Below, in pieces: positions 1-64,000 of a DNA stretch of 64,000 bases. The stretch is taken from contig OZ024744.1 of NCBI GenBank assembly GCA_964016885.1, positions 36,890,001 through 36,954,000 of the forward strand. The letters are read 5' to 3'. The translations under genes and the position numbers were made by a program. Source of the stretch: Eledone cirrhosa. Lineage: Eukaryota. Below the pieces are notes generated by a model. It was not told the origin of the DNA. It saw nothing but the letters and a program-made list of their open reading frames with translations, and searched no databases. Within the stretch, counting starts at the first letter, position 1; each line of letters starts with the position of its first letter.

Positions 1-3000
1 AGCGGGCTCCACTACCACCACCAACAGCAGTGGAGCTCATACCCCTCCCAGACGCCACCAATCCTACATTGAGTATGAGGATGGACGGAAGTGGCAAACG
101 ATCTGCCACAAAAACAAAAAACAAAAAAACCCTTAGCTTCACCCTCCAAAAGTGAAGGCAAATATAGAGGGATAAAGGCCGCAAGGAGACTTGCAGCAAC
201 ACCGCCACAAGCATCACCTCCAACAACAACCAACCACACCACCACCAGCATCACCAAAAACACCAACATCGGGGACACACGCAACAGCAACAACAAGTAA
301 ACAGCAACAAAATAACCCCTCACACCAAAAGGGACACAGCCATAAACATGGCAAATAAAGAACTCTTACAACATATAAAGCAGCACACAGACATCACAGA
401 CAAAAATTACTACACCCCACCAACACCAGGAACTCTCCCGAAAAATATAAAGATTATTGAAATCAAAATAGAACATATAAACTTTTAAAAGAAAAATTCC
501 CCAACGCAGTTTGAGGCTTCAGAGGGTCGGTTTCCAAGAGGATATACACCGACATCATCTTGGAGACACCCATGACCAGCCAAAGGAACGGTTCGACTGT
601 CCTTTTCCCATACGATCAGGGTAGGTGATCCTTTCTCATTTATTCCATTTCTCACCCAACATGGCCTTACTTAGAATAGGCCGTATAAATGTACGTGGCC
701 TGGGGTCATCTTGGAAGCAGAGTGTAAGTCGGTGGTGCTGGACGTGACCGGCAGCGAAGGCAATGCTTTCAGGCTAGTACCCATCTACCTCCCAACAGGG
801 GCAGACGGAGATGCGCACAGAGTCACGAAACCGTTGTGCACGCACTCATTCAGTGTCCGAGCATTGTTGACTTGTGGAGCTATGACAAACATTTGCTGTC
901 ACGTGTAGGACGGATCCGGTTATCGACTGAGTCCATTGTGCAGATAGTCCCGCCGTCCTCCTTTAAGGAGAGGAAGGGCAGGCAGTTTTCATCTGCCAGG
1001 TGGCCACGGCTAAAGACATTGTATGGTTGACAAGGTTGAAAGGATTGAAGACGGACACCTTCCTCTTTGGCTAATCCCTGATTAACTTTTTCAAATTTCA
1101 CTTAAAGAGGAAAATTAGGGTGGAGAATCAAGTGCTGTCATCAAATAAGTTTATTGAAAGGTGGGTGAAAGTGGTGAGTCTGGTCCAAGTGAACGGGCCC
1201 GCTCTGAGTATGCGCCTGTAGACTGAGGAGTGGAACACTTAGATAGGGCGCTTGCCCGGGTGGTAAGGGTGGCCGTGGTCCTTTGTGTCGTTTTCACCAC
1301 GAGTGACTCTCGGAAGTTTCCCCCCTATTGGCGAACTCTTGTTGTTTGAATTTTTTTGATATTTCTATCTTTTTACACGGCCTTTTATTCTATCTTTTTA
1401 TACGGCCAAAACCCATTGGATCCAGAAGGTAAGTCGATGGCGCTGGACGTGACAGGCAGCCAAGGAAATGCTTTCAGGCTAGTAGCCATCTACGTCCCAA
1501 AAGGGGCAGGACGGCCTGATTTCTTCAGACGTCTAGAGACCTTTCTGGGAAAGTCCCTCTTTTTCGTGTTAGTGAGTGAATGGAACGGCATCTTAGATGC
1601 ACGCGGTGATTATGTGGGACTAGTAAATAAGGGAGGAGGATGTAAAAGCTCTCCAACCTGCTCAGACGATTTTAACTGTCTGACAGGTATCGGGTGGTGG
1701 GCCGGTCGGAGTATGAACATAAGTGCATACCTCAACGGACTGCCGCGGTTCTCGACGACCACAGCGCAGTGCTGCGAAAGGCCGGTAATAGCAGGTGAAA
1801 TACGGGAAGCGATATCTGACTGCACGAGGGCTAAATAGCCACGTTTGGATGGTTTGCCTTACGAGCTTTATGCGTATATGCCAGACTTGTTCGGCGACCT
1901 CTTGGCAGGTGTCTACTGCAAATGGCAGCAGAAAGGTAGCGTTCCCAGTGTTGCGAGCCGGGGAGCGGTGGTGCTTTTGAGAAAAGACCCAAACAAAGGG
2001 GACGCTATAGACAACTTCAAGCCCATATCTCTGTTAAGCGCAGATTTCAAAATATTGGACAAGGTGTTTCAACGAGATTGGCGCTTGTCGTCGGTGATCT
2101 GGTAGGAGAGGCGCAGACATGCTCCATTCCAGACATATCCAATCACGACAACCTCCACCTGATGCGATACATCATAGAGAGGGTGGTTAAGGAACCTGGC
2201 ATGGGAGGGGCCCGGATCAACTTGGATCAATCTAAGGCCTTTGATAGGGTCGACCATCGATACTTGGATGCGGTAAGTTGTCTATAGGCCCAGGGCTGAA
2301 AGTTCTATTGAGAACTTTCAGCCCTGGGCCTATAGACAACTTCCTGAAAACCCTAGCCTGGCGGTGCTACCAGAGAGGGTTGCCGGTTCGAGATAAGCTC
2401 TACACTCACGCAAGTGCCGTCAGCCGAACCTGTCCGAGATGCGCATAAGGCGAACGAACCGTTCTGCACGCACTCGTTTAGTGTCAAGCATTACTGACTT
2501 GTGGAGCTCTGTTGAACATTTGCCGTCTCGGATAGCCCCACCGTCCTCCTTTAAGGAAGAGGAAGGGAAGGCAGTTTTCATCTGCCTGGTGAGCATGGCG
2601 AAAGAGATTGTATGGTGGAGAAAGGATTGAAGACGGACACTTTCCACTTCGGCGAATCTCTGATTAACATTTTCAAATTTCACTTGAAGAGGACAATTAG
2701 GGTGAAGAGGCAAGTGCTGTCTTCTAGTGAGTTTCTTCAACGGTGGGTGAAAGTGGCGAGTCTGATTCGAGTGGCCGAGCCCGTTCTGAGTATACGCCTA
2801 TAGACTGAGGAGAGGGTGCTTGCCCTGGTGATCAGGGTGGCCGGGGTCTTTTGTGTGGTTTTCGCCACGAGTTATCCTCGGAGGTTTCCCCCTTTTGGGG
2901 GAATTGTGTTGTTTGAATGCTTTAGATTTGTTTTTATACATTATTATTTTCTTATTATAACCTTTTTACACCACCAAAACCCATTTTGTATCGATCTGTA

Positions 3001-3060
3001 CCGTTCTGTGCCGACTGTAGTGTTTTTCTACAGTTAGCCCTTGTGGCCAATAAAGAAACG
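1..3060 (+). mobile_element. Tx1/L1-clade non-LTR retrotransposon (copy A), deleted and scrambled, 5' end outside window
   Basis: ORF2 ATG at 661 gives MALLRIGRINVRGL (APE N-terminus). RT pieces include NFKPISLL..DFKIL and LDQSKAFDRVDH. The C-terminal CPRC..H region is present twice (~810-1220 and ~2310-2800). Ends in CCCTTGTGGCCAATAAAGAAACG followed by (ATT)n. Same family as 52922-58260. Confidence 0.88.
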
Positions 3061-3096
<36 letters not shown>

Positions 3097-3097
3097 T
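3061..3097 (+). repeat. (TTA)n spacer between tail-to-tail Tx1 and Dong
   Basis: Direct reading of the sequence. Confidence 0.97.
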
Positions 3098-4511
3098 GCA
3101 TTTATCTTGCTTTATGTTTATACGAGTTATCACCAAGTCACAACCAGTGACCTCAAGAGACAACAAGGTCCGCCATGTTCAAGAAAGAACACACATATTC
3201 ACACATGCATCCTTAGTGTTTAGACTTGTGATGTACTTATATTGACAGGATCTTCCTTAGTATATGGGCAGTTCCCATTAGTACTATCTTTTGTATTTCT
3301 CCTATACGCGGGTTTCCTGGGATTTGCGATAAGTAGTCGTTAGACCCCTTAGGTATCATTCCCAGAGCGCCTACAACCACTGGTATTGTTTTAGTTCTCA
3401 ATTTCCACATTTTTCCAATTTCTATCTCCAGGTCCTTATACTTGCTCAATTTTTCAAATGTTTTTATAGATACATTCTTGTCTATTGGAACAGACATATC
3501 AATTAGCAGGCATACTCTCCTTTGAAAGTCCTTCAATATTATATCAGGTCTATTTGCATCTATTTTTCGGTCTGTTTGGATGCTAAAGTTCCACAAGATT
3601 GAGATGTGATCTTTTTCAAGTATGGGAGGTGGTTGATGCTCCCACCAATTCTTTTGATAGGGCAGGTCAAAATGCTTACACATTATCCAATGTATGTATT
3701 GTGCAGCTCTGTCATGCCTGTTTAGGTATTCGGTTGGAGCTATAGGACTGCACATTGAAATTATATGGTCAATGGTCTCTGGTTGTTTTTTGCATACACG
3801 GCATAATGGGCTGCACCCATTTTTTATTATGTTGGCTTGGTAATTTTTTGTTGGCAGACACTGATCTTGTGCGGATATAATCAGTCCTTCAGTCTCCGAT
3901 TTCAGTCCAGAGGATGCCAACCACTGATGGGTTAAAGTTTTGTCAACATCAGGATTGTTAGCTCGCTCTGGGTATTTTCCATACAGAGGCTTTTCTTGCC
4001 ATTTCTTAGCCAGTTTCTGTAGCAGTTCTTTCTTTGCAGTTACTTTTACCTGCTTTGCTTTTTCTGTGTTTTCCATTTCAGCAGTAAATGGGACTTCTGA
4101 AATTTGTAGTCCATTACTGTATCTTTGTGCATCTTTTGTAATGGAATATGATCTTTTGGTGCTTTCGTGTTTCAAAACGAGTTTGATCATCCAATCATGT
4201 TATTCCCTTAGATATGTGGATAATCCAATTGTTGCAGTTTTCAACGCAATGTCTAACTGGATTAACCCACGTCCTCCTTCTTTCCTAGGGAGATATATTC
4301 TATCTATGTCTGCCTTAGGGTGATGCATTCTGTGCATGGTTAACAATTTTCGGATTTTTGTATCGAGCCTACGGATCTCTGTGCTTGACCAGTTGATGAC
4401 ATTGTAACTGTAGGTTACTACTGGTATGGCAAGCGTGTTTATGGCATCGATCCTATTCCTTGCATTCAATTCCGTTCTTAAGATTGCTCTGACTCTGCGG
4501 TAACATTCCTT
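3097..4511 (-). mobile_element. R4/Dong-clade RLE retrotransposon family B, 5'-truncated
   Basis: CRVC..ETIDHIISMC zinc knuckle, RHD, NRPDII..D..P.D..K..KY restriction-like endonuclease; flanked by TAA repeats on both sides. Confidence 0.9.
3237..4190 (-). pseudogene. C-terminal CCHC + RLE part of the Dong family B ORF (continues from 4200-4469 across a stop)
   Basis: ORF track 317 aa with CCHC, RHD and PD..D..K motifs. Confidence 0.85.
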
Positions 4512-4518
4512 ATTATTA

Positions 4519-4571
<53 letters not shown>

Positions 4572-4578
4572 GTTGTTA
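4511..4578 (+). repeat. (TTA)n spacer
   Basis: Direct reading of the sequence. Confidence 0.97.
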
Positions 4579-7500
4579 TTCCTTGAATCTCAGTCATTGA
4601 TGTTAGTTAACTGGAAAGTCCGTTGGAATGAATATCAAGCCACTACCTGCAGCCTCAGATATTCAGGACGTATCGGAAGGTTCTTGCTGTTCCAGCAAGC
4701 ATACCTTTTGAAGCGTTCCAAAAAGCGTGAAGGGGCCAATTTTCTTTAACCATCCCTGGAAACTTTTGGAGATAGTCCCCTGTGCGCCTATGACAATCGG
4801 GACCACTTTGACTTCATGGCAGTTCCAAATCCTTTTTACCTCCCACTTTAAGTCCTCGTATCGGTTAATTTTCTCCCTCTCCTTCTCTTGCACTCTCGTG
4901 TCGAATGGGCAGGCCACATCCACAATCAGACACGATCTTTTTTCTTTGTCCACAACCACCAGGTCAGGTCTATTGTGTTCCAGTTTCTTGTCCGTCTGTA
5001 TCCTAAAATCTCACAGCACATTCACCTGATCGTCCTCCATCAACGCCTCTGGCTTATGCTCATACCATTTCTCAGAATGTGGTAAATTGTTTACTTTGCA
5101 CAGGTGCCAGTGGATCACCCTGCCCATCACATCATGTATCCAGCCCTTATAGTGGGTCTGGGCTAGGTGTTTACACTCGGATACAATGTGAGCCACAGTC
5201 TCCTCTCTCTCTCCACAGATCCCGCACAGTGGGCTAGCCTCCTCCTTGTAAATATGGTGTTTGCAACCACTTCGTTTTGAGGGCCTGCTCCTGCGCAGCC
5301 ATTAACATTCCTTCTGTAGCCTTTTTAAGGTCTCCTCTTCTCAACCAGTTCCATGTCTGTGGATCTCTAAATTCAGTTTTCTCAAAGAAGGTACTATGAA
5401 GGGATTTTTCCTGAAGGCTGCTCTTTCTCCTTGATGTTATTTCCTCCTTGGACATCCCCTGGTCTATTGTCCCCTCCTTCAGTACAGTTCTGAGCATTGG
5501 CTCCTTACTATCAGTCACGTATTTGTATAGGTTGTTTTTTTCTCCATCCGAACACAGTCCTCTATGCTGATAAGACCTCTTCCACCCTCAGATCTCCTTA
5601 GGTAGAGTCTATCGACATCACTCCTCTTGTGGAACATGTTGTAGATAGTCAATAGCTTCCTAGTCTTCCTATCCATTTCTTTTTGTTCAGCAACATTCCA
5701 TCTCAGAATTCCCGCACTGTACCTAATAATAGACACAGCTCGGGAATTTACTGCGCTTATGGCATTTCTGCCGTTTAGATGTGACTTCAATACGCTTCTT
5801 ACTCTTTGAATGTATTCAGTTCTTAACAATTCCTTCATTTTTTTGTTCTTTATGCCATCAGCCTCCAGAACGCCCAAATACTTGTATCCTTCCTCAGAGT
5901 CAATTTCCTTTATCATCCCACCTGTTGGTATCTGGGTTCCGTTACTTCTGCTCAACCTACCTCATCACAATGACTCCACACTTACTAATACCAAACTGCA
6001 TACATATATCACTGCTGAAAATACGGACAGTGTCAACAAGCACATCCAACTCCTTCTCACTCTCCCCGAAGAGCTTAAGATCGTCCATGAAGAGAAGGTG
6101 ATTAATGGTAAGCCCTCCTTTTCCCAACCCGTATCCTGCTCTCACTTTTCGCAGTACACTGGTCAGGGGCATCAGGGCAAGGACAAACAACAGAGGGGAC
6201 AGGCTATCTCCCTGGAAGATACCTCTCTTGATCTTCACGCTTCCCAAGGATTCTCCAGTTGATGTTAACTCTGTTTCCCAGGACCTCATACTATTGCCCA
6301 ACAACTGTCTGATGTTATCTGCCACCTTGAAGATCTCCAGGCTTTTGGTGATCCAAGAATGATGCACCATGTCAAATGCCTTGGCAAGATCAGTGTGTCT
6401 CCTCCTGCAGTTCCCCATTGCCATCTTATCAATAAGTAACTGGTCCTTTGTACCACGTGACTTCTTTCGGCATCCTTTCTGTTCGTCCGGTAATAAGTTG
6501 TTTGTGTGGTGGTGATGGTAGATTTCCTCAGACACTATGCTCGTCAACAGTTTCCACATTACGGACAGACATGTGATAGGTCTATAGTTGGTAACATCAT
6601 TACTCTTGATTCGGTCTTTCATTATCAGAACTGTGGTACCTTTTATCAACCACTCTGGTACCTCACCTGACATCAAGCAGTCATTGAACATGGTTGTCAG
6701 TTTCGGGTGGAGGGATGTTATATTTTTAATCCAATACCCCTGCACACCATCTGGTCCTGGTGATTTCCAGTTGGTTAGTTTCTTGGCCTGCCCCTTAAGA
6801 GTATCAACTGTGATACTCAAATCAGTTTGTTGGTGTGCCTGCTCACCGATCTCCATCTGTACTGTCTCAATCCACCCTGCCTGGTCATTATGTCTAACAT
6901 CCTGCTCCCATATTCCTCTCCAGAATGTCTTAGTTTGCTCCGCCTCAGGGATCAAGTCTTTGCCTCTTTCTTTCCCCTCAAGCTGTCCAAACAGAATGTT
7001 CTGGTTGTTGTCGAACATGCGGTTCTGTTTATACTGACTGACTCTGTTCTCGTATCGCCTGATTGTTGCACTCTTTGCTACAATGCGTTGCTTCAGTTCC
7101 TCTATGATAATATTTAGCTTTTTCCTCCTAGTTTTGTACTTTATTTCCAGTCTATTTTTAGTGCCTATGTTTTTAAGTGTCCCATTCAGTAGTGACTCAA
7201 GCTTTCCAATGTCATTTCTCGTTTCCCTGATTTGACCACTCAGTCGTTTCTTCCACCAAGTCTCTGCTCTTTCTCGTCTGTTGTTTCCTCTCGCTTTTAT
7301 ACTAAGTAGTTTCCTCACCGTATTTGCTGTTGCTCTGAGGATATTGTTGCACTGGTGAAGGCTCCTCGCCTCAAGGTATGGGATGACTTTGTTTACCTTA
7401 GCTGTTGTTTCTTTTAACTTTTTCCTGTCTACAAATCTTAGGTTCATAGGTCTCCCACTATCATTGTTCAATTCATCTACCACTAAATTTAGGATGTCAA

Positions 7501-9364
7501 CCGAATCTTGTCCTAGCCCGTCAGCATTCATCTCCTCAGTGGCCGTATCTCTGTTCCAGGTATTATTTATATCAGTATTCAAATCATTGTCTGCTTCGGG
7601 TGGTTCCTCCGTTCTCTCAACCTCTTCACCTTCATTTCCCACTGGCTCGTTTGCCTTGCATACTCTACCCTCCAAGCTAATCTCTCTGCTCAATTCCTCC
7701 AGTTCCAGCTCGCTTATCCACCCATTAGTTCTTATTACCTGAGCCTGCCCGGCTAATTTTTGTTCATCTAATGTAAATAGACCAATCTCGTTCCAGATGT
7801 TATGCATCCGTCTCCTATAGCCCCTGTCCTTGGGTTACTTTTCAGGTAACATTGCAGAACAGTTCTATTCAATTCTTTCGTCCAGTTGGTTCGGGTCCCT
7901 TTCCTTCTTCTTCTTCCTCCGACACCAGCAGTATTTGGTTGACAGCCAGGTTGCTGCTGCTGAGCCAGGGAGCACCTGTTGGGTGAGAGTCTGTCACATG
8001 ACGTTCTAGTCTCCATTTCACCGTTATTCGAACTGTTTAGGTTCGATATTTAAACACTCTTATCGAGGATTGGCGAATGTATGGTTACATAACCATCTGT
8101 GGATTCACCGTCTCCGGTGGTTGCGCCGCTCCACTTGGCTCTTGTGTGGCATTATCACCACGCTGTAGACGAACACAAATAAACAAACAAACAAACAGGC
8201 AGAAAAAACCCCAAAAATGAATAAGCATAAGTTTCATTGTAATGTAGTGTTCGAATGTCTGACTTAGTTTTTCCCTTCTCTTCTCTGTCCGTCCGCTTGT
8301 TTCTCTCTTCATTCTTATTTTCTTTACGTTTTTTTTTGTTTTTGTTTTTCTCTGTTTGCTTTTCTTTTTTTTTTGTTGTTGTTTTTTGTTGTTGTTGCTG
8401 TGCTGATTTGGTTTTGATTTTTGTTTTTGCTTTTGAGTCTATCTATATATTTTGATGCCTTCCTCTTTTTTAGTAGGAATTCTATAATGTGGTGGCAGTG
8501 CTGTGCTAGCAGCAACTAGCAGGAAGCAATGGGAGAGAATAGCAGCGGTAGCGATACTGAGACAGTGGTGGTGGTGATGTCGATACTGAGGCAGTGGTGG
8601 TGGTGGTGATGTGATCGTATTACTGTAGTGATGGTGCTGTAGCGGTGGTAGCAATGAAGGAGTGGTGGCGACGGTGATGGGATAGTGGTAGTAATGATGG
8701 CAGTGGTGGTGGTGATGTGATCGTATTACTGTAGTGATGGTGTTGTAGCGGTGGTAGCAATGAAGGAGTGGTGGCGGCGGTGTTGGGATAGTGGTAGTAA
8801 TGATGGATGGGCGGCGTTGTCGTTACTGATGTCCGTTCGGTGAATCTATGGGTTAGTCGCGTACATGTGTTGACATAAATTCCCTTCATGTTGGAATTAA
8901 ACATTTTGTTAAAACTTGGGACAATAATAATAGTATTTATTATTATCATTATTATGTTGAGATTGGTTGTGGTGGTGGTGAAGTTGCGGTTATCTGGCTG
9001 TTGTGTTTAGTGTACACAGAGAGGTGATGGGGTAGGTGGTGTATCTAGTTTCTGGTGTTGGTGAGATTGGTGTTGTTTGGCTGTTCTATATAGTGTAGAC
9101 AGAGGAGAGGGGGGGTCTTCTTCATCCATTTATAGCTATTTTCTTTTTTGAATATACAATGTATAATACAAAGTTGAATATTTGAATATTTGAGCCTTAT
9201 AACAATATATTTTGGGTCCGAATTTTTTGGGGGCTCAAGCCGGATGATTTACGTAACATTTGTACTAAGAGTTGTTATTTCACAAATGATTTAAATATGT
9301 TAAAAATTCAAAACATACGGGAGCGATTTCATGACCTTCTACCACCTCGTGCGCCTTCTTCCCT
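4576..9364 (-). mobile_element. R4/Dong-clade family A, full-length degenerate copy A1
   Basis: N-terminal RTNWTKELN..QCY..S (Myb-like) segment, RT with QGDSLSPLLF and HLLFMDD, CCHC, RLE. The ~1.3 kb 5' UTR starts GGGAAGAAG right after the TAA tract and is shared with copy A2. Confidence 0.92.
4655..8016 (-). pseudogene. Frameshifted RT-RLE ORF of Dong A1
   Basis: ORF fragments 7768-8016, 5957-7807, 5515-5955, 5234-5518, 5011-5196 and 4663-4959 are colinear with the 785-aa ORF at 33541. Confidence 0.88.
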
Positions 9365-9367
9365 TTC

Positions 9368-9422
<55 letters not shown>

Positions 9423-9433
9423 GTTGTTGTTAT
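9368..9433 (+). repeat. (TTA)n spacer
   Basis: Direct reading of the sequence. Confidence 0.97.
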
Positions 9434-12400
9434 TCCTTGAATCTCAGTCATTGATGTTGGTTAACTGGAAAGTCCGTTGGAATGAATATCAAGCCACTAC
9501 CTGCAGCCTCAGATATTCAGGACGTATCGGAGGGTTCTTGCTGTTCCCAGCAAGCATGCCTTTTGAAGCGTTCCAAAAAGCGTGAAGGGGCCTATTTTCT
9601 TTAACCATCCCTGGAAACTTTTGGAGATAGTCCCCAGTGCGCCTATGACAATCGGGATCACTTTGACTTCATGGCAGTTCCAAATCCTTTTCACCTCCCA
9701 CATTAGGTCCTGGTATCGGTTAATTTTCTCCCTCTCCTTCTCTTGCACTCTCGTGTCGAAAGGGCAGGCCACATCCACAATCAGACACGATCTTTTTTCT
9801 TTGTCCACAACCACCAGGTCAGGTCTATTGTGTTCCAGTTTTTTGTCCGTCTGTATCCTAAAATTCCACAGCACCTTCACCTGATTGTTCTCCATCACCG
9901 CCTCTGGCCTATGCTCATACCATTTCTCAGAATGTGGTAAATTGTTTACTTTGCACAGATGCCAGTGGATCACCCTGCCCATCACATCGTGTCTCCAGCC
10001 CTTGTAGTGGGTCTGGGCTAGGTGTTTACACTCGGACACAATGTGAGCCTCAGTCTCCTCTCTCTCTCCACAGATCCTGCACAGTGGGCTAGCCTCCTCC
10101 TTGTAAATATGGTGCTTCAACCACTTCGTTTTGAGGGCCTGCTCCTGCGCAGCCATTAGCATTCCTTCTGTAGCCTTTTTGAGGTATCCTCTTCTCAACC
10201 AGTTCCATGTCTGTGGATCTCTAAATTCAGTTTTCTCAAAGAAGGTACTATGAAGGGATTTTCCCTTAAGGCTGCTCTTCCTCCTTGATGTTATTTCCTC
10301 CTTGGACATCCCCTGGCCTACTGTCCCCTCCTTCAGTACAGTTCTGAGCATTGGCTCCTTACTATAGGTCACGTATTTGTATAGGTTGTTTTTCTCCATC
10401 TGAACACAGTCCTCTATGCTGATAAGACCTCTTCCACCCTCAGATCTCCTTAGGTAGAGTCTATCGACATCACTCCCCTTGTGGAACATGTTGTAGATAG
10501 TCAATAGCTTCCTAGTCTTCCTATCCATTTCTTTTTGTTCAGCAACATTCCATCTCAGAATTCCCGCACTGTACCTAATAATAGACACAGCTCGGGAATT
10601 TACTGCGCTTATGGCATTTCTGCTGTTCAGATGTGATTTTAATACGCTCTTTACTCCCCGAATGTATTCAGTTCTTAACAATTCCTTCATTTTTTTGTTC
10701 TTTATGCCATCAGCCTCCAGAACGCCCAAATACTTGTATCCTTCCTCAGAGTCAATTTCCTTTATCATCTCACCTGTTGGTATCTGGATCCCGTTACTTC
10801 TGCTCAACCTACCCCTCCTCATCACAATGACTCCACATTTACTAATACCAAACTGCATACATATATCACTGCTGAAAATACGGACAGTGTCAACAAGCAC
10901 ATCCAACTTTCCCGAAGAGCTTAAGATCGTCCATGAAGAGGAGGTGATTGATGGTAAACTCTCCATTTCCCAACTTGTATCCTGCTCTCACTTTTCGCAG
11001 CATAATGGTCAAGGGTATCAGGGCAAGGACAAACAACAGAGGGGACAGGCTATCTCCCTGGAAGATACCTCTCTTGATCTTCACGCTTCCCAAGGATACT
11101 CCAGTTGATGTCAACTCTGTCTCCCAGGACCCCATACTCCTGCCCAGCAACTGTCTGATGTTATCTGCCACCTTGAAGATCTCCAGGCTTTTGGTGATCC
11201 AAGAATGAGGCACCATGTCAAATGCCTTTCTGTAGTCTATCCATCCCATGGCAAGATCAGTGTGTCTCCTCCTGCAATTCCCCATTGCCATCTTATCAAT
11301 AAGTAACTGGTCCTTTGTACCACGTGACTTCTTTCGGCATCCTTTCTGTTCGTCCGGTAACAAGTTGTTTGTGTGGAGGTGATGGTAAATTTCCTCAGAC
11401 ACAATGCTCGTCAACAGTTTCCACATTACGGACAGACATGTGATAGGTCTATAGTTGGTAACATCATTACCCTTGATTCGGTCTTTCATTATCAGAACTG
11501 TGGTACCTTTTGTCAACCACTCTGGCACCTCACCCGACACCAAGCAGTCATTGAACATGGCCGTCAGCTTCGGGTGGAGGGATGTTAAATTTTTAATCCA
11601 ATACCCCTGCACACCATCTGGGCCTGGTGATTTCCAGTTGGTTAGTTTTTTGGCCTGCCCCTTAAGAGTTTCAACTGTGATACTCAAATCAGTTTGTTGG
11701 TGTGCCTGCTCACCGATCTCCCTCTCTACTGTCTCAATCCACCCTGCTTGGACATTATGTCTAACATCCTGCTCCCATATTCCTCTCCAGAATGTTTTAG
11801 TTTGCTCCGCCCCAGGGATCAAGTCGTTGCCTCTTTCTTTGCCCTCAAGCTGTCCAAACAGCATCTTCTGGTTGTTGTCGAACATGCGGTTCTGTTTATA
11901 CTGACTGACTCTGTTCTCGTATCGCCTGATTTTGGCACTCTTTGCTACAATGCGTTGCTTCAGTTCCTCTATGATAATATTTAGCTTTTTCCTCCTAGTT
12001 TTGTACTTTATTTCCAGTCTATTTTTAGTGCCTATGTTTTTTAGTGTCCCATTCAGTAGTGACTCAAGCTTTCCTATGTCATTTCTCATTTCCCCGATTT
12101 GACCACTCAGTCGTTTCTTCCACCACGGATCTGCTCTTTCTTGTCTGTTGTTTCCTCTCGCTTTTATACCAAGTAGTTTCCTCACCGTATTTGCTGTTGC
12201 CTTGAGGATATTGTTGCACTGGTGAAGGCTCCTCGCCTCAAGGTATGGGATGACTTTGTTTACCTTAGCTGTTGTTTCTTTTAACTTTTTCCTGTCTACA
12301 AATCTTAGGTTCATCGGTCTCCCACTATTATTGTTCAATTCATCTACCACTAAATTTAGGATGTCAACCGAATCTTGTCCTAGCCCGTCAGCATTCATCT

Positions 12401-13958
12401 CCTCAGTGGCCGTATCTCTGTTCCAGGTATTATTTATCTCAGTATTCAGATCATTGTCTGCTTCGGGTGGTTCCTCCGTTCTCAGGACCTCTTCACCTTC
12501 ATTTCCCACTGGCTCGCTTGTCTGGCATACTACACCCGCCATCTCCAAGCCATTCTCTCTGCTCAGTTCCTCCAGTTCCAGCTCGCTTATCCACCCATTA
12601 GTTCTTATTACCCGAGCCTGCCCGGCCAATTTTTGTTCATCTAATTTAAATAGACCAATCTCGTTCCAGATGTTATGCAGCCGTCTCCTGTAGCCCCTCT
12701 CCTTGGGGTTACTTTTCAGGTAACATTGCATAACAGTTCTATTCAATTCTTTCGTCCAGTTGGTTCTGGCCCCTTTTCTTCTTCTTCTTCTTCCTCCAAC
12801 ATCAGCAGTATTTGGTTGACAGTCAGGTTGCTGCTGCTGAGCCAGGGGGCACCTGTTGGGTGAGAGTGTCACATGACGTTCTAGTCTCCATTTCACCGTT
12901 ATTCGAACTGTTTATGTTCGATATTTAAACACTCTTATCGAGGATTGGCGAATGTATGGTTACATAGCCATCTGTGGATTCGCCGTTCCACTTGGCGCTT
13001 GTGTGGCATTATCACCACGCTGTATACGAACACACATAAACAAACAAACACACAGGCAGAAAGGCTCCCCAAAATGAATAAGCATAAGTTTCATTGTAAT
13101 GTAGTGTTCGAATGTCTGACTTAGTTTTTGTTTTTTTAGTTTTAGTTCCCCCCCCCCCCTCTTCTCTGTCCGTCCGCCTGCTTCTCTCTTCATTCTTATT
13201 TTCTTTACGTTTTTTTTTATTATTTTTTTTTTTTTTCTCTGTTTGTTTTTCTCGTGTTTTGCTGTTGTTGCTGTGCTGCTTTGGTTTTGTTGTTTGTTTT
13301 TTCTTTTTTCTTTTGAGTCTATCTATATATTTTTATGCCTTCCTCTTTTTTAGTAGTAGGAATTCTATAATGTGGTGGCAGCAGCCAGCCGGGTGTAGTG
13401 GAGGACTGGCGGCGGTAGCGATACTGAGACAGTGGTGGTGGTGATGTCGATACCGAGGCAGTGGTGGTCAGTGAAGGAGTGAAGAGTGGTGGCGGCGGTG
13501 ATGGCATAGTGGTGGTAATGATGGCAGTAGTGAGCGGTGGTGGTGAAATTGCCGTTATCTGGCTGTTGTGTTTAGTGTACACAGGTGATGAGGTGGGTTG
13601 TGTATCTAGTTTCTGGTGTTGGTGAGTTTGGCTGTTCTATATAGTGTATCTAGTTTCTGGTGTTGGTGAGTTTGGCTGTTCTATATAGTGTAGACAGAGG
13701 AGAGGAGGGGGGGGTTCTTCTTCCATTTATAGCCATTTTCTTTTTTGGATATACAGTGTACAATACAAAGTTGAATATTTGAATATTTGAGCCTTATAAC
13801 AATATATTTTGGGTCCGAATTTTTTGGGGCTCAAGCCGGGTGCTTTACGTAGCATTTGTACTAAGAGTTGTTATTTCACAAATGATTTTAATATGTTAAA
13901 AATTCAAAACTTACGGGAGCGATTTCATGACCTCCGCCACCTCGTGCGTCTTCTTCCC
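9431..13958 (-). mobile_element. R4/Dong-clade family A, full-length copy A2
   Basis: Colinear with A1 including the 5' UTR; TAA tracts at both ends. Confidence 0.93.
9509..12896 (-). pseudogene. Nearly intact RT-CCHC-RLE ORF of Dong A2, split by a small deletion near 10905
   Basis: ORFs 10890-12896 (668 aa) and 9509-10966 (485 aa). The SEKEL segment seen in other copies is missing at the break. Confidence 0.9.

Positions 13959-14032
<74 letters not shown>
13959..14032 (+). repeat. (TTA)n spacer
   Basis: Direct reading of the sequence. Confidence 0.97.
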
Positions 14033-14033
<1 letters not shown>

Positions 14034-16922
14034 AGCTGCATTTATCTTGCTTTATGTTCATACGAGTTATCACCAAGTCACAACCAGTGACCTCAAGAGA
14101 CAACAAGGTCCGCCATATTCAAGAAAGAACATATATACTCATACATGCATCTTTAGGTGTTTAGACTTGTGATGTACTTATATTGACAGAATCTTCCTTA
14201 GTATATGGGCAGTTCCCATTAGTACTATCTTTTGTATTTCTCCTATACGCGGGTTTCCTGGGATTTGCGATAAGTAATCATTAGACCTCTTAGGTATCAT
14301 TCCTAGAGTGCCTACAACCACTGGTATTGTTTTAGTTCTCAATTTCCACATTTTTCCAATTTCTATCTCCAGGTCCTTATACTTGCTCAATTTTTCAAAT
14401 GTTTTTATAGATACATTCATGTCTATTGGAACGGACATATCAATTAGCAGGCATACCCTCTTTTTAAAGTCCTTCAATATTATATCAGGTCTATTTGCAT
14501 CTATTTTTCGGTCTGTTTGGATTCTAAAGTTCCACAAGATTGAGATGTGATCTTTTTCAAGTATGGGAGGTGGTTGATGCTCACACCAATTCTTTTGATG
14601 GGACAGGTCAAAATGTTTACACATTATCCAATGTATGTATTGTGCAGCTCTGTCATGCCTGTTTAGGTATTCGGTTGGAGCTATAGGACTGCACATTGAA
14701 ATTATATGGTCACTGGTCTCTGGTTGTTTTTTACATACACGGCATAATGGGCTGCATCCATTTTTTATTATGTTGGCTTGGTAATATTTTGTTGGCAGAC
14801 ACTGATCTTGTGCTGATATAATCAGTCCTTCAGTCTCCGATTTCAGTCCAGAGGATGCCAACCACTAATGGGTTAACGTTTTGTAAACATCAGGATTGTT
14901 AGCTCGTTCTGGGTATTTTCCATACAGAGGCTTTTCTTGCCATTTCTTAGCCAGTTTCTGTAGCAGTTCTTTCTTTGCAGTTACTTTTACATACTTTGCT
15001 TTTTCTGTTTTCCATTTCAGCAGTAAATGGGACTTCTGAAATTTGTAGTCCATTACTGTATCTTTGTGCATCTTTTGTAATGGAATATGATCTTTTGATG
15101 CTTTTGTGTTTCAAAACGAGTTTGATCATCCAATCATGTGATTCCCTTAGATATGTACATAATCCAATTGTTGCAGTTTTCAACGCAATGTTTAACTGAT
15201 GCATAATAGAGATGATTTAAATCAGTAATGTTTAGTTTGTTTGTGATGATAATGTTTTTGAGAATTATGTTAGTCTTGTGTATTATCTTTTGGTTCTGTT
15301 TGGAGTTCTGGATCTTAGGGAGTGTGTCTCGTTCCCCCATGTCAGATTCTTTCATTTTAATCCATTCGATCATAATTTCATCCTTCAAGTTGGCAAGTTC
15401 ATTCTCATTCATTTCTTTATCATTTACGATCTCATTATTTTCATTTTGAGTTTCATCTTGAGCATGCACTCCCTCCACTTTTCGATCCTTTTTTTAATTT
15501 GTTCTGTTGTCAGTGATTCTGCCCCAACCCTGGGATTCGAAGTGTTACTATTTACCTCGTTTTCACTGACACATGTTTCATTTTCCCTTCGCTGACTTTG
15601 TGCTAATAGCTTGATCTGATCAATTTCTATATCAGTTAGTAACTTTTTTTTTACAATATTTCTTCGTATATTGGCTAGTTTGTTACTGTCAATATAGCCT
15701 CTGTTTTCGGGATGTTTCTTTTTCCAGTTGATATATGTCTGTTCTGTATTCGATGTATTTGATGGGTAGTACATGGCAGTGTAGAAAGCCTCAAGGACTT
15801 CTTTATTATCTTCCCTTTACCATCTTTCTCTCTTTTTCTTTGAATTTCTATATATACATTGGATAATGTGTAAGCATTTTGACCTGCCCCATCAAAAGAA
15901 TTGGTGGGAGCATCAACCACCTCCCATACTTGAGAAGATCACATCTCAATCTTGTGGAACTTTAGCATCCAAACAAACCTAAAAATAGATGCAAATAGAC
16001 CTGATATAATATTGAAGGACTTTAAAAAGAGGGTATGCCTGCTAATTGATATGTCCGTTCCAATAGACAAGAATGTATCTATAAAAACATTTGAAAAATT
16101 GATAAGTATAAGGACCTGGAGATAGAAATTGGAAAAATGTGGAAATTGAGAACTAAAACAATACCAATGGTTGTAGGCGCTCTAGGAATGGTACCTAAGG
16201 GGTCTAATGATTACTTATCGCAAATCCCAGGAAACCCGCTACAGCCATATGAGCCTCGTTTACACCCTTTCTGCTCAATAGGAAATAGGTCATTTGTTAT
16301 CAGGTGGTCATATGTGTATTCAGTTAGGACTGATGTTAAAATTTTATACATTGTGGTCAAGCAAGTTATCGGTCTGTAATTTTGGGGATTGTTTGTCTCA
16401 TCATTCTTCGGAAGCAGGAATGTAATGCCGTTAATTAGCCATGATGGCATCTTTTCTGGCTCCTTAACTATTTCATTGTAAAGTTGGGCTCACAGCTCAT
16501 GAGACTGTGAAAGCATTTATCCAAAAATTTTGTATCTTGTCTTTTCCTGGGGATTTCCATTTGCTGGTGTTTCTTAGAGCCAAGCGCAACTGTTCAACTG
16601 TTATATTTTCCCCCTATTTGTTCTTCAAGGTGAGCTGTATCTCTCATTTGTCTGTCTATTCATGGGGCATGTATCTTATGAACTTTTTCTTCGGCCCAGA
16701 TCTTTTCCCAGAATTCTTGCACTTCCTCATTGGGTGGTATTGATTTAGCAGTTATTGTTGACTTACCAATTTTTCTGTAGAAGTTTCTATGGTTGTTTTT
16801 GAACATATTATTGTCCTTATATAATCTAGATCGTTTTTCAAAGCGCCTTATACGAGCAGCTTTGGCCGACACTTTTTGCTTGATTATTTCTATCAGCATG
16901 TCTATGTCACTTGTTGATTTTA
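14033..16922 (-). mobile_element. Dong family B copy, internally rearranged with an inverted segment
   Basis: 3' end and RLE at 14033-15198, N-terminal piece at ~15199-15853, inverted RLE piece on + at ~15854-16239, RT N-terminal piece (NYRPITCL) at ~16240-16922. Confidence 0.85.
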
Positions 16923-16984
16923 TATTATTATTATTATTATTATTATTACTATTATGATTATTACTATTATTATTATTATACATT

Positions 16985-17169
16985 GGCGGTGGATTGGCAG
17001 TATCGGTAGAGGGTCGGACGCCATGCTTTCCAGTATAGTTACGTCCCTTTACGATCTGAGTTCAAATCCCGCCGAGGTTGACTTTGCCTTTCATCCTTAC
17101 GGGGTCGAGAAAATAAAGTACCAGTAATTGCTGGCCTTGTGCCTAAAGTAGAAACAATTATTATTATTA

Positions 17170-17170
<1 letters not shown>
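16985..17170 (+). mobile_element. tRNA-derived SINE (octopus-type, Meta/Sauria-like central domain) with (ATT)n tail
   Basis: A box TGGCAGTATCGG at 16995, B box GAGTTCAAATCC at 17058, core GACTTTGCCTTTCATCC..GGGGTCG..AGTACCAG; multiple copies in the window. Confidence 0.85.

Positions 17171-17173
<3 letters not shown>

Positions 17174-17260
<87 letters not shown>
17174..17260. repeat. (TA)n microsatellite (one of many; others near 18118, 18230, 19200-19400, 24600, 27310, 27620, 29250-29770, 30175, 31945, 58530, 58730, 61240)
   Basis: Direct reading of the sequence. Confidence 0.97.
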
Positions 17261-17265
<5 letters not shown>

Positions 17266-18114
17266 TATTGAAGTTTGCTTGAAGCATTGTGGAATAATAA
17301 GGTAAATTTCTTTAAGTCGTTTGAAGCCTCAAAAATCCAGATGGGTAAATCTCCGGGTAACAAGATCCGGTGGTCGAGAGAGAGATGTAAATAGGTATAC
17401 GTTGAGATGCGTGGCGTGTATAAGACGTGTAGAGGAATGGAGGAAAGGGCGTAAATGATAAAAATAAAAATAACAACACGAGAAAGAGATACCTTGGGAG
17501 AGATTTAATTGTCCCTATATATTTCGGATTCACATCCATTAACAGGGATTTTTTTTACCGGAGGGGGGGGGGGGTTGTCTGTCGGAAAGGTGCGAAACCT
17601 GTTCTCCGCTGTTCGTTGTTTTGAATATCTGAGGTATTCAGCAGAGCGCGCGTGCGCGTGAAATATTGTCGGTTAGGCAGTGGTCAGCGGCCGAAGTAGT
17701 TCTTTCAATTGTGGGAGTGGGGTGGCGCTAGTTGTCAGTCCATAGTATTCTCTGCCTGTTTGGTGAATGTTACTGTGTGTGTGTGTATGCGTGTGTTGTT
17801 GTCTCGCTTGAGTGTGTATGCGTGTGTTGTTGTCTCGCTTGTGTGTGTGTGTGCGTGTGTTGCTGCATCGTTTGTTAACTTAAACCGACCACCTCATTTC
17901 GCTTCTCTCGGATCGGTTGTTTAATTGTGGCCCTAGGCGTTTGATCCAAAGTGGTTCCTTGATACGTAATGTGCCGACGTTTCTTTCTGTGGCTAGAATT
18001 GTGACAATGGGCCTTCCGTCTTCGTTTCCGCATTTGGCTATGTGTTTCCGGAAAGACGAGACCCTAGTGTTAGTGTGGTCCTTGATCCGGATGTGCAACG
18101 GCCGGATTGTGCTA

Positions 18115-18117
<3 letters not shown>
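17261..18117 (-). mobile_element. Penelope-like element 3' fragment (GIY-YIG C-terminus plus 3' region) inside (TA)n
   Basis: (Y)[33 protein letters not shown] at 17880-18117; degenerate hammerhead on the same strand at 17511-17549. Confidence 0.75.
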
Positions 18118-18159
<42 letters not shown>

Positions 18160-18223
18160 GTACATATATTCATATAAAGATAGATATATATTACAAATAC
18201 ACTCACATACCAACACATGCACC

Positions 18224-18287
<64 letters not shown>

Positions 18288-18344
18288 TCTTGAGTGTTTG
18301 AGAAACATTCAATTAGGTCAGTCCTATATACAGAGCGTATAGAA

Positions 18345-18802
18345 GAAAGGTATTAGTTGATTTATTTATTATTTAACAATGGCATTTATTTTTCTATTTA
18401 TATATTATATTTTCTTCCACATTGACTTTTTATGCTTTACATTATGCACGTTTATTTTCTGTTTTCTTTTTTCTTTTCACTTCATAAACCTTATTTGTAA
18501 ATAACATTATTCTTTCTGCACCTTTTCATTAACATGTGCGACACCACACTAATACATTCACTATCATTTGATAATGCCTAAAAATGCTGAAACCGGTAAT
18601 AGACAATAATTAAATATATAAATAAATAAATAAATAAATGCCATTGTTAAATAATAAGTTAATCAAATAATACCTTAACACTTGACACAAAGTAAGACAT
18701 GTTGTTTTAATCATTTTCTAACCCAGAAAATAGAGAGAGAGAAACAAAAAAGGAAAAAAATATATTTTTCTTCCTAATAATCGTCTCTTTCTGCCTGTTT
18801 TC
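18345..18802 (+). mobile_element. PLE pseudo-LTR-like repeat with degenerate hammerhead and short inverted 5' piece
   Basis: Homologous to 61690-62240. TTGATAA-T-GCCT-AAAA-ATGC-T-GAAACCGGTA at 18568-18598. 18347-18405 is the reverse complement of ~18612-18675. Confidence 0.6.
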
Positions 18803-18973
18803 ATATATATATATATATCTGTGTATATAAATATATAATATATATTATATATATATATATATACATATACATATTCATTCACATTTGCACACGGTTATAT
18901 ACATGTACATAGACATAGATAAAAACATATATAAATTCATGTATAAGTATGTATGTATATATATATATATAAT

Positions 18974-19110
18974 ATTTGTTTCTACTTTAGGCACAAGGCC
19001 AGCAATTACCCAGTGCATTACTGGTACTTTATTTTATCGACCCCGTAAGGATGAAAGGCAAAGTCAACCTCGGCGGGATTTGAACTCAGATCATAAAGGG
19101 ACGTAACTAT
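18974..19110 (-). mobile_element. SINE copy, 5'-truncated
   Basis: Reverse complement of 17035-17156. Confidence 0.85.
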
Positions 19111-19130
19111 AATATTAAATATAGAAATGG

Positions 19131-19174
19131 CTTCTACAGCACTAGAACTGTTTCATCCGAAGGAAATCATGAGG
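19131..19174 (-). ncRNA. Degenerate hammerhead ribozyme (same family as 27481)
   Basis: CTCATGA-tttccttcggat-GAAACAG-ttctagtg-CTGTA; the core G is mutated to C. Confidence 0.5.
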
Positions 19175-19232
19175 TAAGAACCTGTATATGTATATGTTTG
19201 TATGTATATATGTATATATAAATATATGTATT

Positions 19233-19326
<94 letters not shown>

Positions 19327-19327
19327 C

Positions 19328-19401
<74 letters not shown>

Positions 19402-19464
19402 CATATATACGCATATGCGTATATATATACATATCAATCTATCCATCTATCCATCTATCTATAT

Positions 19465-22400
19465 AAAACAAACACCCACAATACCACAATCACAAACCCC
19501 AACCACAAAAAGAAAACTACAAATAGAAACAGCACACATAAAAAGCAAAACACATTACACATACATATAAACAACAAACAAATAATTGGTAGAAACTGTC
19601 CGAAAGGACCCTACTATCCAAACGAAAGGGAAAACGTTCCCCACCAACGAACCACCCCAAACCTCAAACTGATCAGGGTAACAACCCTACAACATGAAAC
19701 ATTGAAAAGGACCTTCCCACATGATGTGGGCCCTCCTTGCCAAAAACCCCTTAACCGTGTCCTGCTAAAAGGATTCCCTCCCTCCCCAAACACCGCCAAT
19801 CTGGACATGGAGATCGAACAACCCAACATTCAGGAAACGAAAATGTAAGTGTTCCTGCCTTTTCTCTCCCTAACTCTTCTGCACCAACATGGCGATTATA
19901 CAAGTTGGATGTTTGAATATACGTGGCCTGGGCATGCCCTGGAAACAGGGCCAGCTTTTAAATGATCCTGGTCACATTGTATAGATGTGATAGCCATCAC
20001 CGGGTCCAGGATTCACGACAAGCAGCAGCTAACCCCCATGTTCGATGATTTTGAGATCTACGCATCTGTCTGTCAGCCAGGAGGTGGAGGGGGAGTTGCT
20101 GTTCTGTTTCGAAAAACTTGGATCTCAAAGCACAAACGATTCACTTGGACCCGGAGGGCAGCTTGATGGTCCTGAACGTGAATGGTATTGAAGGTGGAGC
20201 TTTCAGACTGGTGGCTGTATATACCCCAACAGGGACATCGCGACCAGAGTCCTTTAAGCGTTTGGAGCCATTCCTGGGAGTGTCTCGTTCCTTAGTGATA
20301 GCGGGGGACTGGAATGGCATCTTAGATGCACGTTGGGACTATGTAGGAGCTTGTGACAATAGAGGGGGGTGTAATAGCCTCAAAAATCTCATCAGCCAAT
20401 TCCAACTGGCTGATAGATATCGACTAGACTTCCCAAGTGTACCACTGTGGACGTGGTGCAACCGCACTGGGTCTTCTAGATCGTATTTAGATAGATTTTT
20501 AATTTGACAGAATGATAAGGAAACATTAAGCTGTCCACAAATGTACATGGTTGCCTATTCAGACCACAAATTAGTCACTTGCGTATTCAACCTTGATAGA
20601 ACACATAGACAGAGACCCGGATACTGGAAGCTAAACATCTCGCTCCCGGCGCGTAAGGCCTACAGTAAACAGATTAGCACCTTAGTTAAGTGCCAGTTGA
20701 TGGGGGCGATCGTCAACAACAGGTGGTGGAGCTCTCTCAAGAGAGCAATTAGAATAGAATCGATGGTATTTAGCAAGGAAGTAGCTTTAGAAAAAACAAA
20801 ACTGAAAAGGAACTGGTAGCTAAAGTAGAAGAGGCACTTAGGAATAGCAGTACAGCTGACGTACTAGCGGCGAGAACGGCTCTAGACCAGTTCTTCAACG
20901 TGAAACACGAAGGTTGTATTGTCAGAAGTAGAACACGTGCTCTAAGAAACGAGGGAGCCAAAGCTGTTAGCTGGGCCCGAGTGGCAGAGGCGAAAAGTGG
21001 CAACAAATGCACAATTTGGTCTTTGCAAGACAAAGATGGACGCAGTCTACTTGAATCCAAGCAGATGTGCACGACCTTCCAGCAGCATCTTGCACAACCG
21101 TTCGGGCGAAGCGGTACGTCAACGGAGGTGATGGACATCAGCTCCTACCTCGACGACGTACCACGACTCTTGAGCACGGATGCAGAGAGCTACGAAAGGC
21201 CGATCACAGCGGGCGAAATAGAAGATGCCCTAAGCCGCTGCGGGAAACGCAAATCACCCGGTTTAGATGGACTACCCTATGAGTTTTACATAGGCATGCC
21301 AGACTTGTTCTCTGGCGTCCTCGAAACGGTCTACTGCGACTGGAGAAGAACGGGATGATTCCCAGTTCTGTAGGCAGAGGCGTAGTAACGCTGATCAGGA
21401 AAGATGAAAACAAGGGGGATGAGATAAGCAATTTTAGGCCCATAACTCTGCTCAAAACAGAGTTAAAGATTTTGGCTAAGGTGTTAACAGCAAGGCTGGC
21501 GCTTGTCGTCGAGAACCTGGTAGGAGAAGCGCAAACGTGTGCAATCCCGACCAGGTTCATACATGACAACCTTCATCTCATGCGATACATCATAGAGAGG
21601 GTAGGGTGTAAACCTGGCTTCGGTGGGACTCTGATCAATTTAGATCAGTCTAAGGCATTTGATAGGGTCGACCATCAGTACTTGGAAGCGGTTCTCAAGG
21701 CGGCCGGCTTCGGTCCCGTCTTCAGAGGCTGGATCGCTGCCATGCACACCAGCATCTGCTCGGCAGTCAAGGTGAATGGCTACCTATCGGAGCTAATCTA
21801 AAATCATGCGTTCCATCCGTCAGGGGTGCCCTCTCTCCTCCATTCTGTATGTACTGACTCTCGAGCCATTAATGCGGAAGTTGGAGCTGTTGCAGGGCAT
21901 CCCGATCGAACCAGGACTAAGGAAAGCAACTTCGGCCCATGCCGACGACATGACCGTAATTGTGTCGAAAACCTCGGACAACGGGGTAATCGGCAACTCA
22001 ACCTATTACAGGAATACGAAACGTTGACAGGAGCAAGACTAAACCCAAACAAATATGTCGATTTCCATCTCGGCACATGGAGAGGCAAACCCAGACGCTG
22101 GACGGAAGGATCGGTAAAATTGCTCGGAGTCTGGTTTGGTCCAGACCTCCAGGTGGACAAGAACTGGAACGAGGTCACGGCGAAGCTGTTTGCACTCACT
22201 CAGAAGTGGGCTGAGTGCAAACTCTGCTTGAAAGGTCGAGCGGAGGTAGCGAACACTTACATAGCGTCCGTCATCTACTACCGCTTGACAGCCGTGCCCT
22301 GTCCCCGCGAACACCTCACCAAAATGGAACGCCTACGCTTCAAGTTCCTCTGGAAGAAACAGGCTCCATTGGTGAGGAGTTCCATCTGCTATCAACACCC

Positions 22401-23570
22401 TTCTAACGAAGGGCAGGGCATACCGAGGCTGATGATGCTCAAACACGCACTGAGGCTACGCCATCTCCAGGTATTCCTGACCGGCGAACCGGTGTGGCTG
22501 TCGTTTGTGAGACGAGCTCTTCCACAACTCGTCTCACTAACAGACTTGCAGTCCTGGGTCAAGCGAAGACCGAAAATGGGCGCCTGGCACCTCAAGTGCC
22601 TTCAGGCGCTCACAGCCCTCTGCCAAGCGGAAACGGCAGTCAGCGGAGACTCCACCTCGACATTCTATAGGGGATTAGTGGAGAACAATTGCGACGACGT
22701 TCTCGGGAAAAATCTAGGCATCGAGGAAGACGAACTGACCAGTCTGTTCGGGATGATTTTCCGTCCAGGGCCTATGGATAGCTTCCAGCGGTCTCTGGGC
22801 TGGCAATACTACCGAGGAGCTCTACTAGTTCGAGACAAAATCTACATGCACGGATGCCCTGGCAGAGATCCTGCCAAAAGGACCTGTCCAAGATGCGAGC
22901 AGGACATCGAAACAGTTCTGCACTCAATTGTTCAGTGCCCAGGGGTGACCGACCTGTAGAATTATGTCGAACAGCTACTGTCACATGTAGGACGCATCCA
23001 GTTGTCAGCCGAGTCCATCGTGAGGATCAATCTGCCGCCTTCATTTAAGAATGAAGGAGAGGCGGTCTACCTCTGTCCGGTGGCTATGACGAAAGAGGTA
23101 ATATGCTGGACGAGGTTAAAAGGACTGAGGGCAAACACCTTTTTCTCCGGACAACAACTCATCCCATTCTTTAAGTACCACTTCAGAAGAAAGGGGAGAG
23201 TGGAGAGAGAGGTTCTATACCCCAGTACATTCGCTGAAAGGTGGGTGAATGTGGCGAAAATGGCCCGAGTGAATGGGCCTTCTCTGTATATAAACATGTT
23301 GGTTGAGGAAGATAAACCGAGGGAAGACAGGAACGCCTACAAAACATGTTCCTGGTGTTGAGGGTTGTTCTATCCACGGGGTGTAAAACAACCACGCTGT
23401 AGCGTTACACCCCCCCCCCCACACACACACACACAATGGGGATTTCAATTGTTTTATTTTTATATAGTTTATTGTTATTTATCATTGTTAAAGATTTTAT
23501 GTAAAACCCCCGCCGTCACGTCTTGTAATCTCCCATTTTTGTACGCCCCTGTGGCAAATAAAGAAAGATA
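19465..23570 (+). mobile_element. Tx1/L1-clade element (copy B), 5'-truncated in ORF1, degenerate ORF2
   Basis: ATG at 19889 gives MAIIQVGCLNIRGL. Also GDWN, SYLDR, SDH, GYWKLN, KSPGLDGLPYEFY, QGCPLS, HADD and CPRC..ETV.H. Terminal CCCCTGTGGCAAATAAAGAAAG. Confidence 0.88.
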
Positions 23571-23944
23571 TCTATTACTCGCGTACACCACACACATACA
23601 TACACATACACAGACACACACGTATACAAGCACACACACATTCACAAGCGACAATCTGACACACACTCGAATATATTTTTAAAAGCTGTATATGTTAATA
23701 AAATATTTTTTTAATATATATTTAAATTAATATGGAATATAATAAACAAAAATGGCTGCTATAGAAAAGTACTTACCACCAAAGTAACAAGTCAGCGTAA
23801 AGAAATATTTTCTATCGCTGCTCAAATAAATCTCATTTTCTCAATTAAAATCCTACGCATATAGGTTTGTATAAATGCTTTTCTATGCAGAAGAAAGAAC
23901 TTGTAAAAACGAAAAAAATTAAATTGACTCCCACATTTTCATTC

Positions 23945-24260
23945 ACACTTATATACATGCATACGTATATACATACCTAGATGTATACATACATACACAC
24001 ATACGTACATACATACATACATATATACATATAAATATAATACATTCATATATACATACATGCATACATACATGTATATATATACATTCATATATACATA
24101 TATACATACATATATACATACATAAATAGATACATTCAAATATACATACATATATATAAATACAATCGTATATACATGCATAAATACATACATACATAGA
24201 TACATTCATATATGCATACATACGTACATGCATACACACATACGTACATACAAACATACA

Positions 24261-24294
<34 letters not shown>

Positions 24295-24400
24295 CATACA
24301 TAAATAAAACATACATACATACATTCATATATACATACATACGTACATACATATATTCACATATACATACACTCTCACGTATCTATATGCGCGTATATAT
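23945..24400. repeat. (TACA)n/(TA)n degenerate microsatellite
   Basis: Direct reading of the sequence. Confidence 0.9.
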
Positions 24401-24598
24401 ATGTGTAGGTTCTATATGACTTCATGCACGTATATATGCATTCATTCTTTTAACCGGGTATACATACACACACCAGTTCACATATATTTAAACCTAAATA
24501 TTCGTTCAGAAACATAATATATGATTATAAATAAATGGATTGCACGACGTACGTAAGTCGATATATCTGTCGTATATAACGTATATACGTATATACGG

Positions 24599-24657
<59 letters not shown>

Positions 24658-25018
24658 CGTATATAGATAAATACGTATATAACAAGCGCTCACACATACC
24701 TACATGTAAATACACAAATGTTTGGAAGAACGTCAACCAAAACACGTAGTACACATATACACACACCCTACATACGTACGAACCCACATAATCACACAGA
24801 CGCAAAACTCACGAGCACACATAACCAAAAGCATATGTACCAGAATATATAAAATATACGCCATAACATATACAATCAAATATACGTTCGAGAAAGTATA
24901 CGTACCTTCACAAAACATACAGGTAATATATACTTACCTATACAAATAAGTAATGGTATAAACATAACATATACTTAGCTCCCACATCAAGACGTAAAAT
25001 ATCCACGTATAGATCGTA

Positions 25019-26177
25019 CTATCCGTTAGGGTATAATGTGGGGCTGTAATACAGGAAAGTTTTGTGCAATTTATGTTTACAAGCCGAAATTGCCTCAGAT
25101 TTTTTGTTTAAGATGTGGTCTGTGGCGTAGAGTATTTCCAGGGCCTCAGCGGCGCAGAGGTCACATGGTCTTTTATTTCCGTTATACGATCTAGCCCTTG
25201 CTAGGATCTCCCAGTGTAACTTATATTGGGTGTGGTTTTCTGTTAGACTCCAGATATAAGCTGAAAGTGACGTCATATTCCTTCTTAGAGGGTAACGAAA
25301 AGAATGGGTATGCATGTAAAGACGGTGCTTGAATCTATTGGCGGTTAACCCTATATAGGCCCTACGGGATGTGGGTGTTTCAACCTTACATTTGTAGACA
25401 ATGTTACTAGAGAGGCATTTCCCGGATAGGGGGCAGTCAACCGGATTCCTACAATTACAGTTAGTACTAACTACAGGGTTGCACGTGTTCCTACGGCTAG
25501 GTAGTTTAGCTAAATTTGAAGCTGTGATGTTATGTGCAAGGTTAGGAGTCGTAGAGTAAGACATTTTAATAGTATTTCTATTAAAAATTTTACTATATTT
25601 ATGTGTAGGGGGAAAAAGCTTCGTAATAAGGGAGAGAAAGATCTTAGCTAAAGGTGTGGCCACATCCATGTTATATGGTGGGTTATACCAAATAATGCGA
25701 CGGGATCTATTTCTTCTAGGGCTATTTTCGACTCTGTATATACTACCTTATGGACAAATCCACTGCGAGCAAGAGCTTCATTGTAATATGTGGAATGGTC
25801 GTTGAAAATATGCTCGTTAGTAGATAGACGGGAAAGCCTCAAAGAAACGTTTCTTACCAGATTCTTGGTTATGCTGGCAGGATGGTTGGAATGCTTACTT
25901 ATGTAATTAAGCGTATCATTCGGCTTTCTATACGAGTAATATAAGCCATTCGATAAATTGAGGGTAACGTCGAGGTAATTAACGACCGAGTGGTTGGCCT
26001 CAACCTGTATAGAGAGGTTGAAGCCTTTTCCTTCTTTTCTCTATCAAGGACCAATTCCCCAATGTGGGCGGTGGTTTGTACCGTGAGGATTGTCTTTTGA
26101 CCATGACTAAGTGCGGCCCACGTGCTTGCGACAGGTTCAGAAAAGAACTCACAGCCTTCTTTAAAGGCTTCAACCTC
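25019..26177 (-). mobile_element. Penelope-like element RT C-half plus GIY-YIG (possibly Nematis-type), with inverted 5' RT piece
   Basis: VNYLDVTL..YRKPN..SNHP thumb; CNCR..CPL.G.CL..IVY..YIGLT..FK.R..H GIY-YIG. 26040-26177 on + encodes GGGLYREDCLL (YRDD-like). Confidence 0.88.
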
Positions 26178-26554
26178 CTGCCAGATGGTTGAACGTCTGA
26201 AGGTGTATACTTTCCTTATGCATATTAACGGCTGGGCAGCCTAATTTGCATATCGAGTGAGTTATTCGGCCGGGTGTACCGAAAACTATAAACGGAAAAA
26301 ATGAAACGAAATTTCATTTCTCACTCTTAGTACGGCTGTTACTTAAATATAAGTATGTATACGTTCATACATATATGTATAAAGACGTACAGTTGTATGT
26401 ATATATATATACATACATGCACACATATATATATGTACGTATGGATTCACCAAACATTTATTATAATGCTCGGTGTGTTTGTAAACAAACATCCCGTATT
26501 AAGCCGTAGTGTCTAGCAACCATCGTTGCTCGTTTGTTCAACACTGACAAAGGA

Positions 26555-26597
26555 ACGCTGTACTAGTTTTAAGCTTATTAGCTATCGTCAGCAACGT
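26555..26597 (-). ncRNA. Minimal type I hammerhead ribozyme (GAAA mutated to AAAA)
   Basis: acgttg-CTGACGA-t-agct-aata-agct-t-AAAAC-TA-GTA-cagcgt. Confidence 0.65.
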
Positions 26598-26994
26598 ATA
26601 CCTTCCTGCCAGATGGTTGAACGTCTGAAAGTATATACTTTCCTTATGCATATTAACGGCTGAGCAGCCTAATTTGCATATCGAGTGAGTTAATCGGCCG
26701 GGGTTACCGAAAACGATAAACGGAAAAAATGAAACGAAATTTCATTTCTCACTCTTAGTACGGCTGTTACTTAAATATAAGTATGTATACGTACATACAT
26801 ATATGTATACAGACGTACAGTAGTATGTATATATATATATATATACATACATGCACACATATATATATGTACGTATGGATTCACCGAACATTTATTATAA
26901 TGCTCGGTGTGTTTGTAAACAAACATCCCGAATTATTAATATGCATAAGGAAAGTATATACTTTCAGACGTTCAACCATTTGGCAAGAAGGTAT

Positions 26995-27037
26995 ACGTTG
27001 CTGACGATAGCTAATAAGCTTGAAACTAGCACAGCGT
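26995..27037 (+). ncRNA. Minimal type I hammerhead ribozyme (cleavage triplet GTA mutated to GCA)
   Basis: acgttg-CTGACGA-t-agct-aata-agct-t-GAAAC-TA-GCA-cagcgt. Confidence 0.7.
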
Positions 27038-27306
27038 TCTTTTGTCGGTGTTGAACAAATGAGCAACGATGGTTGCTAGACACTGTACGTCTTAATTCGG
27101 GATGTTTGTTTACAAACACACCGAGCATTATAATAAATGTTCGGTGAATCCATACGTACATATATATATGTGTGTATGTATGTATATATATATACATACT
27201 ACTGTACGTCTGTATACATGTATGTATGTACCTATACATACTTATATTTAAGTAACAGCCGTACTAAGAGTGAGAAATGAAATTTCGTTTCCTTTTTCCC
27301 TTTATA

Positions 27307-27388
<82 letters not shown>

Positions 27389-27401
27389 TTAATATAGAAG
27401 A

Positions 27402-27450
27402 GATTCTACAGGACTAGAACTATTTCATTCTTTAGAAATCATCAGGAATC
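27402..27450 (-). ncRNA. Type I hammerhead ribozyme, intact core
   Basis: gattc-CTGATGA-t-ttct-aa-agaa-t-GAAATAG-ttctagtc-CTGTA-gaatc. Confidence 0.78.
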
Positions 27451-27480
27451 CCTGATGAAATCCCTTTAGAAATCATCAGG

Positions 27481-27529
27481 GATTCCTGATGATTTCTAAA
27501 GAATGAAACAGTTCTAGTCCTGTAGAATC
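27481..27529 (+). ncRNA. Type I hammerhead ribozyme, intact core, GUA cleavage site
   Basis: gattc-CTGATGA-t-ttct-aa-agaa-t-GAAACAG-ttctagtc-CTGTA-gaatc; stems I, II and III all pair. Confidence 0.82.
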
Positions 27530-27615
27530 TCTTCTATATTAAAACTTTTATACTCTTCTATGTATTGAGTACCTTACTTACTCTTGTTACCTCCGATTCA
27601 ACCCGGAATAACGTA

Positions 27616-27690
<75 letters not shown>

Positions 27691-27695
<5 letters not shown>

Positions 27696-29246
27696 AATTT
27701 AAATTAGCGAGAATCGTATTTCGGCTATTGGAAATTAGCGAAAAACAACTTCCAAGATGTGTGGCAAGCGCTCCATAGAAGCGACTGGACTAGAACTACA
27801 ACATAAGTTAAAAGGCCAAACACACTGAGACGATGGTTAAACCATTTTCCGCACAGCCATAGAAACGACCAAGTAATTCGGGTCAAACAAATAAAATATG
27901 ATTGAAAAATTATACCCGGACTCCTGGAAGGTTGGTAAAATCCAGCATTTGGGTTTCTGCAACTCCTAAATCAAGTACTGTCTGCTCAGACAAATAATTG
28001 TTTCTACTTTAGGCACAAGGCCAGCAATTACCCAGTGCATTACTGGTACTTTATTTTTAGACAAATAATTGTTTCTACTTTAGGCACAAGGCCAGAAATT
28101 ACCAGTGCATTACTGGTACTTTAAATTATATTAAGCTTTTGGTAATATGATCGAACAAGGAAGTCACTTTCTCAACAGGCATTTAGTTCAAGTGCCAAGC
28201 GAAGGACTGGCCGTTATTAAAATCAACGTGGGGCTCGACAAGGGGGACAACCCTTAGTCTTGACGGATGAATTCAGTATGTGTGTTATTATTGCAAAATT
28301 GCAAAATATCACAAAAAGAATTAAATTCTCAACAGAATGGTTTTAAAATTTATCAAAAGCTATTCATCAGTCAATTGAATTAACTAAAAAAATCAAGAAA
28401 ATTAACTGGTCAATAGCTAGACTCTGGAGATTAATACAAATATAAATTAGCGAGAATCGTATTTCGGCTATTGGAAATTAGCGAAAAACAACTTCCTAGA
28501 TGTTTGGCAAGCGCTCCATAGAAGCGACTGGGCTAGAACTACAACATAAGTTAAAAGGCCAAACACACTGAGACGATGGTTAAACCATTATTCGCACAGC
28601 CATAGAAACGACCAAGTAATTCGGGTCAAACAAATAAAATATGATTGAAAATCATACCAGGACACCTGGAAGGTTGGTAAAATCCAGCATTTGGGTTTCT
28701 GCAACACCTAAATCAAGTACTGCCTGCTTAGACAAATAATGTTAAGCTTTTGGTAAGATGATCGAACAAGGAAGTCATTTTCTCAACAGGCTTTTAGTTC
28801 AAGTGCCAAGCGAAGGACTGACCGTTATCAAAACCCATGTGGGCTCGACAAGGGGGGGGGGGACAACCCTTAGTTTTGGCGGATGAATTCAGTATGTGTG
28901 TTACTATTGAAAAATTGCAAAATATCACAAAACGAATTAAGTTCTCAACAGAATGGTTTTCAAATTAACAAAAGCTATTCATCAGTCAATAGAATTAACT
29001 AAAAAAATCAAGAAAATTAACTGGTCAATAGCTAGACTCTGGAGATTAATACAAATATAAATTAGCGAGAATCGTATTTCGGCTATTGGAAATTAGCGAA
29101 AAACAACTTCCGAGATGTGTGGAAAGTGCTCCATAGAAGCGAGTGGACTAGAGCTACAACATAAGTTAAAAGGCCAAACACACTGAGACGATGGTTAAAC
29201 CATTATCCGCACAGCCATAGAAACGACCAAGTAATTCGGGTCAAAC

Positions 29247-29247
<1 letters not shown>
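27691..29247. repeat. Unassigned ~615-bp tandem repeat (~2.3 units) between (TA)n tracts; first unit interrupted by SINE 3' fragments
   Basis: AAATTAGCGAGAATCGTATTTCGG at 27701, 28444 and 29059; SINE pieces at ~27995-28125. Confidence 0.9.
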
Positions 29248-29287
<40 letters not shown>

Positions 29288-29459
29288 ACAAAGAAGGTGT
29301 GGTAAGGAACCAGATGAACCATAACGCACCAGAGTACTCGATACTTAGGGTAGTAGAGTGGGTAGTAGGAATAGAATCACTCTTTTCCTATACATATATA
29401 CATACACACACACACACACACATACACACACATACACACAAATACACACTACACATATA

Positions 29460-29544
<85 letters not shown>

Positions 29545-29581
29545 CACCTCTCTCTGCCTTCCCTCTCTCTCTCTGTATATA

Positions 29582-29621
<40 letters not shown>

Positions 29622-29679
29622 TTATGTAATCCAGTGAATTATTGATGGTTGTACCAAAATTAGTACTTCATGCATATAT

Positions 29680-29714
<35 letters not shown>

Positions 29715-29733
29715 TAAGGGAGAGAGAGAGAGG

Positions 29734-29806
<73 letters not shown>

Positions 29807-29885
29807 GTAACATTTCGACCGCGGCGCCAAGCTGTTTCGGTTTGTGTGTTCAGCAAAGTTTTTCAAAAGCCAGCACCGCCGACTC

Positions 29886-29961
<76 letters not shown>

Positions 29962-30172
29962 TCTCTCTCTTTATATATATAGAGAGAGATTACAGCAAAC
30001 ATCACGGGGGCTCTATGTCAAAATTATTTTTGAAAAGCATTAGAAATGCGCAACCTGTAAAAACTTAAAACTAAAACTGAATACTAACCAATACTTATTA
30101 CTAATTTTTACTTATTCCTAATTAAACTATTTTTCACTGGGAAAAATTTGTCAGCATTTTCTTTTCCTTTTA

Positions 30173-30257
<85 letters not shown>
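29248..30257. repeat. Mixed (TA)n/(CA)n/(GA)n/(TC)n microsatellite cluster
   Basis: Direct reading of the sequence. Confidence 0.9.
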
Positions 30258-30261
<4 letters not shown>

Positions 30262-31134
30262 GACGAATGCGAGAAAGTTCTCCAACCCAAGTTAACCAGG
30301 AATCTTTAAAATACTTCGCACCAAGTTAACAAAGAACTTACTGGCTATACCAACTCAAAATATGATAATATTATAAAATTAAGTCAACATTTTTTTAACT
30401 CTACAAGTGAAGTCATTCGTTTCCTTTTTTTCAAATATACCTAACTGTACCAGGGATTTCACACATTTTTCAATATATATATATATATATAATTATTTAA
30501 TACATTAACAGGGAAAGCTTTAACAATATTCCGACCAACTTGCGTCTCACTCAACAAACATTAGGATATACCTTAGTATAATCCCAATTATACGTTTGGG
30601 GTGCTAACTATACGTATTATGAGGATAGACAGTTGTATTATTTTATATGAGACATAATTAAATACATCTCCCATTCCAAACGATCGTTTCATTATAAGTT
30701 TTCTACAAGTTGGGAAAATAATATCCAGGTTATGTAGAAGCCTACACATAGTCTATAGCAATATATGCAGGTGGGCATCAGTGGATAAATCATCAGTGGA
30801 TGCCCAACAATATCGATATAAAAAAACCCTACCGATATTAACATTCAGCGATGGTACCCGTCAGTGTTAGAGTGACCGCCAAATTCCAGCAGTCTCACAA
30901 AGAGAAATCTCACGCCGTCACCAAGTGGGAAGGGGAGGTCATCACAAAACATAAAAGGATAAAATAATATGCACGCAGGTCAATTAATTCTGTCAAGAAG
31001 TTTAACCATGAAGGACTCAATTGGATATAAAAAAATAAATATATGCATGTGTTATATATATATAAAGAAAAAAAGATGAAATCGAAAATGCAACTGGAGT
31101 CTTATTTTAAAAAAATATATATATTTATTTCGTT

Positions 31135-31172
31135 CCTTTACCGGTTTCGCAGTTCTTCTGCTTTTCAAAAGT
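31135..31172 (-). ncRNA. Degenerate minimal hammerhead
   Basis: TTGAAAA-gcag-aagaa-ctgc-GAAAC-CG-GTA; two core mismatches. Confidence 0.45.
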
Positions 31173-31610
31173 AGAGTTGAGATGGAAGGTCTGTGGTTTT
31201 TCTTACATCTGGTTGGTCTTGGAATGTTACTTGTTTTATATGGAAAAAAGTGGCTCGGAACGCCAGGTTTTTAGAGAAATAATTTGATTGGTTGGTCAAT
31301 AAGTATAATAAATTTCGCGCCAGTTCGCTTTACAAAGTTCTTCAAACAGGGGGGGGGGGGCTCAGGTTGTTTTTTTCATATATGAGTGTTTGAATTTCTT
31401 TTTACTTTAAAGAAAGGGGCTCACGAAGGCTTTTTTTTATATACGTCCGAAACTTCTATACAAGACCACACAACAACAAGGGAAATGCCATTGGATATAA
31501 TAATACCATTGAAAAAACATTCCAGAAAAATCATTTTTTAGACCAAGGCTACAGGACCCATGACACCCGGTGGCACAAACCGATTTTATATATATATATA
31601 TATATATATA

Positions 31611-31938
31611 TTAATAAACGGAATTCCAACTTTGTCTGATTTACTCGTTTTATTTACAATTCTTTAAAATTATAATGGTATTAGAATGAAATAGTATGGT
31701 AGAATATTATATGTTAAGTGTTAATTTAACAAGTACTTTCATGCTTTCGCAATCTTCAGGTTCATATTCTGTGGTGTCAGTCAAGTTTGTAATTTTCAAC
31801 TGAAAATTGCAAACTTGACTGTCACCACAGAATATGAACACTTAACATATAATATTCTATCATACTATTTCATTCTAATACCATTATAATTTTAAAGGAT
31901 TGTAAATAAAACTAGTAAATCAGTTGGAATTCCTTTTA

Positions 31939-31942
<4 letters not shown>
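31611..31942. repeat. Long imperfect palindrome in (TA)n with a hammerhead in the left arm only
   Basis: Arms mirror about ~31799-31800. Minus strand 31726-31767 reads CTGAAGA-t-tgc-gaaa-gca-t-GAAAG-TA-CTT. Confidence 0.8.
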
Positions 31943-31993
<51 letters not shown>

Positions 31994-32451
31994 TTATATG
32001 TGTGGGTGTGCATGCGCGCACAACTATTCAATGAAAAATATGACCTCAACATGGCATCCTATTAAAGTTATATCAAAGAAATATCATTGCCTAACAAATA
32101 ATCACTTGAAATTATATTATAAGAGAGTCATCAACGCTTAACTTTTGTGTGTCAACCTGGTATAGTGAAATACAAACACTAGATATCTTGAAGCTATCGA
32201 AAGATGATGCACTGAAATAAGGGAAACTATATTAGAACAGTTATTATTCATGAATCAAGGTGAACTGTTACTTACTTGTTGTCAGAAGAATCCAGGAAAC
32301 GTAAGTAGCTAAATGCTCAGTGTTAATAGAAAATAATGCAGCATAATATTTTGCTACCGACATACCTAGAACTATCAAAATCCTTCAAGATAACAATAAA
32401 CATCCAAAGAGGAGGAAAATTAAAACCATAACAATATTACAGACTAACCCA

Positions 32452-32690
32452 AGCTCAGCTGTACTTCGGGCCAAAAAGGGTAAACTCTCCAACAGGTTTG
32501 CGGTCGGGCCCGTAGCAGTGAAGACGTCTGGTGTCCTTGGCCCTAAGGTCACCTCCCGTCTCACCACCATTGGCACAGAGTTGGCTACCCACATGTGTTA
32601 GCCACACGAGCTGGAATGGCTCTTCCAGCACGTCTCCCTCACAATCCTCCGTAGAAACGCCTTCTCTATTCTGTCCGCCGGGGCCACGGG
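32452..32690 (+). pseudogene. C-terminal RLE remnant of a CRE-like non-LTR retrotransposon
   Basis: Manual translation RF..GPVAVKTSGVLGP..L..IG..LA..*..ELEWLFQHVSLTILRRNAFSIL resembles the CRE-type P.AVET.G..GP...LFQRISLA..RGNA..IL ending. Confidence 0.65.
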
Positions 32691-32988
32691 GCGGACTGCG
32701 CGTGGACCCCTATTTACTCACAGTAATGATTGATGGGGAGAGCGAGAGAGACGGAGGCGATAACAGTGGGAGTTTGGTTCCTTTGTGTTCGGTCCTGTTG
32801 TTTATATATGTATATATGAGAGAAATAGTCTAACAGTTGTTTCTTGTACAGTAAATTTAAGGAAACTAAAACAATAATAAATATTTTTCCAACTTTTGGC
32901 AAATGGCCAGCTATTACCTTAGTGCATTACTGGTACTTCATTTCATAATAATTGTTTTTACTTTTGGCACAAGACCAGACTTCATTTC

Positions 32989-33019
<31 letters not shown>

Positions 33020-33024
33020 TAATA

Positions 33025-33206
33025 ATTGTTTCTACGTTTTGGTACAAGGCCAGCAATTTACCAGTGCATTACTGGTATTTTATTCTATCGACTCCGTAAG
33101 GATGAAAGGCAGAGTTAACCTCGGCGGGATTGGAACTCAGAATGGCAAGGGCCGTAACTCTATGCATCAACGCATAGCGTCCGACCCTTTAACGATACTG
33201 CCAATC
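33025..33206 (-). mobile_element. SINE copy flanked by TAA tracts on both sides
   Basis: Homologous to 16993-17156. Confidence 0.85.
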
Positions 33207-33207
33207 T

Positions 33208-33214
33208 AATAATA

Positions 33215-33259
<45 letters not shown>

Positions 33260-33284
33260 GAAGAAGAAGAAGAAGAAGAAGAAG
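33208..33284 (+). repeat. (TAA)n then (GAA)n tract
   Basis: Direct reading of the sequence. Confidence 0.95.
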
Positions 33285-35978
33285 CGACTGAGTGGGCAAA
33301 TCGGGGAAATGAGAAATGACATAGGAAAGCTTGAGTCACTACTGAATGGGACACTAAAAAACATAGGCACTAAAAATAGACTGGAAATAAAATACAAAAC
33401 TAGGAGTAAAAAGCTAAATATTATCATAGAGGAACTGAAGCAACGCATTGTAGCAAAGAGTGCCAAAATCAGGCGATACGAGAACAGAGTCAGTCAGTAT
33501 AAACAGAACCGCATGTTCGACAACAACCAGATGATGCTGTTTGGACAGCTTGAGGGGGAAAGAAAGAGGCAACGACTTGATCCCTGGGGCGGAGCAAACT
33601 AAAACATTCTGGAGAGGAATATGGGAGCAGGATGTTAGACACAATGCCCAGGCAGGGTGGATTGAGACAGTACAGAGGGAGATCGGTGAGCAGGCACAGC
33701 AACAGACTGATTTGAGTATCACAGTTGAAACTCTTAAGGGGCAAGACAAAAAACTAACCAACTGGAAATCACCAGGCCCAGATGGTGTGCAGGGGTATTG
33801 GATTAAACATCTAACATCCCTCCACCCGAAGCTGACGGCCATGTTCAATGACTGCTTGGTGTCGGGTGAGGTGCCAGAGTGGTTGACAAAAGGTACCACA
33901 GTTCTGATAATGAAAGACCGAATCAAGGGTAATGATGCTACCAACTATAGACCTATCACATGTCTGCCCGTAATGTGGAAACTGTTGACGAGCATTGTGT
34001 CTGAGGAAATCTACCATCACCTCCACACAAACAATTTGTTACCGGACGAACAGAAAGGATGCCGAAAGAAGTCACGTGGTACAAAGGACCAGTTGCTTAT
34101 TGATAAGATGGTAATGGGGAATTGCAGGAGGAGACACACTGATCTTACCATGGGATGGATAGACTACAGAAAGGCATTTGACATGGTGCCTCATTCCTGG
34201 ATCACCAAAAGCCTGGAGATCTTCAGGGTGGCAGATAACATCAGACAGTTGCTAGGCAGGAGTATGGGGTCCTGGGAGACAGAGTTGACATCAACTGGAG
34301 TATCCTTGGGAAGCGTGAAGATCAAGAGAGGTATCTTCCAGGGAGATAGCCTGTCCCCTCTGTTGTTTGTCCTTGCCCTGATGCCCTTGACCATTATGCT
34401 GCGAAAAGTGAGAGCAGGATACAAGTTGGGAAGGGGAGAGCTTACCATCAATCACCTCCTCTTCATGGACGATCTTAAGCTCTTCGGGAAAAGTGAGAAG
34501 GAGTTGGATGTGCTTGTTGACACTGTCCGTATTTTCAGCAGTGATATATGTATGCAGTTTGGTATTGGTAAATGTGGAGTCATTGTGATGAAGAGGGGTA
34601 GGTTGAGCAGAAGTAACGGGATCCAGATACCAACAGGTGAGATGATAAAGGAAATTGACTCTGAGGAAGGATACAAGTATTTGGGCGTTCTGGAGGCTGA
34701 TGGCATAAAGAACAAAAAAATGAAGGAATTGTTAAGAACTGAATACATTCGGAGAGTAAGGAGCGTATTGAAGTCACATCTGAACAGCAGAAATGCCATA
34801 AGCGCAGTAAATTCCCGAGCTGTGTCTATTATTAGGTACAGTGCAGGAATTCTGAGATGGAATGTTGCTGAACAGAAAGAAATGGATAGGAAGACTAGGA
34901 AGCTATTGACTATCTACAACATGTTCCACAAGAGGAGTGATGTCGATAGACTCTACCTAAGGAGATCTGAGGGTGGAAGAGGTCTTATCAGCATAGAGGA
35001 CTGTGTTCAGATGGAGAAAAACAACCTATACAAATACGTGACCTATAGTAAGGAGCCAATGCTCAGAACTGTACTGAAGGAGGGGACAGTAGGCCAGGGG
35101 ATGTCCAGGGAAGAAATAACATCAAGGAGGAAGAGCAGCCTTAAGGGAAAACCCCTTCATAGTACCTTCTTTGAGAAAACTGAATTTAGAGATCCACAGA
35201 CATGGAACTGGTTGAGAAGAGGAGACCTCAAAAAGGCTACAGAAGGAATGCTAATGGCTGCGCAGGAGCAGGCCCTCAAAACGAAGTGGTTGAAGCACCA
35301 TATCTACAAGGAGGAGGCTAGCCCACTGTGCAGGATCTGTGGAGAGAGAGGAGACTGTGGCTCACATGTGTCCGAGTGTAAACACCTAGCCCAGACCCAC
35401 TATAAGGGCTGGGGACACGATGTGATGGGCAGGGTGATCCACTGGCACCTGTGCAAAGTAAACAATCTACCACATTCTGAGAAATGGTATGAGCATAGGC
35501 CAGAGGCGGTGATGGAGAACAATCAGGTGAAGGTGCTGTGGGATTTTAGGATACAGACGGACAAAAAACTGGAACACAATAGACCTGACCTGGTGGTTGT
35601 GGACAGAGAAAAAAGATCGTGCCTGATTGTGGATGTGGCCTGCCCGTTCGACACGAGAGTGCAAGAGAAGGAGAGGGAGAAAATTAACCGATACCAGGAC
35701 CTAAAGTGGGAGGTGAAAAGGATTTGGAACTGCCATGAAGTCAAAGTGATCCCGATTGTCATAGGCGCACTGGGGACTATCTCCAAAAGTTTCCAGGGAT
35801 GGTTAAAGAAAATCGGCCCCTTCACGCTTTTTGGAACGCTTCAAAAAGCATGCTTGCTTGGAACAGCAAGAACCCTCCGATACGTCCTGAATATCTGAGG
35901 CTGCAGGTAGTGGCTTGATATTCAATCCAACGGACTTTCCAGTTAACCAACATCAATGACTGAGATTCAAGGAATAAC
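33278..35978 (+). mobile_element. Dong family A copy A3, 5'-truncated
   Basis: Near-identical to A2 and A4; ends ATTCAAGGAATAAC followed by (TAA)n. Confidence 0.93.
33541..35898 (+). CDS. RT-CCHC-RLE polyprotein fragment (785 aa) of the truncated Dong copy
   Basis: IDYRKAFD, QGDSLSPLLF, FMDD, YKYLG, CRIC, RPDLVV..DVACPFD..EK..Y. Confidence 0.8.
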   Translation: MDSLRGKERGNDLIPGAEQTKTFWRGIWEQDVRHNAQAGWIETVQREIGEQAQQQTDLSITVETLKGQDKKLTNWKSPGPDGVQGYWIKHLTSLHPKLTAMFNDCLVSGEVPEWLTKGTTVLIMKDRIKGNDATNYRPITCLPVMWKLLTSIVSEEIYHHLHTNNLLPDEQKGCRKKSRGTKDQLLIDKMVMGNCRRRHTDLTMGWIDYRKAFDMVPHSWITKSLEIFRVADNIRQLLGRSMGSWETELTSTGVSLGSVKIKRGIFQGDSLSPLLFVLALMPLTIMLRKVRAGYKLGRGELTINHLLFMDDLKLFGKSEKELDVLVDTVRIFSSDICMQFGIGKCGVIVMKRGRLSRSNGIQIPTGEMIKEIDSEEGYKYLGVLEADGIKNKKMKELLRTEYIRRVRSVLKSHLNSRNAISAVNSRAVSIIRYSAGILRWNVAEQKEMDRKTRKLLTIYNMFHKRSDVDRLYLRRSEGGRGLISIEDCVQMEKNNLYKYVTYSKEPMLRTVLKEGTVGQGMSREEITSRRKSSLKGKPLHSTFFEKTEFRDPQTWNWLRRGDLKKATEGMLMAAQEQALKTKWLKHHIYKEEASPLCRICGERGDCGSHVSECKHLAQTHYKGWGHDVMGRVIHWHLCKVNNLPHSEKWYEHRPEAVMENNQVKVLWDFRIQTDKKLEHNRPDLVVVDREKRSCLIVDVACPFDTRVQEKEREKINRYQDLKWEVKRIWNCHEVKVIPIVIGALGTISKSFQGWLKKIGPFTLFGTLQKACLLGTARTLRYVLNI

Positions 35979-36005
35979 AATAACAATAATAATAATAATA
36001 ATAAT

Positions 36006-39000
36006 GTTTTCTTTATTAACCACAAGGGTTTACATAAAGTAGACATTAAGGACAGTACAGGACAATACAGGACGGTACAAATGGGCATTTCTGCGTGTAA
36101 AAAAACAGAGGTCGAAATAAAATAACAAAGAAAAATTCCCCAATAGGGGGGAGACTTCCGAGGGACATTTGTGGAGAAAGCCCATTAAAAGACCACAGTG
36201 GCCCTGACCACCAGGGCAAGTGCCCTCTCCCAGTTTTCCACCTTTAATTTACAGACACATACTCAGAGAAGGCCCATTCATTCGGGCCATACTTGCTTCT
36301 CTCACCCATCTTTCAACAAAATGCTGGGAAGAGAGCACTTCCCTCTCTACCCTGATTTTCCTTTTCAGATGAAATTTGAAAAAGTTAATCAGGGCATCAC
36401 CGAAGAGGTAAGTGCTCGTCTTCAGCCCTTTCAAAAGTATCCACGTTACTATCTCTTTCGCCATGGCCACCAGACAGATAAAAACTGCCTGCCCTTCCCG
36501 GCTAAAGAAAGAGGGCGGGGAAATCCTCACGATGGACTCAGCTGATAGCTGGATCCGTCCTACACGTGACAGCAGGTGTTCGACATAAACCCACAAGTCA
36601 GCAATGCTCGGACACTGGACGAGTGCGTGCAGGACGGTTTCGTCGCCCTGCGCGCATCTCGGACATGCCCGGCTGACGGCACCTCCATGCCTGTAGAGTT
36701 TATCCCGAACTGGCAAAGCTCCTCGGTAGCACTGCCAGGCCAGGGAATTCTGGAAGTTGTCCATAGGCCCCGGCCCGAAAGTTCTTCCGAAGAGATTGGC
36801 TAGTTGATCTTCGTCGACGCCTAGAGTTTCTCCAAATACGTCGTCGCTCTTCCCCTCCACTAATCCCCTATAGAACGCCAAGGTGGAGTTTCCACCGATC
36901 ACATTGCCCGATTGGTCGAGGGCTGTGAGCGCCTGAAGACATTCCAGTCTCCAAGCGCTACCTCTCGGTCTTCGCTTGACCCAGGACTGCAGCTCCATCA
37001 AGGAGACGAGCTGGGGAAAAACGTGTCTAGCAAACGGCGACCACACCTGATCACCGTCGAGGAAGAGGTGGAGATGTCGTAGCCTGAGCGCGTGTCTGCG
37101 TATCATCAGCCACGGCATGCCCAGCACTCCACGTAGCGGGTGTTGACAGCAGATGGACCGCCTGACCATCGGAGCGCGTCCCTTCCACAAGAAGCGAAAG
37201 AGCAAACGCTCCAGCGCAGTCAGGCGGGGCTTAGGACAAGGTACGACGGTCAGGCGGTAGTAGATGACGGATGCGATGTACGCATTCGCCACCTCCGCTC
37301 GACCTTTCAGGGATAGCTTCCTCTCGACCTATTTCTGGGTGAGAGAAGCCACCCTGCTCGTCACCTCGTCCCAGTTTTTGTCCGTCTGGAGGTCTGGACC
37401 GAACCAGACCCCTAGCAATTTAACCGGACCGCCCGTCCAGCGCCCGACGACGCTGTTGGACGGCATGGACCTGCCTCTCCAGGTGCCGAGCTGCAGGCCC
37501 ACTGACTTTTCCTGGTTGATCATTGCTCCGCTTCGTATTCTCTTAGTGTAGTGCCGATCGCCTCGATGTGTTTGGTGTTCGACACCACTACGGTGACATC
37601 GTCCGCATATGCTGACACGGATTTTCCGCATCCTAGTGTGCGCGGGATCCCCCTCAACGTCTCCAGTTTCTGCAGTAATGGCTCGAAAGTCAATACGTAC
37701 AAGAGGGACGAGAGGGGACATCCTTGGCGGACCGAGCGCATGATGTTGAACGGTTCCGAAAGGTGATCGTTCACTCTCACCACAGTACATGGCAGCGATC
37801 GAGCCTCTGAAGACGGGCCCCAAACCAGCCGCCCTCAGGACTGCCGCTAGATAACGATGGTCGACCCTATCGAAAGCTTTCGACTGATCTAAGTTTATCA
37901 AAGACCCACCCGTGCCAGGTTCGCTAGCTACCCTCTCTACGATGTATCGCATCAGGTGTAGGTTGTCGTGGATGGATCTGTGGGGAATGGCGCATGTCTG
38001 CACCTCTCCCACCAGACCACCAACGACAAGCGCCAACCTCTTTGCTAGCACCTTGGCCAAAATCTTGAACTCAGTGTTTAGCAGAGTTATCGGCCTAAAA
38101 TTATCTATGTTATCCCTCTTGTTCGGATCCTTTCTCAGCAGCGGCACCGTTCCTCGGCTCACAGAGCTGGGAATTCTCCCGTTCTGTTGCCAGTTGCAGT
38201 AGACGTCCGCCAAGAGGCCTCCGAACAAGTCTGGCATTTGTACGTAAAGTTCATAGGGCAGACCATCCAAACCAGGCGATTTACCCCTTGTGAAGCCAGT
38301 CATTGCCTCCAGTACTTCAGCGGTTGTTATCGGCTTTTCGCAACATTCCGTCTCAGTGGCCGAAAGCCGCGGCAGTCCATCGAGGTAGACACTAAAGTCC
38401 ATCCCTCGATTCGGCCCGCCACTGCTCCCGAACAGTTGAGCGAAGCGTCGCTGAAAAGCTTCACACATTTGCCCGGGATCGAGTAGCATGCGCCCGTCGT
38501 GGTCCACCAAAGACCGGATCGTGGCGTTGTTGCAACGACGCGCCTCCGCCACTCGGGCCCATTGAACAGCTTTCGTCCCCTCGTGTCTGAGAGAACGCAC
38601 CCTAGCTCTGACAACGCAGCCTACGTGCTTTGCATTGAAGAATTGGTCAAGGGCCAATTTCGCCGCAAGTACGTCTGTCGCGGTGCCTTTGCAAAGCGCC
38701 TCGTCTAATTTTCTAACTAATTCTCCCTCTGCTCTATTTTTCTCTATTGCTAAAGCCTTATTAAACCTAATGGACTCTATTCTAATTGCTCTTTTCAGAG
38801 CAAACCACCACTTGCTGTTGACGATGGCCCCCGTCAACGCCCGCTTAACTAGTTCGCTAATCCGGTCTCTGTAGGCCTTGCGCGCTGGTAAGGACGCGTT
38901 TAGCTTCCAGTAGCCGGCTCCTCGTCTATGAAACCTATCTAAATCAAGCACACAGATCACGAATTTGTGGTCCGTGTAGCTGACTATTTTGAATTGTGGA

Positions 39001-41830
39001 CAGCCTATGCTAGACCTATCTATTTCCCTACAAAATATTCTATCTAGATATGATCTGGATGACCCTATGCGATTTGTCCAAGTCCACATTGGTACATTCG
39101 AGAAATCCAAACGGTACCTGTCAGACAGTTCAAAACGCCTGAGCAGGTTGGTGAGACTCTTGCACCCTCCTCCCCTATCCACTAATCCCACACAATCCCA
39201 GCGTGTATCTAAGATCCCGCTCCAGTCGCCCACTAACACTAAAGAGCGGGACGTTCCAAGAAAGGTCTCCAGACGCTTGAAGAAATCAGGCCGCCCTGCT
39301 CCTGTCGGGGCATAGACGGCCACTAACCTGAAAGCTTGCCCGTCTCCGCTGGTCACGTCCAGCACCACCACTTACCTTCTGGGTCCAGGAAGATGGCCCG
39401 TATGGCAAGATCCAAACCTCTCCGAAAAAACACAGCAACTCCACCCCCCGATCCCGGACGGCTGGGAGATGCGTACACATCGTAGCCGCCGAAGATCGGT
39501 GCGAAGTCCCGTGCTTTGGAGGTTCTGGTCACGCTGATGGCCACTACATCTATGTTTAGTGACCTGAGGTCGTTGAACAGGTGGCCCTGCTTCCATGACG
39601 ACCCCAAGCCATGCGCATTTATGCTGCCTATTCTGAGTGAGGTTATGTTGAAAAGGAGTGAAAAAGATGGGAAAGACCACTTATCTTACTTCTCGTAGAG
39701 GAAGGACGGTTTTTCCATCTATTTCACTGCTTGTGGCCTCCTGGGGAAGGACGTCCTTATAAATCCTCCTGGAGAGTGCTTGTCGGAAGTCTCCGATGTC
39801 TTTGGGGAATTTTTGTTTTAGTGTCATGTACGTTTTCTGTGTGATGCGAGTGATTTGTATGTGTGGAGGTGGTGTGAATTTTTGGGTTGTTGTGTAGTCT
39901 TTTTCTGTGATGTTGGTGTTGTGTTGGATGTAGTGTAATAATTGCTTGTTGTTCAAATTTAATGCTGTGTAGTGTGTATCGTTTTGGTTGTTTTGTTTTG
40001 TTTGCGTTTGTTGTGGGTTTGTTTCTGTTTCGCATTTTGGTGACTTTTGTGGTGTAGGTGATGGTGGTGTTGGGGTTAATGATGGTGATGGTGTTGGTGT
40101 TTGGGGTGATGGGGTTGGTGATGCTGGTGTGGATGGTGGCATATCTATCCTAACTTTTTTGTTTGTTAATTTATTTGTTTCCCTCTGTATTTTGTTTTTG
40201 GAGGGGGAAGGAAGAGAATTTTTTCTTTTTTGGTTTCTTTTTTTCTTTTTTCCTGATACCGTTTCCCACTGCTCGTCGTCACAATCCGTCTCCAGTTGTG
40301 ATAGTCCGGGGAGTGGAAAATCCTCCACAGGCGTTAGTTCTGGTTGTGGCGTCCTGGATGGTATAGGCGCTGGTGCTAGTTCTGAAGCGTTGGGTGGTGT
40401 TGGTTTTGCTACTGTTGTGGGGTTGTTGCTGTTATAGTTGCTTCTCTTGTTGCTGCTACAGTTGTTGCTGCCATCTCTGCTACTTGTGGTGTTGATGGTT
40501 GATTCACTGGGGTGGGTAGGAGAGGTGGCCTCAACCTTTTAGCCTGAGTGCAGAAACCCCTTAGGTGGGTTCCTTCACCACAAACGACACACCTAGGCCT
40601 TCTGCCCTCGACAATTACGGTGAGGTGGCTGCCGTCAGGGAGGTCTATTACCTCTGGGATCTCCTCAATGCTTTTTTGGTCCGTTTGGATCAGGTGCTCC
40701 ATCCCAGATCCGGACCAGTTCTCCTGCTTTTCTTTTGCTATTGCTATTATCTTGGTGTTGGCTTCGATGCCGGCGTGGACGGCCGCTATTAGTCAGGGAA
40801 ATTCGATGGCCGGTGGAACGTGGGTCACCCTGATCTTTACGAGTCTCTGGCCACAATAGCTTGGGACGAGTGTGAAGTCGTCACTTTTTAATGGGGCCAT
40901 GGAGTGTTCTCTAGCCTCTTCTGGTGTTTCAAAGAACACGTCCACGGTTCCATACTTCTGCCCACGTCTGATGTGGGTTTTTCTTGCCCACACATATCCC
41001 AAAGCTTTATGGATATGGAACTCGGATGCCCGTTCCACTCGGCGCAATTTTACATTAATTGTTCGATACGACACGGTGCATAGGTGCCGATGCTCCATTT
41101 TATTAGGTGTGGGGGGAGGGGCTGACCCTGTACACATCTTTCTTTACCATTGTTTTGGCATTTTCTAATTCCTCCTGAGTTACCTGAAATGCTTCGCACT
41201 CTTTTGCTACTCTGGCAAAACTCAGTGTGGTTTTTTTAATGTCATTGTTGCTGTTGTTGTTATCGTTATTTTTGTTATTATTAATTTTAGTTTCACTTGT
41301 GGTGGTGGTGACGTCAGTGGTGTTCGGTGTGGAAGAGTCCATTTTGGTTGAATTCATTTCGACATCACGAGTTAATTTATTTTTTTCTTTTGTTTCTGTT
41401 GTAGCGGTGGTGGTGGGGGTGGGGGTTGTCGCGGTGGTGGTGGTGGTGGTGGCGGCTTTAACACCTGCAGTTATTGGTAATGGCGGGAAATGAATGTCTG
41501 CCTGAGACAAATTTAAAATATTGCTACTGCTTAAATTTTTTGTGTTGGCAAGCGTAGTAATATTTACAATGGTGGTGTCGGTGTGAGGTGATAGTTTATG
41601 AGGAAGGCTGTCAGCTTCGTGTGGCGGTGAGACTTCCATGTTTTTTTTTCAAAGAAATTTTTTTGATAATTATAAATGTTTAAATTTTGACCCCAATCTT
41701 TTTGGAAAACAATGTATGTGCGCTTATATACAGTTAACAATAAAATTTTCCATAAATGGCAATTTTTAACAAACGGAAACAACAAACCTTTGCGGAGCTC
41801 ACGATGATACGATTTACTACGTAGGTCGCC
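36006..41830 (-). mobile_element. Tx1/L1-clade element (copy C), full-length, frameshifted
   Basis: ORF1 pieces at 39681-41639 with CVVCGEGTHLRGFC knuckle; ORF2 APE-RT at 37329-39371, YADD in 37520-37783, C-terminus at 36249-37292; TTA tracts at both ends. Confidence 0.92.
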
Positions 41831-41857
41831 AATAATAATATTAATAATAATAATAAT

Positions 41858-44800
41858 GATTTCATTTATTGGCCACAAGGGCCGACATATAGGGGACAAT
41901 ACAAAAGATTGGGAGAGTGGGGTTTTACAGAAAAATCGAGTAAACAATATGAATAACAATAACAAATTAACAATAAAGTAACAATAAAATTACAACAACA
42001 AAAAATTCCCCAATAGGGGGGATGACAACCAGGGTTCGCTCAAGTACCCCACCAATCCTGAACGACCCGACGCTTCGAGAGCACCCTGGAAGGGCACCCC
42101 TATCCTCCTTAAATTTACCTACCTACAGCCGCATGACCAGAGTAGTTCCTCACACGGGCCATTCTCGCCACATTCACGCACCTTTCAGCAAATGTAGTGG
42201 GGGGCAGCACTTCTCTCTCCACCCTCACCTTCCTTTCCAAGTGAAACTTGAAAAAGTTTCGGAAAACAATGTATGAAAAGTGTCTGTCTTCAGTCCTTTC
42301 AACCTCGTCCACCATACAACCTCTTTCGCTACTGCCACCAGACAGAGGAAAATTGCCTGCCCTTCCTGGCCAAAAGAAGGCGGCAGGTCGATCTTCACTA
42401 TGGACTCGGCCGATAGCCGGATCCGTTCTACACGCGACAACAGCTGTTCAACATAACTCCACAAGTCAGTAATGCGCGGACACTGGTTGAGTGCGTGCAG
42501 AACGGTTTCGTCGCTCTGCGCGCATCTCGGGAAGGTCCGTCTGACAGCACTTCCGTGCCTGTAGAGCTTATCTCGAACCGGTAGTGCCTCCCGGTAGCAC
42601 TGCCAAGCGAGGGATTTTTGGAAATTATCCATCGTCCCCGGCTCGAAAGTCCTCCGGTAGAGACTGGTTAGTTCGACTTCGTTGACTCCCAGAGGCTCTC
42701 CGAGTGCGTCGTCGCACTTGCCCACCACTAATCGTCTATAGAACTCGAGAGTGGAAGTTCCACTGACCGCATTGCCCGCCTGGTAGAGGGCAGTGAGTGC
42801 CTGGCAACATTCCAGATGCCAGTCACCCAGTCTAGGTCTCTTCTTGACCCAGGACTGCAACTCAGTCAAAGAAACCAGCTGCGGAAAGCCCGTCTGACAA
42901 ACGGCGACCACACCTGTTCACCGTTCAGGCAGAATATCTGGAGATGCCGCAGCCTCAGCGCGTACCTGCGCATCATTAGCCACGGCATGCCCAGCCCTCC
43001 ACGTACAGGGTGCTGACAGCAGATTGACAGCCTCACCAGTGGAACCTGACCCCTCCACAAGAATTTGGAGAGGCGCGAACGGGGGCAAGGGACGACGGTC
43101 AGACGGTAGTAGATGACGGACGCGATGTACGTGTTCGCCACCTCCGCCCGACCTTTCAGTGATAGCTTCATCCCATCCTATTTCTGGGTGAGACTGGCTA
43201 CCCTGCCCGTCACATCGTCCCAATTCTTATCCACCTGGAGGTCTGGCCCGTAGCAAACCCCTAGCAACTTTACCGGTCCGTCCGTCCAGCGCCTTTTCCG
43301 GGTTAAGTTTTGCTCCCGTCAACCTTTCATATTCCTCCAATAAGTTGCCGACCACCTCGATTTCTGAGGTGTCCGACACCATCACGGTGATGTTCGCATA
43401 AGCCGACACAGCCTTTCCTTTCCCGGTTCGAGCCGGATGCCCTGCAATAGCTCCAGCTTTTCCCGTAAAGGCTCGAGAGTCAATACGTACAGAAGGGAGG
43501 AGAGAGGGCGCCCTTGACGGACCGATCCGGAGACCTGAAACGGTTCCGAGAGGTGGCCATTAATTTTGACCATCGAGCAGGTGCCGCTGTGCATTGCAGC
43601 GATCCAGCTTCTGAAGATGGAACCCAAGCCAGCCGCCTTGAGGACAGCCTCCAGGTACCGATGGTCGACCCTACCGAAAGCTTTCCAGTGATCTAAATTG
43701 ATCAGAGGCCCACCGAAGCCAGGTTTACACACAACCCTCTCTATGATGTATCGCATTAGGTGGAGGTTGTCATGTATGAACCTGGTTGGGATTGCGCCAG
43801 TCTGCGCCTCCCCAACCAAATCCCCGACGACAAGCGCCAACCTCTTCGCTAACACCCTGGCCAAAATCTTAAACTCTGTGTTGAGCAGAGTTATGGGCCC
43901 GAAATTGTCTAATATGTCCCTCTTGTTCTCGTATTTCCATATCAGCGTCACTACGCCCCGGCTCACAGAACTGGGAATACTCCCGTTTTGCTGCCAGATG
44001 CAGTAGAGGGCTTCGAGGAGATTGGAGAACAAGTCTGGCATATTTACGTAAAGCTCGTAGGGCAGACCATCCAAGCCGGGTGACTTGCGCCTCATGCAGC
44101 CGACAAGGGCATCCTGAATCTCGGCTGAAGTAATTGGCCTTTCGCAGCGCCCAGCGTCAGCCGTCGATAGTTGCGGCAAGCCATCGAGGTAGGGACTGAA
44201 GTCCGAGACCATCTCTGACCCACCACTTCCCCCGAACAACCGAGCAAAATGTTGGCGAAAAGCCTCACACATCCTCTTGGAATCGCTCACCTCGTGTCCG
44301 TCTCGGTCCGTCAAAGACCGAATCCTGGTTTTATTACCACGCTGCGCCTCCTCCACGCGGGCCCATCGAACAGCTTTGGTTCCCTCGTTTCTCAGAGCAC
44401 GCGCCTTAGCTCTGACAATGCAATCTTCGTGTTTCGCATTGAAGAAATGGTCTAATGCCATTCTCGCCGCTAGCACGTCAGTTGCAATGCCACTACCAAT
44501 AGCCTCGTCTAACTCATCTACCAACTCCCCTCCTTTCTATATTTCTCTAACTCTTCTTCTTTGCTAAACTCTATCGACATTACTCTAATCTCTCTTTTGA
44601 GAGACCCCGCCATCTATTGTTGACGACTCCCCCTGTCAACTTTTTCTTAACTAAACTGTTGACCTGGTCCCTGTAAGCCTTACGTGCCGGAAATGACATG
44701 TTTAGCTTCCAGTAACCTGGTCCTAACCTACGCGTCTTATCTAGGCCGACCATACAGATCACAAACTTGTGATCTGAATAGGCGACCGTTTCAAAACGTG

Positions 44801-47670
44801 GACAGCTAACACTATTTCTTTCTATTTTCCTAATGAATATCCTGTCTATATACGATCTAGATGACCCTATGCGGTTAGCCCAGGTCCACACTGGCGCATT
44901 AGGGAAATCTAGTCCTGTCAGACAGTTGGAACTGGCTGATCAGGTTCTTGAGTATTTTGCACACACCCCCCGCTCCTATCGGATACTCCCACACAGTCCC
45001 ATCGTGCGTCTAAGATGCCGTTCTAGTCCCCCGCTAACAGTAAAGGGCGAGACGTACCCAGAAAGGCTTCCAGGCGTCTAAAGAAGTCAGGCCGTCCTGC
45101 CGCAGTAGGAGCATAGACGGCCACCAGTCTAAAGGCACCACCTTCGTTGTTTTTCACGTCCAGGACCACCAACTTCCCGTCCGGGTACCGTAAGATAGAC
45201 CTTACCTCGATATCCAGGCCTTTCCTAAACAGCACTGCCACCCCGCCTCCCATTCCCGGCCGGCTAACAGAATCAAAGATCTGATAGTCGTCGAAAATGG
45301 GGGCTAGTGCGCGCGTGTCGGAAATCCTGGTCTCGCTGACGGCAATTACATGCATTTCTATAGACCTGAGGTCGTTGAGCAGGTGACCCTGCTTCCAGGA
45401 CGATCCCAGGCCTCGAACATTTAAACATCCTACTCTGAATAAAGCGATGTTGGCAGGTTAAAAAGAGAGAGAGGAAGGTTTACTTACCTTCCGGGCTCTT
45501 GTGAAGGTCGGGTTTTTCGACCTTCATAGTTGGTGGGGTTTCTTTTGGGAAATCGTTTAAATGTCTTGAAGTGGGTTTTACGTTCGGGGTTCCCACGTCC
45601 CGAAAAAAGCTGTCTCGTATTTCTTTGAATATATCGAGCGACATTCGCACCAGAACCAAATCTTCTGGCACGTGAAATGTGCTCGATTTAAAAATTTCCC
45701 CCTCCTTTTGTATATTTTCACTTCGTGCTACGAGGGCCATCAGTTCCTTGTTGGCCCTCCTGACGAGCACGAAGTTTTGTATGTTTTGTTGGTGTGATTT
45801 TATTTGTTTGCGTGGCTGTGGTGGTGATAGTTTTGGTGGTGTTGTTTCGGTTGTGTCTGTGTTTGTTGTGAGTGCGGTGTCTGTGGTTTCAGATGTTTGT
45901 GTGTATATTTGTTCTTGCGTCTGTTTAGGTTGTTTGCGTTTGGGGGATTCTGGTGATGGTGATGGTGGTGTTAATGTTGGTGTTATTGGAGAGATGTTTG
46001 CGTGGGTGGTATCTGCGTTTTCTACTGTGGGTGATTTTGTGCTTTGTTGAGTTTTTTTTTTCTTTTTGTGTTGAGTTTTTTTGTATTTTGGGGGATTTTG
46101 GTTTTCCCTCATCTTCACTACTGGTAGATGAGGGGTCTGTGTCTCTAAGTGTGTCTTTATGTATGTTTATGGTTTTATTGGTGTATGTATTTTTTTTTGG
46201 GGGGGGGGGGGATTTGACAGCTTTCCTCGTTTCCCCCCTGGGTGGCCAATGTTGGTGGTGGTCTTTCTATTGTTGTTGTTGGTGGTGGTTTTGCCGGTGC
46301 TGGTGTTGGTTGTGGTCCACGCCCCGGCCTCGGCAGCAATAGAGCCTTTCGACCCCTTGCCTCTTTCAGCAGTTGAGGGCAGAAGGCTCGCAAATGGGTT
46401 TTTTTCCCACAAACAAAACACTGCGGCCTTTTAACTTCGGCCATAAGGTGAATGGCCGTCCCATTCTGAAGGCGGATGTGGTCCGGGATTGTCTTCACAT
46501 TCTCGGACCTGATCTGGAGAAGGATTTCCAGGTCAACCCCGGACCAGGCCCCTCTGGCCGTTCTAGTCACTTCTATAGGCACGGTATCCGTCCCCTCCAC
46601 AAGCACACATCCCAGAAGCCACCACATGTCAAGTCCTGGTGGAATTCTGGGAATGCGGAGACGGGCCGTTCTTTTTCCCATGTGGGATGGGTACATTATG
46701 ACCTTGATGGTTTTGCAAGGAGTCATAGCGTGTTTCATAGCGAGGGCTTCTGACTTGAACAACACGGAAATTGTGCCGTACTGTCTGCCCCTCTCTATGT
46801 ACTGGGTGTCTTCTCTGATGCACCTCAGCGCGACTTCGACATCTTCTTGTGGGATTAAAGCTGCCCTTTTGAATTGTGCTGAGATGCATCTATAATGCAC
46901 TGTTCTGCGCCACTGCCTCAATAGCGTCTACCGGGACAGTTAAGTTGGCCCAGGTTTGCTCTAGCTTGATGAGCTTCCATGCCTGGGCCAACTTTTCATC
47001 TTTGTTTGAGAGGTCCATGTTGAAGCATGGCATCTCCTTTGCTGCTGCCGCAGAGAAAGTGTTCTTCTTGTTTTCGTTGGGGGTGTTGTGGACGTTGTCG
47101 TTGTTCTTGTTGGTGTTGTTGTTAGCACTGTCGCTGTTATCATTGTTGTCTTTGTTGCCACCGTTGTTCTCGGTGCAGTTGGTATTGTTGCTGTTGGTGC
47201 TGTCGCTATTTGTTTTCATGTTAGTGGTGTTGATATTGTTGTTGTATTTGATATTTTTTTTTTGTTATCTGTATTTTCGTTGTCGCTGTTACTGTCATTT
47301 ATTTCAAAATTAGAGTTCTCATTGGTATCATTGGTGTCTTTGTTTACCTTGTTTGTGGTGGTGTTTGTGTTATCAATTTGTGTTAATTTCGCTGTAGCGC
47401 TCCTCTCAACTTCTAGTCGTTGTCGCACGACAGCCGACATATCGCTGGGAGGCGTGGCTCAGCCATGTTATTTTTCTCCGTAAATGTTTTAACATGTAAA
47501 AAGAATTCAAATATTTGGGCCAAAAGGCCCAAACATTATACTTTCCCCTTGACAGGGCAAAGTCTAAGGGCTTATATCCCTTACATAACAAGAAATATTT
47601 AACAACAAATAATTTTAACAGGCAAATAAAGCGACTTACTGGGAGCGAGCAAAATAAGTCCGCTTAGACC
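41858..47670 (-). mobile_element. Tx1/L1-clade element (copy D), full-length, degenerate
   Basis: ORF1 at 45480-47440 with CFVCGKKTHLRAFC; ORF2 APE-RT pieces at 42115-45448; TTA tracts at both ends. Confidence 0.92.
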
Positions 47671-47726
47671 AACAATCATAATAATAATAATAATAATAAT
47701 AATAAGAAGAAGAAGAAGAAGAAGAA

Positions 47727-50700
47727 GAACGGAGGAACCACCCGAAGCAGACAATGATCTGAATACTGAGATAAATAATACCTGGAACAGAGATACGGCC
47801 ACTGAGGAGATGAATGCTGACGGGCTAGGACAAGATTCGGTTGACATCCTAAATTTAGTGGTAGATGAGTTGAACAATGATAGTGGGAGACCTATGAACC
47901 TAAGATTTGTAGACAGGAAAAAGTTAAAAGAAACAACAGCTAAGGTAAACAAAGTCATCCCATACCTTGAGGCGAGGAGTCTTCACCAGTGCAACAATAT
48001 CCTCAAAGCAACAGCAAATACGGTGAGGAAACTACTTGGTATAAAAGCGAGAGGAAACAACAGACAAGAAAGAGCAGAGCCGTGGTGGAAGAAGCGACTG
48101 AGTGGGCAAATCGGGGAAATGAGAAATGACATAGGAAAGCTTGAGTCACTACTGAATGGGACACTAAAAAACATAGGCACTAAAAATAGACTGGAAATAA
48201 AATACAAAACTAGGAGTAAAAAGCTAAATATTATCATAGAGGAATTGAAGCAACGCATTGTAGCAAAGAGTGCCAAAATCAGGCGATACGAGAACAGAGT
48301 CAGTCAGTATAAACAGAACCGCATGTTCGACAACAACCAGAAGATGCTGTTTGGACAGCTTGAGGGGAAAGAAAGAGGCAACGACTTGATCCCTGGGGCG
48401 GAACAAGCTAAAACATTCTGGAGAGGAATATGGGAGCAGGATGTTAGACACAATGCCCAGGCAGGGTGGATTGAGACAGTACAGAGGGAGATCGGTGAGC
48501 AGGCACAGCAACAGACTGATTTGAGTATCACAGTTGAAACTCTTAAGGGGAAAGCCAAAAAACTAACCAACTGGAAATCACCAGGCCCAGATGGTGTGCA
48601 GGGGTATTGGATTAAACATTTAACATCCCTCCACCCGAAGCTGACGGCCATGTTCAATGACTGCTTGGTGTCGGGTGAGGTGCCAGAGTGGTTGACAAAA
48701 GGTACCACAGTTCTGATAATGAAAGACCGAATCAAGGGTAATGATGTTACCAACTATAGACCTATCACATGTCTGCCCGTAATGTGGAAACTGTTGACGA
48801 GCATTGTGTCTGAGGAAATCTACCATCACCTCCACACAAACAACTTGTTGCCGGACGACCAGAAAGGATGCCGAAAGAAGTCACGTGGTACAAAGGACCA
48901 GTTGCTTATTGATAAGATGGTAATGGGGAATTGCAGGAGGAGACACACTGATCTTGCCATGGGATGGATAGACTACAGAAAGGCATTTGACATGGTGCCT
49001 CATTCCTGGATCACCAAAAGCCTGGAGATCTTCAGGGTGGCAGATAACATCAGACAGTTGCTGGGCAGGAGTATGGGGTCCTGGGAGACAGAGTTGACAT
49101 CAACTGGAGTATCCTTGGGAAGCGTGAAGATCAAGAGAGGTATCTTCCAGGGAGATAGCCTGTCCCCTCTGTTGTTTGTCCTTGCCCTGATGCCCTTGAC
49201 AATTATGCTGCGAAAAGTGAGAGCAGGATACAAGTTGGGAAGGGGAGAGCTTACCATCAATCACCTCCTCTTCATGGACGATCTTAAGCTCTTCGGGAAA
49301 AGTGAGAAGGAGTTGGATGTGCTTGTTGACACTGTCCGTATTTTCAGCAGTGATATATGTATGCAGTTTGGTATTGGTAAATGTGGAGTCATTGTGATGA
49401 GGAGGGGTAGGTTGAGCAGAAGTAACGGGATCCAGATACCAACAGGTGAGATGATAAAGGAAATTGACTCTGAGGAAGGATACAAGTATTTGGGCGTTCT
49501 GGAGGCTGATGGCATAAAGAACAAAAAAATGAAGGAATTGTTAAGAACTGAATACATTCGGAGAGTAAGGAGCGTATTGAAGTCACATCTGAACAGCAGA
49601 AATGCCATAAGCGCAGTAAATTCCCGAGCTGTGTCTATTATTAGGTACAGTACGGGAATTCTGAGATGGAATGTTGCTGAACAAAAAGAAATGGATAGGA
49701 AGACTAGGAAGCTATTGACTATCTACAACATGTTCCACAAGAGGAGTGATGTCGATAGACTCTACCTAAGGAGATCTGAGGGTGGAAGAGGTCTTATCAG
49801 CATAGAGGACTGTGTTCAGATGGAGAAAAACAACCTATACAAATACGTGACCTATAGTAAGGAGCCAATGCTCAGAGCTGTACTGAAGGAGGGGACAGTA
49901 GGCCAGGGGATACCCAAGGAGGAAATAACATCAAGGAGGAAGAGCAGCCTTAAGGGAAAATCCCTTCATAGTACCTTCTTTGAGAAAACTGAATTTAGAG
50001 ATCCACAGACATGGAACTGGTTGAGAAGAGGAGACCTCAAAAAGGCTACAGAAGGAATGCTAATGGCTGCGCAGGAGCAGGCCCGCCCTCAAAACGAAGT
50101 GGTTGAAGCACCATATCTACAAGGAGGAGGCTAGCCCACTGTGCAGGATCTGTGGAGAGAGAGAGGAGACTGTGGCTCACATTGTGTCCGAGTGTAAACA
50201 CCTAGCCCAGACCCACTATAAGGGCTGGAGACACGATGTGATGGGCAGGGTGATCCACTGGCATCTGTGCAAAGTAAACAATCTACCACATTCTGAGAAA
50301 TGGTATGAGCATAGGCCAGAGGCGGTGATGGAGAACAGTCAGGTGAAGGTGCTGTGGGATTTTAGGATACAGACGGACAAAAAACTGGAACACAATAGAC
50401 CTGACCTGGTGGTTGTGGACAAAGAAAAAAGATCGTGCCTGATTGTGGATGTGGCCTGCCCGTTCGACACGAGAGTGCAAGAGAAGGAGAGGGAGAAAAT
50501 TAACCGATACCAGGACCTAAAGTGGGAGGTGAAAAGGATTTGGAACTGCCATGAAGTCAAAGTGATCCCGATTGTCGTAGACGCACTGGGGACTATCTCC
50601 AAAGGTTTCCAGGGATGGTTAAAGAAAATCGGCCCCTTCACGCTTTTTGGAACGCTTCAAAAGGCATGCTTGCTTGGAACGGCAAGAACCCTCCGATACG

Positions 50701-50794
50701 TCCTGAATATCTGAGGCTGCAGGTAGTGGTTTGATATTCAATCCAACGGACTTTCCAGTTAACCAACATCAATGACTGAGATTCAAGGAATAAC
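47727..50794 (+). mobile_element. Dong family A copy A4, 5'-truncated
   Basis: ORFs 47810-50134 and 50103-50714 (frameshift at gcccgccc near 50081); preceded by (TAA)n(GAA)n. Confidence 0.93.
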
Positions 50795-50800
50795 AATAAC

Positions 50801-50831
<31 letters not shown>

Positions 50832-50836
<5 letters not shown>

Positions 50837-51530
50837 ACAACCAGAGACCATTGACCATATAATTTCAATGTGCAGTCCTATAGCTCCAACCGAATACCTA
50901 AACAGGCATGACAGAGCTGCACAATACATACATTGGATAATGTGTAAGCATTTTGACCTGCCCCATCAAAAGAATTGGTGGGAGCATCAACCACCTCCCA
51001 TACTTGAAAAAGATCACATCTCAATCTTGTGGAACTTTAGCATCCAAACAGACCGAAAAATAGATGCAAACAGACCTGATATAATATTGAAAGACTTTCA
51101 AAAGAGGGTATGCCTGCTAATTGATATGTCTGTTCCAATAGACAAGAACGTATCTATAAAAACATTTGAAAAATTGAGCAAGTATAAGGACCTGGAGATA
51201 GAAATTGGAAAAATGTGGAAATTGAGAACTAAAACAATACCAGTGGTTGTAGGCGCTCTGGGAATGATACCTAAGGGGTCTAATGATTACATATCGCAAA
51301 TCCCAGGAAACCCGCGTATAGGAGAAATACAAAAGATAGTATTAATGGGAACTGCCCATATACTAAGGAAGATTCTGTCAATATAAGTACATCACAAGTC
51401 TAAACACTAAAGATGCATGTGTGAATATGTATGTTCTTTCTTGAACATGGCGGACCTTGTTGTCTCTTGAGGTCACTGGTTGTGACTTGGTGATGACTCG
51501 TATGAACATAAAGCAAGATAAATGCAACTG
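50832..51530 (+). mobile_element. Dong family B 3' fragment
   Basis: RLE ORF ending 51386; 3' UTR matches 3097-3236; TAA on both sides. Confidence 0.92.
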
Positions 51531-51549
51531 TAATAATAATAATAATAAT

Positions 51550-51926
51550 GTTTTCTTTATTAACCACAAGGGTTTACATAAAGTAGACATTAAGGACAGT
51601 ACAGGACAATACAAGACGGTACAAATGGGCATTTCTGCGTGTAAAAAAAACAGAGGATGAAATGAAATAACAAAGAAAAATTCCCCAATAGGGGGGAGAC
51701 TTCCGAGGGACATTTGTGGAGAAAGCCATTAAAAGACCACAGTGGCCCTGACCACCAGGGCAAGTGCCCTCTCCCAGTTTTCCACCTTTAATTTACAGAC
51801 ACATACCCAGAGAAGGCCCATTCATTCGGGCCATACTTGCTTCTCTAACCCATCTTTCAACAAAATGCTGGGAAGAGAGCACTTCCCCCTCTACCCTGAT
51901 TTTCCTTTTCAAATGAAATTTGAAAA

Positions 51927-51930
<4 letters not shown>
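51550..51930 (-). mobile_element. 5'-truncated 3' fragment of Tx1 family C
   Basis: Near-identical to 36006-36389; TAA on both sides. Confidence 0.92.
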
Positions 51931-51969
<39 letters not shown>

Positions 51970-51972
51970 TAA

Positions 51973-52900
<928 letters not shown>

Positions 52901-52921
52901 TAATAATGTAATAATAATAAT

Positions 52922-55900
52922 GGTTTCTTTATTGGCATAAGGGCTAACACGAAGAAAAACATTAGAGACGGCACAGAACAGACAGGACGATACAAAGTGG
53001 GTTTTGGTCGTGTAATCAGGTTATAACAAAATCGGGCTAGAAATAAATAAAAAATCAAACAACAAGAATTCCCCCAAAAGAAGGAAACCTCCGAGGGTCA
53101 CTCGTGGCGAAAACCACACGAAAAAGACCACAACAAGCCTGACCACCAGGACAAGCGCTCTATCTCAGTTTTCCGACTCCTCAGTCTACAGGTGCATACT
53201 CAGAGCGGGCCCGTTCACTCGGACCAGACTCGCCACTTTTACCCACCATTCAACAAATTTAGACGGCCTCTCCACCCTGATTTTCGCATTCAAGTGAAAC
53301 TTGAAAAATTTAATCAGGGATTGGCCAAAGAGGAAAGTGTCCGTCTTGAAACCTTTCAACCTTGTCCACCACACAAACTCTTTCGCCATGGCCACCAGGT
53401 AGATGAAAACTGCTTGCCCTTCCTCCTCTTTAAAGGAGGATGGCGGGGCTATCTGCACAATAGACTCAGTCGATAAACGGATACGTCCGTCACGCGACAG
53501 CATCCGTTCGACATATCTCCGCAAGTCAGCAATCCTCGGGCACTGAACGAGTGCGTGCAGGATTGTTTCGTCGCCCTGCGCGCATCTCGGACTGGCTAGA
53601 CTGACAGCACATCCGTGCCTGTAGAGCTTATCCCGAACCGGCACCACTCTGAAAGTTCTCTTGAAGAGAGCGAACATCTGATCGTCTTGGACGCCCAGGG
53701 ACTCCCCGAGCACGTCGTCGCACTTTCTCCCCACTAGCCCTCTATAGCACGCCAAGGAGGATGTTCCACCGATACTAGTGCCCAGCTGTCGAGGGCGGTC
53801 AGCGCTTGGAGACATTCCAGCTTCCAAGCGCTAACCCTCGGTCTTTCCCTGATCGAGGAAGTAACTCCGTCAAGGAGACGAGCTGAGGGAAAGCGCGTCT
53901 GGCAAATGACGACCACACCTGTTCACCGTCAAGGAAGCTCCAGAGATGTCACAGCCTCAGCGCATGTTTGTGCATCATCAGCCACGGCATGCCTAATCCT
54001 TCATGCAACGGGTGTTGACAGCAAATGAATCGTTTGACCATGGGAGCACGTCCGTTGCACACAAAGCGGAAGAGAAGGTGCTCCATTTTGGTCAGAGTTG
54101 GGCCGGGACAAGGTACGACGGTGAAGCGGTAGCAGATGACGGACGCTATGTACACATTTGATACCTCCGCCCGACCTTTCAGAGACAGCCTCCCCTCGGA
54201 CCATTTCTGGGTGAGGGAGGCCACCCTGTTAGTCACCTCGCTCCAGTTTTTCTCCATCTGGACCGAACCAGACCCCGAGCACATTAACATGCCTTTCCGT
54301 CCAGTGCCCCACGACGCTGTCGAACGGTATGGACATGCCTCTCCAGGTGCCGAATTGTAAGCCCACCGACTTTTCCTGGTTTATCTGTGCTCTTGTCACC
54401 ACTTCGTATTCCTTGAGTGCGGTGCCGAGCATCGGGACGTGTTTGGTGATTGACACTAGCACGGTGACGTTGTCGGCGTAAGCCGACATGGATCTCGCGC
54501 ATCGTCTCCAATTAGTGCAGTAACGGCCTTAGGGCCAGTACGTACAAGAGGGAGGAGAGAAGGCAACCCTGGCGGACCGAGCGCATGATGCTGAAAGGCT
54601 GCGACAGGTGACCATTCACCCTCACAATCGAGAAGATGTCGCTGTGCATTGCAGCAATCCAGCCCCTAAAAACGGTCTCGAAACGCTCAGGTACCGAAGG
54701 TCGATTCTATCAAATGCTTTAGATTGATCCAAATTGATCAAGATTCTTAACCACCCTCTCTATGATGTATCGCATGATATGGAGATTGCCGTGGATGGAT
54801 CTGTCCTGAAGGGCGCATGTGTGCGCATCTACCAGATCACCGACGACAAGCTCCAATCTATTTGCTAACACCTTGGCCAACATCTTAAACTCTCCGTTTT
54901 GCAGAGTTATGGGCCTAAAGTTGTCTATAACGTCCCCCTTGTTCGGGTCTTTTTTCAGCTGCGGCACCGCTCCCTGGCTTACAAAACTAGGAATGCTCCC
55001 GTTCTGCTGCCAGTTGCAGTAGACATCTGCCAAGAGGTCGCCAAACAAGTCTGGCATATACGCATAAAGCACGTAGGGCCGACCATCCAAACCAGGCGGT
55101 TTACCCCTCGTGCAATCAGTCATCGCTTCCCGTATTTCACCTGCTGTTATCGGCTTTTCGCAGCACTGCGCTGCGTTCGTCGAGAGCCGCGGCAATCCAT
55201 CGAGGTATGCACCGAAGTCCATACTCCGACCGGCCCGCCACCGATCCTGAACAATTGAGCAAAGTGCTGTTGAAAAGCCGCACACATCTGCTCGGGTTCG
55301 AGCAACATGCGCCCGTTTTGATCTGGCAAAGATCGAATTGAGGACTTGTTGCCACGTCGCACCTCCACCACCCGGGCCCATTGAACGGCTTTCGTCACCT
55401 CGTGCCTTGGAGCACGTGCTCTAGCTCTGTCAATGCTTTGCGTTGAAAAATTGGTCGAGTGCCAATCTCGCCGTAAGTACGTCGGTTGCGATGCTTGTCC
55501 TAAACGCATCTTCTAGCTTTCTAACTAACTTTCCCTCTACTCTATATTCCTCTATCACTACTCCTTTGATAAACCTTATCGATTCTACTCTAATAGCCCT
55601 TTTCAGGGTAATCCAACACCTGTTGTTTACGATCGCACCCGTCAACGCACGCTTAAATGATTCGCTAATCCGTTCTCTGTAAGCTTTGCGCGCCGGGAAC
55701 GACGCGTTCAGCTTCCAGTAGCCGGGCCCTTGTCTATCGAGTCTATCTAAGTCAACTTCACCGATCACAAATTTGTAGTCGACTACATTAAATTGTGGAC
55801 AATCTACGCTAGCCTTATCTGTTTCCCTACAGAATACCCTATCTAAATATGATCTGGATGACCCGATGCGATTTGCCCATGCCCACATTGGCACATTCGG

Positions 55901-58260
55901 ATAATCCAGTCTATAACTGTCATACAGTTCAAAAAGCCTGAGCAGGTTGTTGAGGCTTTTACACCCTCCTGCCCTCTCTACTAGCCCCACATAATCCCAG
56001 CGTGAAAGATACCATACCAGTGGCCCACTAACGCTAAAGACCGGGACGTTCCAAGAAAGGTCTCTAGACATCTGAAGAAATCTGGCCGTCCTGCTCCTGT
56101 TGGGGCGTAGACAGCTGCTAGCCTGAAAGCATTGCCTTCGCTGCGGGTCAAGTCCAGCACCACCGTCTTACCTTCTGGGTCTAGGAAGATGTCCGGTATC
56201 GCGAGATCCAAGCCTCTCCAGAAAAGCACTGCCACCCCTCTCCCCGATCCTGGGAGGCTGGGAGATGCATATACATCGTAGCCGCCGAGGATCGGTGCGA
56301 AGGCTCGTGCTTCGGAGATTCTGGTCTCGCTGATTGCCACCACATCTATGTTTACTGACCTGAGATCGTTGAGCAGCTAACCCTGCTTCCAAGATGACCC
56401 CATGCCACGTGCATTTATACTGCCTATTTGGATGACCATGTTGGATGAGAAACGGGGTAAGTGAGAAGGGATCACTTAACCTGATCGTGTGGTGAAGGGA
56501 CAGTAGAACCGTCTCTTTGGCTGGCCAAGGGTGTTTCAAGATGAAATTCGGTATATATCCTCTTGGTAACCGATCCCCTGATGTCTCCAACTGCGCTGGG
56601 GAATTTTTCCTTTAAAAGTTTGTAATGTTCAATTTTGACATCAATGATGTTTATGTTTTTCGGGAGAGTTCTTGGTGTTGGTAGGGTGTAGTAGTTTTTT
56701 CTGTGATGTCTGTGTGCTGCTTTATATATTGTAAGAGTTCTTTATTTGCCATGTTTACGGCTGTGTACTTTTTGGGGGTGGGGTGATTTTGTTGCTGTTT
56801 TCTTGTTGTTGCTGTTGGGTGTGTGTGTTTTGTTTTGTTTGCAATGTTGGTGATGCTCGGGGTGGTGTGGTTGTTGTTGGTGGTGATGCTTGTGGTGGTG
56901 ATGCTGATTGTGTGGTGTTGCTGCAAGTCTCCTTGCAACCTTTACTCCTTTTTGTTTGCTTTCGCTTTTGGAGGGTGAATCTAAAGGTGTTTTCTCTTTT
57001 TTGTTTTATTGTGGCAGACCGTTTACCACTTCCCTCCCGCCTCATACACTATGTCGGATTCCGTGGCGTCTGGGAGGGGTATGAGCTCCGGCGATATTGC
57101 CGCCGGGGTAGCTACTGCGACTGTTTGTGTTGCCGCCACTGCTGCCGCTGTTTTAGTTGTCCGTGGCCTTGGTATAAGTGCCACGGACGTTGCCCTGCTA
57201 TTCACCATGGAAAGGTATTCAACCTCTGTTGCCTGCCCTGCTCTTGGTAGCAGCGAATCAGGCGTCGAAAGGAGGGGGTCCCTCTTCTTGGCTGACTTCT
57301 GCCCACAGAGATAGCACTTTAGGAGCCTTCATGCCACGCTTATAGGGGTTCTTCCTCGAGGACTATGATATCTGGTATGGCCTCGATGAACTCCTGGTCA
57401 GTTTGTATTAGCATTTGCATGCCAATTCCTGACCAGTTCTCTCTTCCCATTCTCTGTATTTGCAGTATGGTGGTCTTCTCCTCGATTCCAGCAATTTCAG
57501 ACGCGGCCAGCCAAGGTATGGGCACGTCTGGCGGGACCTGGGTCAGTGTGACCCTCACAATTTTCTGCCCGCAGTAGGAGGGCACCAAAACTCGTCACTC
57601 TTTAGGGTTTCCAAAGAGTGAGACTTCGCCTCTTGGGGGGTGGCGAAAAGTACATCCACTGCGGCGTACTCTTTGCTTCGGGTGATGTGGGATTTGCGCG
57701 CCCAGACACACCCCAAGTCTTTTTGGATTTGAGCCTCCGTGGCTCTCTCCACCCGACGTAACATTTTCCTTACGGTGCGGTAAGTCACCCTGCGCTGCTG
57801 GTCTTTGAAGAAATCGGTTGAAGGTTTCAGCGAAACTCTATTGTCCTTTCTTGCCCCCTTGGCTCTTGCGACTGCCATCTCCTCCTCCGTGACTAGCACT
57901 GTCTCTATATTTCGGGCCACACCTGTGAAAGAAGTGGCCCTTTTTCAGCGGCACCATTATTGCTGCCGTTGCTGCTGCTACTGGCCTTTTTATTGGTGCT
58001 GTTGCTGTTGCTACAGTTACAAACGGTGTTGTTGGTGTTGTTGCTGTTATCACTGTTGTAGTTGGTTGTGTTTTTGGTGCCACCACCGTTGTTGTTGTTT
58101 TCGGTGCAATTTGTATTGTTGCTGTTGGCCAAAAAAGCCCAAATATTATACTTTCCCCTACTTTCCCTTACACAACAAGAAAAAATTGAACAACACGTAA
58201 TTATAACAGGTAAATAAAGCGACTTACTGCGACCGTGCCAAAATGATGTCCGAACATACC
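52922..58260 (-). mobile_element. Tx1/L1-clade element (copy E), full-length, degenerate
   Basis: ORF1 pieces at ~56470-58130; ORF2 ATG near 56439 gives MVIQIGSINARG; GYWKLN, QGCLLS, YADN; TTA tracts at both ends. Confidence 0.9.
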
Positions 58261-58272
58261 AATAATAATAAT

Positions 58273-58534
58273 AACTAGCAGAATGGCCCGGCGTTGTTCA
58301 GGATTCTAAACATAGATTTTCATATTTATCCCTCCTTTCTGAAATAGTACAGGGAAGTACGGAATACCTCGGCTTCGGGATGGTGTCTACATTTTGTGCT
58401 TATAAAGAAAATTCGCCGTAGATTACCATTGATTTTTTTTCCATGCGAAGTAAATCAATACTTTATCGCGAAATAAATACTTTTGTTTATATTTTGTTAT
58501 TGTGCATGCAGAAATATCTGTACACGAATATATA

Positions 58535-58612
<78 letters not shown>

Positions 58613-58740
58613 TAACAGATTAAAGTTTAAGCAAAGAATCGTTGCTTAACGGGATCTGATCTTCTGAAACTAAAAAAATCCATCTGTGAACGCAGAAGTA
58701 AATATTTCGAAAAAACTTATACACTTTATATATATATATA

Positions 58741-58824
<84 letters not shown>

Positions 58825-59146
58825 TATAGAGTCAGAATGTCGTAATGCAGACACCAGACATACAGACAGATATTATAAGGGCGCAACGTTATATCTCTGT
58901 ATCTACCTGAAAAGAAAGACTAAGAATTATAGAGAGAGCCCGTTAAATCGCCTAATGCGGTTCCTAGGACATTGAAAATTTGAAATATTTTTAGCTCAAA
59001 ACACTCGCAGGACCAAATGCATTACATGTATAAAGTTTGAAAAGAATCGGTTGAGTGGTTCTCCAGTTTTACGGAGTCAGACAGACAGACACACAGACAG
59101 ATATACAGACTGTCTGACAGACATTTTCTATTTTAGATATATATAT
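58273..59146 (+). mobile_element. Probable non-autonomous Helentron/DINE-1-like (HINE) element
   Basis: Starts ACTAGCAGAATGGCCCGGCGTTG; ends AAGTTTGAAAAGAATCGGTTGAGTGGTT..(CAGA)n..TTTTAGATATATAT. Assignment is from recalled HINE terminal patterns. Confidence 0.5.
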
Positions 59147-59574
59147 AATAATAATAATACTAATATTATCAGTCGTTTATTCCTACATTACACATTAAAA
59201 TTGCTTTAAAGCGTCAGATATGCAGATGGGTATGTTTATTTAGACATTGGAATAGAATGTGAAGTTACTTGCACTTTTCAAAGAAATGATACAAATACGA
59301 GTCACAGATCACATCAGTGTTCTACAATATTTGTTTCGGAGTGGTGGGAAATATATTATTATGTCTTGGCTAAAGTAAAGCCACGGAGAAATGCTTTCTA
59401 TTTACTGATAGGTTATCGAATCTAGAGATATTTCTATCAAGAAAAAAGAGGTTAGCGATATTACAAATGCCCTGCTAACAATAGATAGATCTCTCAGGAG
59501 GGTACCAGGTCATGCAGTTATTTAGGGAAAAACAGAACAGTGAATTAACAAAAGAGGGATAACAATGATAGATA

Positions 59575-59774
59575 ATGGTTTCTGATTATGGCACAAGCCC
59601 AACAATTTTGGAAGAGGCGGGAAAGTCGATTAAATCGACCCCTGTGCGTTACTGGTACTTTATTTGATCGATCCCGTAAGGGTGAAAAGCAAAGTTAAAT
59701 TCAGAACAAAGGCCATAACTAAATACTGTACAGCATGTGGTCCGACGCTCTACTGATCCTGCTAATCCACCGCC
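59575..59774 (-). mobile_element. SINE copy (older variant)
   Basis: Head GGCGGTGGATTAGCAGGATCAGTAG; tail GGGCTTGTGCCATAATCAGAAACCATTAT. Confidence 0.8.
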
Positions 59775-60327
59775 CTACAAAAGAGAAATAATAGATGTAG
59801 ATTACATTTCAAATGTCTAAAGTCAAGACTTTCACAAAAAAAAAAAAAAAACACAAATTTAGTCAAAGGTGAAAAAACAATTTAGGGATGAATCTAGAGA
59901 TGACCTTTCAAAAATCCACCCTTGATTAACCCAGCTAGGTCTGTCACGATTGAAACCTTATCAAGCATTGATTAAGTTTCATAAACAATTTAGGGAAGAA
60001 TCTAACGATGACCTATTGAAATTCCACCCTTTAGTAACTCAGTCAGGTCTGTCACCATTTAAAACGGATTAGCCATTAAGTTCCATAAACAAAGCTTATA
60101 TCCTATAAGTATATTCTATTAAAAACTGGTGGGATTAGAATCATCTCTCTATTCTTTTGGAGACTTTCCAGAAACTATTGGTTCTAATGCAAAACTACTA
60201 GTCCGAGAGAAAAGAGAGAGAGGGGGTAGAGAGGGGGGAGATAGAGAGGGGGGTAGAGAGGGAGAGAGAGCGAGAGCATTTTAACGCTGGTCTTTAAAAA
60301 GACTACCAACATTTAAAGTGTAATATA

Positions 60328-60775
60328 TTTGTTTCTACTTTAGGCACAAGGCCAGCAATTACCCAGTTCATTACTGGTCAATGATGTATTAAATATAAAA
60401 TCTTATAATACTACACGGAGTAAAGTTTCACTACCAGAAACATTTTACTGCTTTATAACTGAAATCTTTTACTAGCCCTTTATGGTCATAGTTCAAATCC
60501 CGCCGAAGTTAACTTTGCCTTTCATCATTACGCGGTCGATAAAATAAAGTACCAGTAATACACTGGGATATTTACTGGCCTTGTGCAAAAAGTAATAATA
60601 TTTATATTTAGACATGACGCCATGTTTTGCAACATAGAGTTATGTCCCTTTATGGTTTGAGTTCAAATCCCGCCGAGATTAACTTTGCCTTTCATCCTTA
60701 TGGGGTCGATAAAATAAAGTACCAGTAATACACTGCCATAATTGCTGGTCTTGTGCTAAAAGTAGAAACAATTAT
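60328..60775. mobile_element. SINE fragments: minus 3' piece ~60328-60380 and two tandem plus copies ~60470-60600 and ~60615-60775
   Basis: B box GTTCAAATCC and core AACTTTGCCTTTCATC repeated. Confidence 0.82.
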
Positions 60776-61202
60776 TTTTACCTTTTGTCTTCGTCTGCCT
60801 CTTCTTCTCTATCTATGTTTCACTCTTTGTTTTTCTTTTCGTTTTGTTTTGTTTTTGTGCGATGATTACGTCTTTACATTGATCTTTAAATTAAATAAAT
60901 AATATATATACATTGACTGGGTAATGAAGAATCAAATAGCATCACTAGAATTTATATATGTGAGAGCTAGCTGATAAAATCGTATCTAAATGTATATAAT
61001 TACATAACAGATACCATGGAAATACGTTTAATACAATAATAAAATGTGGTGAAATATAACCATATTGGTTCTATCTCATTATCATACCAATACACAGTCA
61101 TTCACAGATCTGCATGATCCTTTATCATATCAGGAATGACATACTGGTATGGAGTTCTTAATCTTTGCGTCTGCAAAACTAATCATTGATTGATAACCAC
61201 AA

Positions 61203-61387
<185 letters not shown>

Positions 61388-61689
61388 TATATATATATGA
61401 ATGTATATATAGTGTATTTTGCAATACATTGTATGCTTAATTAAAAGCATTTCGAAGACCTTACGCTATTGTTTTAGAGTAGTGACAGTCTCACTTACTT
61501 TAATTTTCATCAAAAATAATGTTATTTACAGGCATAGTTCTTGAAGATAAGCAGATCAAAATGTGTTAATATAGCAGGAGTGCTATTTGATATGATTTCT
61601 ATTTTTAGAGAGTTAATATGCATGGGGAGGTAATTCATGCTGGATGATATTTAATTTATTTAAGAAAAAGGATTATGCCTGTAAATAAC

Positions 61690-62240
61690 ATTTTTTCTTT
61701 CACATTGACTTATTATGCTCCACATTACGCTCCTTTTTTCTTTTTTCTTTTTTCTTTTTTCTTTTTTCTTTTTTCTTTTCTCTTTTTTCTTTTTTCTTTT
61801 TTCTTTTTTCTTTTTTCTTTTTTCTTTTTTTCTTTTTTTCTTTTTTCTTTTTTCTTTTTTCTTTTTTCTTTTTTCTTTTTTCTTTTTTCTTTTTTCTTTT
61901 TTCTTTTTTCTTTTTTCTTTTCACTTTATAAACCTTGTTTGTAAATAACATTATTCTTTCTGCACCATTTCTCTAACATGTCCAACACCACTATTCTACA
62001 CCAATACATATTATCATTTGGTAATGCATAAAAATGCTGAAACTGGTAATTAAATATATAAATAATTAAATAAATGCACTTGTTAATTAATAAATAAATC
62101 AACTAATACCTTAACACTTCATACAAAGTAAAATATTTCGTTTTAATCATTTTCTAACCCAGAAAAAAAGAGGGAAATAAATAAAAAGGGGAAAAAAAAT
62201 ATTTTTCTTCCTAATAATCGTCTTTTTCTCGCTGTTTTCA
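61690..62240 (+). mobile_element. PLE pseudo-LTR-like repeat with (TTTTTTC)n expansion and degenerate hammerhead
   Basis: Homologous to 18405-18802, same GTTTTCA-(TA)n end; T-GCAT-AAAA-ATGC-T-GAAACTGGTA at ~62025-62048. Confidence 0.65.
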
Positions 62241-62259
62241 TATATATATATATATATAT

Positions 62260-64000
62260 CCTAACTCGTGTGCTTCCTCTCCACATTTTATTATTATTAT
62301 TCACTCCCACACGAGATACAGAAAATGTCTACTAAAACAAAAACAGACTCCACCCTCATTAGCATCAATCAAGAGATACTCCAAGTACTACAAAAAATAA
62401 ACTCTAATTTGTCAATACTCACTAACAAAATTAATTCTACAAGTGAAGAAACAATCCCCAAATACACATCCTATGCAATCAACGACAATATCAACAACTT
62501 ATGTAAAACAATAAAAACACACCTGAATAACAACACAAATCCTATTCAAGCGAACGAAAAACACATGACACTAATACACTTACAACTTACCAAATAAAAA
62601 CCAAATTAATACCACAATGGTTCACATCTCTTAAAAACAGGAAATTCTCCTCTTGGAAGATGATACCAAACAATAACAAAGCGGAGATCTATGAAAAATG
62701 GATTAAACCCATTAACCATCCCCCGCAAACTACAAATTAAATCCATCCCAAACGAACCAGAGACACAAAGACGCCTCAGGGAAAGAATGGCACTTGATAA
62801 TATAAAAACCGAAATTGTACTCCTTAAATTGAGAGCCCAAGCAAATGAAGATAGGATCAAATCAATCGACGATGAGATTAATCAAGCAATTATCAATAAA
62901 ACCAAAGACACCCCCTCGAAAATATTTCAAAATTATGGTTAGAGGACTGTAATAAGGGAGAATTAAAATCCCTTCAACGTTGGGAAATAAACGAAACTTG
63001 GTTCTCTAAATATGAAACACTTTTCCCAAAAGAACAAACATCCAAGAACCCCTTCATTAAAACCATAATTACAAGAAAACTCGATCAACACCCAAACACC
63101 ACAAAACAACCAACAACAACAAAAAAACAATACCTCCCCACATACACAAAAAAGACGGCATCACCTTGCCCCTACCTCCGAGACCCTCCACATAACTACC
63201 CCACGGATTCCCAAACAACAAATATAGTAATAGAGAAACATCAGCTACAAGATAGACTCTAACCAGGAGAAACCATAGAATCCCCCACACTTACAACCCC
63301 CCTAACATCACCACACAACAAACCCACAAGCATCATTACTTCCAACATAGAACCCAAAATACACAACTACCCCACATGTCACATAGGGCCTTACAACCAC
63401 ACACCAACTATAAGGAAACCCTAATCTATCCTCCCCCACTAACCACATCCTACTACAACAACACCAGCAGGGGACAATTCAACCACACGAGACACCCTAA
63501 CCACTACAACCACCATAACTACACACAATATAACAGCAACAGCAGAACTCAATATAACCACACAAGACAACCCTACTACAACTACCACCAAGTCTACACA
63601 CCCTACAACAACAGTAGTGTTCAGCACAACCATATGATACAACCCAACTTCAACAGCCACCACAACTTCACACCCTATAACCACATCCATCAAATCTACA
63701 CACACTACAACAACATCAGCAAGGCTCAATACAACCACACGATACAACCTAACTTCAACAACCACCACAGCTACACATCATCTAACAACAACAGCAGAGG
63801 CCAATACAATCATAAGAGACATCCAAACTTCAACAGCCACCACAACTTCCGTAATCATTTTTTAGACACAGCACACAGACACAGGATAACAATATAACAC
63901 AAAACACACAGGAGACACTAAAAGTAATAAAAATTGTTAATTTAACCTCTAAAGAATTAATAACAGAGCAAATCAACATACTCTCCAAAGGTCTAAAATT
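62260..64000 (+). mobile_element. 5' part of a Penelope-like element (broken ORF1-like region, then start of the RT ORF), runs off the window
   Basis: 63933-64000 encodes IVNLTSKELITEQINILSKGLK, matching the VNLS..L...E..VL.KGL.F motif upstream of PLE RTs. Upstream ORF pieces at 62268-62597, 62691-62942 and 63376-63897. Confidence 0.72.

What the first reader, a model, noticed from the sequence alone, without database searches (positions are those of the whole stretch)
17133..17170. SINE 3' terminus mimics the Tx1 3' terminus: candidate SINE-LINE partnership
Seen: SINE GGCCTTGTG-CCTAAAGTAGAAACA-ATTATT versus Tx1 A GCCCTTGTGGCCAATAAAGAAACG-ATTATT. Also SINE 59575 GGGCTTGTGCCATAATCAGAAACC-ATTAT versus Tx1 E GCCCTTATGCCAATAAAGAAACC-ATTAT. 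The SINE at 16985 also starts at TT|GG after a TTA tract and has Tx1 polarity, as does the copy at 33025. Known: many SINEs borrow the 3' end of their partner LINE. Inference: this abundant SINE is mobilised by the TTA-targeting Tx1 group, which would be a stringent-type pairing unusual for the L1/Tx1 clades, and its (ATT)n tails may seed new targets.
Basis: partly seen in the sequence, partly recalled or inferred. Interest (0 to 1): 0.78.

Follow-up and report, generated by a model that had tools for sequence, protein, structure and literature searches.

The report
Octopod SINE carries Tx1 retrotransposon's tail
A very abundant short jumping element in what is likely an octopus genome ends in the same 24-letter motif as the neighbouring Tx1 retrotransposons and inserts at the same ATT-type sites in the same direction, so Tx1 enzymes likely copy it, a tail-sharing partnership I did not find described for this group in animals.

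Summary
Confirmed and sharpened. The SINE end (17133-17156) matches the Tx1-A end (3037-3060) at 17/24 with no gap (shuffle p 5e-5). A SINE-only profile picks out Tx1 ends (27/40) but no Dong (0/22), RTE (0/7) or CR1 (0/11) ends; of 1,368 non-SINE ATTATT sites the top 12 are SINE remnants or Tx1-type ends. Divergent Tx1 families keep a 3-bp stem around a variable loop; the SINE has the CUUGU loop with one stem pair swapped. SINEs insert at ATTAT in Tx1 polarity with 12-22-bp duplications, overlap Tx1 in age, and nest reciprocally with Tx1; two Tx1+SINE units share one duplication. Corrections: the SINE's ATT 'tail' is duplicated target DNA, not borrowed sequence. Its hairpin is outcompeted in full-context folding. 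Young Tx1-C needs long (ATT)n tracts; the SINE does not. Tx1 duplication length could not be measured. Best reading: Tx1 ORF2p mobilises the SINE through the shared end (0.7), untested biochemically. Known precedents: SINEU/Tx1-Mar (shared target only) and plant/algal L1-tail SINEs. This scan reported the same pairing earlier on other DNA of this genome (e1-9580941).

The parts
16985..17156 (+). Full-length SINE copy (short variant, 172 nt)
   Evidence: 2,617 first-look candidates in the genome, best copies 93-98% identical
16995..17068 (+). Pol III A-box-like (16995-17006) and B-box-like (17060-17068) motifs; box consensus recalled
   Evidence: no Rfam hit, no ARAGORN tRNA
17086..17114 (+). 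Central conserved SINE domain, shared with unrelated SINE-like repeats (V-domain label recalled, not verified)
   Evidence: at least 120 exact 29-nt matches in metagenome contigs, with other heads and tails in the 80 loci examined
17133..17156 (+). Tx1-like 3' end: GGC[CTTGT]GCC + 13 nt
16966..16984 (+). Left copy of the target-site duplication
17157..17174 (+). Right copy of the target-site duplication (the apparent ATT tail)
3037..3060 (+). 3' end of Tx1 family A copy: GCC[CTTGT]GGC + 13 nt, then (ATT)n to 3094
52922..52944 (-).
36006..41830 (-). Full-length Tx1 family C element, end ACC[CTTGT]GGT; inserted in the (ATT)n tail of family B, 5' junction ATT|GG
41858..41882 (-). 3' end of Tx1 family B
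51549..51572 (-). 3' end of a second family C fragment
23545..23568 (+). 3' end of a Tx1 family with CCTGT loop and TATC-type tail
33027..33206 (-). SINE copy, slightly 5'-truncated, after a (TTA)n tract in Tx1 polarity
59577..59774 (-). Older long-variant SINE copy
33278..35985 (+). Dong/R4-type LINE ending in (TAA)n, antiparallel in the tail of the family C element (rival, excluded by polarity and tail)

Best explanation
This SINE shares its last 24 nucleotides and its ATTAT target polarity with the genome's (ATT)n-associated Tx1/L1-clade LINEs, whose ORF2 protein likely recognises that end and copies the SINE RNA into the genome. Shown: the shared end in register, the ATTAT target, the 12-22-bp duplication, overlapping ages and reciprocal nesting. 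Inferred steps: (1) Pol III transcribes the SINE from its A/B boxes and reads into the flanking ATTAT; (2) Tx1 ORF2p binds the 3' element, a short stem with a CUUGU loop 13 nt before AUUAU; (3) its APE endonuclease nicks the bottom strand at an ATTAT site, and the freed 3' end pairs with the RNA's AUUAU and primes reverse transcription; (4) a second nick about 16-19 bp away makes the duplication. The best partner is family A or a close relative (highest profile score, similar age, short tails, most SINE neighbours), not the strictly tract-bound family C.
For: 17/24 without a gap, p=5e-5. SINE-only profile: Tx1 ends 27/40 at p<0.01 against their own shuffles, Dong 0/22, RTE 0/7, CR1 0/11; the top 12 of 1,368 non-SINE ATTATT-upstream sites are 2 SINE remnants, 9 ORF-linked Tx1 ends and 1 Tx1-like end. 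In 13 clean Tx1 end clusters the two inner stem pairs always pair, the loop varies in 7, and family C changes the outer pair G-C to A-U; the hairpin is predicted at median P 0.89 in families A and C. SINE duplication of 12 bp or more in 38/98 (control 3.3%), peak 16-19 bp; ATTAT in the 5' flank 51/98 vs 4.5% background, the reverse 9/98. CR1 shows such a duplication in 1/29, and that one is a TA repeat. Full-length Tx1-C: 14/14 have a 5' (ATT)n tract of at least 16 nt. Median divergence: SINE main variant 5.2%, Tx1-C random sample 4.8% (n=7), Tx1-A top hits 4.8%. SINE head directly after a LINE end: Tx1-A 27/708 vs CR1 89/6,054, OR 2.7, p=5e-5. Tx1 fragments also sit in SINE tails (L415, L422, L423, L038, L050). 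L415 and L052 have one 16-17-bp duplication around a Tx1-fragment+SINE unit; 0 of 15 hand-picked short-spacer CR1+SINE units do.
Against: In SINE copies the CUUGU hairpin forms only locally (median P 0.85 in the last 35 nt); with 100-200 nt of context it falls to 0.01-0.09 because the 5' GG pairs upstream (penalty 1.4-2.9 kcal/mol, main variant). The stem swap rests on one pair. No Tx1 with the SINE-type stem exists by exact pattern (0; the 13 hits are all SINE copies), and only 6 SINEs carry the Tx1-type stem, about chance by my rough estimate. Tx1 duplication length was not measurable: family A 3/39 vs 10% control (5' ends mostly not reached), family C hidden inside tracts. Family C demands long tracts, while 36/37 SINE duplications contain non-ATT sequence. 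The excess of SINEs behind Tx1-A over CR1 is confounded by age (CR1 top hits 2.7%), and very short spacers occur with CR1 too. L052 can also be read as a nested insertion with a 5-bp duplication. The shared stretch is only 24 nt. A low-copy LINE absent from my roughly 1-Mb sample could match better.
Confidence: 0.7

Rival explanations
1. Tx1 ORF2p does mobilise the SINE, but in a relaxed way that needs only the terminal AUUAU pairing with the target; the 24-nt likeness is a relic of how the SINE was born and the hairpin is not read.
For: The SINE hairpin is outcompeted in context; the stem differs from every Tx1 family seen; L1-clade elements are mostly relaxed (PMC3472496, PMC3747384 passages).
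Against: Old and young SINE variants keep positions -24..-14 and -7..-2 while -13..-8 vary; Tx1 families only about 45-70% identical to family C in the ORF2 C-terminus keep the stem and spacing.
Confidence: 0.17
2. CR1 (which also ends in (ATT)n, is young, and is 8-9 times more abundant by exact end count) or an unseen low-copy LINE mobilises the SINE.
For: CR1 tail (ATT)n and 2.7% divergence of top hits; 6,054 vs 708 exact ends; 89 CR1-SINE junctions.
Against: No likeness of CR1 ends to the SINE end (0/11, median score -11.4); CR1 lacks long duplications while the SINE has them; RTE ends in (TGA)n and Dong reads the tract on the opposite strand; no other LINE end ranked high in the blind scan.
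Confidence: 0.1
3. The likeness is chance or convergence in AT-rich sequence next to ATT microsatellites.
For: Only 24 nt; a microsatellite-flanked repeat unrelated to LINE ends also scores 17-18 bits on the SINE profile.
Against: Matched control of 1,368 ATTATT sites: median -12.5, 99th percentile 4.5, with Tx1 ends at the top and in exact register with the tail.
Confidence: 0.03

Closest known systems
Stringent SINE-LINE pairs with a 3' stem-loop (UnaSINE/UnaL2; zebrafish ZfL2-1 and ZfL2-2; PMC4176376 abstract; PMC3747384 Table 1)
   Same: Shared 3' end; conserved stem with variable loop among LINE families; short terminal repeat.
   Different: The LINE here is L1/Tx1-clade, the shared part is only 24 nt with a 3-4-bp stem, the terminal repeat is also the endonuclease target, and nothing is tested biochemically.
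SINEU and Tx1-Mar of crocodilians (PMC4494074; abstract, passages, section 16 read)
   Same: SINE assigned to a target-specific Tx1 group by shared target and concurrent age.
   Different: There the link is target preference and shared U1/U2 heads; the paper found no LINE similar to the SINEU-1 3' half. Here the 3' end itself is shared, the head is tRNA-like, and the target is a microsatellite motif.
ZmSINE2/ZmSINE3 with LINE1-1_ZM (maize) and SINEX-3_CR with L1-1_CR (Chlamydomonas) (PMC3472496, PMC3747384 passages)
   Same: SINE with an L1-clade tail and a predicted hairpin with compensatory changes; the three L1-clade cases among 58 pairs.
   Different: Plants and algae, longer shared ends (about 45-80 nt), poly(A)/(T) ends; this case is an animal Tx1-type group.
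Kibi (TC)n and Koshi (TTC)n microsatellite-specific Tx1 (as cited in PMC4494074; original not read)
   Same: Tx1-type LINE that inserts into a microsatellite.
   Different: Target here is (ATT)n, shared antiparallel with Dong-type elements; clade placement not tested with reference RTs.
LINE-SINE template-switch chimeras flanked by one duplication (Magnaporthe MGL/Mg-SINE, PMC2104539 abstract)
   Same: L415 and possibly L052 look like one insertion of a LINE fragment fused to a SINE.
   Different: Only one clean case here; read-through of a downstream SINE would give the same structure.

Membership tests
Stringent-type SINE-LINE pair | SINE 3' end significantly similar to the partner LINE 3' end, and better than to other LINEs | tested here: met
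Stringent-type SINE-LINE pair | 3' stem-loop in both partners | tested here: inconclusive
   Tx1: P 0.89 and conserved stem; SINE: local only, outcompeted in context
Stringent-type SINE-LINE pair | Same integration signature (target, polarity, duplication length) | tested here: inconclusive
   ATTAT target and polarity shared; Tx1 duplication length not measurable, family C stricter than the SINE
Stringent-type SINE-LINE pair | Concurrent activity | tested here: met
   overlapping divergence (LINE top hits are biased young) and reciprocal nesting
Stringent-type SINE-LINE pair | Tail required for retrotransposition and bound by ORF2p | not testable with these tools
   needs cell or in vitro assay
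L1/Tx1-clade LINE | Two ORFs; ORF1 with a CCHC knuckle; ORF2 with APE endonuclease, RT and zf-RVT | tested here: met
   best PDB match human L1 ORF2p, E 8e-51
Tx1 subgroup | Target-site preference | tested here: met
   family C 14/14 full-length copies in (ATT)n, junction TT|GG
Tx1 subgroup | RT phylogeny groups with reference Tx1 (Tx1L, Kibi, Koshi, Keno) | not tested
   no named Tx1 reference came from the tools; named hits were an argonaut protein (73%) and unannotated fish and turtle RT proteins
tRNA-derived SINE (SINE2) | tRNA-related head with A and B boxes | tested here: inconclusive
   box-like motifs present (consensus recalled); no Rfam or ARAGORN hit
tRNA-derived SINE (SINE2) | Short, dispersed, high copy, flanked by duplications, 5'-truncated copies | tested here: met
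   99 ends in 1.064 Mb; 30/98 copies start at position 20 or later
V-SINE superfamily | Central domain matches the V/Vhc consensus | tested here: inconclusive
   domain is shared with unrelated SINE-like repeats; the published consensus was not found as text in the supplements searched (one file each not searchable); label recalled

The most novel reading that the evidence does not exclude
An animal Tx1 lineage uses stringent, loop-coded recognition of a minimal 3' RNA hairpin, and one of the most abundant octopod SINEs (roughly 280,000 ends by extrapolation) was amplified by mimicking it with a swapped stem pair; Tx1-SINE chimeras under one duplication record the Tx1 RT jumping from SINE RNA to its own RNA.
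Probability: 0.45. Interest if true: 0.72.

Novelty: new variant of a known kind. Interest (0 to 1): 0.56.

Why it matters
SINEs make up about 11.6% of the Octopus vulgaris genome (PMC13282606), and I found no paper naming their mobiliser. A Tx1 partner would explain where a major family inserts: at ATTAT sites, in tandem arrays, inside LINE tails. It would add an animal case to the three plant and algal L1-clade SINE pairs on which the idea of ancestral stringent recognition, later relaxed in mammals, rests. It also gives a very small (24-nt) element with natural loop and stem variants for testing how an L1-clade ORF2p chooses its template.

Tried and rejected
Rfam and ARAGORN on the SINE: nothing. 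Hybrid-end patterns: no Tx1 with the SINE-type stem and no SINE subfamily with the Tx1-type stem. Tx1-A duplication search failed three times because 5' ends of old, nested copies were mostly not reached; one plausible 18-bp case (L375). Short LINE-SINE spacers as a sign of Tx1 template jumps: rejected, CR1 shows them too. Relatives of the Tx1 C-terminus in metagenome contigs: none. Sequencing runs: no RNA holder listed; contigs of four runs showed the SINE, tail included, abundant in two runs with other organism codes, but gave no usable covariation. Dong as mobiliser: rejected on strand polarity and tail. RTE: rejected on (TGA)n tail and score. Single copies of three further LINE types (L116, L125, L103) were inspected by eye only and did not resemble the SINE end; no L2 family was seen in the sample. 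Of 20 Tx1 end clusters, I dropped 5 false ends (inner AATAAA or inserted repeats) and 2 decayed singletons before counting stem pairs. In one search the boundary of several TATC-tailed Tx1 ends was set 2-3 nt short, so they count as misses among the 40; many of the 40 are copies of family A and are not independent.

Full report
Setting. The window lies in a 3.0-Gb genome, likely an octopod: the closest named protein to the LINE ORF2 is from Argonauta hians, 73% over the RT region, and the LINE types seen (Tx1/L1, Dong-R4, CR1, RTE, Penelope) are those listed for Octopus vulgaris (PMC13282606, first third read). The window is a stack of APE+RT LINEs ending in (ATT)n and of Dong-type LINEs lying antiparallel in those tails, with several SINE copies.

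Observation. All quoted strings are present. The two differences in the stem are a complementary swap. The ATTATT after the SINE is the right copy of an 18-19-bp target duplication and should not be counted as shared sequence.

Is it specific? I sampled 1.0 Mb of the genome (80 evenly spaced 10-kb stretches of the four largest contigs and 20 beside the window) plus the window. SINE copies were found by their central domain: 139 hits, 127 reaching the 3' side, 99 with an end anchor, which extrapolates to roughly 280,000 ends. A profile built from these SINE ends alone was scored on LINE ends defined by ORF2 homology and tail position: Tx1 27 of 40 distinct ends at p<0.01 against their own shuffles, Dong 0 of 22, RTE 0 of 7, CR1 0 of 11. 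Many of the 40 are family A copies, and several TATC-tailed ends were cut short and count as misses. Among 1,368 non-SINE sites upstream of ATTATT (median -12.5, 99th percentile 4.5) the top 12 were 2 SINE remnants, 9 ORF-linked Tx1 ends and 1 Tx1-like end. A blind scan gave 11 non-SINE hits at 17 bits or more against 1.3 expected: 4 Tx1 ends, 4 SINE remnants and 3 copies of an unrelated microsatellite-flanked repeat.

The LINE partner. Family C has intact two-ORF copies: ORF1 with a CCHC knuckle, and ORF2 of about 1,140 aa with APE, RT and zf-RVT; the best solved relative is human L1 ORF2p. All 14 full-length copies examined have at least 16 nt of (ATT)n at the 5' junction, which reads TT|GG. 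Placement in Tx1 proper rather than the wider L1 clade was not tested by phylogeny. Across 13 clean end clusters (of 20; 5 false ends and 2 decayed singletons dropped) the two inner stem pairs always pair, the outer pair is G-C in 10, A-U in family C and broken in 2, and the loop is CTTGT in 6 and otherwise varies. Folding supports this hairpin in families A and C (median P 0.89; 16/24 and 38/47 above 0.5). This is the pattern of stem-general, loop-specific recognition described for L2 elements (PMC4176376, abstract).

The hairpin in the SINE is doubtful. It forms in the last 35 nt alone (P 0.85), but in 100-200 nt of context a longer upstream helix takes the GG (P 0.01-0.09; penalty 1.4-2.9 kcal/mol). 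No Tx1 carries the SINE-type stem, and only 6 SINEs carry the Tx1-type stem, about what random double mutation would give by my rough estimate. Old and young SINE variants do, however, hold positions -24..-14 and -7..-2 while -13..-8 vary.

Integration signature. Of 98 SINE copies with both flanks, 38 have a duplication of 12 bp or more (control 3.3%), peaking at 16-19 bp; ATTAT lies in the 5' 25 nt of 51 (background 4.5%) and the reverse ATAAT in 9. In 37 of the 38 the duplication starts directly after AGAAAC(A/C), with ATTAT nearly invariant and the rest free. This excludes Dong (opposite strand) and RTE ((TGA)n tail). CR1 also ends in (ATT)n but shows no long duplication (1 of 29, a TA repeat). 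The matching measurement for Tx1 failed: family A 3 of 39 against a 10% control, with 5' ends mostly not reached, and family C duplications hidden in tracts. Family C is stricter than the SINE, so family A or a relative is the better candidate: it scores highest (18 vs 9.5 bits) and has short tails like the SINE.

Age and nesting. Median divergence from the majority: main SINE variant 5.2% (n=70), old variant 14.9% (n=25), Tx1-C 4.8% in the random sample (n=7) and 1.2% in top hits, Tx1-A top hits 4.8%, CR1 top hits 2.7% (top hits are biased young). A sense SINE follows 13 of 39 family A tails and no antisense one does, against 1 of 47 for C, 1 of 30 for CR1 and 8 of 600 random sites. Genome-wide exact counts give 27 of 708 for A and 89 of 6,054 for CR1 (OR 2.7, p 5e-5), confounded by age. 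Tx1 fragments also lie in SINE tails. In L415 a 130-nt Tx1-A end, three bases (ATT) and a full SINE are flanked by one 16-bp duplication; L052 shows the same with 17 bp but can be read as a nested insertion. These are 2 of about 38 junctions examined, most of them uninformative; 0 of 15 hand-picked short-spacer CR1 junctions show it. A template jump or read-through would explain them (compare PMC2104539, abstract); they are suggestive only.

The SINE body. It has A- and B-box-like motifs (consensus recalled) but no Rfam or ARAGORN hit. A 29-nt central motif recurs exactly in at least 120 metagenome stretches; the 80 examined have other heads and tails, and none of the 39 with at least 100 nt downstream scores above 1.5 bits on the tail profile. 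So the tail is a swapped-in module, as described for SINE superfamilies (PMC4824008 passages; PMC4758252 passages and section 11 part 1). The V-domain label is recalled; supplement searches found no text match, and one file per paper was not searchable. Whether this SINE is OK, OR1 or OR2 of Ohshima & Okada 1994 (not read) is unknown.

Literature. Table 1 of PMC3747384 and PMC3472496 (passages) list three L1-clade SINE tails among 58 pairs, in maize and Chlamydomonas, and none for Tx1. PMC4494074 (abstract, passages, section 16) assigns SINEU to Tx1-Mar by target and head, with no LINE found similar to the SINEU-1 3' half. PMC5786205 (passages) does not mention Tx1 or octopus. PMC8967140 and PMC5804259 (passages) name no partner in the passages seen. 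Eight full-text searches found no tail-sharing Tx1-SINE pair; Repbase, Dfam and subscription papers were not searchable.

Verdict. Real and specific. Most likely Tx1 ORF2p mobilises this SINE through the shared end (0.7); relaxed Tx1 mobilisation 0.17; CR1 or an unseen LINE 0.10; chance 0.03. A new variant of a known kind, interest 0.56.

Noticed in passing
window 3061-4580, 33207-36005, 50803-52920; L031, L037, L044, L098: Dong/R4-type LINEs insert antiparallel into the (ATT)n tails of Tx1 and CR1 elements, so the same microsatellite is used from opposite strands by two unrelated endonucleases and builds head-to-tail stacks.
   Followed up: partly
window 23545-23580; L088, L108, L160, L012, L139, L013: Several Tx1 families keep the same 3' stem but end in TATC-type repeats and often have another loop (CCTGT, CTGGT, CTAGT); tail and target seem to have switched while the stem stayed.
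   Followed up: partly
L415 (G000:C6:94163687-94166731), L052 (G000:C1:143117954-143121150): Tx1 3' fragment fused to a SINE under a single 16-17-bp target duplication: candidate template-jump or read-through chimeras.
   Followed up: yes
L101:1181-1640, L113, L118, L119, L079, L106, L125, L145: A repeat of about 200 bp flanked by microsatellites, ending in an inverted repeat, scores 17-18 bits on the SINE-tail profile; it is not a LINE end, and a Helitron-like nature is a guess from recall.
   Followed up: partly
L075, L100, L142, L005, L011; window 27995-28123, 32883-33206: Tandem SINE arrays, each copy inserted in the ATTAT duplication of the previous one, often with isolated tail fragments.
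   Followed up: partly
L244-L323 (metagenome contigs): The SINE's central 29-nt motif is shared exactly by at least two unrelated SINE-like families with different heads and tails.
   Followed up: partly
L232:2427-4568 vs L235:2357-3877: Two family C copies with near-identical ORF2 carry quite different ORF1 proteins, suggesting ORF1/5' replacement.
   Followed up: no
L068, L094, L100, L135, L165: RTE families end in a hairpin-like motif plus (TGA)n after a long 3' UTR; possibly the partner of another abundant short element (recalled, not tested).
   Followed up: no
window 15851-16905: A second Dong-type element has a 390-nt piece inverted relative to the rest, next to the TTA tract that holds the SINE.
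   Followed up: no

Follow-up and report, generated by a model that had tools for sequence, protein, structure and literature searches.

Tx1-like APE LINEs with in-phase (ATT)n flanks in Eledone cirrhosa, most likely a new case of microsatellite targeting

Insertion in microsatellites has been described before for Tx1-type APE LINEs, and passages of two reports give Kibi on (TC)n and Koshi on (TTC)n in teleosts and crocodilian Tx1 families on (TTCC)n/(TTTC)n (PMC4494074, PMC3812793). The LINEs analysed here, in a window of 64,000 nucleotides of Eledone cirrhosa, resemble them as Tx1-type APE LINEs inserting in microsatellites, but the target is the AT-only repeat (ATT)n in a mollusc rather than (TC)n/(TTC)n in teleosts, a comparison made by target. 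Dong, of the R4 clade, is known in Bombyx, Anopheles, Biomphalaria and an ostracod according to passages of two papers (PMC3812793, PMC7998251); it has the (TAA)n duplex target in common with the window copies, but carries a single ORF, a restriction-like endonuclease and TAA on its sense strand, whereas the window copies have two ORFs, an APE and ATT, on the opposite strand. In Octopus vulgaris, L1-Tx1 (80 families) and Dong-R4 (51) are abundant and recently active, and the passages and supplement of that report describe no insertion target for the L1-Tx1 families (PMC13282606). An ATT target for Tx1-type LINEs was not found in the papers searched, Repbase and Dfam lying outside this search, and the window LINEs are most likely a new case among microsatellite-targeting Tx1 elements.

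Three copies in the window are full length, all on the minus strand and all disrupted, with stops and frameshifts in each: copy A (36006–41830; 5,825 bp), which begins with GG and ends with AATAAAGAAAAC, copy B (41858–47670; 5,813 bp), 72–77% identical to A over ORF2, and copy C (52922–58260; 5,339 bp), 75% identical to A. A 5'-truncated copy, A' (51550–51930, minus strand), is 97.4% identical to A. Copy E (1–3060, plus strand) consists of rearranged pieces of a C-like family, with (ATT)12 after its 3' end and its 5' end beyond the window. A sixth relative, copy D (about 19464–23567, plus strand), was absent from the first-pass annotation; its 5' boundary was inferred and is unaligned. Copy A has an ORF1 with a CCHC knuckle, also found in ORF1 of B, and an ORF2 with APE, RT and a C-terminal zinc finger; Pfam matches were RVT_1 (2.6e-11) and zf-RVT (2.2e-8) in A and Exo_endo_phos (3.7e-7, at 45026–45457) in B. 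A, B, C and D, the four copies examined, all retain catalytic-type APE motifs. Ahead of the conserved SYLD motif lies a loop that reads NRTGSSR in D but NRIGSSR in the other three. Querying the PDB with half of the APE of A gave chance matches only; the APE of the window copies is 37% identical to that of a relative, P0004, whose best PDB match was human L1 ORF2. The window consists almost entirely of repeats.

A Tx1-type identity had been claimed for these copies, and it held in part. The anatomy of the L1/Tx1 group is seen directly, with a separate ORF1 and an ORF2 in which an N-terminal APE is followed by RT and a C-terminal zinc finger, but the placement in the Tx1 clade has moderate support, from RT trees among whose rows there is neither a named Tx1L, Kibi or Koshi nor a vertebrate L1. 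These trees left out short-RT rows, including L045, L037, P0002 and P0003, and the window copies contributed 158–251 residues each. The window copies shared a clade with cephalopod proteins, which the U2- and 5S-flanked loci joined with a support of 87/96 when set against rows of plant-L1-like type; with an R4 outgroup, the tree did not decide between a Tx1 and an L1 position. The best RT scores outside the cephalopod-containing clade came from U2-associated loci (L010, 42%), and the U2-flanked loci formed a clade of their own (100/99). A first metagenome scan yielded no relatives among 22 pattern matches, and a second yielded 80 loci, all distant relatives, with best segments 25–44% identical to P0004; an (ATT)n tract of at least 15 nt was found at none of the 45 loci inspected among these 80. 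Tentative tRNA-target labels for two loci (L021 and L027) were not confirmed, since ARAGORN found tRNA genes in 0 of 9 loci, and an ESM Atlas search returned unnamed RT clusters only. Keno (U2 snRNA) and Mutsu-type elements, Mutsu being the label for 5S-targeting Tx1 elements, have RNA genes as targets, whereas the window copies have microsatellite flanks; at two loci compared under these elements (L012 and L017) the target is still preceded by a poly(A), whereas the window copies have none.

The junctions of the window copies are base-precise. The starts of the three full-length copies at TT/GG (a slash marks the junction) were claimed at 41830, 47670 and 58260 and lie there, the one at 47670 being imperfect; in element sense they read attattatt/GG in A, attatgattgtt/GG in B, where 22 of 24 bases match (ATT)n, and ttattattattatt/GG in C. 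The motif proposed for the 3' ends was recovered at all five (3060, 36006, 41858, 51550 and 52922), directly followed by at least (ATT)4 and without poly(A). The truncated A', for which TTA flanks on both sides had been reported, indeed has ATT repeats at both ends, and its 5' junction reads attattatt/AAC (51930), with 3 nt of ATT microhomology. The 5' flanks, for which a mostly non-TTA outcome had been named beforehand as the contrary one, lie on TTA repeats in four of four cases, one imperfect. All junctions keep one phase, with ATT at the five named 3' ends and the four 5' ends, including those of truncated A' and outermost copy C, and these two-sided in-phase flanks are a direct observation. 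The tracts are (AAT)n at 35973–36005, between an R4-type 3' end and the 3' end of A; (AAT)n at 41831–41857, between the 5' end of A and the 3' end of B; (AAT)n(AAG)n at 47671–47729, between the 5' end of B and a truncated R4-type element; (AAT)13 at 51931–51969, on the 5' side of A'; and (AAT)4 at 58261–58274, at the 5' end of C and the outer edge of the nest. As the 5' flank of A and the 3' flank of B are one tract, the number of 5' flanks independent of any Tx1 3' end is no more than three. Since (ATT)3 starts at only 138 of 128,000 strand positions in the window, chance is excluded for the ATT junctions. Target duplications are not definable inside the repeat. In passages of PMC4494074, target preference is taken from more than 20% of flanks being of one type, and the copies here lie above that mark.

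Public reads extend these observations for the ends of family A, with the A/B junction tract masked. Among the loose ends listed for run X24 (raw reads), 4,471 lie at the 3' end of A and continue as (ATT)n, and the consensus past this end is (TAA)9TGC on the plus strand, with an agreement of 0.86; X24 is a RAD library, in which read counts do not equal distinct loci. At the 5' end of A, the summed depth was 992 (41825–29), 972 (41830–34) and 931 (41835–39), compared with a loss of some 2% from bin to bin within the element; about 94% of the depth thus runs on in phase through nine TTA bases, in which no letter difference of at least 5% was listed. Under a second organism label (organism B, run X4), the one contig available spans this junction with in-phase TTA. 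In run X1, depth was 830k in the 3' bin versus 111k in the 5' bin, which shows most genomic copies to be truncated; X1 contigs across the 5' junction fell in depth through 175k, 120k and 70k, a drop that already begins within the element from 323k at 41800. Flanks of 5'-truncated copies were examined in a single case, A'. The preference for (TTA)n/(TAA)n, with fixed phase and no poly(A), that the first-pass annotation had put forward was thus borne out in the window and in the family A reads, but not as a property of the whole clade, which is not uniformly TTA-specific, as the flanks of copy D differ.

Four R4/Dong-type LINEs lie in the same tracts, all on the plus strand. A single-ORF element at 33285–35972, with RT and a C-terminal restriction-like endonuclease motif, is antiparallel to the APE LINEs and has a second copy of its family at 47730–50788 (98.5% identity over 2.7 kb); a truncated copy of a second family lies at 50838–51530, and a truncated older copy with internal (GA)n at 51970–52899. 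The family name R4/Dong is presumed from sequence motifs, together with PMC7998251. The neighbours match RVT_1 and, weakly, restriction-nuclease Pfam models (E 0.10–0.25). Their translations show a C-terminal restriction-like nuclease, which led us to reject RTE elements tailed by (TAA)n as an alternative. TAA stands at eight of eight 3' ends, and an imperfect AATAACAA tail is common to four copies. In common tracts the R4/Dong-type and APE LINEs are always on opposite strands, a strict antiparallel nesting that is directly visible, and four of the five ATT-followed 3' ends of the APE LINEs face an R4-type 3' end.

Considering these results, our main reading, to which we give a probability of roughly 0.7, is that the APE LINEs insert at ATT/ATT in (ATT)n without poly(A), that their endonuclease likely nicks TpA steps, and that priming likely takes place on AUU units at the RNA end. 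A donor copy would be transcribed into its downstream tract, giving an RNA of the form element-(AUU)n-poly(A). Ordinary 3' cleavage occurs 10–30 nt past the hexamer; AATAAA sits 6–7 nt before the element end, and cleavage would therefore fall 1–8 AUU units into the tract. The ORF2 protein would then nick the (AAT)n strand, and the freed ...AAT-3'OH would pair with (AUU)n and prime there, so that the poly(A) would not be copied. The junctions are in keeping with a bottom-strand nick at AAT^AAT but do not fix the nick phase, since any phase would yield an identical 3' junction if the RNA ended in AUU repeats. A second nick, ATT^ATT on the other strand, would leave a target duplication of 0, 3, 6... 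nt, invisible in the repeat. Each insertion would leave ATT on both sides, and tracts would fill with APE LINEs and with R4/Dong elements, which would use the same duplex in the opposite orientation. For other site-specific LINEs, choice of the target by the endonuclease has been described, as has pairing of the RNA with the target (PMC1919474, PMC7265360).

The ATT could instead come with the RNA, as a 3' (AUU)n tail and a co-transcribed 5' (UUA)n, with an endonuclease that merely prefers T^AT loosely and nests formed by R4/Dong elements invading the tails and later LINE copies annealing. Tandem-repeat tails are known from other LINEs in passages of PMC3747384, the tail common to the four R4-type copies implies that RNA can carry tails along in this genome, and co-transcribed (UUA)n could also account for the 5' flanks of the full-length copies. 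A SINE in the window whose 3' end is similar carries short tails of ATTAT, beyond which the DNA is not repetitive; this is a sign of a relaxed target and of a tail borne by the RNA. However, A' has (TTA)13 at its 5' side although the 5' end of its RNA was never copied, and one phase is common to three families that are 70–77% identical, all named copies lying in such tracts; we consider this explanation unlikely.

Priming without a nick of their own, by annealing of (AUU)n-ended RNPs to ...AAT-3' ends left by R4/Dong endonucleases or replication breaks, would suit the strict strand rule and the 3' ends that face R4-type 3' ends, but the fifth, that of B, faces an APE LINE. The conserved APE motifs also speak against it, and the fixed ATT/GG phase at the 5' ends fits a defined second nick, so that we hold it to be quite improbable. 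That copies merely accumulated in DNA rich in repeats, or that the pattern arose in assembly, might be suggested by the repeat content of the window and the rearrangement of copy E, but is contradicted by precise, in-phase junctions that recur in raw reads and under a second organism label; moreover, none of copies A, B, C and E lies in a (TA)n tract, though these are far commoner in the 64-kb window. We give such an absence of targeting hardly any credence.

The RT tree makes copy D the sister of B (about 74% RT identity), and D has the 3' motif of the named copies, but its flanks are ATCT-like, which weighs against our main reading of insertion at ATT/ATT and suggests that the target switched between the two. 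A wider and tentative proposal is of a cephalopod Tx1 radiation in which the RNA 3' end is formed within the target repeat itself: AATAAA would come from the element, and the ATT tract would provide the site of cleavage, the U-rich signal downstream of it and the AUU that binds the primer. Only target-landed copies would then make progeny, and sister families might switch target (ATT in B, ATCT in D) through small endonuclease changes and a new read-through tail.

The finding extends the known Tx1 targets by an AT-only microsatellite and brings no new principle. The papers cited here leave open how LINE targeting is split between endonuclease and RNA–DNA pairing, and sister families with ATT versus ATCT would offer a compact natural experiment on the two shares. 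One repeat would be used on opposite strands by endonucleases of two unrelated classes (APE and restriction-like), and the growth of large element nests in octopod (TAA)n tracts would be accounted for.

A single nest built on (AAT)n tracts spans window positions 33207-58274 and carries on its minus strand three full-length, disrupted APE-RT LINE copies, A (36006-41830), B (41858-47670) and C (52922-58260), as well as A' (51550-51930, minus like A), a 381-bp 5'-truncated copy of A with 97.4% identity to it; four elements of another, R4/Dong-type, kind occupy the plus strand. A second nest (window 1-17000) has the mirror layout, a plus-strand copy E extending to 3060 and then minus-strand R4/Dong-type elements; copy E (1-3060, plus) is pieced together in scrambled order, with some internal stretches deleted and APE and 3' segments recurring. 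A, B and C encode ORF1 and an ORF2 with APE, RT and zf-RVT, ORF1 of A and B having a CCHC knuckle; their ORF2 sequences are 70-77% identical, and the nearest named proteins are from Argonauta hians, which makes an octopod host probable. Elsewhere, a 242-aa ORF (25019-25747, minus) with no Pfam match resembles a GIY-YIG (Penelope-type) endonuclease fragment, and the sequence ACTAGCAGAATGGCCCGGCGTTG... outside C's 5' tract (58273-58310, plus) is one we take to resemble a Helitron-type 5' end.

The ATT flanking of these LINEs is real. The first-pass annotation had described Tx1-type families that are apparently specific for (TTA)n, phase-precise and without poly(A), and inspection of the junctions in the window found all of its junction positions correct. 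All five named 3' ends run from AATAAA(T)GAAANN straight into at least four ATT units, and TTA repeats precede four of four 5' ends (B's tract being imperfect). The 5' junction reads ATT|GG in A and C and GTT|GG in B, while A', as claimed, is TTA-flanked on its 5' side, joining as ATT|AAC with 3-nt microhomology. Three of these 5' flanks are independent, A's 5' tract doubling as B's 3' tract. Because (ATT)3 begins at only 138 of 128,000 strand positions in the window, chance is excluded for the ATT junctions.

Public reads were informative for family A alone; most 5' ends are truncated, and these lay outside what the reads showed. In X24, raw reads from a RAD library whose depth does not give the number of loci behind them, 7,642 reads overran one or other end of the family A stretch compared, and among the loose ends listed 4,471 reads leave the element at A's 3' terminus and continue with the plus-strand consensus (TAA)9TGC at an agreement of 0.86. 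On the 5' side (test stretch 41690-41839, nine flank bases included), summed depth went from 1,029 through 1,012 to 992 over the three outermost bins of the element and from there to 972 and 931 across the junction, and about 94% of the depth runs on through AATAATAAT past A's 5' end. No differences of 5% or more were listed in those nine flank bases; 22 difference rows fall within A's 5' UTR, so divergent copies contribute to the reads. X4 (organism B, a second organism label) has one contig, which crosses A's 5' junction, and position 41839 is reached by five of eight pieces from the public run X1 and two of eight from X6 among those listed, an X1 loose end there reading AAATAATAATAATAATAATA. 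X1 depth drops across this junction, but it drops upstream of it too.

In-phase ATT lies on both sides, poly(A) is absent, an APE is present, and the LINEs obey an antiparallel rule with respect to the R4/Dong-type elements. Insertion would start where the (AAT)n strand is nicked and proceed by target-primed reverse transcription. Since TpA steps lie opposite each other on the two strands, an ATT|element|ATT arrangement with 3n-base duplications is precisely what cuts at AAT^AAT and ATT^ATT would leave. This scheme is compatible with the bottom-strand nick at AAT^AAT proposed in the first-pass annotation; the junctions fit it and do not prove it, because an RNA ending in AUU masks the phase of the first nick. 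Standard 3' cleavage occurs 10-30 nt downstream of AATAAA. Here this hexamer stops 6-7 nt short of the element end, and cleavage would therefore fall within the tract and leave an RNA of the form element-(AUU)n-poly(A); if priming took place internally, on AUU, this would account for poly(A) never being copied.

The ATT tail might instead be borne by the RNA and the nuclease be loose, or the RNA might anneal to breaks made by others and not to the element's own nick. The window's SINE, whose 3' hairpin is similar and whose short ATTAT tails occur outside repeats, favors some RNA contribution. For TRAS1, SART1 and R1Bm, the available text of two reports has specificity set by the endonuclease and target-like RNA pairing with the nicked strand (PMC1919474, PMC7265360). 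We consider the full mechanism, from own nick to AUU priming, fairly probable. The SINE itself (33027-33206, minus; 16992-17156, plus; about eight partial copies) has a 3' end resembling that of the LINEs, the two sharing a 3-bp hairpin around C(U/C)UGU with compensatory changes at two of three pairs. Both full-length SINEs adjoin ATT tracts in LINE orientation, and the short tails at other sites belong to partial copies.

The neighboring elements combine an RT with a restriction-like nuclease motif at the C terminus, and we take them to be R4/Dong-type from their motifs, weak Pfam matches for the nuclease and TAA at eight of eight 3' ends. The imperfect tail start AATAACAA... common to four copies (35973, 50789, 4580, 9434) suggests that part of the tail may be copied from RNA. 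In two differently truncated copies, (AAG)n (33258-33284, 47704-47729) separates the (TAA)n tract from the 5' end, a position at which the copy at 50838 has A12; a (GA)83 tract (52117-52279) breaks the zinc-finger region of another R4-type copy.

RT trees unite the window copies with Argonauta, Acanthosepion and many unnamed proteins in a single clade (99/99; 100/100 in another tree). Target-labelled markers came from metagenome loci with U2 (L006, L012, L014) or 5S (L017) in the 3' flank. With a plant-L1-like outgroup, these loci and the cephalopod-containing clade fall into a 29-row group (87/96); with an R4 outgroup the base does not resolve. In these trees, drawn without Kibi, Koshi, Tx1L or vertebrate L1 references, membership of the window copies in Tx1 is therefore likely, not proven. 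Tx1-type metagenome elements also contain a U2-like internal piece upstream of ORF2, apart from flanking U2 (L010:701-817, L011:554-716, L014:782-896).

A further copy, D (19440-23579, plus; 3' end 23567), was missed by the first reading. It has the terminal motif of the other copies followed by ATATCTATTACT, and on its 5' side, placed without alignment, 21 of 24 bases agree with (ATCT)n, a match level that 11 of 127,952 window 24-mers reach. D is the sister of B in the RT tree (100/97), its APE loop reads NRTGSSR versus NRIGSSR in A, B and C, and T^AT is common to ATT and ATCT repeats. This one copy, with its unaligned 5' boundary, weakly suggests a target change within the clade, and D may represent a sister family on (TATC)n/(GATA)n.

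(TAA)n is the target assigned to Dong in the available text of PMC3812793 and PMC7998251, and that of PMC13282606 gives L1-Tx1 and Dong-R4 families of Octopus vulgaris without targets. An ATT-targeting Tx1 does not appear in the accessible portions of PMC4640811, PMC3747384 and PMC3472496, and the open literature yielded no ATT/TTA-specific Tx1, in agreement with the first-pass annotation, to which no such lineage was known; Repbase, Dfam and subscription papers lie outside this scope, and a catalogue entry is quite possible. The microsatellite targets of Tx1 in the available part of PMC4494074 are (TC)n, (TTC)n, (TTCC)n and (TTTC)n, with more in its Fig. 3 labels and supplement; copies A, A', B, C and E of the window adjoin (ATT)n. 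We put the probability of ATT targeting by these LINEs at about 0.85, and the families of this window are most likely new microsatellite-targeting Tx1-type LINEs.
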